Assembly: GCA_977020255.1 (NCBI GenBank)
Contig: CDROCS010000678.1
Location: 186,001 to 250,000, forward strand
DNA: 64,000 bases
Source of the DNA: Obrimoposthia wandeli
Lineage: Eukaryota
Direction: 5' to 3'
Under the pieces are notes generated by a model that was not told where the DNA came from, did no database searches, and saw only the letters and a list, made by a program, of their open reading frames with translations. Positions 1 through 64,000 of the stretch are shown here, piece after piece (the first letter of the stretch is position 1; every line of letters starts with the position of its first letter). A program made the position numbers and the translations under genes.

Positions 1-2
1 TT

Positions 3-415
3 TGCGTTGATTATTATTGAACCACAAACTTTCTCACTTAGACTCTCGCTCAATTTCTGTAATTTCAATTTCAGAATTCAACACAAGTGTCACCTTTTGA
101 AGTTGCGTTTGGAAGAAAAAATTATCTCCATCGAGACTCAGCAACAGTAGAAAAGACTATAACAAATAAAATAGTTCAAAATAATTTATAAAGGTGGAAA
201 CAAATTAGCATAGTATGAAAAAGACAAAAGAACATCTAGAGAATTTTATATAGGAGAGGAATTGCTAGTCAAAGTAGACCAACATAAATTTCAAAAAACT
301 GGTAATCGATATGAAGGACCATTTATAATTAAAGAGTTCTTGTCTCCATATCAAGTAGAACTAAGTAGTAGCGGAGTAAATCGAACTAGAAGAATCGAAT
401 GATTAAATGAGGTTA
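3..415 (+). pseudogene. Ty3/gypsy integrase C-terminal fragment (GPY/F module), degenerate
   Basis: Frame 3 gives NSTQVSPFEVAFGR (end of the integrase core). After a frameshift, frame 1 gives REFYIGEELLVKVDQHKFQKTGNRYEGPFIIKEFLSPYQVEL, with GPF at 316-324. Several in-frame stops. Confidence 0.75.
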
Positions 416-458
416 GTCTATTAATTTATTTAAAATATTTTTTAATTTCATTTTTTAG

Positions 459-1404
459 AAACTTCAACTGGATTTGGCACTGTCACTGACCACGGCGGAG
501 AGACTGATTGAACTGCAGTACTTGGTGAGTCAATGTAGCCAGGAGTATCCAAGGAGTGAGCAGCGATACCTACCGACTCCAGATAAAATTAAGGTAAATT
601 ATTATAAATTAGTTAATAATTTTAATTATTCACATATGAAGCCAAATTGGAGGAAGAAATTTGGGAGGAGGCAACTCTCAGAGTACCCGTCGATAGGAAA
701 CAAGTGGCGGTTAAGAAACCCCAACGCCATCGAGTCAAAACCCACACGGTCCATCGGAAGAAGACCAAGTTGGTGAAACAGGCTAACCTGCCCGTCATTG
801 AGGTAAATTATTTATATGTTTAAATTTTATTTATGTTTTTTGTTGCAGGAACCAATACAATTAACTAAGGAGACATAGGGCAAAATTTATCCTGTCCCAC
901 AGAAGCGAACGAAGTGAGCTGCTGTACGGAAGACGAGGCGCCTTAAAAAGGCGAAATCTTGTCTACACAAATCGACCGAAGTAACGATAGAGCGACAGGA
1001 AAAACGTCCGTATCAGATTATTGAGGTAAATTTTTAGATATTTAAATATTTTTTAAATAAATGAACTTTATTAAAAATTGTATTAATGTTTTCTTTTGTA
1101 GGAACCCGTCTGGATAATTGAGGAGATTTGGGGAGAAATTACTTATTTTTTCAAGAAACGGACGAAGCGAGCAGAGGTGAAGAAGACAAAGCGCACGAAA
1201 AAATGTAGCACCTCAATTCGCCATTCTTCTGAAGCGGTGATTGGACGGCAGGAGATTCTTCAATCTCCAGTGGACGACGGGCCAATTCTTTACGAGAGGA
1301 TCCCAGTCTCACCGATCGAGATTAGTCCGCCATCAAGTCAACAACGCCTGCAGCAGACAATACCGCATACGAGATTTCAAATAATATATTACTACTATTT
1401 TTAA
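459..1404 (+). pseudogene. Polinton-associated spliced exon-repeat gene (SQ/acidic then K/R-rich repeats), copy 1
   Basis: Exons 459-593, 638-802, 849-1025 and 1102-1404 are separated by AT-rich introns (one acceptor mutated). All internal exons are multiples of 3 (phase 0), end in (V/I)IE or IK, and start with EP or EA. Exon 849-1025 has two stops. Homologous to 11410-12080, 24500-26230, 26275-26845 and 45090-46343. Confidence 0.7.
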
Positions 1405-1533
1405 GAAAGATTTTAGATTACTAAATGTTAAATATTTAGGTCAGAAATAAAAATTAGATCACTATATAATTTAAAGGAGAAAAAACAAAATACGAGTCAA
1501 AATTATTTTTCAAAACATTTATTAAACATAAAA

Positions 1534-1930
1534 CTACATATTGGCTTCACTCAAAGTCCAAAGAGGCTGCATTTTCCCGTCATCAGCAAAATATCCATTG
1601 AGACGTATTGAGATATTCCATAGTTCTTCATCTAGAATTGGAGCAATCAAATATCCTAGATCATCTTTAAAATCCAGACTGGGATCAGTTTCAAGCTGGA
1701 AAGAATTTCCTTCATATACATAATCAGGAATGTAAAATACCAAAATATTTTTCAATTGATCAATATCAGATGTTGTTAAAATTTCGATGAGATATTTATT
1801 CTCTCTTTTGATATTTTCACAGGATTCATAACTCGTATAATTTGATGCCTCTTTAATATATTACATAGTTTTCATTTTGAAATTCTTTCTGGATAATAAA
1901 AATTTACTACATATCTCAGAAGAGGATCCA
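1534..1930 (-). pseudogene. Unknown accessory ORF, frameshifted
   Basis: MDPLLRYVVNFYYPERI..., then a shifted frame continuing into ...DQLKNILVFYIPDYVYEGNSFQLETDPSLDFKDDLGYLIAPILDEELWNISIRLNGYF. Lies in a gene-dense virus-like block. No family recognised. Confidence 0.4.
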
Positions 1931-2089
1931 TTCTAAAATAAGGAAACTGATTAAAAAACAATGTTTATAAAAAAATACATATAAGATAGAAATATTAAAA
2001 AAAATAAAATCTGATTATTAATTGTCAAATGAAAGAAACATAGTAAAAATGAATAAAACCGATTACAATTTATTATATGCAAAATGAAA

Positions 2090-2586
2090 AGAAATTAAAT
2101 TGTTAAAACATAGAAATATGAGCACGTTGAATTTTCAACATAGGCAACTTTGTTCCCATTTCATCTTTCTTGTAACCATAAAGTCGAATTGTTACAGTGC
2201 TTCCTTTTCGGAAACGCATCAACATCTATTCTTCCTAATCTTCCATACTCATCTAGAAATGCTGCATCGACTCCTCAGATATCAAATTCGTTCTTATTGA
2301 AAGTAAAATTTGGAACTGCCTTTTAAACTTTCTGTTTAAGATATTGAAAATCTGGTTTTTGAATATTTGATAGATAATAGCTGAACTTTCTTCTTTCAAT
2401 TGTCACAGGATTTACTAAAGCAATCAGTTGAAACTTCTTCAAGAATCTGACTTTGTATTTGAAATATTGTTTCACTTCTTCATACATATCCTTATCCGAT
2501 TCTTCAAACATTTCTAAATCTTCGTCGCTGCTTAATATCCGTTGGCTATCTTCCATCATTGATAATTGTCTTTGATATGAATGCAT
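2090..2586 (-). pseudogene. Unknown accessory ORF with internal stops, divergent from the TBP-like gene
   Basis: The 87-aa ORF 2323-2586 continues in the same frame through stops (KAVPNFTFNKNEFDI*GVDAAFLDEYGRLGRIDVDAFPKRKHCNNSTLWLQER*NGNKVAYVENSTCSYFYVLTI). Confidence 0.45.
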
Positions 2587-2589
2587 TTA

Positions 2590-2835
2590 TTGTGATTTGT
2601 CCTCCAATGGCGCATTCTTTTATACTAATTTGTAACAAAGACATGAATCTCATTGGTTAATTTAACTAAAGCATTGCATTTGATTGGAATAAATACATAT
2701 TAAAAATCAAAATTGATTGGAAGAAATAGATCATCCAATTATAATAAGTTTGCAAGATAATTACAAGAAATGTGCAATAAAAAGGCAGGTTAAGACATAT
2801 ATAAAGTAGAATTTACAGAATACAATATTAGTCTA
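2590..2835. promoter_or_regulatory. Candidate bidirectional promoter with several CCAAT boxes and a TATA box
   Basis: About five CCAAT/ATTGG motifs in 250 bp, plus TATATAAAG about 40 nt upstream of the ATG at 2836, between two divergent ORFs. Confidence 0.5.
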
Positions 2836-3323
2836 ATGAAACTCGTAAATATTAATTATAAAGGTAGAATAAAAGATGATTTTTCGTACTTACCATTCAA
2901 TGAATGGAAGTCGAAACAATATATGAAAAGGTTTGACAATTTCACAGTTGTTATTTTTCCCACAGGTTAGTTTTTTTTTTTAAATTTTCATATTGAATTC
3001 TTTTAGAAAGTTGTCGTGTTATGGGATGCAAAATACCTTTGCTTGAGATCAATTTACCATTTGGAATTCGAATCACTGCAATACAATCAATCACAATTTC
3101 GGCTAATCTTGGGAAACAAATAAATATTTTTAAAATTGCAAAGAAAATGAAAGAAGAATGCATGTTTGAATTAGAAATTTTTCCTGCTCTCAGTTATTTG
3201 AAGTTTAAACCGCTATGTGTAAATATATTTTCCAGTGGTAAAGTTATGATATTGGGATTGAAAATTTTTGATTATCCAGACATTGTTGATTTGATTTTAG
3301 AAAATATATCTTATTACATCTAG
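2836..3323 (+). CDS. Divergent TATA-binding-protein (TBP)-like protein, 2 exons, 148 aa
   Basis: ATG 2836 and a 41-nt GT-AG intron (2966-3006) give an uninterrupted frame. Repeat 1: MKLVNINYKG...FTVVIFPTESCRVMGCK. Repeat 2: ...MFELEIFPALSYLKFKPLCVNIFSSGKVMILGLK, matching TBP YEPELFPGL...LIFVSGKVVLTGAK. Confidence 0.8.
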
Positions 3324-3672
3324 TTATCTTTTCTATAAAAAACCCGTTTAAACCTATTGTTTCAAATGAATAAAACTATAAATAAAGACAATGAAGTGGA
3401 TTGTCTTGTTGACGAAATATTTTCTGGAAAATTAACGGTAAACAAATTTTCTCAGAATTAAAAATTAAAGATTTAACAAGAGATAACATTGAAATATTGG
3501 TTATATCACACGTTATTCGAGAATTTAGAAATCGAACACAAATAAATAAAATTATGCCAAATGTGCATTAATTAATTTTTGTATTTCATTTACAATAGCT
3601 CTAACATTGTACATTTCAATAAGGAAACTTCTATTATAATATAAACAATATTAAACTGAAAGAGTATATGTA

Positions 3673-3756
3673 ATGGAGTTAAATAATAATGCTGTATTTC
3701 AAAAAGTTGGTCCCAGTGGAAGTGGAAAGACACATTTCACATGTAAAACATTTTAA
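3673..3756 (+). pseudogene. Polinton packaging ATPase N-terminus (Walker A), truncated by the BEL LTR
   Basis: MELNNNAVFQKVGPSGSGKTHFTCK: a Walker A motif (3709-3732) right at the N-terminus, as in Polinton A32-like ATPases. It runs into LTR-homologous sequence at about 3751. Confidence 0.6.
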
Positions 3757-3968
3757 GTAAAAAAATTTGTAAATATTATATGTGTTTTAACAGGTTAATT
3801 TAAATTAACCTTGGTGATTTATGTATCGAGGTCTTGTAGTGATGGTAAGGTATAGTTTAAAGTTAAATAAATCAATGAAAGATTTAGATGAATTGAAGTT
3901 ACCAGTTTTTATATTCTATCCTCCACTCCGAAACATGGTTTTTAAATTCTATCTTCCGCTCCGAAACA
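3751..3968 (+). repeat. BEL 5' LTR (5'-truncated; last ~33 bp tandemly duplicated)
   Basis: About 180 bp align with 10505-10689 at roughly 5% divergence by eye. Ends ...CCGAAACA twice (3935 and 3968). Confidence 0.85.
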
Positions 3969-3982
3969 TGGTAGCAGAGCGG
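3969..3982 (+). promoter_or_regulatory. Primer binding site
   Basis: TGGTAGCAGAGCGG immediately after the LTR-terminal ACA. TGG is complementary to the tRNA CCA end. Confidence 0.8.
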
Positions 3983-3997
3983 AAGACGGTCAAGAGA

Positions 3998-5011
3998 ATG
4001 ATGATGGAAGAAAAAGATAATATTTTGCTGATTTTATCAAGTCAAATAAAAAAAAAAGAGGATTTAAAGAAGTTGAAAGTTAACAAAACGCCTATAGCTA
4101 TAATAATTAACAAAGATAAGGAGTCTGTGGAAAATATTTCTAATCAAATATCTTCATTTTTAACCAAAGAAATGGTGATTGCACAATGTCATGAAGGAAA
4201 ATCTAAAAAGAAGACAAAGAAGATGATTTCTTCAGCTTATGATATTGTTGTCACTACAAATAAAATATATTCAATTATTGAGAAGCTAAATGTACCTGCA
4301 TTAGAAGTAATTGTCGAGAATATTGCGGTGGTTGTTCTTACTTTTATCAAATTTTCTGGTAAAGATGGTTATACTGCATATTTATTTACTGTAAACCGAG
4401 AATGCTTTAGTAAGAGTTGCCTGTATAAATCATTGAGAGGACTGATTGAAGAAGATGTTGTTGAACAATTAGAGCGTGTTGAAATGTCGAAAGATAAGTT
4501 GAAATTTGTGTTTGACTTACCTTCTTCTCTCGAGGAAATGTTCCAATCGTGTTGGTCAGATGATGGAGCAAGTATTCAGATGCCCGAGTGTATAAGAAAT
4601 ACCAAAGTGAGCCTAACTAACGATGCTTTGCTGAAATTAAGATGCTCCTTTCTGGGATTCTGCAAGCCGGTCTCGACAAGCAGCAATGAAGCCTCTCAAA
4701 GAAGCATCACAAAAATTCTCAGTGACTCAGTTAACTCAAGTCAGTTCAGTCTCAAAGTCGTAGAAAGGCTCTACATGACGTTTATCCGTGATTTTCGTCG
4801 GGAAATTGATTTCGTCGGATTCTTTGAGTTTCTTCAAGGACCTTTGTCGGAGGCATTTGGACGAATTCGCAGGATCATTTCCAAGGAAGCCATCTACATT
4901 ATGGTCCCCAAAATCATGGAGTCTAAACTCAGTACCAAGAGCCAGAGGATCCTTTTACGAGTGAGGACATTTGCTTTCATGGATGAAAACGAAATCAAAT
5001 TGGCCGTGTGA
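3998..5011 (+). CDS. Extra 5' ORF of the BEL element, with an N-terminal segment resembling a degenerate DEAD-box RecA domain
   Basis: Open about 337 codons downstream of the PBS. PIAIIINKDKESVENISNQISSFL...CHEGKS...ISSAYDIVVTT (4091-4290) follows the spacing of DEAD-box motifs Ia, GG and Ib. The remainder is predicted helical and unassigned. Confidence 0.55.
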   Translation: MMMEEKDNILLILSSQIKKKEDLKKLKVNKTPIAIIINKDKESVENISNQISSFLTKEMVIAQCHEGKSKKKTKKMISSAYDIVVTTNKIYSIIEKLNVPALEVIVENIAVVVLTFIKFSGKDGYTAYLFTVNRECFSKSCLYKSLRGLIEEDVVEQLERVEMSKDKLKFVFDLPSSLEEMFQSCWSDDGASIQMPECIRNTKVSLTNDALLKLRCSFLGFCKPVSTSSNEASQRSITKILSDSVNSSQFSLKVVERLYMTFIRDFRREIDFVGFFEFLQGPLSEAFGRIRRIISKEAIYIMVPKIMESKLSTKSQRILLRVRTFAFMDENEIKLAV

Positions 5012-5612
5012 GAGGATCAGAAGTTGGAGATAGGGGACAAAATGGACATTAAAATGATGTCACAGCTGGAGCCTTTTGTAATGGACAAGTCGCAGCTGGA
5101 GGTTAGGCCTTTATTACTGTTCTTATTCCCCGCCCCTTGCCGTTGTCTCATATGTGCCCACAATTTTCAACTTGAAGTAATGATAAAGTACTTGGTAATA
5201 TTAAATCGCAGGGAAAGTTTTAAGGAATGAGGTAAAGTAATGATAAAGTACTTGGTAATATAAAACCGTAGTGAAAATGTTTAGGGAACGAAGTGAGGAA
5301 GAATATATGGAGGATTTTAGAGGATGGCAGGCACGATCCGAGAAATTACCTCAGCTATCATTGGTGGAGGCCTATAGACGACGTCTGACGCAGGGATGCT
5401 TCGCAGTGTCGGTTGAGGGCGGGGACAGCGTACATCCAAACACAAGGATCGTGATCCCAGGAAAAGGTGGATACAACATTTCTAGGAGAGATGAAAGAGT
5501 GGAAGAGTTAAGATGGAAGTCGAGCGGTGAAGTTCAAAAGAGGAAGTGCGCGATCAGTGGTGTGGATATGATTGGGGATCATAGGCCGACTAGAGGAGGT
5601 AGTGATGTGGGA

Positions 5613-5819
5613 CAGTACTTTTTATGTATAGGGGGACATATAAATGTAGTGCCCTTGAAACGGAATGGCACAAGAAAGGACGCAATGGAGGAGATTCAGG
5701 AGCGATATGGGTTAAATGAGGAGAGTTGCTGGTTACAACGCCAGGGAAGGAGAGTGGAGATGGGGGAGAGCATTGGGGATAGCAGCAATATTGTCGTGAT
5801 GATGAGGTTGAAAAGAGGA
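5613..5819 (+). other. Ubiquitin-like domain in the gag-side ORF of the BEL element
   Basis: QYFLCIGGHINVVPLKRNGTRKDAMEEIQERYGLNEESCWLQRQGRRVEMGESIGDSSNIVVMMRLKRG aligns by eye with ubiquitin (QIF..., IQDKEG, GKQLEDG, LRLRGG). Part of ORF 5271-5864. Confidence 0.65.
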
Positions 5820-5864
5820 ATGTGGGAGGAAAACAATGAGAGAGCGAAGAGGGTTACGAGATAG

Positions 5865-7620
5865 GAGATAATATTGGCTGGCGATGAATGGACGGAAGCA
5901 CGGAATACAGAAGAGGACTCAGACAAGAGAAAAAGGAATAGGGATATCGTACGAAGATTCAGTGACCAGAAGAACAGAGAGTTGGAGCAGGCGATGGAAA
6001 ACAAAGACCAACTCAAGATAAAGGAGATAAAGAGTTAAATAGCAAAAGCAGAAAATAAATTTAAGGTTATAATCACAAAAGAGTCAAGAGAAAATAAGAA
6101 TCAAGAATCAAGAGAAAATAATGTGTGGAAGGGGCTAAAAAAGATTAGTATCCCATATTTTTTAGTGATTATAAGGATTATGAAAGTTGGAGGGCAATAT
6201 TTGGTACTGTGATTAATCAAACCAATGCACCAAAGCAAGAAAAGATGCTGCAGCTGATGGAGTATGTGAGGCGGGAACCTTACAGGTTAATTCAAAACCT
6301 TGGGTTCACGGATGCAAGTTACGATGAAGCTTTAAGATTGCTAGAAGAAAGGTACGGAGGAAGGGAAAGCAATTATAGAGGTTTGATGGACAAAGTTGAA
6401 AAGTTTAGAGTGATAAGGTGGAGAGAAGACCAAGATCTGGACGCCTTTGTACAATTAATAAACAAGATAGTAATCAGAGCAAGAGAAGAAGACAACAAGG
6501 GTGATCTTAAAAATGGGTTTCTGTTCAAGAAGCTGTTGAGAAAGTTGCCAATGTTAGAAGTGATGGATTGGACGAAGTGGATCCAACAAAACGGGAATAA
6601 AGAGAATGTATGTACGTTAAAGATATGGGCCTAGCAAAATGTGAGAATCTAAGAAGAGCCAATGAGGTTAATGGAAGTCGTGAGAATCAAAGAAGGCGAG
6701 CCAGTGACGTTGAAAAACTCAGGAGATGCAATAATGACACACATCATTACACTCACATTATTTGCAAATAGTAAACGAAATGGAAAAATGGTTATAAAGC
6801 AGCCCACAAAAGTCTAGAGAAAGGCAGAATGTGCAAAATGTAGAGCCAACCACCATACGGATCAATGTGAGTAGGTTAAACAGTTGACAGAGGCAGCGAG
6901 GCAGAAGTGGGTCGAGATAGAGAAAATATGTAAGAATTGCTTACGCAGTAATCAAACGGTGGAGAAGTGTAGATTTAATCAGTTATGTCGGACATATGGA
7001 TGCCACGAAAAGCATCACTGGCTTCTGCACGATAAAGGGGGGGAGAGAATAGTAGGTCAAACAATGGTAATAAAGGACAGACAACAGAAGGCACGCGCAT
7101 TCATAGCGTTAAGGACAGTGCCAGTGATAATAAGAAGAAATGACATTGAAACATGCGCGAACGCGCTTTTAGATGACGTTAGTACCCTATAATATATAAG
7201 TAAGGAATTAGCTTGCACTTTGAGTGCACGAGGTACAAAAATATAACTGCCTGTCGGAGTTATTTGGAGTGAGTGCGTAAGTTAGACTGCGAAGAGATAT
7301 AAGCCGAAATTAGCAGCAGAGATGGGAAAATTAAACGAGTAGTAAAGATGTTGACGCTGGAGGAAATTGCAGATAGTTTAGAAGTGATAAACTGGTCTGA
7401 AGAATCATCTTACTGGCAACATTTAGCAGGTATTGAATTTCCGAATTCAGAGTCCCAGAAGAAGGTGGATATACTGATTGGAGCTGATCACCTGGACTTA
7501 CACCAATTTATCAAATAAGTAGTAGGTCCACGCGATGCTTCAATTGCGAGATTAACACCACTAGGGTGGACATGTGTTAGACGAGTTAAGAAAACAAACG
7601 CAGTCAATCAATCGACCAAT
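5865..7620 (+). pseudogene. gag: BEL gag and protease region
   Basis: DUF1759-like KMLQLMEYVRREPYRLIQNLGFTDASYDEALRLLEERYG, the BEL Cys/His array CKNCLRSNQTVEKCRFNQLCRTYGCHEKHHWLLH, protease relic ANALLDDVS and the VDILIGADH motif. Broken by stops. Confidence 0.85.
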
Positions 7621-10232
7621 ATGTGCTATACACTATTCAGTAAAAAAGAAGTGGATATAGATTTAAGAAGATTCTGGGAAGTTGAATCTGTTCCTGACAG
7701 AAAAAGGAAGATAAACCACGAGGAGTCTCAATTTATCCACTTATCAAGAGCAGGAGTGGTACATGAGAACAACCGCTATGAAGTCAAGTTGCTATGGAAT
7801 GAGAAAACAATCCGACTTGCGAATGAATAGCTCCATGGTTGAAAGAAGGTTAAATAGTCTCATCAGAAAGTTGGATAAATATCGTTTATTAAAAGACGAC
7901 TTTTCAACGGTAATAGAAAATTATATGACTAAAGGGTACATAAAAAGTTAACGTTAGATGAAGAGAAAGAAACAAAGTGGTTACTACCTCACTTCCCAGT
8001 GGTAAAACGAGAAAAAAGTACAACAAAAAGGTTTTGTTAGCCTGATAGTCATCAGAGCCAAAATTATTATGCAGGAAGTCTGGCTTACAGGGTCGGATTG
8101 GGATCGAAAAGTAAATCAAGAATTAACTAAGAGAATAGTACAATGGATAGCGGATTGTAAGCGACTGAAATAGATCAAGATTCCGAGGTGGATGATAACA
8201 AGTGAGAAACAGAAAGAAATTCATGTATTTGTGGATGCCTCGACTACTGCGTTTGGTGCAGTGAAATACATGTATAATGAAGACGCAGGCAGAGTGAAGA
8301 TGCGATTGGTGGCAGCTAAGAGTAGAGTTGCCTCAGTAAGAATAAAAAGTGTACCCAGATTAGAGCTGATGGCTGCAGTGATTGGAGTGAAGTTAGCACA
8401 AACAATATGGGAGGCCTTAAATTTAACGGAGGTAAAAACAACATTTTGGTCGGACAGCAAGAACGTATTAAGGTGGATACGCCAGCCGGGAAGAGACTAC
8501 AACCCCTTTGTAGCCAACCGAGTGGGAATGATCCAAGATGATACCGATATAAAGCTTTAGAAGTATGTGCCCACGAAGCTAAATCCAACAGATATACTAT
8601 CGCGGGGAGTCGATGTACAGCTATTGATTGAGGAGACAGTTTGGTGGGAAGGACCGGAGTACCTAAAAGAACAGAAAGAAAATTGGCCAATTAATTTAGA
8701 TTTAGAAGAAATACAGTCAGATAAAGAGAAAAAGAGACAGTACAAGTAGGTAACAATGTTCATACAGGAAGTAAACTGTTTCAAGATAGAGACTTATTCC
8801 TACTTGACGAGGTTGAAGAGAGTCTTAGCTTGGATACTACGATTTGCACGAAATATAAAGTTACCTCAAAATCGCAGACTTGTAGGCGAGCTGAAGATGG
8901 ATGAGGTGGAAGAAGGGATGCAGGGGTTGATAAAGAATGAACAGATTCAGTACTTCTGCAAGGAATACCAAAGATTGATAAAGAGGAAAGAGATTGAGAG
9001 AACAAGCTCCTTGCTAAGGTTGAAGCCGTGTGTGGATGAAAAAGGGATAATCAGAGCCAATAACCAAATTATTAATGCGGAGTTTTTAGATAATGACACA
9101 AAATATCCCATAATGTTATCGGAAAAGAGTTGGCTAACTATATTAATCATAAAGGATACACACAAGAAGTTACGACATTACGTCGGGGTACAGCATATAC
9201 TGAATGAGAGTCAAAATAAATATTGGATTCCTAAAGTACGAAGAGTAATCAAAGAAATAGAGCGAGAATGCTTAAACTGCAATAAAAAAAGCCGAATGGA
9301 TGGTCAAAGAGATGGTCTCCTTGCCAGGATTCAGATTCAAACAACTGTTTAGGGCTTTTGCAAACGTCGGAGTGGACTTTGCAGGACCATTCATCACAAA
9401 ACAAGGACGGAGAAGAGTGAGGACTAAGATATGCCATTGCTTTTTTACATGCCTGCAAACGTGCGCCATTAATTTAGAGATAGCTTATGGTTTGGATGTC
9501 AATGGGTTTATTAGGGCATTAAAAATATTTATAAGAAGAAGAGGAAGACAACGAATGATAATATCAGATAATGGCACAAATTTTATGGGGGCGGTGAATG
9601 AAGTGAACGAATTGGTACCGGATGGTTATCGGATTCAAAAAGAGTTAGTAAGGAGGAAATACGTTGGGTCTTCAACCCACCACATGTACCACATTTTGGT
9701 AGGGTCTTTGAGATCATGATAAAATGTGCAAAAAGGGCTATTTACCGGATACTAAGAGGAGTGACTGACGAAGAATTACAACCAGTGTTCATCGAAGCGG
9801 AAAGCCTTGTAAATTCTAGGCCCATTGGAGTTAAGAGCATGGATGCGAAAGAGAATAAGGCGCTTACACCCAACCATTCTTTAATAAATCAGGCGTATGC
9901 TGAGACGAAATTTAGGAGCGATGAAATAAAGTCAAAGCACAGATGGAAGTTTGTCCAAAGGTTAACCAGTATGCTATGGAAGCGATGGATTGAGGAGGTT
10001 GTACCCATGTGGGCACCGAGACAGAAGTAGCATGAGGCACGCACACCGTTACTGATCGACGACATCATGTGGATAATAGAGAAGCTAGAGGAGAGTGGGA
10101 AATGGAAATTAGGAAGAGTGGGAAAATTAGATACAGGAGAGGATGGCAAGGTGAGAGTAGCAAAGATTAGGGTGGGAAGTAAGCTAAAAGTTAGAGCGCT
10201 ACATAGCGTGTGTAGATTACATTGGCTCTTTT
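7621..10232 (+). pseudogene. pol: BEL pol remnant: RT N-terminus, Pao RNase H, integrase
   Basis: WLLPHFPVVKREKSTTK joins directly to GFVSLIVIRAKIIMQEVW at about 8030. Then HVFVDAS...PRLELMAA...FWSDS, NPTDILSRG, WWEGP, H-H-C-C zinc motif, VGVDFAGPF, ISDNGTNF, EAESLVNSRP and LTPNH. Confidence 0.9.
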
Positions 10233-10377
10233 GAGCTGGTTTATAATTTGCTCATTGTTATCATTATGTCAATGCTGAATAATGAAAGTAAGCATGTGAT
10301 TGGGTGATAATGATGAGTAAAGAGGTTATAGAACGTTAAATAGAATATCAGCCGTAGATTGATCATGTCTGATCAAA

Positions 10378-10689
10378 TGGGGAAGAATGTTGAAGAACCT
10401 CCGAAAGAATAAAATATATTAAAATACTTTTAGAAATAAATTCAATAGTGGGCAGTGAGATGATGATGATGGGCGGGTAATGGATCTGGTAATGGAGGTC
10501 ATATTTTTACATAAAATTTTATGTAAATGTTTTATGTGTTTTAACAGGTTAATTTAAATTAACCTTGGGGATTTATGTATCGAAGTCTTGTAGTGATGGC
10601 AAGGTATAGTTTAAAGTTAAATAAATCAATGAAAAATTTAGATGAATTGAATTTACCAGTTTTTATATTCTATTCTCCGCTCTGAAACA
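10378..10689 (+). repeat. Polypurine tract and BEL 3' LTR (TGTT...AACA)
   Basis: Purine tract GGGGAAGAA ends at 10387. LTR 10388-10689 starts TGTTGAAG and ends CTGAAACA. Confidence 0.85.
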
Positions 10690-10990
10690 GCTTTTTTTAC
10701 GTTTAAATCCACTACCTTCTTGGCTTTCATTTGATTTACCTTTTCTAATCAAATTAGCAACGTTAGGTAAAACATTATCAAGTTCATTAAGTGCATGTTT
10801 CTTAAAAGTTGGTATTAGTGTATTGTCCTTAGATGAAAAGTAGTCTTTTCCTAAATTTGATACAAATCGCCTGAGTCTCTTCAAAAGAGGAAAGGCAAAT
10901 CTACCTAATGTTCTAAGCTAACCGGATCCATACTGTTTACCAACAAAATATGGTAATTCTCCACCTTGTTGGTTTTGACTATAAACTTCA
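10690..10990 (-). pseudogene. Polinton small core/membrane-active protein with QxGxG motifs, interrupted by the BEL LTR
   Basis: VYSQNQQGGELPYFVGKQYGSG*LRTLGRFAFPLLKRL...QEGSGFKRKK: the F.G..Q.G.G..L..L.R.A.PL.K pattern typical of Polinton virion proteins. Confidence 0.7.
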
Positions 10991-10991
10991 A

Positions 10992-11400
10992 TTATTGCTG
11001 GATTCGGGATTCGTCATTTTGTTTTCTTAAATGTATTGTTAAACTTGTCTTGGCCCCGTACGTGAAATCTATTAGTTGTCCGGAATCATCTTTAATATTT
11101 ACTTCAATATTGTTTATAGAAAAGAGAGCAATTGGAAGATACATTGGTTGATCTATACGAATACCGATAACGTCCCCAATTTTAGTTTGAGTTTGAGATA
11201 TCCATATTATTCTCAAAGGTGGAACTCGTAGTCTTTCTACAAGCGTTGGTTCTATTAAATTAGTATAAATATATAAATGATTTGTAGCATTTAAATGTTT
11301 TGCCTTATTTTTAGCTTTAATGGTTTTAATTGTTTGTGTTTCAAATGTATTTCTGTTTAAACTGAGGTTTTTAGCAAGTTTATTATCACATAAAGATCAT
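10992..11400 (-). pseudogene. Polinton minor capsid protein (penton), C-terminal half
   Basis: KLAKNLSL...HLYIYTNLIEPTLVERLRVPPLRII...QPMYLPIALFSINNIEVNIKDDSGQLIDFTYGAKTSLTIHLRK. Confidence 0.75.
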
Positions 11401-11409
11401 CCCAATTTT

Positions 11410-12080
11410 GTGTAAGGAGACGCCACTCAATATCGTCCAACTCAGCAATTATTGAGTGGTTTCTGGCTGGAGTACTGCTACTAGTTGGGAGACTTGGGTG
11501 AGACCGTCCCACCCGTCAAGGAAAGGAGTGAGATTTTCATCCTCATCAAACTCAACTACGATACAGTCGCTGATTTCATTGGCTACAATATCATATGTGA
11601 GAGCAGGAGTCTCACTCGTTGATGAAAAGAGTCAAGTTCTCCTTCTCCTGAGTCGACGGCACGAAACTCGTATCATCCACAGCTGATTCTTTGAAGAGGT
11701 CCTCATCAAAGTCCGGAGCGAGGACTGTCACTGGTTGAGACAACGGGATCATCTTCTTCGTCGATCTCCTTGTTGCTTTCGCTGAAGTTGATTAGCAAGC
11801 TACTGCATTCCACTGAGTACTGTATACCTTATCCCCTCGCTGCCACTGGCGAGAGGTTCATCCAGATACATCGGTTATTGACATGGTGCGTCTCCTTTTG
11901 CTGATGCTTCACCTTCTGCTGGTGCTTCTGCTCATTGACTGACCACTATCGAGTCTTGACTATGTAATTTAATGTATTGCAGCAGTGGGGGTATTAGATG
12001 TATTATATTCTGTATTGGAGAGAGGGATCTTCATACAGCTCCAAATTCATCTACTCGTCTAAGTTGACATTATTGATTTA
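11410..12080 (-). pseudogene. Exon-repeat gene family copy 2 (5' exon), degenerate
   Basis: QYI.L.SQDS and EFDEDENLTPFLDGWDGLTQ motifs shared with the other copies. The upstream CCAATGAGAGCA.GTTATTCA element at about 12148 is also found at about 46425. Confidence 0.6.
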
Positions 12081-12299
12081 TGATTTATGAAAAAAGAAAA
12101 GAGGTATTCTTATTTAACACAAATATCAAACTGACCCTCTTTCATCGTCCAATGAGAGCATGTTATTCAGATAATTTATTTGAAAATTCAAAGCATTTTT
12201 TAGTTTTTTGAATAAGTCTGTGTGTGTATCATGGGGTAGAAAATTATTTTCAATTAATTTATTCAAAAATTGACTTTGTTGACTTAAAAAACCCTTATA

Positions 12300-12741
12300 C
12301 ATTACTTTATATAATTCTTAACGTAATATATAGTAATTTAGTGGTAGTGGTATGGTACTGTCGGTACACGTGAGGATAAATTGGGCAATTTCAGAAGCTT
12401 AATGGTAGGTTAAGAACCGTAGGTACCTGCTTGAAATCACTTTTGATGGAATTCAAGTATCCTATGCGCTAAATTTTTCAATTTCAGCTCACCACCTTGA
12501 CCAATGCATCATCCACCGCCAGTAAACTGCCCTTGAGCAGTTGAAAAGTGTATGTATGCCTCAGGACTTTTATATACAGTTGGAGTAGTAGTGAGTGTAG
12601 ACGGATATAAATAATGAAGTTCGTTAATTTCATGTATTCGGGGGATGAATTAGATTGAACATACATGAATAAAATTTCACTCCACACACATGCACAATTT
12701 TAAAGTAGAGGGACGGATTAAAACAGATACATCCACTTACT
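12300..12741 (+). repeat. Polinton terminal inverted repeat (right end)
   Basis: Conserved ~230-bp block (12335-12570), an AAATTTCACTCCACACACATGC motif and the terminus ...ACATCCACTTACT. The reverse complement starts AGTAAG, as expected for an AG...CT Polinton end. Confidence 0.7.
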
Positions 12742-13153
12742 TATAACTGTCGTTAAATTTTAAAAAAACATCAATACTACAAGTTTTAAGAAAATTGTAC
12801 TGATAGTGGTGACACTCCTTGAGTTCTCTGGCCATTTGATTACAGTTACTAAAAACAATTAAACAATTAACAATAAATTTAAATTGCTGAAACAAGTACT
12901 GTTTGAATTTCCGTGTAATTTAGATCCATACTATTCCAATGCCATTAATATTAATTGAAGTGAAACTAATAACAAGTTTTATTCAACTAAAAAAAAAAAA
13001 AAAGTGCTAATATCTAGAAGACTAGATATTAAAACAAAGTTCATCACATTCTCAATAAACAAGGAGAACAAGGAGAGAGAATAATGCTTCAAAATTTGAC
13101 GTAGTGCAAGGTCATCATCGCAGTTTCACCAGTTAATCTAAGACTTGTTAAGG

Positions 13154-13663
13154 TCAGCCAAGATCCCAGTGTCTGGAAAACCTTCTCCAGGTGTGTCTGA
13201 GCTGATTGAGATCGTATGGATCGCTACATCTTGCATCATGGAGACGTTTTGATACTCGGTGGTAAATTACACAATCCTGTTTCTGATTAGCATTATGCGG
13301 ATCAGCTGAAGCCCACAAATTTGTCTCCAGAAATTCGCTGCCATCAAAGTGTCTCCAACGCGTATTAGCATTGCCTCTCTCATACAACAAATCCGTCACA
13401 TCTGCGAAGTGGGGAATCTGACCAAACAATTCAACGACATTCCCTAAGTCAGTGGGTCGTGGGAGAACTCCATTCAGACTGTGACACTTCTTTATGTGCT
13501 CACAAATCCCGGCCAAATTATAATCAGCAGCGTGGTAACATTTGCCTGTTGTGCTGCTCTTCAAGTACGGGGGTACACATTGACCTGCAACACAGACAAT
13601 CCCCAGAACTATCTTCAACAAGTCAACTAGCAACATCGTATTGGAAATAATGTCCATAAACAA
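13154..13663 (-). pseudogene. Secreted C-type lectin (CTL + PAN-like family) with an internal deletion
   Basis: Signal peptide, CVPPY...KCYH, WASADPHNANQKQDCVIY and LHDARC, fused directly to PYDLNQLRHTWRRFSR, which in paralogues belongs to the terminal exon. The region between is deleted. Confidence 0.8.
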
Positions 13664-14267
13664 AATTTTAATTTATATTTGACACCGTGATTTCTTGTTT
13701 ATGATAAATCCATTTGTTATAGGACAATTGGGACAGTCCCATTGTCAAATTTACGGATTTTCTTCAATTAAATGAAAAGAGAAATAACACAGTTAAAGAA
13801 TTTTCATTTAAAACTGAATTTATATTTTAAAAAGTTGATGCTATAATAGATACAAAATAATTTTTTAATTATGATGTCGCATATTGTCAATGTAAAATAA
13901 TGGTTGTTGGAATTAACATGAATATTTCAATTAGTTAATGGGAATGTTCTATCATTATTCCCTGCATTTGACCATTGCAACAGAACACGCACAACAGATA
14001 AAGCAGTAAGCCAGTAGTGGGATGGCATTATGTTTACAGAATACTTCCAGGAAATCTTACGACCAAAGATGAATAAACAACAACGGATATCAAAATTCAA
14101 TTCACATAACGTTATTGAAATAAAATATATGCTACAAATCGTACTTAGGATTATCTGCTGGTGTGAACCGTTCATCTCTTATACTCCCTCTTATTGAGTA
14201 GTCATATTATAATTATAATTTTGTTAATTTATGCAACATTATGATCTATTCAAGTACACTCACACAG

Positions 14268-15170
14268 TATAACTGTCTAGACAATTCTAGACATTCTAGA
14301 CAACACCTGTAATCTACATCATCACTGAAAGGTGGCACTAACACATGTTAAACAGTACTTCATATGGTAGTATGCAGGGAACATGAGTGTTTGTTTGTAA
14401 TCAACATCTGTTAGCAGGTGTATGGTCGGTCACTCGGCACGACAGGGCACTAGAGGTAGCAGACTTGTATCGTCCAAGTAGGATCATAGGCAGCGAAGTA
14501 AAAGAAAAGAAAGTTGGCCAATGGTGCTAGTTAGTAGGGGAAGTTTCATTGGTGCTGAACGGCACATCGTATTCACTATACGTTTTATTTTGTACTTTGT
14601 CGCTAAATTCGCGACAAAAATGAATTTTTGCATCATAAACCCAATTTTGCCAGCAATATTCCCAAATAAAATGAAGGAAAATAAACGACACGAAAGGTTT
14701 TCAATGTTATTAAAAGAAATGAATTATGTTTGTCAAATATTGAGATGTTATGGGTAAAGTTATTATAACTTCAACGACTTCCATACCGCTTGCGATTTTG
14801 TGTCATATTCTGACATGATGTTAAATATCGTACCGAGTACTGTTCAATAGCAGTTGTACTGGTAAAACAAATAATTATAAGTTCTGGGCATGTAACGTCG
14901 TCCACTTATTCATAAACTCTAAATGTATACGACATGTGGCTTTCTTAATTGAAAGTAAGCAATTTTGATAGGGATAACTGGTGTTGTGGGATAAAAACGG
15001 CTGTAAACTATTTGTTGGGTAGGACATGGACAAGCGGACAAAGATCCTGGTGCTAAGATCTAAGACTGATTGCCTTTACAAATGTTGTAATTTTTTTGCA
15101 AATCGTAATTCAATTCGCTTTTTGAGATTTTCTGTAGTTTTGACGCATATTGACTTACTTTTTAATTTAT
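14268..15170 (+). repeat. Dispersed repeat, near-identical copy at 63101-64000
   Basis: Direct alignment starting TATAACTGTCTAGACAATTCTAGAC. The ORF MVLVSRGSFIGAE... is present in both copies. Confidence 0.9.
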
Positions 15171-15470
15171 GAAAGTTTTGGTCAAAGTAGAAGTACCTTC
15201 AACTGGCTTTTTAAAATTAAAATTAATGTAATTTCTGAATATTGATGCGTGCTTAAACTCAAAAGCCCTGAGCAAAGTAATTAATTCATCACCGAGAAAT
15301 AAATAAAACTGATATATGGTTGAATATATTATATAATTTAACTTAGATTCATGTGTAAGTAATCATTTTGTTATTTTTGAGACGGGAAAACACATATTTG
15401 AAGGTGCAAGTGGTAAATCGTCAAGTTTATCATAAATATTAAGCAGGATAGTCAAGCCGACTTCCATCAA
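15050..15470 (-). pseudogene. Protein-primed PolB fragment, degenerate
   Basis: The reverse strand reads LMEVGLTILLNIYDKLDDLPLAPSNMCFP...LLTHESKLNYII...KLKSKSI..KTTENLKKR...QSVLDLS. Matches 62535-62960. Confidence 0.7.
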
Positions 15471-16870
15471 AAACGAATAAAGAAACTGCTAAATGGAGAG
15501 TAACATACATACATATATTTTACATGACATAAGGTTGTTGCCAAGAGCTAAAGTTATTTTACAGATAATTTTTTTAATATTAATTGACAGATAATTAAAA
15601 AATAAAATAATTCATAAACATTTTTCTTTTTGTTGGGGTTCTGAAAGACAACAAATTTCAATATTTTTTAGACAAAATGGGTTACCCAATTTTCTTTTAA
15701 TATACTTAAATACTGAAATATTACAGAAATAAGTAAAATTAAAATATATTAAAATTGAAACGAAGCCTAAAATTTAAAATTATTCCGTTTAATTTTAGAG
15801 CCACAATAAATGAAAAACATTCTAACAGTTTAATTGAATCACTGAAATGATCGAATAACTGAATACCCAGTTTGCGCCAATCAGAGCTTTCATTAAAGAA
15901 ACTCATGAATTAGTAAAGGTTAATGGCATGATGAGGTTTATGAGTGTGATAAATGTGAAGAAAAAAAGTCACAAGAAAAGTTTGTGTTGATTGAAATTAC
16001 TTTTCTCCCATTTAATCAAAGATTACTACACCGGCCGAACAATTACTACACATTCAAAATGAAGCATTATCTTTGTTAAATCATAAAAAAATTGTGAATT
16101 TGTGGGAATTATCCCTGAGGGCTGAAAATAAAAATTAGTTTTTACATATCTTTGGAGATCATTAGTATTCCTAAATCAGTTTTCCTAAAAATCATACATA
16201 AGCAGAGTACTTTTAGCATATCTTACACATTATTTTATGCAGTTTTTTTTAAATTATCGAACTTCTATTTGTCGGATGCTATTTCGATGCCATTTTGTCG
16301 AGTTATATATTTATTTGAATGTTATTGTTAATATTATTTTATTAACCATAATTCTAAAATTTTTTATTACGATAATTTCTTGAAAACTAAAGAAATGATA
16401 CCATGATTTTAAGCTTTCAAATATATATATATATACAGGTTGTCCCATTGAATTGGAACTTTTTGTTATATTTAAAAATCTTATAGTCTATTAATGCAGA
16501 TATTTAGGTGGTTTTCTATAAAATTATAAACATAATTTTTATAAAAATGTATTCACAAAAACAAATTCACGTTTATTTACATTAAATCTTGACTGAAATG
16601 AATAATAATATAAGCTGATATATTTTCTTCTGAAAATTTACAGCTACTTGATAGTATATTCTTGTTTAAAGAGACTGATAGTTCAACAGCTTCAGATGTT
16701 ATCTGAAATTTCTTTAATATAGCATAAATAGTAGGATATATTTATATTTCCCCCATATCAATTATCGATCCAATGTCATTTGTTGTCAAACTTTTTTGTA
16801 TATAACATTTAATGCCAAATACGTCTTCTTCAATCTCTAAACAATTTATTAATTTATATTCCTCAGTTAT
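15467..16870. repeat. Inverted segmental duplicate of 58605-60005
   Basis: Continuous reverse-complement identity of about 1.4 kb, including the (TA)n-CAGGTTGTCCCATT junction. Confidence 0.85.
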
Positions 16871-17540
16871 TGACATCGTTGATGATTCTAGTTTAACAAT
16901 TAAATTACTTAAATTTATATAATATTTTTGTACAACTGCTTATCTATATCATCATTTTTAATCACAATTTCTTTAGCTTTTAACAACATGATGTCTTTTC
17001 CATCTATATTATTGTTGATAAGTGGTGGCAATTTTTTAACCACATTAAGCCAACTTCCCCATCTAACAATTAGTTAAAATTGGTGTCAAAAGATATAAAT
17101 TGTAGTTAGAATCTTTACTGACACTATTAAATTATCAATATATGAAATTTATTTTTCATTTTTAGAGCACAGTTATGCAATAAATGTGAAACACATGTAA
17201 CATGAAAAAGATATAATAATTTTCATGTATTTGATGCTGAGCACATGTAGCGCACAGCATCTTAAATTAAAAAAGTTAATTCTAGTTATACCTAATTCTT
17301 TAATAGTATCATCAATTGATTGTACTATTGTTTCTGAATTTATAGAACTATTTTTGATTTCATATTAAATTAAATAACCTTATAGGAATTATTTAAAATC
17401 TCAACCAACGTGTTAATGTATATATTAGTATCAATTTCTGATGCATCTATTAGGAGAAAAATATATTAATTTCTTACTCTACTTTTAATTATTATGCTTT
17501 CTGAAATACTAGGAACCACCATCCTACAAGAACTTTTGGA
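16436..17540 (-). mobile_element. Degenerate DNA transposon with a hAT-like transposase relic
   Basis: Reverse-strand relics DAVRYM..., HVTCVSHLLHNCA (CxxH), IVRWGSWLNV and YPTIYAILKKFQITSEAVELSVSL..ILSS..KFSEENISAY (dimerisation-like). A terminal-looking CAGGTTGTCCCATT sits at 16436 after a TA run. No matching second end found. Confidence 0.65.
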
Positions 17541-18274
17541 TCACTATAACATATTTTACAAAATAACTCATTATTTAAAGTTTTTATAAATTCACACTTA
17601 ATTTAATTTAAAATTAAATTTATGTTTACTTCGAGCCTAGCATTTACATAAATATATTTAATATAAATATAATATCAATGAATTAATGTTTATTTTTAGC
17701 ATTTACATTTTTAAAAAATTATTTGGGTAATAAAAATGAAATATTTAAACTAATTTTAAACCTTTAATTATAAATTATAATTGTTTTATTATAAGTTCTA
17801 ATTCTTTTGTTGTAAATTATAATAATATTGTTGAAAAAAACATTTTCTTTGTAATTACAAAAATATGACTTAAGATTTCGTGATAAAATTTATGACTTAG
17901 ATAATACTAAAATAAAATAACATTAAAAATTATAGTTCCAAGTTCACACAAAGAGTTAAAAATAGTCCTGTCCCAAAATCAGTATTTTTTTTAATTATCG
18001 ATATTTCCAAAGGTAAAATATTCCGATCCTTTATTGATGGAAGTAAAGTTCTTTACAAAAGATTAACGAATATAATCAACATGTAAATCGTAACTTAACG
18101 TTCGTATGCACTATAATTTAAAAAAAAATTAAAACAAGCTCAATGTAAATGGAAAAGAATTTTATTTTGGAATAATGACATTTAAAAGTTCTCTGTAGAT
18201 AACCTTCTAACACTAAAATACTTCAAATAATGTCATTATCATAATTATGTCATCCGGTCCAAGGCCAGTTAAGG

Positions 18275-18422
18275 TCACGGTGTCCTTGAGAACCTCTTCC
18301 AGGCGTGTCCGGGCTGATTGAGGTCGTACGGCAGAGCCGCGTCCATGAACATAGCCAGACGACACTGACCCAGCTCTGCATTGTAGTACGCTGCCTTGCA
18401 CTCTTCTCCCGCTGTCAGACAG
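18275..18422 (-). pseudogene. Orphan terminal (PAN/apple-like) exon of the C-type lectin family
   Basis: After a CAG acceptor: CLTAGEECKAAYYNAELGQCRLAMFMDAALPYDLNQPGHAWKRFSRTP*. Homologous to exon 51583-51736. Confidence 0.75.
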
Positions 18423-19393
18423 CTGCATGAAAACCATTATGTTAAAATATAAGTCACCTCACCACAACTGCATACACCAACAACATTGCTTAGGTCCATA
18501 AGCACAAACAACGTTGCTGCATGATATCATGTGGAAGGATGCAAGCTAACAATATATGGCAAATCTTCACGGATTGTAAAAAACTATATTTCAATGTGAA
18601 AGAAGATGAGAAATTGTACAATATGTGAGGTATCACACGATTGGCCTAACGACAGAAAGAAGATGAAATGTAATAACTTACAAACTTGGTTCAGATGCTA
18701 CATTTTTTGAGTGAAATGTGGATCTTTGTATTTAAGAATTATTGATGGATTTTTATTGAATTTTTAGTGGTTGTATCACTTTAATAAATTGGTACACTAT
18801 TTTTTTCGTTATTAGAAAAATATAACTTAATGTGAGTTCCATTTTTAGATATGAGATAAAATCAAAATTTGAAATTCTCGAGTAATTTATTAATTTTGCT
18901 AAACATATTTATATTTATGTTGTCATTAACTTTAACAGTAACATGAAATATTATATTTTGGAAACACTTTTGTTAGTGTTTATACGGAAATAATAAATGA
19001 ATTCAATATTAATGATTTTCATGAAAGTTGCTAAGGGTATGGGAAACAAATGCAACATTGTTATTTATATGGAAAGAAAAAATTCATAGCAGTTCAAGAA
19101 AGCAAAGCATCAACACTTAGTCGACCTTCATTACGGAAAAAGGAATTTGTTTCTAAAGTTGAAACATGCATCGAAAATTACCCTAGAGCAACGATCTGCA
19201 TTATTGAAGAAACCAATGGGATACACATGAAAACAATGAGGATTTTCTTGATTGAATATAATTAGATATGCGACATATTTGTAGTTTTAGAATACCTCAA
19301 ATTGTTATTATTTTGTTATTAATGTGAACGCAATCAATTTTTCAAAGGCCCCATAGGGGCCTCTTCTACTTTACGTAGGTCCAGGTCTCAATC

Positions 19394-19980
19394 TTAGTAT
19401 AGTTGCTGCTGGTCCTTGGTAGCAGTAACAGTAGCTGCTTGGGGTCTCGATTTCGTCATTGGAACTTTGAGTAGGTCCGAGTACTTTTTCAGTACTCTTA
19501 CGTCATCGCCGGGTACAGATATGGGCCCCTCGGCAGTCTGTATTGTAGCGGAGCCACCTTTTTGGCCATTACCCGTAACCGACCGCAGGTCGGTTATCGG
19601 GTACGATTTTTCTCTTGTCCATGTCGAAGTTTTAAAATCTGATTATTATTATTAAAAATTTTTAACAAATTTATTTTGATCTTTGATAAAAGGTTTCTTC
19701 ATATCGAAGTTTCGAACTCTGACCACCACTATTCAAATTTCCTAACAAATCTGTTCGATTGTTGATAAAAGGTCTTTTTTCGGCATACGAATCCGTTGTT
19801 TCCTCTAGATAAGTGTTGTTTTTTGCCATTACAAGTTTGTCGATAATACCATATAGTACTTTTGCGCCTTCCTTGTTGATATCGTAGTTTCGCAGTAACC
19901 CAAAAATATCGTCTTGGGCCCCCTGCAGGAAGTTATAATTACTTCCGTTGTTTACCTGCGCTTTATTATTTTTCTAAGTT
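19394..19980 (-). other. Unassigned coding-like segments (two probable exons)
   Basis: Stop-free, GC-richer frames NNKAQVNNGSNYNFLQGAQDDIFGLLRNYDINKEG... and FKTSTWTREKSYPITDLRSVTGNGQKGGSATIQTAEGPISVPGDDVRVLKKY...QQLY*, separated by an AT-rich stretch ending in CAG. Confidence 0.35.
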
Positions 19981-19984
19981 TTCA

Positions 19985-20630
19985 GATACTCAAGTTATTA
20001 AGATGTTCAAATCTTGATATAGCAGTTAATTTAACAGGAAAATCTATTCCATGATACTACAATTCATTTTAAAAAGGGATATATTTACTGACACGCTCTC
20101 TGTGCTCAGTAATTACATCCCTTTTAAGGATAGCCAACACACTATACAGGAAGCAAAGGTTATCACTGTTTAGTATGTTAACAATGGAACGTGAAAGTTG
20201 TAGAGATCTAGGTGAAGGAATGTATGAACTCACTTAAATATATATCATGTCAGTGAACTTTGTAAGAACAAAGCTAACATCGTGAATTTTAACTAGAGTC
20301 CATCCACTACTTAACTCGCTATAATTAGCAATTTTTTCATCTAGGTTGTTTCTTCCAATTTCAGTTACAAAATTATCATAGAAAACAGTTGCTTTATGTG
20401 AAATTATTCAAGTTTTAGTCTCCTCATTGACATTTTTAAACTGCACTGTTACGAAAAATTGGACCTTATCCTGTCCTAATTTAGTCACTTCTGATTTTAA
20501 AAGATTTTCAATATTTAAATCTACACCTACGTTAAATAAAATTTCATTTCCTAATGGCACCTTAACTATAACATATTTATTATTTAGGGGATACTCTATA
20601 GTAGCACCGTTTTCTCTACGTTTTTTAATG
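19985..20630 (-). pseudogene. Protein-primed PolB N-terminal fragment (copy D)
   Basis: Close nucleotide match to 42740-43380, including SSGWTLVKIHDVSFVLTKF and SIVNILNSDNLCFLYSVLAILKR. Truncated at about 19985. Confidence 0.85.
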
Positions 20631-21722
20631 GGACCTTATTAAAAAATTGGCCTCTCCTCTTTCTTCCTACAGTCGCTGACAAACCTCCCCCTAATTGAAG
20701 GGGAAGACAACTATTTATATTAACAGTTGAGGTGGAAGGTGCTGCTATTGGACATGCTGCCGATGTTGAAACAATCGCAGCTGATGTAGACGATGCTGCT
20801 GTAGTAAGTACTGCCGCAGTTGTAGATGCTGTATTTGGAGTAGTAGCCGACATTGCCGACGAAAAAGCGGCTGTTGTAAAGGATGATGCTGCTGAAATAA
20901 ATATATTAAAAAATAAATATATTTTTAAAAATTATTACCTCTAGGGTGTGCTAACATCGATATAGGCACTCGCGATGGGGGAGGCATAGCTGTCGTAGCG
21001 GATGACGGCTGTATCACAGTATTTCCTGAATAAAAAAATTTAAATAAAAAATATATAATAACAATAATATATAATTAATTAAAAATAATATATATTTAAT
21101 TACAATTTTAAAAAAGAATCTGAAAAATAATAATAAAATAATACCTAATGAAGGCAATCCAACTGGAGCTGGAATGAAGTCCTCTACATTAACGGAATCC
21201 ATCCAGCTGTCGTCCGTTATCTCGACGAAATCGGATTCCCCGATGGTCTCCAACCAGGAGTTATCGCTCCTTGGCTCCATCTCGAAATCTGACTGGGATT
21301 TGTCGTTCATCCACTTGTTATTCATTTGAGTGGATGGAGCAGAATCAGGAGACGGGAGACCAATCGCAGGACCGTAAACGGGTTGATCGACTGCGACTGA
21401 AATTGGAGCAGGTGCAGCCTGTGAATCGCGCAACAATTGCACGATATCCCTCTTCTTGTGTTGGCCGTGAAACATGATAGGTGAACTCGATGTTTACCGA
21501 AGAAGTCTCGAAACTCCTTCTCCTCCATTGTTCTGCAGAAGGGGCAGACGAAGAATTGAAGCCCGCGAGACTTTGTCCGATAGTAGGTGGACATTATCTC
21601 CATGCAGGACTCTCCTCCATGTGGAGCCGAAGCACCACAATATGCTGGAAACAGGATACAAGTAATCTGAAATAATAAATATTAATAAAGAAATAATAAA
21701 TATAGATTCTTACCATGGTCAT
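20596..21722 (-). pseudogene. Spliced 4-exon Zn-finger/acidic-repeat/Ala-Ser-Thr gene upstream of PolB (copy D)
   Basis: TATA box, then exons 21714-21722, 21145-21666, 20939-21025 and 20596-20891 with GT-AG introns of 47, 119 and 47 nt (phases 0, 1, 1). Contains CPFC...H..H, acidic W/F repeats, QLGGG and RKRR. One frameshift near 21475. Confidence 0.75.
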
Positions 21723-21909
21723 TATTTCAAATAGTCGGGGATTTTAATGAAGAAAGTGTTTGCTTATATACTAAAAGTTATGCACACATGCTCTTTTCCT
21801 AAAAAAAATTGAGAAGGATTGTTTATCTGTTAAATGGTCTAAAAAAATATTTTTTATTCCTCCAATCAAAAGAATTATTTATAATTGAATGAAAATTATG
21901 AATTAGAAG

Positions 21910-22200
21910 AATCGTTTATCTACATGTCAAGTAATGATAAGATAGACTTAAACATTTTTTTATATGCGCAATGGTCACCATGATTACGATATGGACAGCA
22001 AATATCAGTATTTTGGGTTCAATTTTTATTTGTTTAACAGCATGCAATAAATCAGCAAGAATTGTTAACTGGTCTAGCTCCTTTATTGTTTCCTTATTTT
22101 TAGAGCGTCGTTTCAGCTTATCCTTAAGGTACTTACTCCATTTACCTAACACTTTAACTTTGGTTATTGATTAAGCATTAATATTATCTCGTGCATCAAT
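21910..22200 (-). pseudogene. Polinton accessory ORF (C-terminal CCPYRNHGDHCAY motif), 5'-truncated copy
   Basis: Nucleotide homology to 44500-44700. The frames give VLGKWSKYLK... and DICCPYRNHGDHCAYKK. Confidence 0.6.
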
Positions 22201-23338
22201 ATGATAATTTTTATATGGGATTTTATTGTCACTATTATCTACTAAAAAATGAATTAAATCCTTAAAAGGAGACGTGTTTGGGCTGCCGAGCGGTGTAAAA
22301 GGATATTGTTTATAAATTACAAATATTTAGTGTTATTGCTTTTGTTATTGTTGTTATTGCTGTTATTTTTTTAAAGTAGATGATAACAACTTCATTTCGG
22401 AGCCGCCTAAAACGGGGAGCCATTCGTCCGAAGACAGTGCAGCAGTATTAACATTATTAAAAAAATTCAAATTATGCATTATAAAATATATAATAATAAT
22501 AGACACAAGAGATAATAACACAAGAGAATTTAGAGAATCAAGAGAGTCACAATAGCTTCGTCAATAGCTTCTTGAAATCTTCAACTTAGAATCTAAACTT
22601 ATTGTCACAATCTAAAATTTTTGCTTCAATCTAAACTTCTTGTCGCAATTTAAACTTATTGTGCAAATATAAGCTTCTTGATAATATCTGCAAATAAATC
22701 TAAATTAAAATCTCAAAAATATTCTTTCGCAAAAAATCGTCAAATAGGGACCATAAAAATGTTATTGTTTATATCAAAATAAACACCCACAACGTAATAT
22801 ATTGTAAAAAACTTACAAAAAAAATTTCGATACTAAACGCCTACAACTTAGTATATTAAAAAAATATTTTATTTTAGATTTGTAAAAATTATTTTTTAAA
22901 TCTTTAATTTCATTTAAAATATTGATTTTTAAATAAAACTCTTTGCATAATTTAAATCTATATAAATCTATATAAATTTTGGATTCTAAAAAGATTATTA
23001 ATGTGTAAAAAATTATTTATAGTTGTTTGTTTTATGTAATTTAGTATGATCATATAGTATTTTTAGGATTTTTAAATTTTCAATTAATATTTTTTAAAGG
23101 TTTATTATTTTTTTTCATAAAACTAATTTGTAAAAAAACTAGTAATTTGTAAAAAACATGTAATTTGTAAATGTATTTTAAAAATTTTATTGAAATTATT
23201 ATTATTTATAATCTATATATACTTTTTTAAAATAAATCGTTTAAATTCGTAAAATGTTATTAAGAAACTTGATGATACAACCATAAAAGACATAATGAAC
23301 CACAATTAGAAGTTAATGGGTTTTGCATACGAGTTTTA

Positions 23339-23620
23339 TTATAGAATACGTTTCCCTTGAATTTTCACATGTCTGATTAGTGCTGATGGATAATAAAATC
23401 CTAGAGGGCCAAACACGTGTACACTATCACGTCTCATGAATATCGCAATCTGGAGTTCACTAGGTAAATTACTCATATGAGTATTTGCAACATATCTCCC
23501 AGGCTTTAGAGTCGGTATTTTATCCATAGGAACCACTCCTTTGAATTTATGTTCAATAATTCAATTCCTACAGTATTAACCTGTTTAGAACTACATTAAT
23601 TAAGATCAATAAATACTAAC
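23339..23620 (-). pseudogene. Adenain-type cysteine protease, degenerate
   Basis: GRYVANTHMSNLPSELQIAIFMRRDSVHVFGPLGFYYPSAL; the catalytic GEHW is decayed. Directly downstream of the capsid gene. Confidence 0.75.
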
Positions 23621-23627
23621 ACTTACT

Positions 23628-24480
23628 TCATCCTACAACTGCACGTTTGCCTTTAGTTACTTGAATTTCAGTATCGAAAACACTGTAAATTATAATGTTT
23701 GACGGATGTGCCAATCCTTTGAGAAATTTTACGTCAAGTCTTATATTACCTTGTCTCGGTAATTGATGTTAATTTATATCAAAGTCGGGGGCCAATACGA
23801 ATGTAAAAAATGGATAACGCTCATTAAAATCTGTAGATGTTATACCTATGTTTATATTCTTATCCAATAATCCCATGTTTTTAATCAGTGATTGAATATA
23901 CGCAAACATGAACTCATCTTTTTTAAATTTTATAGTGTACGTTTCAACAAATTAGTGTTTCAACTAAGGGAAATTGAACCGACATTGCAATGATCAAATT
24001 CTGAAGAATCTGTTGCACTAGACCAGAGGTTCCCCTTGCGGTAACCCCTTGATAAGATTTACCAAGTTGCGGTGACCCCAAGGATAAAATAATTTATCAA
24101 CACAACAATTTGTTATATTTTAACTACAAAAAATTTATTGGCACAATGTAAACAACTTAAAACAATTAAAATTTTTTTTTAAAAAAAAGACCTTGCTGCC
24201 TTAGGCGACTTCAGGCAAATTGTCAGGCGACCCCAGTTGTGGTCGCGACCCACAGGTTGGGAAGCGCTGCACTAGACCCATCCATTTTAGGATTATGTTG
24301 AAATGTAACCAAAATAAATTTAGGTAATTGCTCATCATCAAAAATAGGTGATTTATAAAATGTTGTAGCGCCTTTAGGTAGTGAATAATGTACAATTACC
24401 CCCGTCTGTATGGATAAACCGTATTTTGAGTTTCCAAATCAACATTATGAGCCATCAATACTGATGGTTCAACTCTTACA
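23628..24480 (-). pseudogene. Polinton major capsid protein, C-terminal part, interrupted by a MITE
   Basis: VRVEPSVLMAHN...YSLPKGATTFYKSPIFDDEQLPKFILVTF...FVLAPDFDINQHQLPRQGNIRLDVKFLKGLAHPSNIIIYSVFDTEIQV. Confidence 0.85.
24024..24269. mobile_element. hAT (Charlie-like) MITE, 246 bp
   Basis: Perfect 8-bp TSD CACTAGAC (24016-24023 and 24270-24277). Imperfect TIRs CAGAGGTTCCC and GGGAAGCGCTG. Confidence 0.85.
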
Positions 24481-24499
24481 ACGAATAACAATTTGATTT

Positions 24500-26230
24500 A
24501 AAATTTCATTTATTTATTTGAAGGATAACTAACAATATTGGCCCATCGTCCACTGGAGATGGCAGAATCTCGTGCCGTTCAATCGCCACCTCGGCAGCAA
24601 AGAGCATACTGGTGGTAGATTTCCTTGACCTCTTCATCTTGCGCACCACTGCTCACTGCTTAGATCTGTGTGCGATAGGAGTAGCCACTCCCAACCATTC
24701 CTCACTAACCAGTAACCTGGCTCCTGCATAAAAAAACAATTATGAAATTTAAAAATATATATTAAAATTTTACCCTAATAACACCTCTCTAGATGTGAGC
24801 AGACTGGTGGTTGCTTTTCTCACCTTCTTCGTATTGTGCACCACAGCCTTCTGCTCCCACCTTGGTGAGATTGTAATAGGCTCTTCCAGCCACTCATCAA
24901 TTATCAGCGCTGGTTCCTGCAACAAAAACATACCGGTAATATAGAAGTAGTTGTTTCTATCCTCTTCTAAAATAGCTGTACTGGTTCCTGCATTACTAAA
25001 AAAATATCTTATTAAACTTAAATATATATTAGTTATTTACCTCAATAACATGCAAGTTTGCTTGTTTCATCAGCTTGGCCTTCTTCCTCCGGAATGTCTG
25101 CGTTTTAATTTAATGCTTTTTTGATTTTCGCATCACCGCTTGTTTCCAGTTCACAGGTAGTATAAAAAGAGCTTGTTCCAGCATCTTATCAACTTGCTTC
25201 ACCTGGTCGGCTTACTATGTGAATAATTAAATATACTTTCTAATTTAAAATATTTTACCTTAATATTATCCAGATATTTGAGGTCACTCCTTGGTACCTC
25301 TTGCTTTCGTTGGCTCGCCAAGATTTCCGGTCCAAGAAGCCTCTCTGATAAAGTAACAGACAGTGTGATATCCAATTGAAGTTTCTGAGAAAAACATTTA
25401 AAAAATATAAAACATGTGAAATAAATAAATAATCAAACATAATTCGTTGCCTTTATTTTCCTAATTTGTATCACAAGAGATTGTGGTCTTCTGAATACTT
25501 CTAGCACCGTATCGTCTGTGTTTGGAGTCGGAGTATATGTAACAGCATAAGTCAGACCATCCTATTCACCAATGAACAGATGTAACTCATCTTCGTCCAT
25601 CTCAGCAATCATTAACTCATTTCTGGCTGCAGCATTTTCATTAATTGCAATACTTGGGTGAGATTGGCTCACTCGTCGATGAATATAGTCAAGTCCTCCT
25701 GATTCGATTGTACCTCATCACTGTAGAGCATCTCATAGACTCTGGTGCGAGGACTTTATCCGGTTGATACAACAGGATCATCTTCCAGTGACGTTTTATG
25801 ACAACCTTAGAATTTTCAAGTATCATGCTCCTCTTCCTCATCGGTTTTCTTTGCTGCTTCTGCCAAAGTTGATGGATGGGTAGTGGGTTCTGCATTCCGC
25901 CGATCAGTACTGTTTTTTCAAATTTTCTATCAAATCCTAGCTTAGCAGATCGATATATTTGGATATATGTACTCCTTCTCTTGTTGCCATTGGTTCTCTC
26001 GAAGTCGAGCTGGCGAGAGGTTTGTCCAGCTCTGGAATTATCATACTAGCTGGCGCTTCTACTTATCCGTCTCCTTTTTCTTCTCCTTTGCTCACCACCG
26101 ACAAGTCTTGACTAAGTAAGTCAATGTACTGTGACGGGGATGGCATTTGCTGCTGTACTGGAGAGAGATCTCCACACAGCTCTACTTTAATATCTTCGTT
26201 CATATATACGTTGTTAAAAAAACATGATTT
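24500..26230 (-). pseudogene. Exon-repeat gene family copy 3 (longest, multi-exon), degenerate
   Basis: PSPSQYIDLLSQD, a second YIDLLS*D, AEMDEDELHLFIGE*DGLT, and several EP...-starting K/R-rich exons with AT-rich introns. Confidence 0.65.
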
Positions 26231-26274
26231 TTATTCATGAAAAATAATGAAAATTGGTCTCCTTATGGCAGTAT

Positions 26275-26845
26275 CAGCGAGTATTCAATCCTAGCTAGAA
26301 ATGGCCGGGTAGAATGGGGGCAGAATTGGACGAGGACGAGGGGCACCTGTTCACCGACGATTGGGATGGTGTCACTCCCTCTGCAACTCCAACTCCGCAG
26401 TACTTGGCGAGTCAATGTAGCCAGGATGATCCAAGGAGTGAGCAGCGATACCTACCGACTCCGGATAAAATTGAGGTAAATTATTATAAATTAGAATTTT
26501 AATTAATCACATAAGAAGGTGAATTGATGGAGGAAATTTTGGAGGAGGCCACTCTCAGACTACCCGTCGATAGGAAGCAAGCAGCGTTTAAGAAACCTCG
26601 ACGCCATCGGGTCAAAACCCACATGGCTAACCTGCCTGTCATTGAGGTAAATTATTTATATGTTTAAATTTTATTGATGCTTTTTGTTGCAGAACCAATA
26701 CAATTAACTGAGGAAACATGGGGCAAAAACGCCGAAACGAACAAAGCGGGCTGCTGTACGGAAGACAAGGCGCCTTAAAAAGGCAAAATCTTGTCTGCTC
26801 AAATCGACCGAGGTATCGATAGAGCGGCAGGAAAAACTTTCGACA
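26275..26845 (+). pseudogene. Exon-repeat gene family copy 4, head-to-head with copy 3
   Basis: AELDEDEGHLFTDDWDGVT...QYLASQCSQDDPRSEQRYLPTPDKIE, followed by exons homologous to 638-802 and 849-1025. Truncated at about 26845. Confidence 0.7.
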
Positions 26846-26899
26846 AATTTATAAGATATTTAGAAGTAACAATGGAGATCTCTTTCAGAAACAACAAAG

Positions 26900-27140
26900 C
26901 GTTTATTACGACAAAGAATAATATAAAATGCATCTTAGGAGTAACAGAGTGATGGTATATTTGAAATTTATGCTCCGAATCTTTGCAGAAATCTACCGAT
27001 AAATATAAGAAACTGTAACAGTGTTAGAAAAATTTAAAAAGCAGTTGGAAACTTTATTATTCAGAAAAATAACAAACAATAATGGAAAATAGGAAGCACT
27101 TTTGAGTAATAAATAAATAGATTTATTAGATATTAGCGTT
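26900..27140 (+). mobile_element. CR1/L2-like LINE 3' fragment, degenerate
   Basis: Nucleotide homology to 28846-29030 (APNL..NLP.NIRNC..V.KFK pattern). Confidence 0.45.
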
Positions 27141-27189
27141 GTATTAAATATATTATTGTAATTATTGAAGGTTTTCGACAAATGTTTTA

Positions 27190-27600
27190 TCCAATTCCGC
27201 ATGATCACCATCTTCAATTTGGGATCATTGAAGATGAAACTGTCTATGACATTTTATCCTCTTCCATGGCGATCAGACACTAAATTGGGGCATCTATGCG
27301 GAACCCCAAGAACAGCACAATCAGTTCCAAAAGCCTTTGCTTTTTATTGCTTTTGATGGAGTTGGAAAATTTTCAAAAGAGTACACAGTCAAAGTTGCTA
27401 CTCTTAATGCAGTAATTTCGTTAAAATGTTCTGGAGAAATTTCTTTGGAATACATTAACAAAAATATTTTCACTAAAATATTTTAACCGCTTACTTCAGT
27501 TAAAGCAAGATTGAAAATGTGGTCCCATCTGGATACTCTCCAGATTTAAATCAATGTGACATATGGCTCAACAAAGATATAAAGGAAAATACATAAACCT
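27190..27600 (+). mobile_element. pogo/Tc1-type DDE transposase relic
   Basis: GIIEDETVYDI, then KPLLFIAFDG, then VPSGYSPDLNQCDIWLNKDIK, across frameshifts and stops. Confidence 0.45.
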
Positions 27601-27916
27601 GCATAGATTTTCTGTTAGACCTGACATAAGATCGTCCGATAAAAGAATTTGTAGAATGCAGAGTCGCTGTCTGGATGTTATTGAATGTGATGGAAACAGG
27701 ACCGTTTTATGAAATTACATTTATGATACATTTATTTTGGTCTTCAGTTTGTTAGAGCCGAGGCTGGCCTGTCATGCCAATGTTACGATGTTAAAGCAAC
27801 TGTATTTTCAGCGCTCAGTGTAGATTTAGGAATGCATTTAGATTCAGATCAACATGAAAAGTGCAGTTCAGTTTCATAGAAATTGTGAATATTATCAGTA
27901 AAAAATAAATGCAGAC

Positions 27917-28528
27917 TTACTTCTTTATGCATTCAACTGCAGAAGAAACTGTCATAACCTCGCTGCATCCAACATTGCTAAGATCGTCATTGAATATCGC
28001 CAGCTTGGCAAAGAAAGTGTTTTCATTCTTCGTCGATGAACCATTTGACAGCAAGCAAACAGTAGAGCACCTGGTATCTTGGCATGGAATATCATGGAAC
28101 ATTTTTGAGTCTGGTAAGTACGCTACACAATCCTGTTTCTGATTAGCATTATTCGGCTCAGCTGAACCCCACAAATTTGTCTCCAGAAATTCGCTGCCAT
28201 CAAAGTGTCTCCAACCCGTATTAGCATTGCCTCTCTCATGCAACAAATCCGTCACATCTGCGAAGTGGGGAATATGACCAAACAAGTCAACGACATCCCC
28301 TAAGTCAGTGGGTCGTGGGAGAACTCCATTCAGGCTGCGACACTTCTTTATGTGCTCACAAATCCCGGCCAAATTATAATCAGCAGCGTGGTAACATTTG
28401 CCTGTTGTGCTGCTCTTCAAGTACGGGGGTACACATTGACCCGCTACACAGACAATCTCCAGAACTATCTTCAACAAGTCAACTAGCAACATCGTATTGG
28501 AAATAATGTCCATAAACAAAATTTTCAT
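27917..28528 (-). CDS. Secreted C-type lectin, exon 1 intact; terminal exon not found
   Basis: Signal peptide and a full CTL domain with WGSAEPNNANQKQDC and FHDIPC. Linker ending ECIK, with a GTAAGT donor at about 27920. Upstream region duplicated at 13560-13860. Confidence 0.8.
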   Translation of the reverse strand: MKILFMDIISNTMLLVDLLKIVLEIVCVAGQCVPPYLKSSTTGKCYHAADYNLAGICEHIKKCRSLNGVLPRPTDLGDVVDLFGHIPHFADVTDLLHERGNANTGWRHFDGSEFLETNLWGSAEPNNANQKQDCVAYLPDSKMFHDIPCQDTRCSTVCLLSNGSSTKNENTFFAKLAIFNDDLSNVGCSEVMTVSSAVECIKK

Positions 28529-28845
28529 TTATATTTGACACCGTGATTTCTTGTTTATGATAAATCCATTTGTTATAGGACAATTGGGACAGTCCCATTG
28601 TCAAATTTACGGATTTTCTTCAATTAAATGAAAAGAGAAATAACACAGTTAAAGAATTTTCATTTAAAACTGAATTTATATTTTCAAATGTTGCTGCTAT
28701 AATAGATAAATTTATAATTTTAAACATACCAGAATTGAATTCAGCATTCTACTTGTTATAAGAAAATGTATTCTCTCAGAAACGCCTAAATGTTTATATC
28801 TTCTTCTCGATCCTGGAGCAGTGAATTCTCAAATAGCAAACAGAA

Positions 28846-29030
28846 TGATGGAATATTGGAAATTAAGGCTCCGAATCTTTACAACAATCTACTGATGAAT
28901 ATAAGAAACTGTGACAATGTTGAAAAATTCCAAAGACTTAACTATTCAGAAAATACTACGAAGAATAATGGAAAACATGAAGTGCCTTTGAGGAACAAAT
29001 CAAAGACTTATTGGATATCAGCGAATATAT
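28846..29030 (+). mobile_element. CR1/L2-like LINE 3' fragment
   Basis: IKAPNLYNNLLMNIRNCDNVEKF...RNKSK resembles the C-terminal N.LP..IR......FK tail of CR1/L2 ORF2. Confidence 0.5.
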
Positions 29031-30069
29031 TATTGTGGTTGTTGTTACTTTTAAACGAAAATATATTTTACAGAATTCAATGTTATCACGTTCAAAAGCA
29101 TTCGACACAATCTGTTTTGTATTCAATTGAATCCTCCAACACCTTTATATAACGTAATTTATTTGTGTCTTTAAATGTAACAGGATATGTAATTCAAACG
29201 TAACCCAGCTTTCCAATTTATACCGTTATTTGTAACTATCATACGGTATAACCAACGTAAACGTGGCTGAAATAAAGAATAAATAACATTTTCTTAGATT
29301 AAGACAACAAATATCTTTGAAGAGGACATAACAGAAGATGACTGACAAAATGATGAATACTATGTACAAAATGTAAACTAGCATGAAAACTTTACATTTA
29401 TCAAAACGCGATGCATGTAGCTAGTTCTATGTTAAAATTCTTTTGAGTATTCAATACAGATATAATAATTTTACATATTACATATTACGAAATATGGAAT
29501 ATTTGGAATGTTTCAATATAGATCAGTCACAAAATTGTATAATGCTGCAACATCTGAGATTTTATTACAAAATTAGGAATAAAGTTTGATATTAAAAAAT
29601 AATGGTACTTTTTATTGATGGAGGGGTATCAAGTATTAAAGCAACTTCGATAAACCAGAGCTGACAACATTTTGATCAATAAATTAAAAAGTTTTAAAAA
29701 AAAAATAATGTATTTATTTATAAAATATTTTTGATACAATATAAAAATTCTTATATTAGCGATTTGAATATTTTATTTGAATATCTTTAAACAAATTCAA
29801 TTTTATTATATTTAATATGTCTAACTTTTGAATATTTTTGTTGTAATTATTATATCGTCACTCCCTTCATATGCGAAACTATCGATAGAGAACTCTAAAA
29901 ATGAATAACTGTATGAACAGCTTTTTCAAGGTATGAAACTAAAATCCTATGACACAATTAACTCAATCGTTTAGTTGATTCAGTATAAAGGATTTCAATG
30001 AAATGTTGGTAGTGACTCATAACAATGCTCATTAGATTCCGAAAAAAAACGCAACAGTTTACCCCCGGT

Positions 30070-30280
30070 GGAAAGTACAGTAGTCAAGGTAGCGAACTAT
30101 AATTCTAAGATAAGGCGCATAGGATACTTGAATTCTAGATGGATTTTGAGCAGGTCCCTACGATTCTTGGCTTACCATTTAGCTTTTAAAATTCACCAAT
30201 TTGTCCGCACATGTACCAACCGTACCATACCACTGCCACAAAATCACTATATAGCACTTTATGACTTATTTAAAGTAATG
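30070..30280 (-). repeat. Reverse copy of the conserved Polinton subterminal block
   Basis: Reverse complement of the block at 12300-12520, 46880-47100 and 57175-57380. Confidence 0.8.
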
Positions 30281-30312
30281 TATACGTGTGTTTTCAACCC
30301 TTCACACACACC

Positions 30313-30457
30313 AGTAAGTGGATGTGTCCTGTCTAATCCACACCCCCACTCCCTCCCCTGTCCTTTAAAACTGTGCATGTGTGTGGAGTGAAATTTCGTG
30401 TAGGTGTGTGGAGTGAAATTTCACTCCACACACATGCATGGTTTTAAAGGACAGGGG
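30313..30457 (+). repeat. Polinton left terminus with a fold-back inverted repeat
   Basis: Starts AGTAAGTGGATGTGTCCTGTCTAATCCAC. 39-bp arms at 30355-30393 and 30419-30457 (2 mismatches). Perfect palindrome GTGTGTGGAGTGAAATTTCACTCCACACAC. Confidence 0.75.
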
Positions 30458-30490
30458 GGGGGCAAAAGTTTTTTTCGCGCCTATTGGCGC

Positions 30491-30706
30491 GAAAGGCTCG
30501 GGACTGGTGTATATCACAGACTTCCTTGGGTGATGGGTGAAAGGCTCGGGACTGGTGTATATCACAGACTTCCTTGGGTGATGGGTGAAAGGCTCGGGAC
30601 TGGTGTATATCACAGACTTCCTTGGGTGATGGGTGAAAGGCTCGGGACTGGTGTATATCACAGACTTCCTTGGGTGATGGGCGAAAGAATCGGGACTGGT
30701 ATATAT
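30491..30706 (+). repeat. 48-bp tandem array (about 4.5 units)
   Basis: Unit GAAAGGCTCGGGACTGGTGTATATCACAGACTTCCTTGGGTGATGGGT. Confidence 0.95.
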
Positions 30707-30744
30707 CACGGTCGGTGGACGTTGGGCGTTAGGCCGGTGGTGAT

Positions 30745-31355
30745 NNNNNNNNNNNNNNNNNNNNNNNNNNNNNNNNNNNNNNNNNNNNNNNNNNNNNNNN
30801 NNNNNNNNNNNNNNNNNNNNNNNNNNNNNNNNNNNNNNNNNNNNNNNNNNNNNNNNNNNNNNNNNNNNNNNNNNNNNNNNNNNNNNNNNNNNNNNNNNNN
30901 NNNNNNNNNNNNNNNNNNNNNNNNNNNNNNNNNNNNNNNNNNNNNNNNNNNNNNNNNNNNNNNNNNNNNNNNNNNNNNNNNNNNNNNNNNNNNNNNNNNN
31001 NNNNNNNNNNNNNNNNNNNNNNNNNNNNNNNNNNNNNNNNNNNNNNNNNNNNNNNNNNNNNNNNNNNNNNNNNNNNNNNNNNNNNNNNNNNNNNNNNNNN
31101 NNNNNNNNNNNNNNNNNNNNNNNNNNNNNNNNNNNNNNNNNNNNNNNNNNNNNNNNNNNNNNNNNNNNNNNNNNNNNNNNNNNNNNNNNNNNNNNNNNNN
31201 NNNNNNNNNNNNNNNNNNNNNNNNNNNNNNNNNNNNNNNNNNNNNNNNNNNNNNNNNNNNNNNNNNNNNNNNNNNNNNNNNNNNNNNNNNNNNNNNNNNN
31301 NNNNNNNNNNNNNNNNNNNNNNNNNNNNNNNNNNNNNNNNNNNNNNNNNNNNNNC
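30745..31355. other. Assembly gap
   Basis: Run of N. Confidence 1.
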
Positions 31356-31680
31356 TTTCACCCAAACCCATCAACTTTCACCCAACACCCTTCGACTTTC
31401 ACCCAACACCCATCGACTTTCACCCAACACCCATCAACTTTCACCCAACACCCATCGACTTTCACCCAACACCCATCGACTTTCACCCAACACCCATCGA
31501 CTTTCTCCCAACACCCATCGACTTTCAGCCATCATCCAAGGAAGTCTGTGATATACACCAGTCCCGAGCCTTTCAGCCATCACCCAAGGAAGTCTGTGAT
31601 ATTTACCAGTCCCGAGCCTTTCGCCCATCACCCAAGGAAGTCTGTGATATACACCAGTCCCGAGCCTTTCACCCATCACT
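31356..31680 (-). repeat. 21-bp array followed by inverted 48-bp units
   Basis: About 8 units of ATCGACTTTCACCCAACACCC, then about 3 reverse-complement 48-bp units. Confidence 0.95.
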
Positions 31681-32475
31681 TTATTTAAGATATTTAACTT
31701 AGAGTTATAATAATTAGGTTTGTATATACATTTGTTTAAATACATCAAAAGGGATAATATAAAAATGGCGGAAATTTTTAAAAAAATGTTAGAATTTATC
31801 ATTTTACAGACTTTTATCAAAATCTAAAGGGGGTGTTCAAAGCATAAATTGTAACAACAACAAAAGTACAAGTGAGTTAATATATTGTAATATTCTATAA
31901 TTTTTAACATTTGTATTTTAGTAGTTATTAGTTGAACTTGAAGTATTCTTTTTTAAATAAATTATTTATATTTTAAAAATATCAAATAGTACTTGTTAAT
32001 ATGAATTGCTTTGCGTTTGAAACTATTTTCGTCATTGTTTAAATACATTAATTGTAATCAATAAAAAAACGCGCAATTTTTAAATTTTAATAAATTAGTT
32101 ATTTTTTCTAAAGTTACAGTTAGATTATAGAATAATGCTATTAGGCTGACGGACATACATCAATGGATTCGATGAATAACTTGTAGTAAGATGAATATTT
32201 ATCAAATTATTAATTATTTTATAATGGCTTTTAAACAAAAAAATAAAATATTAAAAAAAAATTAATATTTTCTAAAAAATTTTAACAGAAAATAAAATTG
32301 TTTACAGAATTTTTATAGTTTAAAAATAAAATTTTACACATAATTTTTATACTTTAGAATTAAAATTTTAAACTTAGAAAAATACAAAGACGAATTGGAT
32401 ACAAATATTTATTAAACCAAAGAGAAAAATTAGGTACAATAAATTTGTGACATAAATTCAAACATAGAATAACAA

Positions 32476-32916
32476 TTATTCAAGTGAAAAAACATATGGA
32501 TATCTGTGATGTCCATAGACAACTGAACGGTTTTTCTCTATCCATTTTCTCTTATCGTCATTGCTACTCAATGCAATCTTACTCATATTTACGGTATAGA
32601 GCTGGTAATTAATTGAACTAATGCGTTGTTGTTGCACTCGTTCACTAACCCCACTCTCATATGCAGCTAAATAATTCGCATGGCGTAGCACAGTCTGCTT
32701 AAGGCTAATTCCCTTTGCTCTCATCTGGAACTTTCCGTCTATAGTTTCTAAGCTATATGATTTGGGGCGTAAAAATACCCATTGCTTATATCTACATTGC
32801 TTACTCTCATCCTTAAACTTGCCTATCGCAGAATTGGCTAAAGGATGGTTTATAGAAAATTTTGATGTGTCTAATAACCCATCTGAAATCAATGCTGACA
32901 ACAGTGTAACTTGCAC
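32476..32916 (-). pseudogene. Protein-primed PolB C-terminal fragment (copy A)
   Basis: LDTSKFSINHPL...IGKFKDE...FLRPKSYS...RAKGI...KIALSSNDDKR...YGH. Stop-free but 5'-truncated. Confidence 0.9.
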
Positions 32917-34819
32917 GTCTACATTATGACACTTTAGAAAAAAATTCTAATTTGGATATAAAAAGTTCGATTTTTAATCATTTTATGTTTATATTTATGG
33001 ATTTTAGAATACATTTTTTCGTGTATATTTCAGAATAATGTAAATTAAGGTGCAAAGTTGAATCTTAGATAATTTATAATGATTTTAGTTGACAAATGAA
33101 TGAATTTACTGTGTAATCTTTCTGAATAATGTAAATTTCGAATTAGAAAGTTCGAATTTCAATCAATTTATAGATTAGAAGATAAATTTACCATGGATTT
33201 TTAGAATAATGCAAATTATAATGCAAATAATTGATCATTTTTCAATGAATTTACCCATATTTCTATAAATTTCCTTTGATTTTAGTTTAAGGACAAAATT
33301 ACTTTCAGAATAAATAAGTTGTATTTCCTGACGATTCTTATGTGCCAGCGCGTCAATAAAGTTTTCATGGTTTCTTATATGGTAGGTGCACTAATTGGAT
33401 TTATCTTCAACATATTTAAAGTATTCCTCCGTGTAAAAAAGATATAATTTGAAGAGAGTATATAATGATCAATAAGTGAGAGTTTATTACGGACAATTAC
33501 ACGGATAATTAGAGAGATTACTATGATCAATTAGTCAATTTACGATCAAGAGTATATTATTAATTTTAATCTGCATCTTTAACTAAGAATTTTATTAAAT
33601 TTCAAATGATTCATTAAATCTAAAATGTTATCTACTTTCTTTTAAAAAAGTTTTTTTTGTAAAAGAATCTGTTAAAGTTTTGTTACTAAAAAATGATTAG
33701 TTTACATTTCTATTTTTTGTTTCAAAGAATATTGTTTGAAGATTAGCTTATTTAAGGAAATTAATCTATGTAATAAATAATTAATTAAATTATCACTAGT
33801 AAACATCGGATATCAATACTATATTGGAACATTTGGTTTAGAAATTTATTACATCAGGACTAGAAATGGATTAAATTATATTCTCTCTTTCGATTCATTT
33901 AAACCTAAAATTATTATTTTCAAGTATCATTTATTGATATAATTTATTCAATAATGTTTAGAGTATGTATTTATCTCAGTCATAATTTATTCATATTACT
34001 TGAGTCTATTGATAACTATATTCTCAAAAAATAATTTTTCATTGATCGATATATCAAACAAGAAAATTCTTACAAAACTCTACAAGCTTATTGATTCATT
34101 GATGTTATCAATATTATGGAAACTTATTTTCAAACATCAACAACCAGTCGATCTATTACTTCAAAGAAATTATGATTTAGTAAAGAAATTATACATAAAA
34201 GGTTCTATAAGAGAAATTAAGAAGATGCATGAGATTTTTTACATATAGATGAGATATGACATGGGTGTTTATAAGGTTTAATAATAGAAAATAGTGGATA
34301 GAGTTTTAGAAGAGAAACTCACGATTTGTTCAAAAGGTTCTCTAGAAGAGTAATTAATACATAGAAGATTAAAGATAATAAAATATGTAGCGGTTCAGAG
34401 GAGAAATTAACGATACTTTTAGAAGTATCAAAAGAAAAAAATATAGCCTAAATTGGATTATGAAGTGAAATTGATGTGATTTATTTAAAAGATTTAGGAA
34501 TGGAATTTAACGGGATGTTTAGAAGTTCAAAGAAAAAAATTACAAAGTATTTAGGAAGTTTATAAAATAATTTATTACATAGAAGAGTTTAAAGAGGAAA
34601 TTTACGAGGTATTTAGAAGGTTATAGAATGGTTATAAAAGACAAATTGAAAAAGTGTTCAAGAGGTTTCAGAAGAAATATTATAGATTTGAAGGGTTTAG
34701 AAGGGATTTAGCAGGAATGTTTAGGATGTATCAGAAAATATCGCCTTAAAAGGCGTTTAAAGAAGTATTTAAAAGGAGTATTTAGGAAGTTTCAAAAAAA
34801 AAATTAAAACCTAAAATTG

Positions 34820-34986
34820 NNNNNNNNNNNNNNNNNNNNNNNNNNNNNNNNNNNNNNNNNNNNNNNNNNNNNNNNNNNNNNNNNNNNNNNNNNNNNNNNN
34901 NNNNNNNNNNNNNNNNNNNNNNNNNNNNNNNNNNNNNNNNNNNNNNNNNNNNNNNNNNNNNNNNNNNNNNNNNNNNNNNNNNNNNN
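34820..34986. other. Assembly gap
   Basis: Run of N. Confidence 1.
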
Positions 34987-35350
34987 CCCATCAACTTTCA
35001 CCCAACACTCATCGACTTTCACTCAACGCCCATCGACTTTCACCCAACGTCCATCGACTTTCACCCAACACCCATCGACTTTCACCCAACACCCATCGAC
35101 TTTCACCCAACACCCATCAACTTTCACCCAACACCCATCGACTTTCACCCAACACCCATCGACTTTCACCCAACACCCATCAACTTTCACCCAACACCCA
35201 TCGACTTTCACCCAACACCCATCGACTTTCACCCAACACCCATCGACTTTCACCCAACACCCATCGACGTTCAGCCATCATCCAAGGAAGTCTGTGATAT
35301 ACACCAGTCCCGAGCCTTTCACCCATCACCCAAGGAAGTCTGTGATATTT
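34987..35350 (-). repeat. 21-bp array (about 13 units) plus 1.5 inverted 48-bp units
   Basis: Same units and order as 31356-31680. Abuts the PolB fragment at 35368. Confidence 0.95.
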
Positions 35351-35367
35351 ATATCACTAGAGATTTA

Positions 35368-37329
35368 GTACGTGATCATGATCATATTTCAGGTGCATTC
35401 TTGGGTGCAGCATGTAATAAATGTAATTTATCTCGTAGATTTGGTAAGCGGCCTACGTAACCAGTACTTTTTCACAACTTAATGAGTTATGATATTAATC
35501 ATATTTTAAAATTTGCAAAATTAAAATGAAAAAGTTATTCAATCATACCCAAATCTAGTGAAATATTCATGGCTCTCAAAATAGAATTATCAACTGGAAC
35601 ATTGAAATTTTTAGATTCAAATCTTTTTACAACAACTAATCTTGAAATATTGGTTAGTTATCTTCCAAGTTCACCGTATACATCAAGATATTTTAGTACT
35701 GATTTGATATCTAGTAAAGGTGTGTTTACTTATGAATAAATTTCCAGTGAATCTAAGTTGTATGAAGATAGATTACTTCCAAAATGCAAATTTCCTTATA
35801 GTGTTACAGATGATAAATATAATAGAGCTCATACAATGTGGACAAAACTAGGTTGCACTAATATTAAAGACTATATGATGGAAAATATGCGTCTTGATGT
35901 ATACTTACTTTGTGATGTATTTTAGGCTTTTAGACAGAAAGTTAGATCTGATGATAATCTTCAGGCTTTTAATTTATTTAGTATTCCCGGTATTAGTTGG
36001 TGTAGTGCAGTAAAATCAATAAAACTTAAAGTAGAATTGATACATGATCCGGAAATGTTTAATCTATTTGAAGCAGGTATTAGAGGAGGTATGACTTTTG
36101 TTAATAAACATTATTGTAAGTCCGATGATAGTACATCACTTCTCTATATAGATGTGAATAACTTATACGGATGGGCTTTAAGTCAACCTTTACCACATAT
36201 GGAATTTAAATGGGTATATGATAATTTTGATGATATTTTGAAGTTAGTTGAAAGTGAAAAGAATTTAAGTAAAACCGTATGGGGTTTTCTTTTTGAAGCA
36301 GATTTACAAATTCCGGATCGTATACATAATAAAGCTGATGACTTACCTATTAGACCACATAAGATGTGTCCACCAAACTGAAAAGCTCCTAAATTACTTT
36401 TAACACATCATGATAAAGAGCATTATGTAATACATTTTCGTTTACTACAATTCTATGTTTTTTTATGCTAAAATCTTAAAAATTCACAGAGCTATTCGGT
36501 TTAGACAAACACCCGTTTTAAAACAATATATAGATTTTAATTCAATCAAGCGGGCAATTAGTGTTAATAAGTTTGAATAGCAGTTTTACAAAGTAATTCC
36601 TTTAAGAATCTTAAGAGGTGGCTTGATATCATATTATGTAATAACGATAAACGGTTTAAAAAATTAGTTTCGAGTCCTTGGTTTAAACGTCATACTCAAA
36701 TAAATGATGATTTAAATTTAGTTTTTATACAGAAACAGTAAATATGTTTAGATTGACCTTCATATATTAGTCAAGCTGTACTTGATCTATCTAAATTACG
36801 AATGTATCAATTACAATATGTTGAACTTGAACGGTATAGGCAAACTTTTAATTGTAGTATTCGAATTGTAGCTATGGACACAGATTCTTTTTTTCCTTGA
36901 GTGTGTGAATATAAATAATGATAAATTACTTAAAGAATTGATTAAGGATGGGTATTTAGATACGAGTAACTATCCTAAAACACATCCCTTGTATTCAACT
37001 TTAAAGTTGTAATTGGAAAATTTAAAGATGAAAGTGAGGGTACTGATTATAATGAATGGGTTTTCTTAAAACCAAAATGTTGTTCACTTAAAAATAAATT
37101 AAGGACTAAGGGTATTTCTTTAAAACAAACTATTTTAAGACATCAAGACTACCTCACTTGTTATGAAAATGAAGAAATTATTAGTGTTAACCAGTCACGT
37201 ATAACATCCGGTTAACCATCAGTTTCATACAACATTTACCTCTAAAGTTGCTTCAAAATTTTTGACGATAAAATGAGATGGGTTAGTAAGAATAAAAGCT
37301 TTGTTTATGGTCATTTTAATTTAACTTAA
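35368..37329 (+). pseudogene. polB: Protein-primed family B DNA polymerase (copy B), 5'-truncated, degenerate
   Basis: VRDHDHISGAFLGAACNKCNL (endonuclease VII-like), PVLFHNL, GIRGGMTFV, LLYIDVNNLYGWALSQPLP, MDTDS, LDTSNYP, GKFKDE, FDDK and YGH. Many stops and frameshifts. Confidence 0.92.
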
Positions 37330-37396
37330 TAATTTTTTAAATAAGATATATAGTTTGTTATTGCTGTTGTTGTTATTATTATTTAATGTATATCAC

Positions 37397-37481
37397 CATT
37401 TGTATATTATTATCATTTGTATATTATTATCATTTGTATATTATTATCATTTGTATATTATTATCATTTGTATATTATTAT
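37397..37481 (+). repeat. 17-bp tandem repeat x5
   Basis: Five exact copies of CATTTGTATATTATTAT just downstream of PolB copy B. Confidence 0.95.
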
Positions 37482-37635
37482 CATTATTCATTCATTCCCT
37501 TGTATATAATAATACAACTTTTGTGTTTAATCGCTTTATTTATTATATAGCATTATTTTGATTAGTTGACCAATTATATTGAAATTAGGTTTTTATATAA
37601 TCGAAACACTTTAGTTTTAAAATCATTTCATCTTT

Positions 37636-37891
37636 ATGACTCTAAGTACTTCAGATATGTTATGTGCTCTTCGCACCAACCTTAAAGAAGACATTTTCAA
37701 ACTTTATATATCTCATTATTTTTCAGTATATTGTTCTCCGGAACATTTTGAATTATGGATAGTAGAACTAGTTCAATATCATCAAAGTAAGGTTTTATTT
37801 TTAAATATTTAATATACATTTAATAGCTATGGGAGATATTCAATACTACTATCATCATGATATGCCGATTTGTAATCATATGAATAAATAA
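37636..37891 (+). CDS. Small 2-exon ORF of unknown function (about 71 aa)
   Basis: ATG 37636, a 40-nt GTAAGG...TAG intron (37787-37826) and stop 37889-37891 give MTLSTSDMLCALRTNLKEDIFKLYISHYFSVYCSPEHFELWIVELVQYHQTMGDIQYYYHHDMPICNHMNK. Confidence 0.4.
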
Positions 37892-38272
37892 TTTTTGATA
37901 TTATTTATTATTTGAATTGTTTTAAAGTTTAAAATAAACAAAAGTAATCTAAATATATAATCTTTGCCAAAGGTGCTGCCCGGTGTTCGGATGGAGGGTT
38001 CCCCTCTTAAGAGGCTCTGCAAGGGAGACTTTGGCCCTTTAAAATCATTTACTACTTTTGTTTTAAACGGCAAGAAATATCACGATATTTCAAATGGTCT
38101 TGAAATGGTGCATAATACGTCATAAATGGTTTTGCAGTAAAGGATACCCTGGGTGACCTATTGCCTTGAGTTAGTATGCGCGATTTTGAGACTTGATGAG
38201 TAATTTTAAACCATTTTAACGTCATTTTGACTAAATATGACTATATATAAACATTAAAGCACTATAGTGTTA

Positions 38273-38326
38273 GTACTAACTCAAAGGAACAGAGCCCCCG
38301 GGGGCTTTGTTTCTTGGAGTTAGTAC
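38273..38326. repeat. 54-bp near-perfect palindrome
   Basis: GTACTAACTCAAAGGAACAGAGCCCCC|GGGGGCTTTGTTTCTTGGAGTTAGTAC, 3 mismatches, no loop. Confidence 0.9.
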
Positions 38327-38369
38327 CACCACAATATACTACTTGCTTCATTTGCAGAAATATTTCTAG

Positions 38370-39505
38370 TTATCTCAGTTTCAGGAACCACTTAACTGCT
38401 TTATAATTTAATATTAATGGTTCCAATAGTTCCAATAGCTAGTATTTAGATTTGAATGATACTTTGCTTTATGTTAAAAAAAAGTATTAAATCGAGATGA
38501 TACTAATTTAGAGGAAAATACCGATGTAACACCTGTAAATTATCTCTTTAATTCTTTATTTAGTGATGTTATTGTTACCCTTAATAATGTCAAAATTGAA
38601 GGTAGAAATTCTTCCTATGCTCATAAAGCTTTGATCGAAAGTCTATTGAATTATAGTATCGATACTCAAAATACTAAATTGGCAAACATTGGATTTGATA
38701 AAAAGGTTGCATCTAGCAAAGAATGGATTGCAGGATTTAAAGCTTACGAAATGTGGGGGTCTTTGAGATTGAACTTCTTTGAACAACCGAAATATTTAAT
38801 TCCCGGTTTTAATGTACATCTTCGTTTGAAACGTAATAAATGAAATTTTTCTTTGATAAGCACAGAAGTTCTAAAACCTAGACTTGATATTTTGGATGCA
38901 AAACTATATGTCCGAAGAGTTAAAACCGAGCAATCAGTTTTAATGGTACATAATACAGGAATGGGAAAAAACAATGCTTGTTATCCTATTAGAGAAACTA
39001 AACTTATAACATACTCTTTGTGCACGCAAGCTTTAAATAAAGTTCAAATTTTTGGTGATGTAAGATTAAATTCGTTTTAATTTCATTTAAAAAAACTACA
39101 AAGTTTCTAGGAAATTATACGACAGATGTAACTCAATTTGACAATCTTAATGTAGGTTCAGTGACCTTTTCAAGAAATACCGATTATCGCGAAACATATA
39201 AAATAGATTTCGAAGATAACGCCCATGCTTTGACTTATACACAATCTATTATTTGGTATTTGGGTCAACTAGATAAAAATATATACTATAGTATTTCTTT
39301 CACTGACTTTAAAATCAGCTGTCTGTTCTTCTCATATATTTTGACTCTAAACTTTGATATAAACCAATGTCAACTACCAAAATATGGAAATTTACGACTA
39401 GAAATTAAGTTCAATGCAGCTTTAACACATCCTACTACGGTGCTTATTTACGGAGTATTTGATTTGGAAATACAAATCAATAAAAACAGAACTGTCATAT
39501 TATAG
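38370..39505 (+). pseudogene. Polinton major capsid protein (double jelly-roll), frameshifted
   Basis: YLDLNDTLLYVK, VTPVNYLFNSLFSDV, ALIESLLNYS, FFEQPKYLIPG, AKLYVRRVK, YPIRET and GNLRLEIKFNAALTHPTTVLIYGVFDLEIQINKNRTV. Confidence 0.92.
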
Positions 39506-39506
39506 A

Positions 39507-39780
39507 ATGAAGAAAGACACTTTTGAAAATTTATATTTATTAATTTTTATTTAGTTAAATACAAGTACGAGAATCAGCAGAGAAGGTCCTGAGTAATAAA
39601 TTCAATAGAGTTTAGCCTATTGATATGATTCCAGTTTTTCAACCTGAATGATACATTATCAATACTCATACTTCGAATTTACCAGGAGAACATTGGATAG
39701 CTATTTATGTTAGAGAGTGAACAATACATGCACGAGAAACTGTGGAGATTTATGTATTTTATGGTTATTGTTGCAAAACG
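39507..39780 (+). pseudogene. Adenain-type cysteine protease with an internal deletion
   Basis: INTHTSNLPGEHWIAIYV (His at 39691) and TRNCGDLCILWL (Cys at 39741). The Asp region between them is missing. Confidence 0.85.
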
Positions 39781-40058
39781 ATTAATATGTTATAATAATA
39801 AATATAATAAAAACATGTTTTATTTTGATTTGTTTTTTAAAACCCTACAAGATTAAAATATAAGGGTAAAATAATAAAAAAAACTTAAGATACATTTTTT
39901 TAAATACATTTATTCAGCTAAATATCACATGAAGATATATCAGAAAATATAAGGCTCAACCTCAAAAAGTATCGAAATAACAAAAAGTTAGAGTCAAGGT
40001 GCCATAGGGATCTAAAATTTTAAAAACTAAACAAAAAATATCAAAAAATGAAAACCGT

Positions 40059-43000
40059 TTAAATTCGGAAGTGTCCATAAGCCAGGCTAGCGTTCTTTTC
40101 TACCCAAAAGCGCTTGTCGTCATTATTACTCAAAGCGACATTTGTTGACTTATGGGAATACAGTTGATGGGCTCTTGAAATCAATCTAGTTTGCTCAACG
40201 CTTTCAATATACCCAGTATCATAAACTTTCCTGTAGGCCTCATGTTTAAGATTGTTTCTTTCCATACCCTTTTCTCTCATTGAACATGTATTAATAGATG
40301 CATGTAAACTGTATCATTTAAGGCGTAGGAAAATACAATCATCATACGAAACCTGTCCCTTGCTTTCATCCTTAAATTTCCTGATAATATCCTTAGAGTG
40401 AACTCATAGAGTGTAGATGATGGTTAGCGGGATATTTATGGGTATCTAATACGTTGTCCATAAACATTGCCGGTAATAATTGATTATTTAAACTAACATT
40501 TTTACATTCTAAAAAGAAAGAGTCAGTGTCCCCAGCTGCGATTTTGATCTCACAATTGAATTCTTGTCGGTATTTCTCCAATTCTATGTATTGAAGCTCG
40601 TACATTCTGAGTTTAGAAATGTCTAAAACCGTTTGACCTATATAACTCGGTCGATCGAGACAAATACTCTGTTTTCCTAATAACACTGTTACCAAGTCAT
40701 CTGCAATTGTAAAACTACGCTTGAAGTTGTACTAGCTAGTATATGTTATTAGTTTACGCTCATCATTGCAAAACCGTAGACAAAAACATTTCCGCAAGTC
40801 CTCTACAGTTTTTCCAAAGAGACCTTTACTTTTTAACTTGTAAAAATCTCGATCGAATTTGCTAGTGGCCAAATTACATTTTCTAGAATACTTCTCAATA
40901 TAGTCTTTAAACATAAAGTTTTGACTGAAGCTTATAGCACGATGAATTCGAGTAACTTTCGCTCCCAACTTTAAGTAGAATTAAAGAAGCCGACAATGCA
41001 CAACATAATTCAACTTGTCTTCATGGGTTAACAATAATTTCTTAACCTTTGAATTAGGTGGGCATTGATGAACAGGCGCTACTGGAAGATCATCTAATTT
41101 ATCATGCACATTGGAAGGGATTGTTAAGTCAACCTCAACCAAATAGCTGATGTCTGATGAAACTGTATCGACAGTAGCCAAATCTGTCATCAACTTATTC
41201 AACTCTTCCTCATCATAAATCCACTTAAAGTTGGCATGAGGTAGAGGTTGATTAAGCGCCCACCTATACAAATTATTAATGTCGATGTACAGAATCTCCG
41301 TGGATTGATTTTTGACAACATGATGTTTGTTGACAAAAGTCATTCCACCGCGTATACCATAATCATACATTTGATACATCGCGGGATCTTGCAGTAACTC
41401 GATATTAATTTTAATAGTTTTTATTGCTGTTGCCCATGAAAGACCAGGTAAACTAAAAAACTGCATGGGATCTAGCCCACCTTCTGCTAAAAATTTTACA
41501 CGAAAGGACTCAAAAACATCAGCTAAAAGATAAATGTCTAATTTCATATAATAAAGCATATACTCAAAAAGATTTCGACAATTATTCGCCCAAAATGTAC
41601 GGGCCTCATTATAGTCTTGAAGACTTACACTTTCAAATTCAGTTATGTGTGGGATTTCTGTTGTATTTTCTAAATCTGCATAGGTTTTGCAAATTTATAC
41701 AGAAAAATCCCCTTATCAATAACCGAAGCTGGGAACACTGACTGTGTGATTGGCCATGCATTTAAAGATGCCGTTAAATTTTTTTAAGACCCGCTCAAAA
41801 ACTGCAGAGAATCTATGAATCTTAAACTGCAGAATTCAGTATATGCAGTTAAAGATAAATATTTCTCTGAAGTTTGAGGTATACATGAAATTTCCCAAGA
41901 GCTTAATGTACCCAACGCATATTTAAGTATATGATGCAAAACATATCCTTTGAGGTTATGAAACACGATGGGAATTCGTGGTTTTTTATGGAGACGACGG
42001 CCAAGGTTACAAAGGTTGCACGCCGCTCCCAAGTATCACCCCGTAACATGATCGTGATCTCTGACTAACTTAGACTGGGTTCCACACAAATAACATAATC
42101 TACAAGAATTAAAATTAACCCAGTATATGCCTGTCATGATCATTGCTTGATGAGCATTAAGATCATACCACGGTTTGACAATTGTTGTTCCTAATTCTTC
42201 TAATTTTAACATAAAATCTAAAATACAATTTGGACCGGAAAATTTATGATACTGTATAATATTGGGGCCTAAGAATAGTAGTCCTGCCGAAGCCGGTAGG
42301 TGAATACTCTCATACTGGTCGTGCAATGCTAAAATTGACTCAAAATCTGCATACTCCCTGAATTCCACGGGTATGCATTTTGCCCAATCCCTGAATTTTA
42401 AATCCTTATCCTTAGGCATGCTATATAGCGTATTGTCATCAGGATTCAGTGAACATAATGTCAGATGTTTGATGTAAGAGAGCTCGGATCGGAATCCATG
42501 CAAACATCTATGACACCACTTACACCTTATCCTAACCGGTAAGGCTCCATTATCTAAATTTAGAAGACGATCTAAACTGGGATTTGCAGCATAATGGAAT
42601 TTATTATTCTGTTCAAGCAAAATTAAGTTTACCTGAGTCCCCTCATTTTTGCTCCTATAAATTACATCTACAAAAGGATTTTTAAATATTTCTTCATCTG
42701 TTACATTAAATGATATATCAGTATTATATTTGAATACATTAATACTCAAGTTATTAAGATGTTCAAATCTTGATATTGCAGTTAATTTAACAGGAAAATC
42801 TATTCCATGATACTGAAATTCATTTAAAAAAGGGGTATATTTACTGACACGCTCTATATGTTCAGTAATTATACCCCTTTTGAGGATGGCCAACACGCTA
42901 TACAGAAAGCAAAAGTTATCACTGTTTTGTACGTTAACAATGGAACGTGAAAGTTGAAGAGATCTAGGTGAAGGAATGTATGAACTCCCCGAAAGATATA

Positions 43001-43379
43001 TCATGTCAGTGAACTTTGTTAGAACAAAGCTAACATCGTGAATTCTAACTAGATTCCATCCACTACTTAACTCGCTATAATTAGCAATTTTTTCATCTAG
43101 GTTTCTTCCAATTTCAGTTGCAAAATTATCATAGAAAACAGTTGCTTTATGTGAAATTACCCAAGTTTTAGTCTCCTCATTGACATTTTTAAACTGCACT
43201 GTTGCACAAAATTGAACCTTAGCCTGTCCTAATTTAGTCACTTCTGATTTTAAAAGATTTTCAATATTTGAATCTACACGTACGTTTAATAAAATTTCAT
43301 TTCCTAATGGCACCTTAACTATAACATAATTATTATTTAGGGGATACTCTATAGTAGCACCGTTTTCTCTACGTTTTTT
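40059..43379 (-). pseudogene. polB: Protein-primed family B DNA polymerase (copy C), full length, degenerate
   Basis: N-terminal SGW domain, VNVQNSDNFCFLYSVLA, C2H2 finger CHRCLHGF...HLTLC, DFES, RDHDHVTG..AACNLCNL, FHNLKGY, RFIDS, LLADVFESFR, GIRGG, YIDINNLY, LFGKT, GDTDS and NDDKR...YGH. Confidence 0.95.
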
Positions 43380-44283
43380 GGTGGGACCTTATTAAGAAAT
43401 TGGCCTCGCCTCTTTCTTCATACAATCGCTGACAAACCTCCCCCTAATTGAACCGGAAGACAACTATTTATATCAACAGTTGTCACAAACGCAGCTGAGA
43501 TAGAAGGTGCTGCTATTGGTGATGCTGCCGATGTTGAGGCAATCGCAGCTGATGTAGTAGATGCTGCTGTAGTAAGTGCTTTCGCAGTTGTAGATGCTGC
43601 ATTTAGAAAAGTAGCCGACATTGCTGATGAAGAAGCGGCTGTTGTAAAGGATGATGCTGCTGAAATAAATATATTAAAAAATAAATATATTTTTAAAAAT
43701 TATTACCTCTAAGGCGTGCTAACATCGATGTAGGCACTCGCGATGAGGGAGGCATAGCTGTCGTAGCAGATGACGATTGTATCACGGTATGTCCTGAATA
43801 AAAATAAAAATAAAATATATATAATTACAATTAAAAAATAATAATAATAAAAAATACCTAATGAAGGCAATCCAACTGGAACTGGAATGAAGTCCTCTTC
43901 CTTTATGGAATCCATCCAGCTGTCGTCCGTTATCTCGACGAAATCGGATTCCTCGATGGTCTCCAACCAGGAGTTATCGCTCCACTGAGGCTGCTCTATC
44001 TCGAAATCTGACTGGGTGATATTTTCCATCCAGTCATTGTTCGAGAATTGGGTTGCTGGTGCCAACTCCTCAAAATCTTCTTCGGAGATGTCGTTCATCC
44101 ACTCATTGTTAGTCATTTGAGTGGATGGGGCAGCAGCAGAATCAGGAGCCGGGAGAGAAGGACCAATGAGAGAAGGTCCATGCGGAGCCGAAACACCACA
44201 ATATGCTGGAAAGAGGATACAAGTAATCTGAAATAATTAATATTAATAAAGAAATTATAAGTATAGATTCTTACCATTGTCAT
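43349..44283 (-). pseudogene. Spliced acidic-repeat gene upstream of PolB (copy C)
   Basis: Same exon/intron layout as 20596-21722. The Zn-finger part is deleted, four W-x3-I-x3-DF repeats remain, and there is a premature TGA at 43418-43420 (GGA in copy D). Confidence 0.75.
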
Positions 44284-44499
44284 TATTTCAAATTGTCGGG
44301 GATTTGAATGAAGAATATGTTTGCTTATATACTAAAATTTATGCACACATGCTCTTTTCCTATTGGATTAAAAAATTGAATTTATCCCTCGACTGAGAAG
44401 GATTGTTTATCTGTTATTGGTTAAAAAATATATTTTTATTCCTCCAATCAAAAGGCTTATTTGTAATTAGTTGTAAAATTTTAATAATGAATTTCTCCA

Positions 44500-44992
44500 A
44501 TCAGAAGAATTGTTTATCTACATATCAAGTAATAATAAGAAAGACTTAAACATTTTTTATAAGCGCAATGGTCACCATGATTACGATATGGACAGCAAAT
44601 ATTTCGTGGAATTTTCAATAGATGATCACGTGAAATATTTAAAGTATTCAACCTCAATTTGGTAAAATATTTTTTTAAAGTCTTATATTTTTTGCAATCC
44701 ATTTCATCTAAAACATAAAATAATCCATTTTCTATATCAAAATTAGATGTTATTGTATCAAAAATACATATTTCACAAAAAGCCTTATGTCCTTCTTTCC
44801 ATTTTAATAAATAAAAATAATTTGTGAAATATACATTTGTAAATTTTTTCTTATAATCTAAACTCCTTTACGGTATATATACATGAGATATGAAATGTAA
44901 AGGTTGCATATATCCATAATACATAATTCTTTTATAATATAATCTTCATTTTTGTTAATGAAAGCCTCAAAGTCTATGATATATTCTTGCAT
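44500..44992 (-). pseudogene. Polinton accessory ORF, DEDD-nuclease-like N-terminus and Cys/His C-terminus
   Basis: MQEYIIDFEAFINKNEDYIIKELCIMD ... GLFYVLDEMDCKKYKTL ... ICCPYRNHGDHCAYKKC, across frameshifts. Confidence 0.55.
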
Positions 44993-45089
44993 AATTACCC
45001 AAATATGTAGCAAATCCCTTTGCTTATAATGAATAAAAATAAAATCCATTAATCAAAATTTATAAAAATTTCAAAGTACTTAAGATTCA

Positions 45090-46343
45090 TTTTTGTTCGT
45101 TAAGATTGGTACATATTTTCAAGTCTCTATGAAAGTCTTCATTGGGATCTTCCTCGTCGATATCCCTACGTCTGAGTGTTATTGGAGTAAGTGACACTGA
45201 CTCCTTATATTTCTTTGGTCACCCTGATATTTTTTCGGCTGCTACCGGTTACTGTGCAGCAATTGGCCTTCACTGAGTTTTGGCAGTAGTTACCGTAACC
45301 TTTTCAGAGAAGGTGGAGCTGATGTCTATGGTCCTGACGAATAAATTGGTGGTTTTGTAGCCTTCCTCTTCCGCGGAGCTTTCATCAGTTTCTCCTGGCC
45401 CGTTTTAATTGGCCCGTCGTCCACTGGATATGGGAGAATATTCTGCTGGCCAATCACCGCCTCAGAAGAAATGAGCATTGTGGTGCAACATTTTTCTCCA
45501 AGTCTCCTCAGTTATATTTAAAAGACCCTGCATAAAAAAATATTAGTAAAATATTATATAAAATGTAATTAATAAAATATAATTAAATATTCAAAAAATT
45601 ACCTCAATAATAGGACAAAGAATTTTATCCTGATGCTCCATTTATGTCTCAGTAGACTGTAGGACATTGGATTTCATCTTTCTAATGCGTTTGGTTCTGC
45701 GCATTGCCGCTTTCTGCTTCCACCTCCCTAGAATTTTATTGGCCTCTCTCAGCTATTCTTCAATAAATGTTGCAGGTTCCTGCAAAAAACATCAATAAAA
45801 TTTAAGTTTATTTTTAATATACCTCAATAACAGGCAGGTTTGCCTGTTTCACCAACTTGGCCTTCTTCCTATGTACCGTCTGGGTTTTGACCCGATGTCG
45901 TTGCGGTTTCCTCACTACCGCTTGCTTGCTATTCACGGGTAGGTTGACAGTTGCCTCCTCCAGAACTTCCTCCGATAACTCGGCTTCCTTGATAAATAAT
46001 TAAAATTATTAGCTAATTTAAAATAATTTACCTTGATATTATCCGGAGTCGCTATGTAATGATGTTCACTCCTTGGCTCCTCCTGGCTGCGTTGACTCGC
46101 TAAGTACTGAGCCTCTCCGCCGTGGTCACTGACGGTGCATATTCGAGTTGAAGTTTCTGAAAATGAAATTGAAAAAAAAATTAAATAAATTATTAGACTA
46201 ACCTCATTCACCACCGACGAGTCTTGACTAAGTAAGTCAATGTACTGCGACGGTGATGGCGTTTGCTTCTGTACTGGAGAGAGATCCGCATTCAGTTGAA
46301 CCTCCATCTCTGCATCCAAATTGACGTTTCTGTAGAAAGACAT
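45090..46343 (-). pseudogene. Exon-repeat gene family copy 5, with intact promoter and exon 1
   Basis: ATTGG box and TATATAAGG upstream. Exon 1 MSFYRNVNLDAEMEVQLNADLSPVQKQTPSPSQYIDLLSQDSSVVNE, then four exons homologous to copy 1. Stops and a small deletion. Confidence 0.75.
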
Positions 46344-46869
46344 TCTTGATTTTGATTTATGAAAAATAATGAAAAGAGGTCTCCTTATATACAGAAACAT
46401 TTTGACTAACCCTATTTTTGTCGTCCAATGAGAGCAGGTTATTCAAATAATTTATTTGAAAATCCATAGGCTTTTTTCAATTTTTTAACTACTTTTAAAT
46501 GTGAGAATGTCATTGGATAAAAAAATAATTTATTCAAAAATAGTACTATTTTGATAAATATTTTCTGATTGAGTTCAACGTCAAATGATAGCGTATTATT
46601 CAACTATTAAATTATTTAAAAAATCGCAATATTTTGTTAACTGTGAATAATTGAGGAGAATATTTTCTCTCGCGTATAATTTTTCGCGACCCTGTATATA
46701 TATATTGCTTGTCGAGCCACTGTGGGTCCGACGGCACGCGTTGGCCCTTAGATGGCCTCTCAGGCACTTCCTCACTCTGTGGGAGTACTATACGATTTTT
46801 AATTTTAAAGAGTGTTAAATAGGTTAATTAAATTTTTTAGGGTGTTGGCGGATGGGTTGGAGATAGAAA

Positions 46870-47396
46870 AAACGTAAACGTTACTTTATATAATTCATAA
46901 AGTCATATATAGGGATTTAGTGGCAGTGGTATGGCACGGTCGGCCCACGTGCAGACAAATTGGTAAATTTCAGAAGGTAAATGGTAAGCCAGGAATCGCA
47001 GGGATCTGCTCGAATTCGCTCTTGAAGGAATTCAAGTATCCCATGCGCTAATTTTCCAATTTCATTTCTTCACCTTGACCACCGTACCATCCATAGCCAG
47101 TAAACTGCACTTGTGCAGTTGAAAGGTGTATACACGTCTCAGGATATGTATATATTTTATCACTCCACACACACATGCATGAAATTTCACTCCACACACA
47201 CACATGCATGAAATTTCACTTTAAACACACATGCACGAAATTTCCCTCGGTTTCAAACGACAGTGGTACCCCTCATCTCGCTGTAATTGGTTATTCTCTC
47301 GGAGTCTAGCTGGCGAGAGGTTCGTCCAGTTTAATTTGCTCTTCACTTTCTGCTACTGCAGGATGAGGTGGATTAGACCGACCACATACACTTATT
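46870..47396 (+). repeat. Polinton terminal inverted repeat (right end), degenerate
   Basis: Conserved block 46915-47150, three tandem GAAATTTCACTCCACACACATGCAT-like units, and the terminus relic GTGGATTAGACCGACCACATACACTTA. Confidence 0.65.
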
Positions 47397-49488
47397 TTCA
47401 TATAGAGATGTGTAATGGTGAATATACTTAGATAATTATATAACCAATACTAGCTATACATGTACAAATATATACGTATATTTATGTGTACAATATAATA
47501 CTCCCAAATATACATGTGTACAAGATATTACTTACAAATATACGTACATGTATGTGTACCATGTAATTCTTACAGATATATGCATATGCTTGCGAATTAA
47601 TGATTCTTATATAAATTATATCATTCTTACCCATCTAACTAAGTCAAATGTGTTAATAAAATGGATACTAATAAGAAAACGTTTTATTAAATGATTGCAA
47701 CAAAAAACTATATTAAAGAAGTTTACAAGCATGATTATAATATTAGGTTAATTAATATTCTTAAATAAAACATCAATAATAATACATGCTAGACAAATAT
47801 TGATAGAAGATAATTGATGGAGCATAGCTTCTTTCAGTAATAGTAGTGAATATATATATCATCAATAGTTCGCATAGCATGTGATGACAATGATGAAAAA
47901 TACGTATTTTTCAAGCATTCTGCTTAACTGAAGTCCCGTGGCAATATAATAATGAATAAAATTAATATTTTATTTCAGGAATTCCAGTATCGAAAATATT
48001 TCCTCTACTGTGTAATATTTCTGCATTAATATTTTGTAAAATTGAAATAAAAGTAATAATTTAAACTTAAATCTAAGAAACATTAAACAACATGTAATCA
48101 GAGATTTCAGTTACAATTCGACATTCATTTTTTAATATTTTTTAATATTAATTGATGTCTGGCTCTTTAACGCCTATGTTTTTGTATTAAAATAGCCATA
48201 CATTTGACAATACAACACAGCTTTGGATGTTCAGTGGTATTTTTGTGATTTGAGAGACAGTTTTAGTTGTTGTAGCAGTGTATTTTAGTGTATTTTGCGA
48301 AAATGTATATGTTTACCAACAGTAACCACACATACATGGATTATAACATTATAATTGTAGAATAACATACATGTTGTATAATTCATGTTTGATTTGTATT
48401 TCCCCCATATGGCGGTAGATTGTGTGATTTAGAATGTTCTGGAATGTTGCATAAATATCAGAATATTTGAGTCCTCAGAACTACGTGATCTCCGAAGATC
48501 TTCCAATGAAATATATCAAGCAGTGTGGATTGAGGTTACATCATAATTAATTTACTCTTTTCTTGCAGTATATTTTTAGTTACAACTTAACAAATATTAA
48601 CAAAATTATAATTTAAAGAAAACAGCTCCATTATCGAAACTTTTGAAAGACTATTCATTTACACATATAAAAATGAAATACAATATTCAGCTTGTAACAA
48701 CATTTAAATTACTAAAATACAATTGTAATACATCAAGATTTGATTTTCAAAACAACTTTCTGTTTAATATTCGAGAATTTCATTTCAATCGCTTGCAAAC
48801 GTGAAGAGTCTATTTTCATTATTACTATTGTTATTATTCCAACATATTTATCTTCTAAAAGTGTTAAAAATTCCTTTTAAAATCTATAATATCAGAAGAT
48901 GTTAAAATTATACTCCTCACTACAGGTAAATTTACAGTTTTTTCTACTTTTCAGTTAATCCACTTTTTATCCAGTTCAATATTTGACGACCTTTATTTTA
49001 CGGTGTAATTCCAAAGGTGTAAATGAGTAGGTATGCGTAAATGGTGTTACTATGCGTCTGCTGAGTTGCCAAAACGTATGTGGGCTTAAATATATTTTAA
49101 ACGAAGATTAAAGAGCAATTTGAAACACACGAGAAACAACAGGTTAAAACTCGTAGCTTAGGAGTCTTAAAATTGCAGATGATGAAACAATCAAAATCGC
49201 AAATTAAAAAAATCCTTTATAACTCAACAATAATTGGTGTTAGGTTTGGTAATTTTTATTAATTAATTTACTTTATTTACAGATTCATTAATATACTTTC
49301 ATCAAAAATCAAATTACATGCAATTATTTTCCCATAAATGCCATGATTGAAATGAATACACAGCATCTTATTTCAGCTACATGTTTTGCAATACAAAATA
49401 AAGTGTTATGATTGGCTTATTTTAAACTCATTCAGAACTTTGCCAGCTGAGAATCATAATTTGGTTTTGTGGCATTATTTCAGCAGCG

Positions 49489-50056
49489 ATGTTGTTATTT
49501 GACTTGTCGAAGATAGTTCTGGGGATCGTCTGTGTGGCGGGTCAATGTGTACCCCCGTACTTGAAGAGCAGCACAACAGGAAAATGTTACCACCTGCTGA
49601 TTATAATTTGGCCGGGATTTGTGAGCACATAAAGAAGTGTCGCAGCCTGAATGGAGTCCTTCCACAACCCAGTGACTTTGGGGATATTCATGTGTTGTTT
49701 GGTGCGCTCAAACATTTCTCAGGTGTGACAGATTTGCAGTATGAGAGAAACAATTCGAAAACTGGCTGGAAACACTTTGATGACAGTGAATTTATGGAGA
49801 CTAAGTTGTGATTCCCATGAGCCAACAACTTCAATCCGGGTCAAGATTGCGTAGTACGTATCGGTAAATTATTTTCTTTACATGATGGTTTCTGTAATGT
49901 TGTTGATTACGACACAGTTTGTGTTTTGTCAACCGGTTTAAAATTTCCGAAGGTGGGAAAGTTCATTGCTGATGCAACGAAATTCAATAACGATGTCAAA
50001 GAAGCTGGATACAGCGATACATTAACAGTGGCATTTTGGATTGATTGTTTAGTGAA
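49489..50056 (+). pseudogene. C-type lectin family pseudogene (exon 1)
   Basis: 5' part nearly identical to 13663 and 28528 (MLLFDLSKIVLGIVCVAGQCVPPY). Frameshifts and a TGA before the EP.NN...QDC motif. GTAAGT donor at 50057. Confidence 0.8.
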
Positions 50057-50328
50057 GTAAGTATTTGCTTAATGTTTATCAGTTGTCATTTTTGATTTGT
50101 GTAGCAAAATCATCAGCCAAAGGTATTTTAACTCATGTTGCGTTATTCAATGATATTTGAAATATTATTTTGATCTAAATTTTTATCTGAGTCAGATTTT
50201 AATCTGTTAATTGGTAGTTTATATTTAATCTTTCCTTGTACTAGTCAGAATCAATTCAGAGGTATCAGGTCACTATAAATATTTGTTCCTATCTGCTTTC
50301 TCCTACTTCTCAGAGGTTCCTCGGGAGA

Positions 50329-50356
50329 GTGGATTGGACTGGACACATCCACATAT
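50329..50356 (+). repeat. Isolated Polinton terminal motif relic
   Basis: GTGGATTGGACTGGACACATCCAC matches the terminal stem-loop of the other four ends. Confidence 0.5.
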
Positions 50357-50892
50357 TTTATCTAAAACGTTTTGTTGTTGTTGCAATAATATTGTCATTT
50401 AGTATAGCTTTTACAATCTCTTACTCTAGATAATAATACATGAATATGTTTGGTATACTTAAATTTAATTTGAATATTATTATTATTATGAAAAAAATTA
50501 TATACAATGAGTACAATTTAATTAGCGCTGAGTGAAATGGAAATTTTAAAAAAAATGGAAAAAATGTTCGTGTTAAAAACAAAAGAAGGATGCAAAATAT
50601 ATTGTAAAGGCAAATAACAATGTCTACAAAATAAATAAAATTAATAATGAATGGAATATAATTTGCGTAGATTGGGAGTGAAATTTTGAACGTTAAGATG
50701 TGTGAAAAAGATAATGTTTGTGTTAAAAAAGCACAAAAGAAGTATGAAAAACATAACAACAACTTTAAATATTTATCAATCAGAAGACTTTTCTCAATAA
50801 TGGCATTGACATGCCCATTGTCAAATGTTCTATCAAATATGTTATTGTCAAACATAAAGTTTGTAGACTCTTTGGCCTATTTCATTTCCTCA

Positions 50893-51736
50893 ATGCTGCT
50901 GCCTAAATTAGTTCTTCTAATTTCTGTTCTCAGAGCCTTGGTTCGACCTTGCCAGTCTCCGTATTCAGAAAAGAACGGGAAATGTTTCTTCAAGAATCCT
51001 TCACTAATCGAAGGTATTTGTGCACATGCGAGATACTGCGCTGATATCCATGGTAAAGTCGTATCTCCAAGCGATATTCCCAATGTATTGGGACTGTATG
51101 GACCCATGCCCTTCTATGTGGACGTCAGTGACTTGTTGATTGAACTGTCCAGGTCTAATAATGGCTGGCGACATTTTGATGGCCAGGAGTTGGTTGATAC
51201 TCAATGGTGGCATCCGAGAGAACCATCGTCCGGAAATGCTGAAGATTGCGTTGCATACCATGTTCTATATAAGAGTTTGGTTGATGTACCCTGTGATTTG
51301 AAAAGAAGTAATATCTGCGTATTGAGCAATGGCAGTGTCCCAAATCTAAACACGATGTTATTCCACTCAGAAACTGTATACTTCAATAACGATGATAAAG
51401 GTGGATGCTTTGAGACTTTTGTAGTGGCGTCTGCGAAGGAGTGCGTGATGCAGTGAGTGAAGTTGTATTATTATTTTAGTTATATATGCAATATTGATTG
51501 ATTAATAAATCGAGAATAATTACCGAAATTACTGGAATCTCAGTCTGGCATGAACACTGAATCACCTTCCACTGTTGTGCAGCTGCCTGGTCAACAAGTA
51601 CCACTGTCGGTCGGTCTACTTCAATGCTGGCTCCAAGCAGTGCTTCTTGTCGCTATTTATGGACGCAGCGCTGCCCAGCTCTCTCAATGGGCTGGGTCAC
51701 CAGTTCACGAGACTTGCCCCAACCCGGGAGATCTAG
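50893..51736 (+). CDS. Secreted C-type lectin + PAN/apple-like protein, 2 exons, 237 aa, apparently intact
   Basis: Signal peptide MLLPKLVLLISVLRALV and CTL with WHPREPSSGNAEDC and LVDVPC. A 130-nt phase-2 intron (51453-51582) joins CLVNKYHCRSVYFNAGSKQCFLSLFMDAALP in frame to the stop at 51734-51736. Confidence 0.85.
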
Positions 51737-52609
51737 TGACGCCGATTCTGATGATCTGGATGAACTAATCCGAATGTCCCGTGATTATTATTAACTCAAT
51801 GATGTTTCATAAATAAGTAAACATTTCTGAATTAAGTTATTCCATTTGAGAAGCAATTTTGATTTTTTTGATTTTAAATATTTTTCTTGACATCATTAGG
51901 ATATTTGTGTATTTTTAATTTACTCTGTTGTTGATATCAAGGTCTATTTCCCTGTCTTGATTCATAATCATTATCCCAAACTATCGAACATCATCTTTTC
52001 CAGCCGGGATTCAGCCGGGATTCAGCTGGGATTCAACAAAAACAATGTTTCACTGAGTAATAAAATTCTGATGGAACTGACATTTGGCAAGCAATTTGTG
52101 ATCGATGTCTGGCCACCGTTTCCAAAGTTTCATTCAACAAAAAAAAGTTCAAGGGTCCAAAGATATGACTCAATAATCTTAAAACCTTTATAAAACCTTG
52201 TCAGTGGTATATATCATTTATTTTTATTTCTTAAAACCATACTATTTGGTGGGTTAAACACATACTTATGTTAATTATTCAATCTGTTCAATGGTTCTAG
52301 AGATATGAGGTACCAAAAGTCTAAGGTTTTAACATTAACATATTTAACATTAAGGTAATTTACGATATTTAGGTGGTTAGACAATAATCTCATAGAGAGG
52401 TTTAAGAAGTAGAAAATTTTGTAGTAGTTAAGATAATTTTCTAATAGTTAAGAAGAGGATAGTTTCGTAAGATAAAACATCAATATTTATTAATAATAAT
52501 TTGTATAACATTTTACATCCTTCGGTAATTTTCCATATGGGTTTTAAACTTCCATCATATTTGGTCTTGAATCCTTGAATCATAATGAAGAGGGTCTATT
52601 TTCTATTTT

Positions 52610-52830
52610 TCATATCTGTTGGATTGCAGCGGTGAGGGCGTGTTCCAGTTGATCGTCAAGACCGATTGGGTCAAGTGGAGTGGAGGGCGATGGATGTCGA
52701 GACGTGGCATCGGCGGTTAGGTTTGATTTTCCTGGCATATTCATGATTGAGAACTGCCACGGAAGAGTGCGTTGCCTGAAAAGTCTGGTATTGCTGATCT
52801 CGTCGAGTGTAGTTCTTTGATGAAGACCGC
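52610..52830 (-). pseudogene. Ty3/gypsy RNase H C-terminal fragment
   Basis: TLDEISNTRLFRQRTLPWQFSIMNMPGKSNLTADATSRHP, matching the I.N.RL...PGK.N..AD..SR.P motif. Confidence 0.75.
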
Positions 52831-53050
52831 ATGTTAATACAACCCTTAGATAACAAAAATAACAAATATATATATAGTTTTAAATAGAGACAGTACACAC
52901 ACATATTTATTATTTAAGCTTGAACATAGACACACACACAGGACATGTCTTTTGGTGAAGATCGCGTGTGAATACAGCCTTTAGATAAAAATATATATAG
53001 ATAAAAAAAATAGTATGTTACTAAAAATAGAATATGAGTCATCTTTTTGG

Positions 53051-53224
53051 CCTCACCATGACCTTAAATTACACTGTCCTCATGAGGCCATGACCTTAAC
53101 TTGACCTTAAATGACATTGTCCTCATGAGGTCATGACCTTAACTTGACCTTAAAAGACCTTGACCCCATGAGGCCATGACATTGGCTTGACCTCATGAGG
53201 TCATGTCCTCATCGAGACCTTAAG
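53051..53224. promoter_or_regulatory. Cluster of AGGTCA/TGACCT half-sites in a degenerate ~43-bp tandem repeat
   Basis: Eight perfect half-sites, arranged as two DR5 (TGACCTtaactTGACCT), one IR0 (AGGTCATGACCT) and one ER4 (TGACCTcatgAGGTCA). Confidence 0.5.
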
Positions 53225-53282
53225 CTGTGCTCAAGGCGGGTGTATGCTCAAAATGTCTTTGTCCTGAAAGACGCACATCGCC

Positions 53283-53438
53283 CTACTTTGGCGCTTTCAA
53301 TCTATGTAGTCTCATTAGGTTATCTACGTCTTCCCAATTTCTAAAATTCACTCTACAATATATACAACGTACTACTTTTTAAAAACTAGAGTCATCTGTC
53401 GTGTCTCCGTTTAACATTTGTAAACCAGTTCTCGCCAT
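53283..53438 (-). pseudogene. BIR (baculovirus IAP repeat) domain, degenerate
   Basis: MARTGL...VVRCIYCRVNFRNWEDVDNLMRLHRLKAPK*: exact C-x2-C-x16-H-x6 spacing, with the last Cys position now TAG, plus the conserved W and D. Same frame as the protease ORF. Confidence 0.75.
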
Positions 53439-53483
53439 TTTACGTGACATTTCTTTTGAAAAGTATGGTTCTAGTGATCTTCG

Positions 53484-54062
53484 TCAATGTTTTTCAAATT
53501 TAAAAGGATCAGTTTTTCCTATATTCTCATATGTTACTTTTCTCTTCCACATTGCCTGTGGTCCATTATTTACTCCTTTGTAATAAAGTATTGAATTCAC
53601 TAGCACTTCCTGTCCCTTCTTCCAGTACAATTTTCCCATCTTGAAACTAGCAATGTCTTTACCTTCATTTGTAGGTCCTTTCAACATCTTTATCTCTCTC
53701 ACTGAACTGTTGTTCCTTGAACTCTTGTTGTTGGGTAATTTTATTATTCCTTCAAACATTCGTATTACGTCCATCCCAATCATGACTGGACTACCATAAT
53801 CTGTGAATATTCTTGCATTCATCTGCAATGATTTTCCATCAATAGTCAATTCACATTTAAGTGTTCCTTCTGATACTACGTCTGTGCTATTTAAATTGAC
53901 AAATGTTTGTTTCATAGGATATACCTTTTCTAGTTCTTTCGATGATGACAAGATTTCTTTACTCAATACTGCAGATCCAGTATCGACCTCGGCAAGATAT
54001 TCTCTTCTGTTTATTGTTACTGCTACTTGAGGTGGAGCATTCGGATTTTCATTAGATATCAT
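53484..54062 (-). CDS. Retropepsin-type aspartic protease
   Basis: LAEVDTGSAVLS and VMIGMDVIRMF, with its own ATG 5 nt after the glycoprotein stop. Confidence 0.85.
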   Translation of the reverse strand: MISNENPNAPPQVAVTINRREYLAEVDTGSAVLSKEILSSSKELEKVYPMKQTFVNLNSTDVVSEGTLKCELTIDGKSLQMNARIFTDYGSPVMIGMDVIRMFEGIIKLPNNKSSRNNSSVREIKMLKGPTNEGKDIASFKMGKLYWKKGQEVLVNSILYYKGVNNGPQAMWKRKVTYENIGKTDPFKFEKH

Positions 54063-54067
54063 AGACT

Positions 54068-56260
54068 TTAGAATTCTTCTGGAATTATCTTTTTATCTAT
54101 TTCTTCTGCCTGTGGAATCTCATTATAGTTCACTTTAGGCCATCTTATCATTAAAATGCCTCTCTTGAACTTTTCCTTCTCTTCCTTCAATTCCTTCATT
54201 GTATATAGGTTTGGTGTTGATTCTTCCTTGTATTTTAGTGGAATCTTTGGATGTCCTGTATTTAGTATTTTTGCATAGTCTCCTGGACTATCGTTATCAT
54301 CGTCGTCGGCGTCTCGGCGGTTTCTTGGTTCTCGCGTCATGGTTCTGGCTTGATTTTGCTTCTTCTTGAGGGCTCGTAACTCATTCTCGTAATGAAGGTG
54401 CAATAAATATTTCGCTAAAAATGGAAAACATCCAATTATAAGCTGCCAGGTGAATCCGGTTATCCTGTACAAACTATATGTAGACAACACCTGAGCTATA
54501 ATTACCTGTACAAATTTAATTATAACATAAATAACTATGATACCTGAAAATAATTGTCCTAAAACAAAGAATTTTCAACACATCTTCTTAAGTGTCTGAT
54601 GTGCTGCTTCCTTGAAATGACTTGGCGACAATATTATATCAAAATTCGTATATCTAGCTCCTGGTGGTATTGCACGATGTACCATTTCCGTAAGTACTCT
54701 GGCCCTTCTTACTGGAAACATTTTTTCGTTCCAGGCGCTTTTAAATCTTTCTCATTGTAAAAACCTGCATTTTCAATATTCCTTATTGATTCAAATTTAA
54801 TTTTTCCTTAAAGTGTCGTCATTTTTATCATCTCTGGAGTTGCTGTTCGCTTACGGTCAGGTAAGGTTATCCATAGATCACCCGTCATCTGATATTCAGG
54901 TCCCATTATATTGGAGCAGCTGATTTCTTTAGTTGGAGTGTCTTTAGGAAGTATCATTCTCGTGATTGGTACAAAGAGTGATTTTAAGTTATACGTCACT
55001 GGCAATTCACTTGTGCATCGTTCTGTTTTTCTCAACTGTATCGCTACTTTTTAACACTTATAAATATACAATACTTCTCTTATGGTTTTAGCAAATACTC
55101 TTTCATCTAAAGGTAATAGTGGTGCTACCATGTCTGGATTTGTAATAGCTAGTGCTGACTTAGTTCTTATGATTTCCTTGTTTAACTTGCAGTCTCTCTC
55201 AACCATCATCTGATATAACTGTTCCATTTGAATCAATCCTTTATGATAATAGAAATCAATTTTATTATTAAAATACGTATGAAGCTGCATATTGCTAGGT
55301 TTTAACTTGGTTCCGGCCATCGCTATTGATTCTTTCGACAAAACTATTATAGGATAGTTTGTAGTACTAACAGTCATTCCACATCGCGCTTTATTTCCTT
55401 TTTTGATAAATATCAACCATTCTTCTGCTGATGTTGCCATTAACAGTGTAGGTGTTGGCGTCGTAGGAATTGGTCCTGTTTTATTATGGAATCTTTCTCC
55501 ACCTTTTTTATACAGGAAACCTTTTATTTTATTAAATTTGATTTCTTTCAAAAATATTAACGAGCATTATTTTGGATCCACTTGATACACAATTGTAGAT
55601 TCACTGGTATGACAAGATGTATCTGTCATTCTACATTCTGGATACTTCATCGTTCGTTTTGTAGTTTAGTTTTATCAAAAATGGCTGTCCATGTTTTTAA
55701 TTCAATCTGGTAAGTCACATATATTATTAAGGCTGTTATTTTGGTACCACGCACATTTTTTGTTCCTCCACTGCAAGTTCTAACATCCCATCGTTATCCT
55801 ATTCTCGTAACTGTTTTATATAGTCTCACACCAACTTTCGCATCGGGTGCGTAATTCTAATCTATTTCTATTTCCTTGTTCGAAATGCGTCTTCGCAATC
55901 TCTCGGAAAAATCTTGTGTGGTTTATACGATGTGGTAAGTGTGATTTCCGACAAGAAACCTCTATGACCACAGTAAAATTCATGATAACTTGAATGAACT
56001 GAACATTTCTTCACTTGTACTTGTAGTTTATCAATTTCCTGATATACGAAATAGTTTTCTACACATTTAACTTCTAAATTTGATGGTTGTGATTCTGGAC
56101 TGTCTTTGCTGTCAAGCAATGAATACTTCTGCCCCATCTTTGGTATGCTACAGTCGTACGCTACTAGTGCTGATGCATGTGTTGGGGTTTCTATATGAAA
56201 CTACTGGATAGATCCTCGGATGGATGCCTCTAACGTGAGTTCTATAGAAGTAGGGCTTGC
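54068..56260 (-). pseudogene. Chuvirus-like (class III, gB-type) envelope glycoprotein, frameshifted
   Basis: LVAYDC (56150-56167)...YSLLD...VQVKKCSV...FYCG, CGMTVSTTNYP, YFNNK..LY..M..RDCKL..LAITNP...EVLYIYKC, CTSELPV, ISC, AGFYNEKDL...MFP, then a TM region and cytoplasmic tail. Confidence 0.85.
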
Positions 56261-57169
56261 AGTTGTTTGAGGCCTACTTAGATTGTGCTTATCTGTCTCA
56301 ATGTCTAATCTGAAGGTTTGTTTTTGTTTGTTATTGTGGAGGTGTGGGAAGAGCTGTGTATACGGCACTGGAAAATTCCTCTTATTGTGGTGTAATGTAT
56401 GGAGAGTCGATACTTACCTGATTACAAGGGTTCGTTTAAAACAACACTTCCTAAATGTAGGAAAACTTTATTCTCTAAACTAAGTTCCTAAAAATTACAA
56501 CAATTAGTCTTTACTACTTCACTAACGTCACACAAATGGGGATGTCTTAATGTATCGATTTTTATTGTCTTAACAAATTTGTGAGTTCTATACTCTTTAC
56601 TTCGAAAGGTAATTTCTTTTTGTCAAAACACAATTTCTCTTTTAGTCAAAATGCAATTTATCTTTTAGTCCAAACACAATTTACTTCCTTTAAAATTCGA
56701 TTATGGTGGTTGAACAATATCTCGACAATTCGTTTAGTAAATATAACAATAGTTCAACAATTCGTTTAGTAAATATAACAATGTATTAACCTGAGTGAAT
56801 GTATTAACCTGAATAAACATTTCCCTAATTAAGGAAATTTCACCCCGTTAATTCTTAATTAAAGAAATAATTTAAATTTAAAATTTTATTTTTCTCTCAG
56901 AAAGTGTTATAACAATCCCAACACATATCTCACACCACACATGACCTTTCAAGATCCTAACTTACTTCAACTTTATCAATTTTAATTTCATTTTTTAATT
57001 TAAAAATATTTTATTTTATTTAGTCTTGCTTCCAAGAATTTTATTTTCTTATATAATAATTAATAATTTCTGTGAATATTAAATTCCTACTCCTAACAGG
57101 TGCACTATCAAATTATCAGTTTTTTGCGTCTAAATGGGATTAAAATGTATTTTGTGGTGGCAGGTTAAG

Positions 57170-57544
57170 TTTTAAAAATATAATTCCTAAACTGCTATAT
57201 AGTGATTTATTGGCGGTGGTATGTTACAGTCAGTACACGTTAAAATATATTGGGAATTTCAGAAGCTTAATGGTAGGCCAAGAATCGTAAGTACCTGCTC
57301 CAACTCGCCCTTGATGAAATTCAAGTATTCTATACGCTTTGTCTTCCAATTTCAGATCGCCAATTTGATCACTGTACCATTCGCCATCAGTAAGCTGCTA
57401 TTGTGCAGTTGAAAAGTGTATGCATAACTCAGTTTGAAAAATTCTGGACATGTGTAGATTTTTATACAAACAAGCATGAAATTACTCTCCATACATACAC
57501 AATTTTAGATGGAGGGTGGATTAGACCAGGCACATCCCCCTACT
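57170..57544 (+). repeat. Polinton terminal inverted repeat (right end)
   Basis: Conserved block 57205-57433, a CATGAAATTACTCTCCATACATACAC motif and the terminus GTGGATTAGACCAGGCACATCCCCCTACT. Confidence 0.7.
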
Positions 57545-58604
57545 ACAGTTCACACATATTTCATATTATAACATCACATTAACATCATGCTAATAAATAT
57601 GTTAATATACTAATTCAATTATCTATCACATACGTATATAATATTACTGAAAACACATTAGTATTGCATATTAGTTTTTCAAAGATTATAACTAACTATA
57701 CATGTCACATTCCGTGAATTACAAATTTTAACGTAGACTTTCTACCTGACCGTAGCTTAAAATTGTTAAATTCATATTGCAACTATTTACAACTCACAAG
57801 CAAAATATGTTCTTTCTTTGTTCTAAGAATTTAATTTAAAAAACTACGTAAAAATAAAAGTAGATGAAATTGCTCAAAATAAGCATTATATGTAAATACA
57901 ATTCTAAAGTAAAATATTTTAGATTCGTGTGAACAAAACAGACGTACTATACTAGATAATGACCTTCAAACGACCATGACCTTGATGTGATCGAGATAAA
58001 TTTGACCTGCTTTTCATGGCCTTATGGTTTTTGGCTGACATCAGACCTACATATGGTTGACATTGTAATGCCCTTACATACATTTGGTTTATCTTACCTG
58101 GTTACCATTCTAAAAACTGACGAACTTAGGAAAAAGTCGACCTACACTTTTTAATTGTTTTTTGTAGTTCTCGCTAAGAGGACCCATAAGCTTTTTCTTT
58201 TGTTCAGAAGTCATCACATCCAACTACTTACCAAGATATTCTATAATTTCGGGATATGTGTAAAATTTCAGCATTGAGTTGTTAATGGTAATGATATGAA
58301 TATATACAGTGATTCAAAGTAACAGTAATTGAGTGTGTGTTCTCGGGTTAAATGTAACAAAATGGCGAAATCAATGCAGTAATGAGAGAAACATTAAGTG
58401 ACAATTGTTAATCTTTGGCATTGATATACTAATGAATCTTTTGGAATCTTATTTATTGACACTAGAGAGAAATTTATTTGCATTTATTTGACAAAGATAA
58501 TTTATTTTCTTAGAAAAAGGTAAATAAAATTTTTTTATCAAATAAGTTTCTATTAGTTTACGAGATCATGAATTTCAATTGGTATATGAAATATATATAT
58601 ATAT

Positions 58605-59040
58605 ATAACTGAGGAATACAAATTAATAAATTGTTTAGAGATTGAAGAAGACGTATTTGGCATTAAATCTTATATACAAAAAAGTTTGACAACAAATGAC
58701 ATTGGATCGATAATTGATATGGGAGAAATAAAAATATATCCTACTATTTATGCTATATTAAAGAAATTTCAGATAACATCTGAAGCTGTTGAACTATCAG
58801 TCTCTTTAATCAAGAATATACTATCAAGTAACCGAAAATTTTCAGAAGAAAATATATCAGCTTACATTATTATTCATTTCAGTCAAGATTTAGTGTAAAT
58901 AAACGTGAATTTGTTTTTGTGAATACATTTTTATAAAAATTATGTTTATAATTTTATAGAAAACCACCTAAATATCTGCATTAATAGACTATAAGATTTT
59001 TTAAATATAAGAAATAGTTCCAATTCAATGGGACAACCTG
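58605..59040 (+). mobile_element. 3' end of the hAT-like element (duplicate of 16436-16870)
   Basis: ORF 58686-58898 with a dimerisation-like motif. Ends AATGGGACAACCTG followed by a TA run. Confidence 0.6.
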
Positions 59041-60959
59041 TATATATATATATATATATATTTGAAAGCTTAAAATCATGGTATCATTTCTTTAGTTTTC
59101 AAGAAATTATCGTAATAAAAACTTTTAGAATTATGGTTAATAAAATAATATTAACAATAACATTCAAATAAATATATAAATCGACAAAATGGCATCGAAA
59201 TAGCATCCGACAAATAGAAGTTCGATAATTTAAAAAAAACTGCATAAAATATTGAGTAAGATATGCTAAAAGTACTCTGCTTATGTATGATTTGTAGGAA
59301 TACTAATCATCTCCAAAGATATGTAAAAACTTATTATTATTTTCAGCCCTCAGGGATAATTCCCACAAATTCACAATTTTTTTTATGATTTAACAAAGAT
59401 AATACTTCATTTTGAATGTGTAGTAATTGTTCGGCCTGTGTAGTAATCTTTGATTAAATGGGAGAAAAGTAATTTCAATCAACACAAACTTTTCTTGTGA
59501 CTTTTTTTCTTCACATCCATCACACTCATAAACCTCATCATGCCATTAACCTTTACTAATTCATGAGTTTCTTTAATGAAAGCTCTGATTGCCGTAAACT
59601 GGGTATTCATTTATTTGATCATTTCAGTGATTCAATTAAACTGTTATAATGTTTTTCAATTATTGTGGCTCTAAAAATAAACGGAATAATCTTAAATTTT
59701 AGGCTTCGTTTCAATTTTAATATATTTTAAAATTTACTTATTTCTGTGATATTTCAGTATTTAAGTCTATTAAAAGAAAATTGGGTAATCCCTTTTGTCT
59801 AAAAAATATTGGAATTTGTTGTCTTTCAGAACCCCAACAAAGATAAAAATGTTTATGAATTATTTTATTTTTTAATTATTTGTCAATTAATTTTAAAACA
59901 ATGTATCTTAAAAATAACTTTAGCTCTTTGCAACAACCTTATGTCATATGTAATATATATGTATGTATGTTACTCTCCATTTAGCAGTTTCTTTATTCGT
60001 TTTTGTGTCTTTATTCTATTAGCCAGAGTTTTTCAGATGTGAAACCCTTTTTAGTTTAGAAACGTTTTGGGAACCCAAAACTATAATACTTTGTATGCGA
60101 TCGTAATATAAACAAACTCGTATACCTTTATAAATAATAAATACATACGAGAAGTAATAATATTAAAACATATTTTTTAAAAGTTATTAAAAAAACTTTT
60201 GTTATTTATCATATTTGACTAAAGTATATATGAATCGGAGTTACCAATAATTTTCGCATAACAATTATTTTATCAGGTAATAGCAATGACTTCGTAACAT
60301 TTCATAAAAATAATGCATTTATTTCATCATCACTTAATTTTTTAATGTTTGGATTTATGGATAAATGTTGGACCCAAGATTCTCAAGCAGCACTATTTTC
60401 ATATATGTAAATTGTGGGCAATGGCATTAATATACATACCGTTTGTTTTGAATAAGCAGGAAAATAGGGAATCAAAGTGCTCCCAAAATTGATGAGTGAT
60501 TCATTTTGAACCTTTTCTTAAATGAGGAATCAATGAGGAGAAATTACAGTCATATTCCTTAACTCTTCTCTCATTATTTCTTGTTGTTGATTGATAATAT
60601 CTGATTCAATTGTTTCACCTAAATATGATATTTGCGATGAAAAAGTCTTTTGCATAAATCGTTTTCTTTTAACCAGCGATCCATGGTTGTTAAGGTTAAG
60701 TAATGCAAAAATGCAAACTTGCAATACGCAGAAATAAATGCTAAATGAAAGGAGCCAAACACTTTAATCGTAGAAATATGGACTGTTTACAAATTTGGTT
60801 GAAATCAAAATAAATATATACTTACATTCTATTAAACTCCAAGGATTTAAGCCTGATTGCAACCATATTTAGTCAAAAAATACATCAAAAATCTCCTTAA
60901 TTTATGAATTCAGAAAAAAAACTTAACTATTAAATATTTAAAATTTATATAATTTATCA

Positions 60960-61570
60960 TTTGAAAATTATGATAATTGTACAAATTACGCTATTGATAG
61001 GGAAAAGACTATAAAACTTGGCGATGGTTGAACTACAGTAATAACTGCATTCATATGCAAGTACCTTTCACTAAGTATATAAATTCATCAATAAGTTTTT
61101 GTCGTGAATCGTTAAATGCTGTACTTTTTGACGTTAATTGTATAAAACTGAATGACAAGTTTGAATTTATTGCTTTACAAAAAGACAAACTACGTTTAGA
61201 TGATATAAATACTGCAAAAATGTTAGACTGAGCTGGTTTGTAATTAGATCTTGTATATTATTCAACAACTTTAGTAATCCCCTAACTTTCTATCCAAAAT
61301 TATTAGATGTGAAATTCAAATTATTTCGATATTATATATTTAATAAAATTCTAGTTATTCATGTCGAAGAAATTGAATTTTTCAACACAAAACGTGAATT
61401 AGTAAAATATTTTAAAAATACATTCAAAGATATTACACTTAGCAAACAAAGCTTTTACAAGCATTTAAGTAGATTACGGAGCTTTACATATTGAATTTTA
61501 TTCAAAACTATTGGTCAATTTAGGTTTTGACAAATTTCATTTTCAATTTAATAGCATTTGTAATGCACGT
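60960..61570 (+). pseudogene. Probable Polinton penton, N-terminal/middle part, highly degenerate
   Basis: NCTNYAIDREKTIKLGDG*..VAMVEL and FYSKLLVNLGFD relics, directly upstream of a protease relic. Confidence 0.45.
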
Positions 61571-61599
61571 TTAACTTCAAAGTGGGAAAAGAAATCGCA

Positions 61600-62220
61600 T
61601 GATAATTAAGGGATATATACCTGCTGGACAAAATACCTGCTGTGTTGACACTGGAAGTGTATAAAATCAATACCAGTACATTACATCTTGGTGGATAATA
61701 TTGGATTGCACTATTTGAGTAGAGACACCAAGTGAACGTGTTCGATTCAATTTGAATTTATTACCCTAGTGCAGGGGTTCCCAAATAGGGTGCCATAAAC
61801 AAAATCATCGGTTCCACGAGCTGAACTTTAATAAAAAATTAATTTACAAAATTTTGCATTAACGTTACTCACCTTTACCTACAAGGGCATAGACCCACTA
61901 TAACTACTTAATAAATACTTCATTCATTTAACTTTAAATGTTTTATTCATTTTTCAATAAAAAAAGTTTTATTTTAATTATTCATTTTATGGTTTTAAGT
62001 ATTTTTAAATAGGTAGGGGTTCCTATATTTTTTGAATAATACCAAAGGGTTCCGTGGCCAAAAAAGTTTTGAACTCATGCCCTAGTGCATTTGTGTGATT
62101 TCTCGAAGCTTAAAAAATATATACAATATATCAAGATTTCTTCCCAACACCCATTGACAACTAATTGTGGTCATCTGTGTATTTTATGGCTTTATCGTCA
62201 AATCCTGTAATTCGACTTCT
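61600..62220 (+). pseudogene. Adenain-type protease relic interrupted by a MITE
   Basis: INTSTLHLGG*YWIALF...VNVFDSI..YYPSA, then the insertion, then QHPLTTNCGHLCILWL. Confidence 0.75.
61772..62079. mobile_element. hAT (Charlie-like) MITE, 308 bp
   Basis: Perfect 8-bp TSD CCCTAGTG (61764-61771 and 62080-62087). Left end CAGGGGTTCCCAAA, decayed right end TTTGAACTCATG. Confidence 0.8.
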
Positions 62221-62389
62221 GTATCTAATCAAATTCTACAATGTATGTCTTAAATATGTGTTTTAAATGTATAAGATAATATGTGGGTATATAGAACTGT
62301 ACAACGTAGGACTTTAGGACCGTGGGTGTGGAACAGGTCGAGTCGTCTTATTCGTCTCAAAACATAATATTGAGCATTTAAATAAAAAA

Positions 62390-62960
62390 CTATTCAGTGA
62401 TTTAACCGGCATAGATTAATTTATAAAATCATCAAAAAGAACACTTGCGATGGCTCCCCGATTCGGTTGCACTTATAACTAGGAGGTACTCTTGTGGTAA
62501 TCTGAATGATTTAAACTGTTTACCATATGATTACTTGATGGAAGTCGGCTTGACTATCCTGCTTAATATTTATGATAAACTTGACGATTTACCCCTTGCA
62601 CAATCAAATATGTGTTTTCCCGGCTCAAAAGTAACAAAATGATTACTTACACATGAATCTAAGTTAAATTATATAATATATTCAACCATATATCAGTTTT
62701 ATTTATTTCTCGGTGATGAATTAATTACTTTGCTCAGGGCTTTTGAGTTTAAGCACGCATCAATATTCAGAAATTACATTAATTTTAATTTTAAAAATCC
62801 AGTTGAAGGTACTTTTACTTTGACCAAAACTTTTATAAATTAAAAAGTAAGTCAATATACGTCAAAACTACAGAAAATCTCAAAAAGCGAATTGAATTAC
62901 GATTTGCAAAAAAATTAAAACATTTGTAAAGGCAATCAGTCTTAGATCTTAGCACCAGGA
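62390..62960 (+). pseudogene. Protein-primed PolB fragment (copy E), degenerate
   Basis: YLMEVGLTILLNIYDKLDDLPLAQSNMCFPGSKVTK*LLTHESKLNYII...FDQNFYKLKSKSIYVKTTENLKKR...QSVLDLS. Confidence 0.75.
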
Positions 62961-64000
62961 TCTTTGTCCGCTTGTCAATGTCCTACACAACAAATAGTTT
63001 ACAGCCGTTTTTATCCCACAGCTCCAGTTATCCCTATCAAAATTGCTTACTTTCAATTAAGAAAGCCACATGTCGTATACATTTAGAGTTTATGAATAAG
63101 TATAACTGTCTAGACAATTCTAGACATTCTAGACAACACCTGTAATCTACATCATCACTGAAAGGTGGCACTAACACATGTTAAACGGTACTTCATATGG
63201 TAGTATGTAGGGAACATGAGTGTTTGTTTGTAATCAACATATGTTAGCAGGTGTATAGTCGGTCACTCGGCACAACAGGGATCTAGAGGTAGCAGACTTG
63301 TATCGTCCAAGTAGGATCAAAGGCAGTAAAGTAAAAGAAAAGAAAGTTGGCCAATGGTGCTAGTTAGTAGGGGGAGTTTCATTGGTGCTGAACTGCACAC
63401 CGTATTCACTATACGTTTTATTTTGTACTTTGTCGCTAAATTCGCGACAAAAATGAATTTTTGCATCATAAACCCAATTTTGCCAGCAATATTCCCAAAT
63501 AAAATGAAGGAAAATAAACGACACGAAAGGTTTTCAATGTTATTAAAAGAAATTAATTATGTTTGTCAGATATTGAGATGTTATGGGTACAGTTATTATA
63601 ACTTCAACGACTTCCATACCGCTTGCGATTTTGTGTCTTATTCTGACATGATGTTAAATATCGTACCGAGTATTGTTCAATAGCAGTTGTACTGGTAAAA
63701 CAAATAATTATAAGTTCTGGGCATGTAACGTCGTCCACTTATTCATAAACTCTAAATGTATACGACATGTGGCTTTCTTAATTGAAAGTAAGCAATTTTG
63801 ATAGGGATAACTGGTGTTGTGGGATAAAAACGGCTGTAAACTATTTGTTGTGTAGGACATTGACAAGCGGACAAAGATCCTGGTGCTAAGATCTAAGACT
63901 GATTGCCTTTACAAATGTTGTAATTTTTTTGCAAATCGTAATTCAATTCGCTTTTTGAGATTTTCTGTAGTTTTGACGCATATTGACTTACTTTTTAATT
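62838..64000. repeat. Fold-back: inverted arms 62838-63101 and 63737-64000 around a 635-bp spacer
   Basis: Near-perfect reverse-complement match of 264 bp, running to the window edge. Confidence 0.9.

Follow-up and report, generated by a model that had tools for sequence, protein, structure and literature searches.

The pPolB of Polinton/Maverick elements (Eupolintoviridae; Alpha adintovirus) carries a terminal protein (TP, D1), a vOTU domain (D2), an exonuclease and a polymerase in one protein, according to the available portions of PMC11161782 and PMC8502044. For this TP-vOTU-PolB layout the same portion of PMC11161782 puts forward the hypothesis that the OTU-like domain releases the terminal protein from the polymerase, and it describes the trimming of the adenovirus pre-terminal protein by the viral protease. 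Intact Mavericks of vertebrates and nematodes are reported to have core genes without introns in the accessible text of PMC8097293 and 10.1101/2022.07.12.499685, the first of which gives 287 copies as the maximum per vertebrate genome. Adenovirus pTP and Ad-pol (E2B unit) are made from spliced mRNAs with upstream exons, as stated in the available part of PMC11304566, and −1 frameshifts have been predicted, as predictions only, for the adintovirus penton and hexon-adenain in the accessible part of PMC11071296. The locus described here is best read as a decayed copy of a high-copy Polinton whose polymerase is likely encoded in one continuous frame on a four-exon spliced mRNA, with a −1 offset in this copy that results from a one-base loss; we give this reading a probability of about 0.86.

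The sequence under study is a window of 64,000 nt from Obrimoposthia wandeli (assembly GCA_977020255.1, contig CDROCS010000678.1, positions 186,001-250,000 of the forward strand), and positions are given below within this window, with the strand in brackets. The element is a Polinton/Maverick of the Alpha adintovirus type. Other copies show an element of about 16.3 kb with integrase and ATPase genes and with weaker matches for protease and capsid; of 10 copies, 3 have inverted termini about 16 kb apart, and in one copy a target duplication of 6 bp could be read. Analysis of the proteins encoded by other family copies revealed a retroviral-like integrase (PF00665, E 1.8e-12), which was not found in the window, and a packaging ATPase above the cut-off (PF04665, E 4.8e-6). 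The adenain-like protease stays below the cut-off (PF00770, E 0.036), with the His, Asp, Gln, Cys motif order recognised by eye, and the major capsid match was obtained on a fragment (PF21738, E 0.018). The minor capsid gene is presumed from its motif and the gene order. The polymerase domain matches PF03175 (E 1.4e-8), and the best fold matches of the polB model are the PolBs of adintovirus and MELD (E 7e-24 and 3e-19).

The copy in the window is truncated after part of the major capsid gene. The convergent genes for this partial capsid protein and for the cysteine protease of the same decayed copy lie at 38345..39782 (+) and were located by tblastn with the natural frames of other copies, while polB itself (40059..43659, -) contains eight stop codons in aligned segments, some of them beside frame changes, and two frame changes. 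Upstream of polB is a neighbouring gene of the element (44517..44998, -), without a Pfam match, which we take by eye to be exonuclease-like. At the left end of the element, a second gene (45100-46300, -) likewise contains several short AT-rich stretches that resemble introns. It shows about 70-75% identity to the matching gene in most copies, compared with about 92% for polB, and a far lower depth in the DNA runs, and we read it as an accessory gene that has been swapped or that evolves fast. A TATA-binding-protein-like gene (PF00352, E 7e-12) is found next to the ATPase in a family copy (L088:4178-4612, -), and a copy of this gene is present in the window at 2937-3341 (+). Across the whole genome, at least 4,345 copies match the 28 flanking bases exactly at the polB run described below, a number far above the vertebrate maximum reported in the available text of PMC8097293.

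The window also holds remains of other elements. Fragments of a second, more distant Polinton family were detected at 23278-24479 (-) and 25027-26686, with a capsid and a protease about 45-53% identical to those of the main family, and tandem repeat arrays of 48 nt and 21 nt, partly inverted, occupy 30443-31679 and 34960-35393 beside a Polinton terminus at 30313. Interrupted frames of a Bel/Pao retrotransposon (DUF1759, Peptidase_A17 and integrase zinc domain) are located at 6149-10030 (+). Also interrupted are the frames at 54071-56200 (-), which adjoin a retroelement-like protease frame and match a chuvirus-like fusion glycoprotein (Monjiviricetes; PF24664, lowest E 1e-17). C-type-lectin-like frames, with weak Pfam matches below the cut-off, are repeated at 13157-13672, 27920-28528, 49452-49810 and 50671-51453, and three of these four are 83-95% alike.

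The initial annotation of this stretch had proposed that the exons upstream of polB give an abundant accessory protein, and that PolB is made as a minor fusion to it by a programmed −1 ribosomal frameshift. The sequence features from which it started are present in the window copy: the heptamer A_AAA_AAC lies at 43373..43379 (-), phased as X XXY YYZ to the upstream frame and within the codons for a basic NLS-like patch; QLGGG (43450-43436, -) and then RKRR stand just upstream; and the PolB frame opens after TAA TAA, with stops at 43394-43389 (-). This frame does lack an ATG for a long stretch, although the first one is found 123 codons past the run and not after about 100 codons, and it does overlap the last upstream exon in the −1 frame in the window copy. 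The overlap does not, however, characterise the family, since 26 of the 30 loci most similar to the window copy have one more base in the A run, which places the upstream exon and polB in one frame, and four are short (the window copy, the 99% identical locus L002 and two others).

Genome-wide, with exact flanks on both sides, 4,158 copies are continuous and 187 are one base short (about 96% vs 4.3%), and for the all-A forms of the run the counts are 1,554 and 122 (7.3%). A search allowing any spacing from 4 to 10 returned 4,386 matches, and the first 100 listed are all continuous. Open reading of 96-132 codons upstream and through the site was seen in 14 of 20 continuous copies that we fetched, and in one of ten further copies a single frame of 1,212 codons stays open all the way between the acceptor region of exon 4 and the stop of polB. 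Copies with simply continuous frames, which the initial annotation had named beforehand as evidence against its own scheme, are the rule, and neither the heptamer nor the −1 overlap is conserved (187 vs 4,158 copies, and none of eight near relatives). With about 96% of the genomic copies reading straight through, the programmed −1 frameshift for PolB has to be abandoned. The exons that had been ascribed to an accessory protein make up the N-terminus of PolB. The peptide that had been predicted for the shifted product is encoded by the continuous copies, but in frame and without any shift.

The −1 offset in the window copy is a one-base loss in the A run of a decayed copy and not a recoding signal, and the frameshift is not real. 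Five other A/T runs of six in polB gave 175 observations, of which 11 (6.3%) show a one-base loss; for fifteen runs of five, such losses number 2 among 446. The rate at the other runs of six is comparable to that at the run under study, so that both the 4.3% overall and the 7.3% of the all-A forms correspond to ordinary decay. In the window copy the leader frame is also closed by a stop at 43420-43418 (-), between QLGGG and RKRR and 39 bases before the heptamer, and therefore no ribosome on this copy gets to the heptamer in the upstream frame; this stop is present in 5 of the 30 most similar loci. A second, truncated copy of the polB gene in the window (19986..22005, -), which kept its Cys/His domain (21445-21666), has the short spacing at the run too. 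To compare the two forms we studied 20 of the 122 exact short copies and four others. An unbroken polB was found in none of 17 short copies and in one of 27 continuous copies, and no difference was seen in the breaks per 1,000 codons (medians 5.5 and 4.8; p 0.30), with 6 of 50 copies dropped for having fewer than 300 codons. In the contigs of the DNA runs the extra base accounts for only 2-22% of the depth, which fits poorly with the copy counts; these depths come mainly from very short contigs and do not amount to a copy count, and we tentatively attribute the low value to very short, high-depth contigs that start inside the run.

One-base losses in A runs are a typical error of long reads, and the loss rate measured here rises with run length, so that the short run could be a sequencing or assembly error and not a genomic mutation, with the same conclusion on the frameshift. 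We consider this improbable, since the spacing and the leader stop are both found again at locus L002, and the window copy is decayed in many other places.

In the preferred reading of a spliced, continuous polymerase gene, the polB gene begins with a TATA-like box before the start codon (44325..44331, -), recognised by eye and presumably functional, a similar motif being found in the second copy in the window and in the relatives L092, L093, L095 and L105; TATA-like boxes are common to element genes and to the relatives' polB. Predicted exon 1 (44275..44283, -) consists of 9 nt encoding Met-Thr-Met, with the ATG in 33 of 40 aligned copies, and is followed by predicted intron 1 (44228..44274, -; 47 nt, GT..AG, phase 0, 85% A+T), which has the same length in 50 of 53 copies. 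Predicted exon 2 (43858..44227, -) measures 370 nt here and encodes acidic Trp-containing repeats; the window copy is without 249 nt near 44170 that encode a zinc-finger-like Cys/His domain in most copies. Four acidic repeats with a conserved Trp, under purifying selection, can be distinguished in this exon at 43870-44110 (-), and by eye they resemble activation or partner-binding motifs. In 54 copies, predicted intron 2 (43794..43857, -; 64 nt, phase 1, 94% A+T) was found with 25 different lengths, which cover all three phases. Predicted exon 3 (43707..43793, -) is symmetric (phase 1 to 1) and has 87 nt, as in 50 of 52 copies, and after predicted intron 3 (43660..43706, -; 47 nt, phase 1, 94% A+T) predicted exon 4 (40059..43659, -), broken in the window copy, would encode an Ala/Ser/Thr-rich linker, the GG motif, the basic patch and the TP-like, OTU-like, exonuclease and polymerase domains. 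All three predicted introns show GT..AG ends and a T-rich acceptor and keep the exon frame. A 59-nt intron that might have joined the two frames of the window copy was rejected, having 69% A+T compared with 85-94% for the three introns and a weak acceptor, and being unnecessary.

The lengths of these parts were taken between anchors, with 52-55 of 71 copies scored per element and copies without an anchor left out, and they replaced a first multiple alignment that was too gappy for indel counts. Exon 2 keeps its phase in 40 of 53 copies, whereas intron 2 takes all three phases, and the leader part of exon 4, although it occurs in 18 lengths, stays in phase in 45 of 52 copies; this comparison bears on intron 2 only, as introns 1 and 3 hardly vary in length. 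Variants common to at least five copies, taken as having mostly arisen during replication of the element, revealed that the leader exons are under purifying selection. The pN/pS of exon 2 is 0.28 for such variants vs 0.95 for singletons (p 1e-5; 68 of 80 copies used), that of exon 3 is 0.36 vs 1.15 (p 0.047), and that of the first 300 polB codons after the run is 0.25 vs 1.02 (p 5e-5). Selection on substitutions was not detected in the exon 4 linker (pN/pS 0.88, p 0.59), and the length steps of three in this linker could partly reflect its triplet-based repeats. No joint at the predicted introns was found among the joints listed (15 of 619 and 15 of 96) for contigs of five DNA runs, which are silent on expression and cover polB introns and exons alike. 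The proposal of the initial annotation that the upstream gene is spliced and joined to PolB has strong DNA evidence in its favour, and a spliced, in-frame PolB leader is likely.

To explore the origin of the leader, we searched with a 445-residue frame and obtained 108 longer proteins, 17 of them 33-44% identical. Several related proteins have a small Cys/His domain at their start, together with a low-complexity stretch, and these lie in the polymerase frame. A profile made from the N-termini of the relatives' single-frame PolBs alone matches exon 2 with E about 1e-13 among 20,622 frames, and eight Cys, His and hydrophobic positions are invariant across ten aligned examples of the domain. By these profile and alignment matches, the Cys/His domain of exon 2 is homologous to the start of single-frame PolBs. 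The model of the domain (mean pLDDT 78) displays a helix, three strands and a helix. Its comparison with Pfam gave no match for the first member and a best E of 0.02 in single members, that with PDB sequences gave E 0.06 or worse, and the matches in the Atlas are under 0.9, none above noise.

A single-protein search for related loci found none, and an alignment search gave 80 and 1. Among these 81 related loci, eight are near relatives with upstream DNA, and the other 73, too distant or without the region, stand outside the intron count. In four of the eight, one frame leads from the Cys/His domain into PolB, and the remaining four have 2-4 short AT-rich leader introns, all in phase 1 (12 of 12), with no stop in any exon and with intron ends set by hand after an automatic caller; the eight derive from a small number of metagenome records and should not be counted as independent of one another. 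The −1 overlap occurs in none of them. Locus L101 carries, in frame and at the matching place, a GG motif and Pro-Lys-Lys-Arg-Arg-Arg. In L094 (130-423) the PolB leader contains three consecutive phase-1 exons of 66 nt, two of them near-duplicates each with Gln-Thr-Gly-Gly, an exon duplication that multiplies the candidate protease site.

These data also bear on the view that the upstream exons form a separate accessory gene or stay unspliced, with PolB starting at an internal ATG or at a non-AUG codon. The splice junctions are indeed predicted from DNA alone, and core Maverick genes are described as intronless in the available text of PMC8097293 and 10.1101/2022.07.12.499685. The first in-frame ATG, however, follows the TP-like domain; in continuous copies exon 4 has no stop between the acceptor and polB, and it is with the domain of exon 2 that the single-frame PolBs begin. 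We hold this view to be distinctly improbable and keep to a spliced leader that belongs to PolB itself.

The terminal-protein-like domain D1 (43013..43358, -) is predicted to form a sheet and two helices, with a Ser-Ser-Gly-Trp loop before the last strand; it was assigned by setting the model against the description in the accessible part of PMC11161782. The OTU-like domain D2 (42580..42970, -), with its candidate catalytic Cys and His, was assigned by motif and position, the Cys being invariant in 60 aligned proteins and the His motif present. The first in-frame ATG of the PolB frame lies past the TP-like domain. Ahead of this domain, a GG motif and a basic patch are found, as the initial annotation had noted. 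QLGGG (43436..43450, -) is by its motif a candidate site for the element's own cysteine protease, and adenains cut after (L/M/I)xGG. Among 12 near relatives with a leader, 8 have a (Q/M/L/I)xGG or xGxG motif in frame within 70 residues ahead of the TP-like domain, roughly tenfold the frequency of such motifs elsewhere in those proteins; overall the motif is there in only 16 of 87, and GG-type motifs are also present in a small core-like protein of the element. Cleavage at QLGGG by the protease is plausible on these motifs.

We propose that three short AT-rich GT-AG introns would be removed by the host spliceosome, and that one spliced mRNA would give one protein of about 1,440 residues. This protein would comprise, in order, the Cys/His domain, the acidic repeats, the Ala/Ser/Thr linker, the GG motif, the basic nuclear-localisation patch, the terminal protein, the OTU-like protease, the exonuclease and the polymerase. 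The adenain-like protease of the element is predicted to cut after the GG motif, so that the leader would be removed and the basic patch would stay on the terminal protein, by analogy with the trimming of the adenovirus pre-terminal protein. The OTU-like domain might then free the terminal protein from the polymerase, following the hypothesis in the available part of PMC11161782. This predicted cleavage by the protease, which the initial annotation had put forward as well, survives without a frameshift.

The origin of the heptamer itself is simple. A_AAA_AAC is a working eukaryotic −1 slippery heptamer, and the loss of one base from the in-frame Pro-Lys-Lys-Arg run gives it automatically in the right phase, so that this phased heptamer belongs to the short form. 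The 4.4-kb locus contains 30 XXXYYYZ heptamers in all phases, and the reported one is not more than expected by chance. A 3' stimulatory structure was not found by stem-loop folding, without pseudoknots, of the 90 nt downstream, where 92 of 200 shuffles fold as well (z 0.01). These results indicate that a one-base loss in an in-frame lysine run makes a perfect slippery site, and that recoding claims in repeats need copy counts.

Slippage could also be imagined in the opposite sense, with continuous all-A copies making occasional −1 slips out of the PolB frame into a leader-only product. There the run makes up an all-A heptamer in phase, and a stop follows immediately in the shifted frame. About half of the copies, however, break the all-A heptamer by a synonymous change (a Pro codon change inside the run in about 56, counted by hand, of the first 100 matches listed of 4,386), no 3' structure was found, and the all-A heptamer is not kept in relatives, which makes such slips very improbable.

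For a phylogenetic view of the short form, a tree was built from 620 bases after the run in 66 copies, 4 of 70 having been dropped for short overlap. The short copies are scattered over this tree, where their label needs 16 changes, compared with 18.8 when the labels are shuffled (45 of 500 shuffles are as low), and the tree is poorly resolved, with 44 of 63 inner branches open, so that small short-form clades may exist. A programmed −1 frameshift restricted to a minority subfamily with short spacing, with PolB as a minor fusion, could appeal to the phased heptamer, to the 187 short copies, to one cluster with 6 short among 8 rows (support 88/84) and to the −1 shifts proposed by prediction for adintovirus penton and hexon-adenain in the available text of PMC11071296, through which the earlier scheme is not wholly without precedent, but we regard it as largely refuted and very improbable, given a short form at the background level of loss, 16 changes on the tree, no unbroken polB among 17 short copies, no 3' stem-loop in folding without pseudoknots, a stop upstream of the heptamer in the window copy and no overlap in near relatives.

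Beyond the single locus, we tentatively suggest, as a possibility that we hold to be rather doubtful, that an animal Polinton lineage makes its replicase as a pre-protein, with a spliced leader of symmetric phase-1 mini-exons that are gained, duplicated or skipped in frame and trimmed by the element's own protease. If this were true, Polinton replication would be tied to host splicing and to the timing of the viral protease, and it would foreshadow the spliced, protease-matured pre-terminal protein of adenoviruses. Polintons are taken to be intronless both in descriptions and in searches, so that a spliced leader would escape notice; the annotated polymerase would then lack its first 330 residues and any start codon ahead of the terminal protein. 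In the papers covered by our literature search we came across no description of spliceosomal introns within the polymerase gene of a Polinton, and the available portions of PMC12220804, PMC11244446, PMC10748475 and 10.64898/2026.10.13.758929 contain nothing on PolB introns.

Compared with known systems, the protein described here resembles the Polinton pPolB in joining a TP-like and a candidate OTU-like domain to an exonuclease and a polymerase, and differs from it by about 330 extra N-terminal residues and by a gene on four predicted exons. Unlike the intronless core genes of Mavericks, in the accessible text of PMC8097293 and 10.1101/2022.07.12.499685, three introns are predicted here in the pPolB leader. 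Retroviral gag-pol and coronavirus 1a/1b are programmed −1 frameshift cassettes. The likeness of the window copy to them is the phased A_AAA_AAC, but its heptamer is not conserved and lacks a 3' structure, its upstream frame is closed and its downstream frame is broken. With the adenovirus E2B unit, the locus would share replication proteins made from a spliced mRNA and the trimming of a pre-terminal protein, both of them predicted here. Mastadenoviruses have a first coding exon of three codons, and exon 1 here also has three, which may be chance, since the near relatives L101 and L105 are without such an exon. In contrast to adenovirus, terminal protein and polymerase form one frame here, and no alternative acceptors were seen. 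Finally, the introners of dinoflagellate eupolintoviral elements, as described in the available part of PMC12166617, are likewise intron-like sequences inside Polinton-type elements. Those introners are mobile, intron-making insertions, whereas the predicted introns of the present family are fixed in thousands of copies, are confined to the polymerase leader and have a phase that is common to distant relatives.
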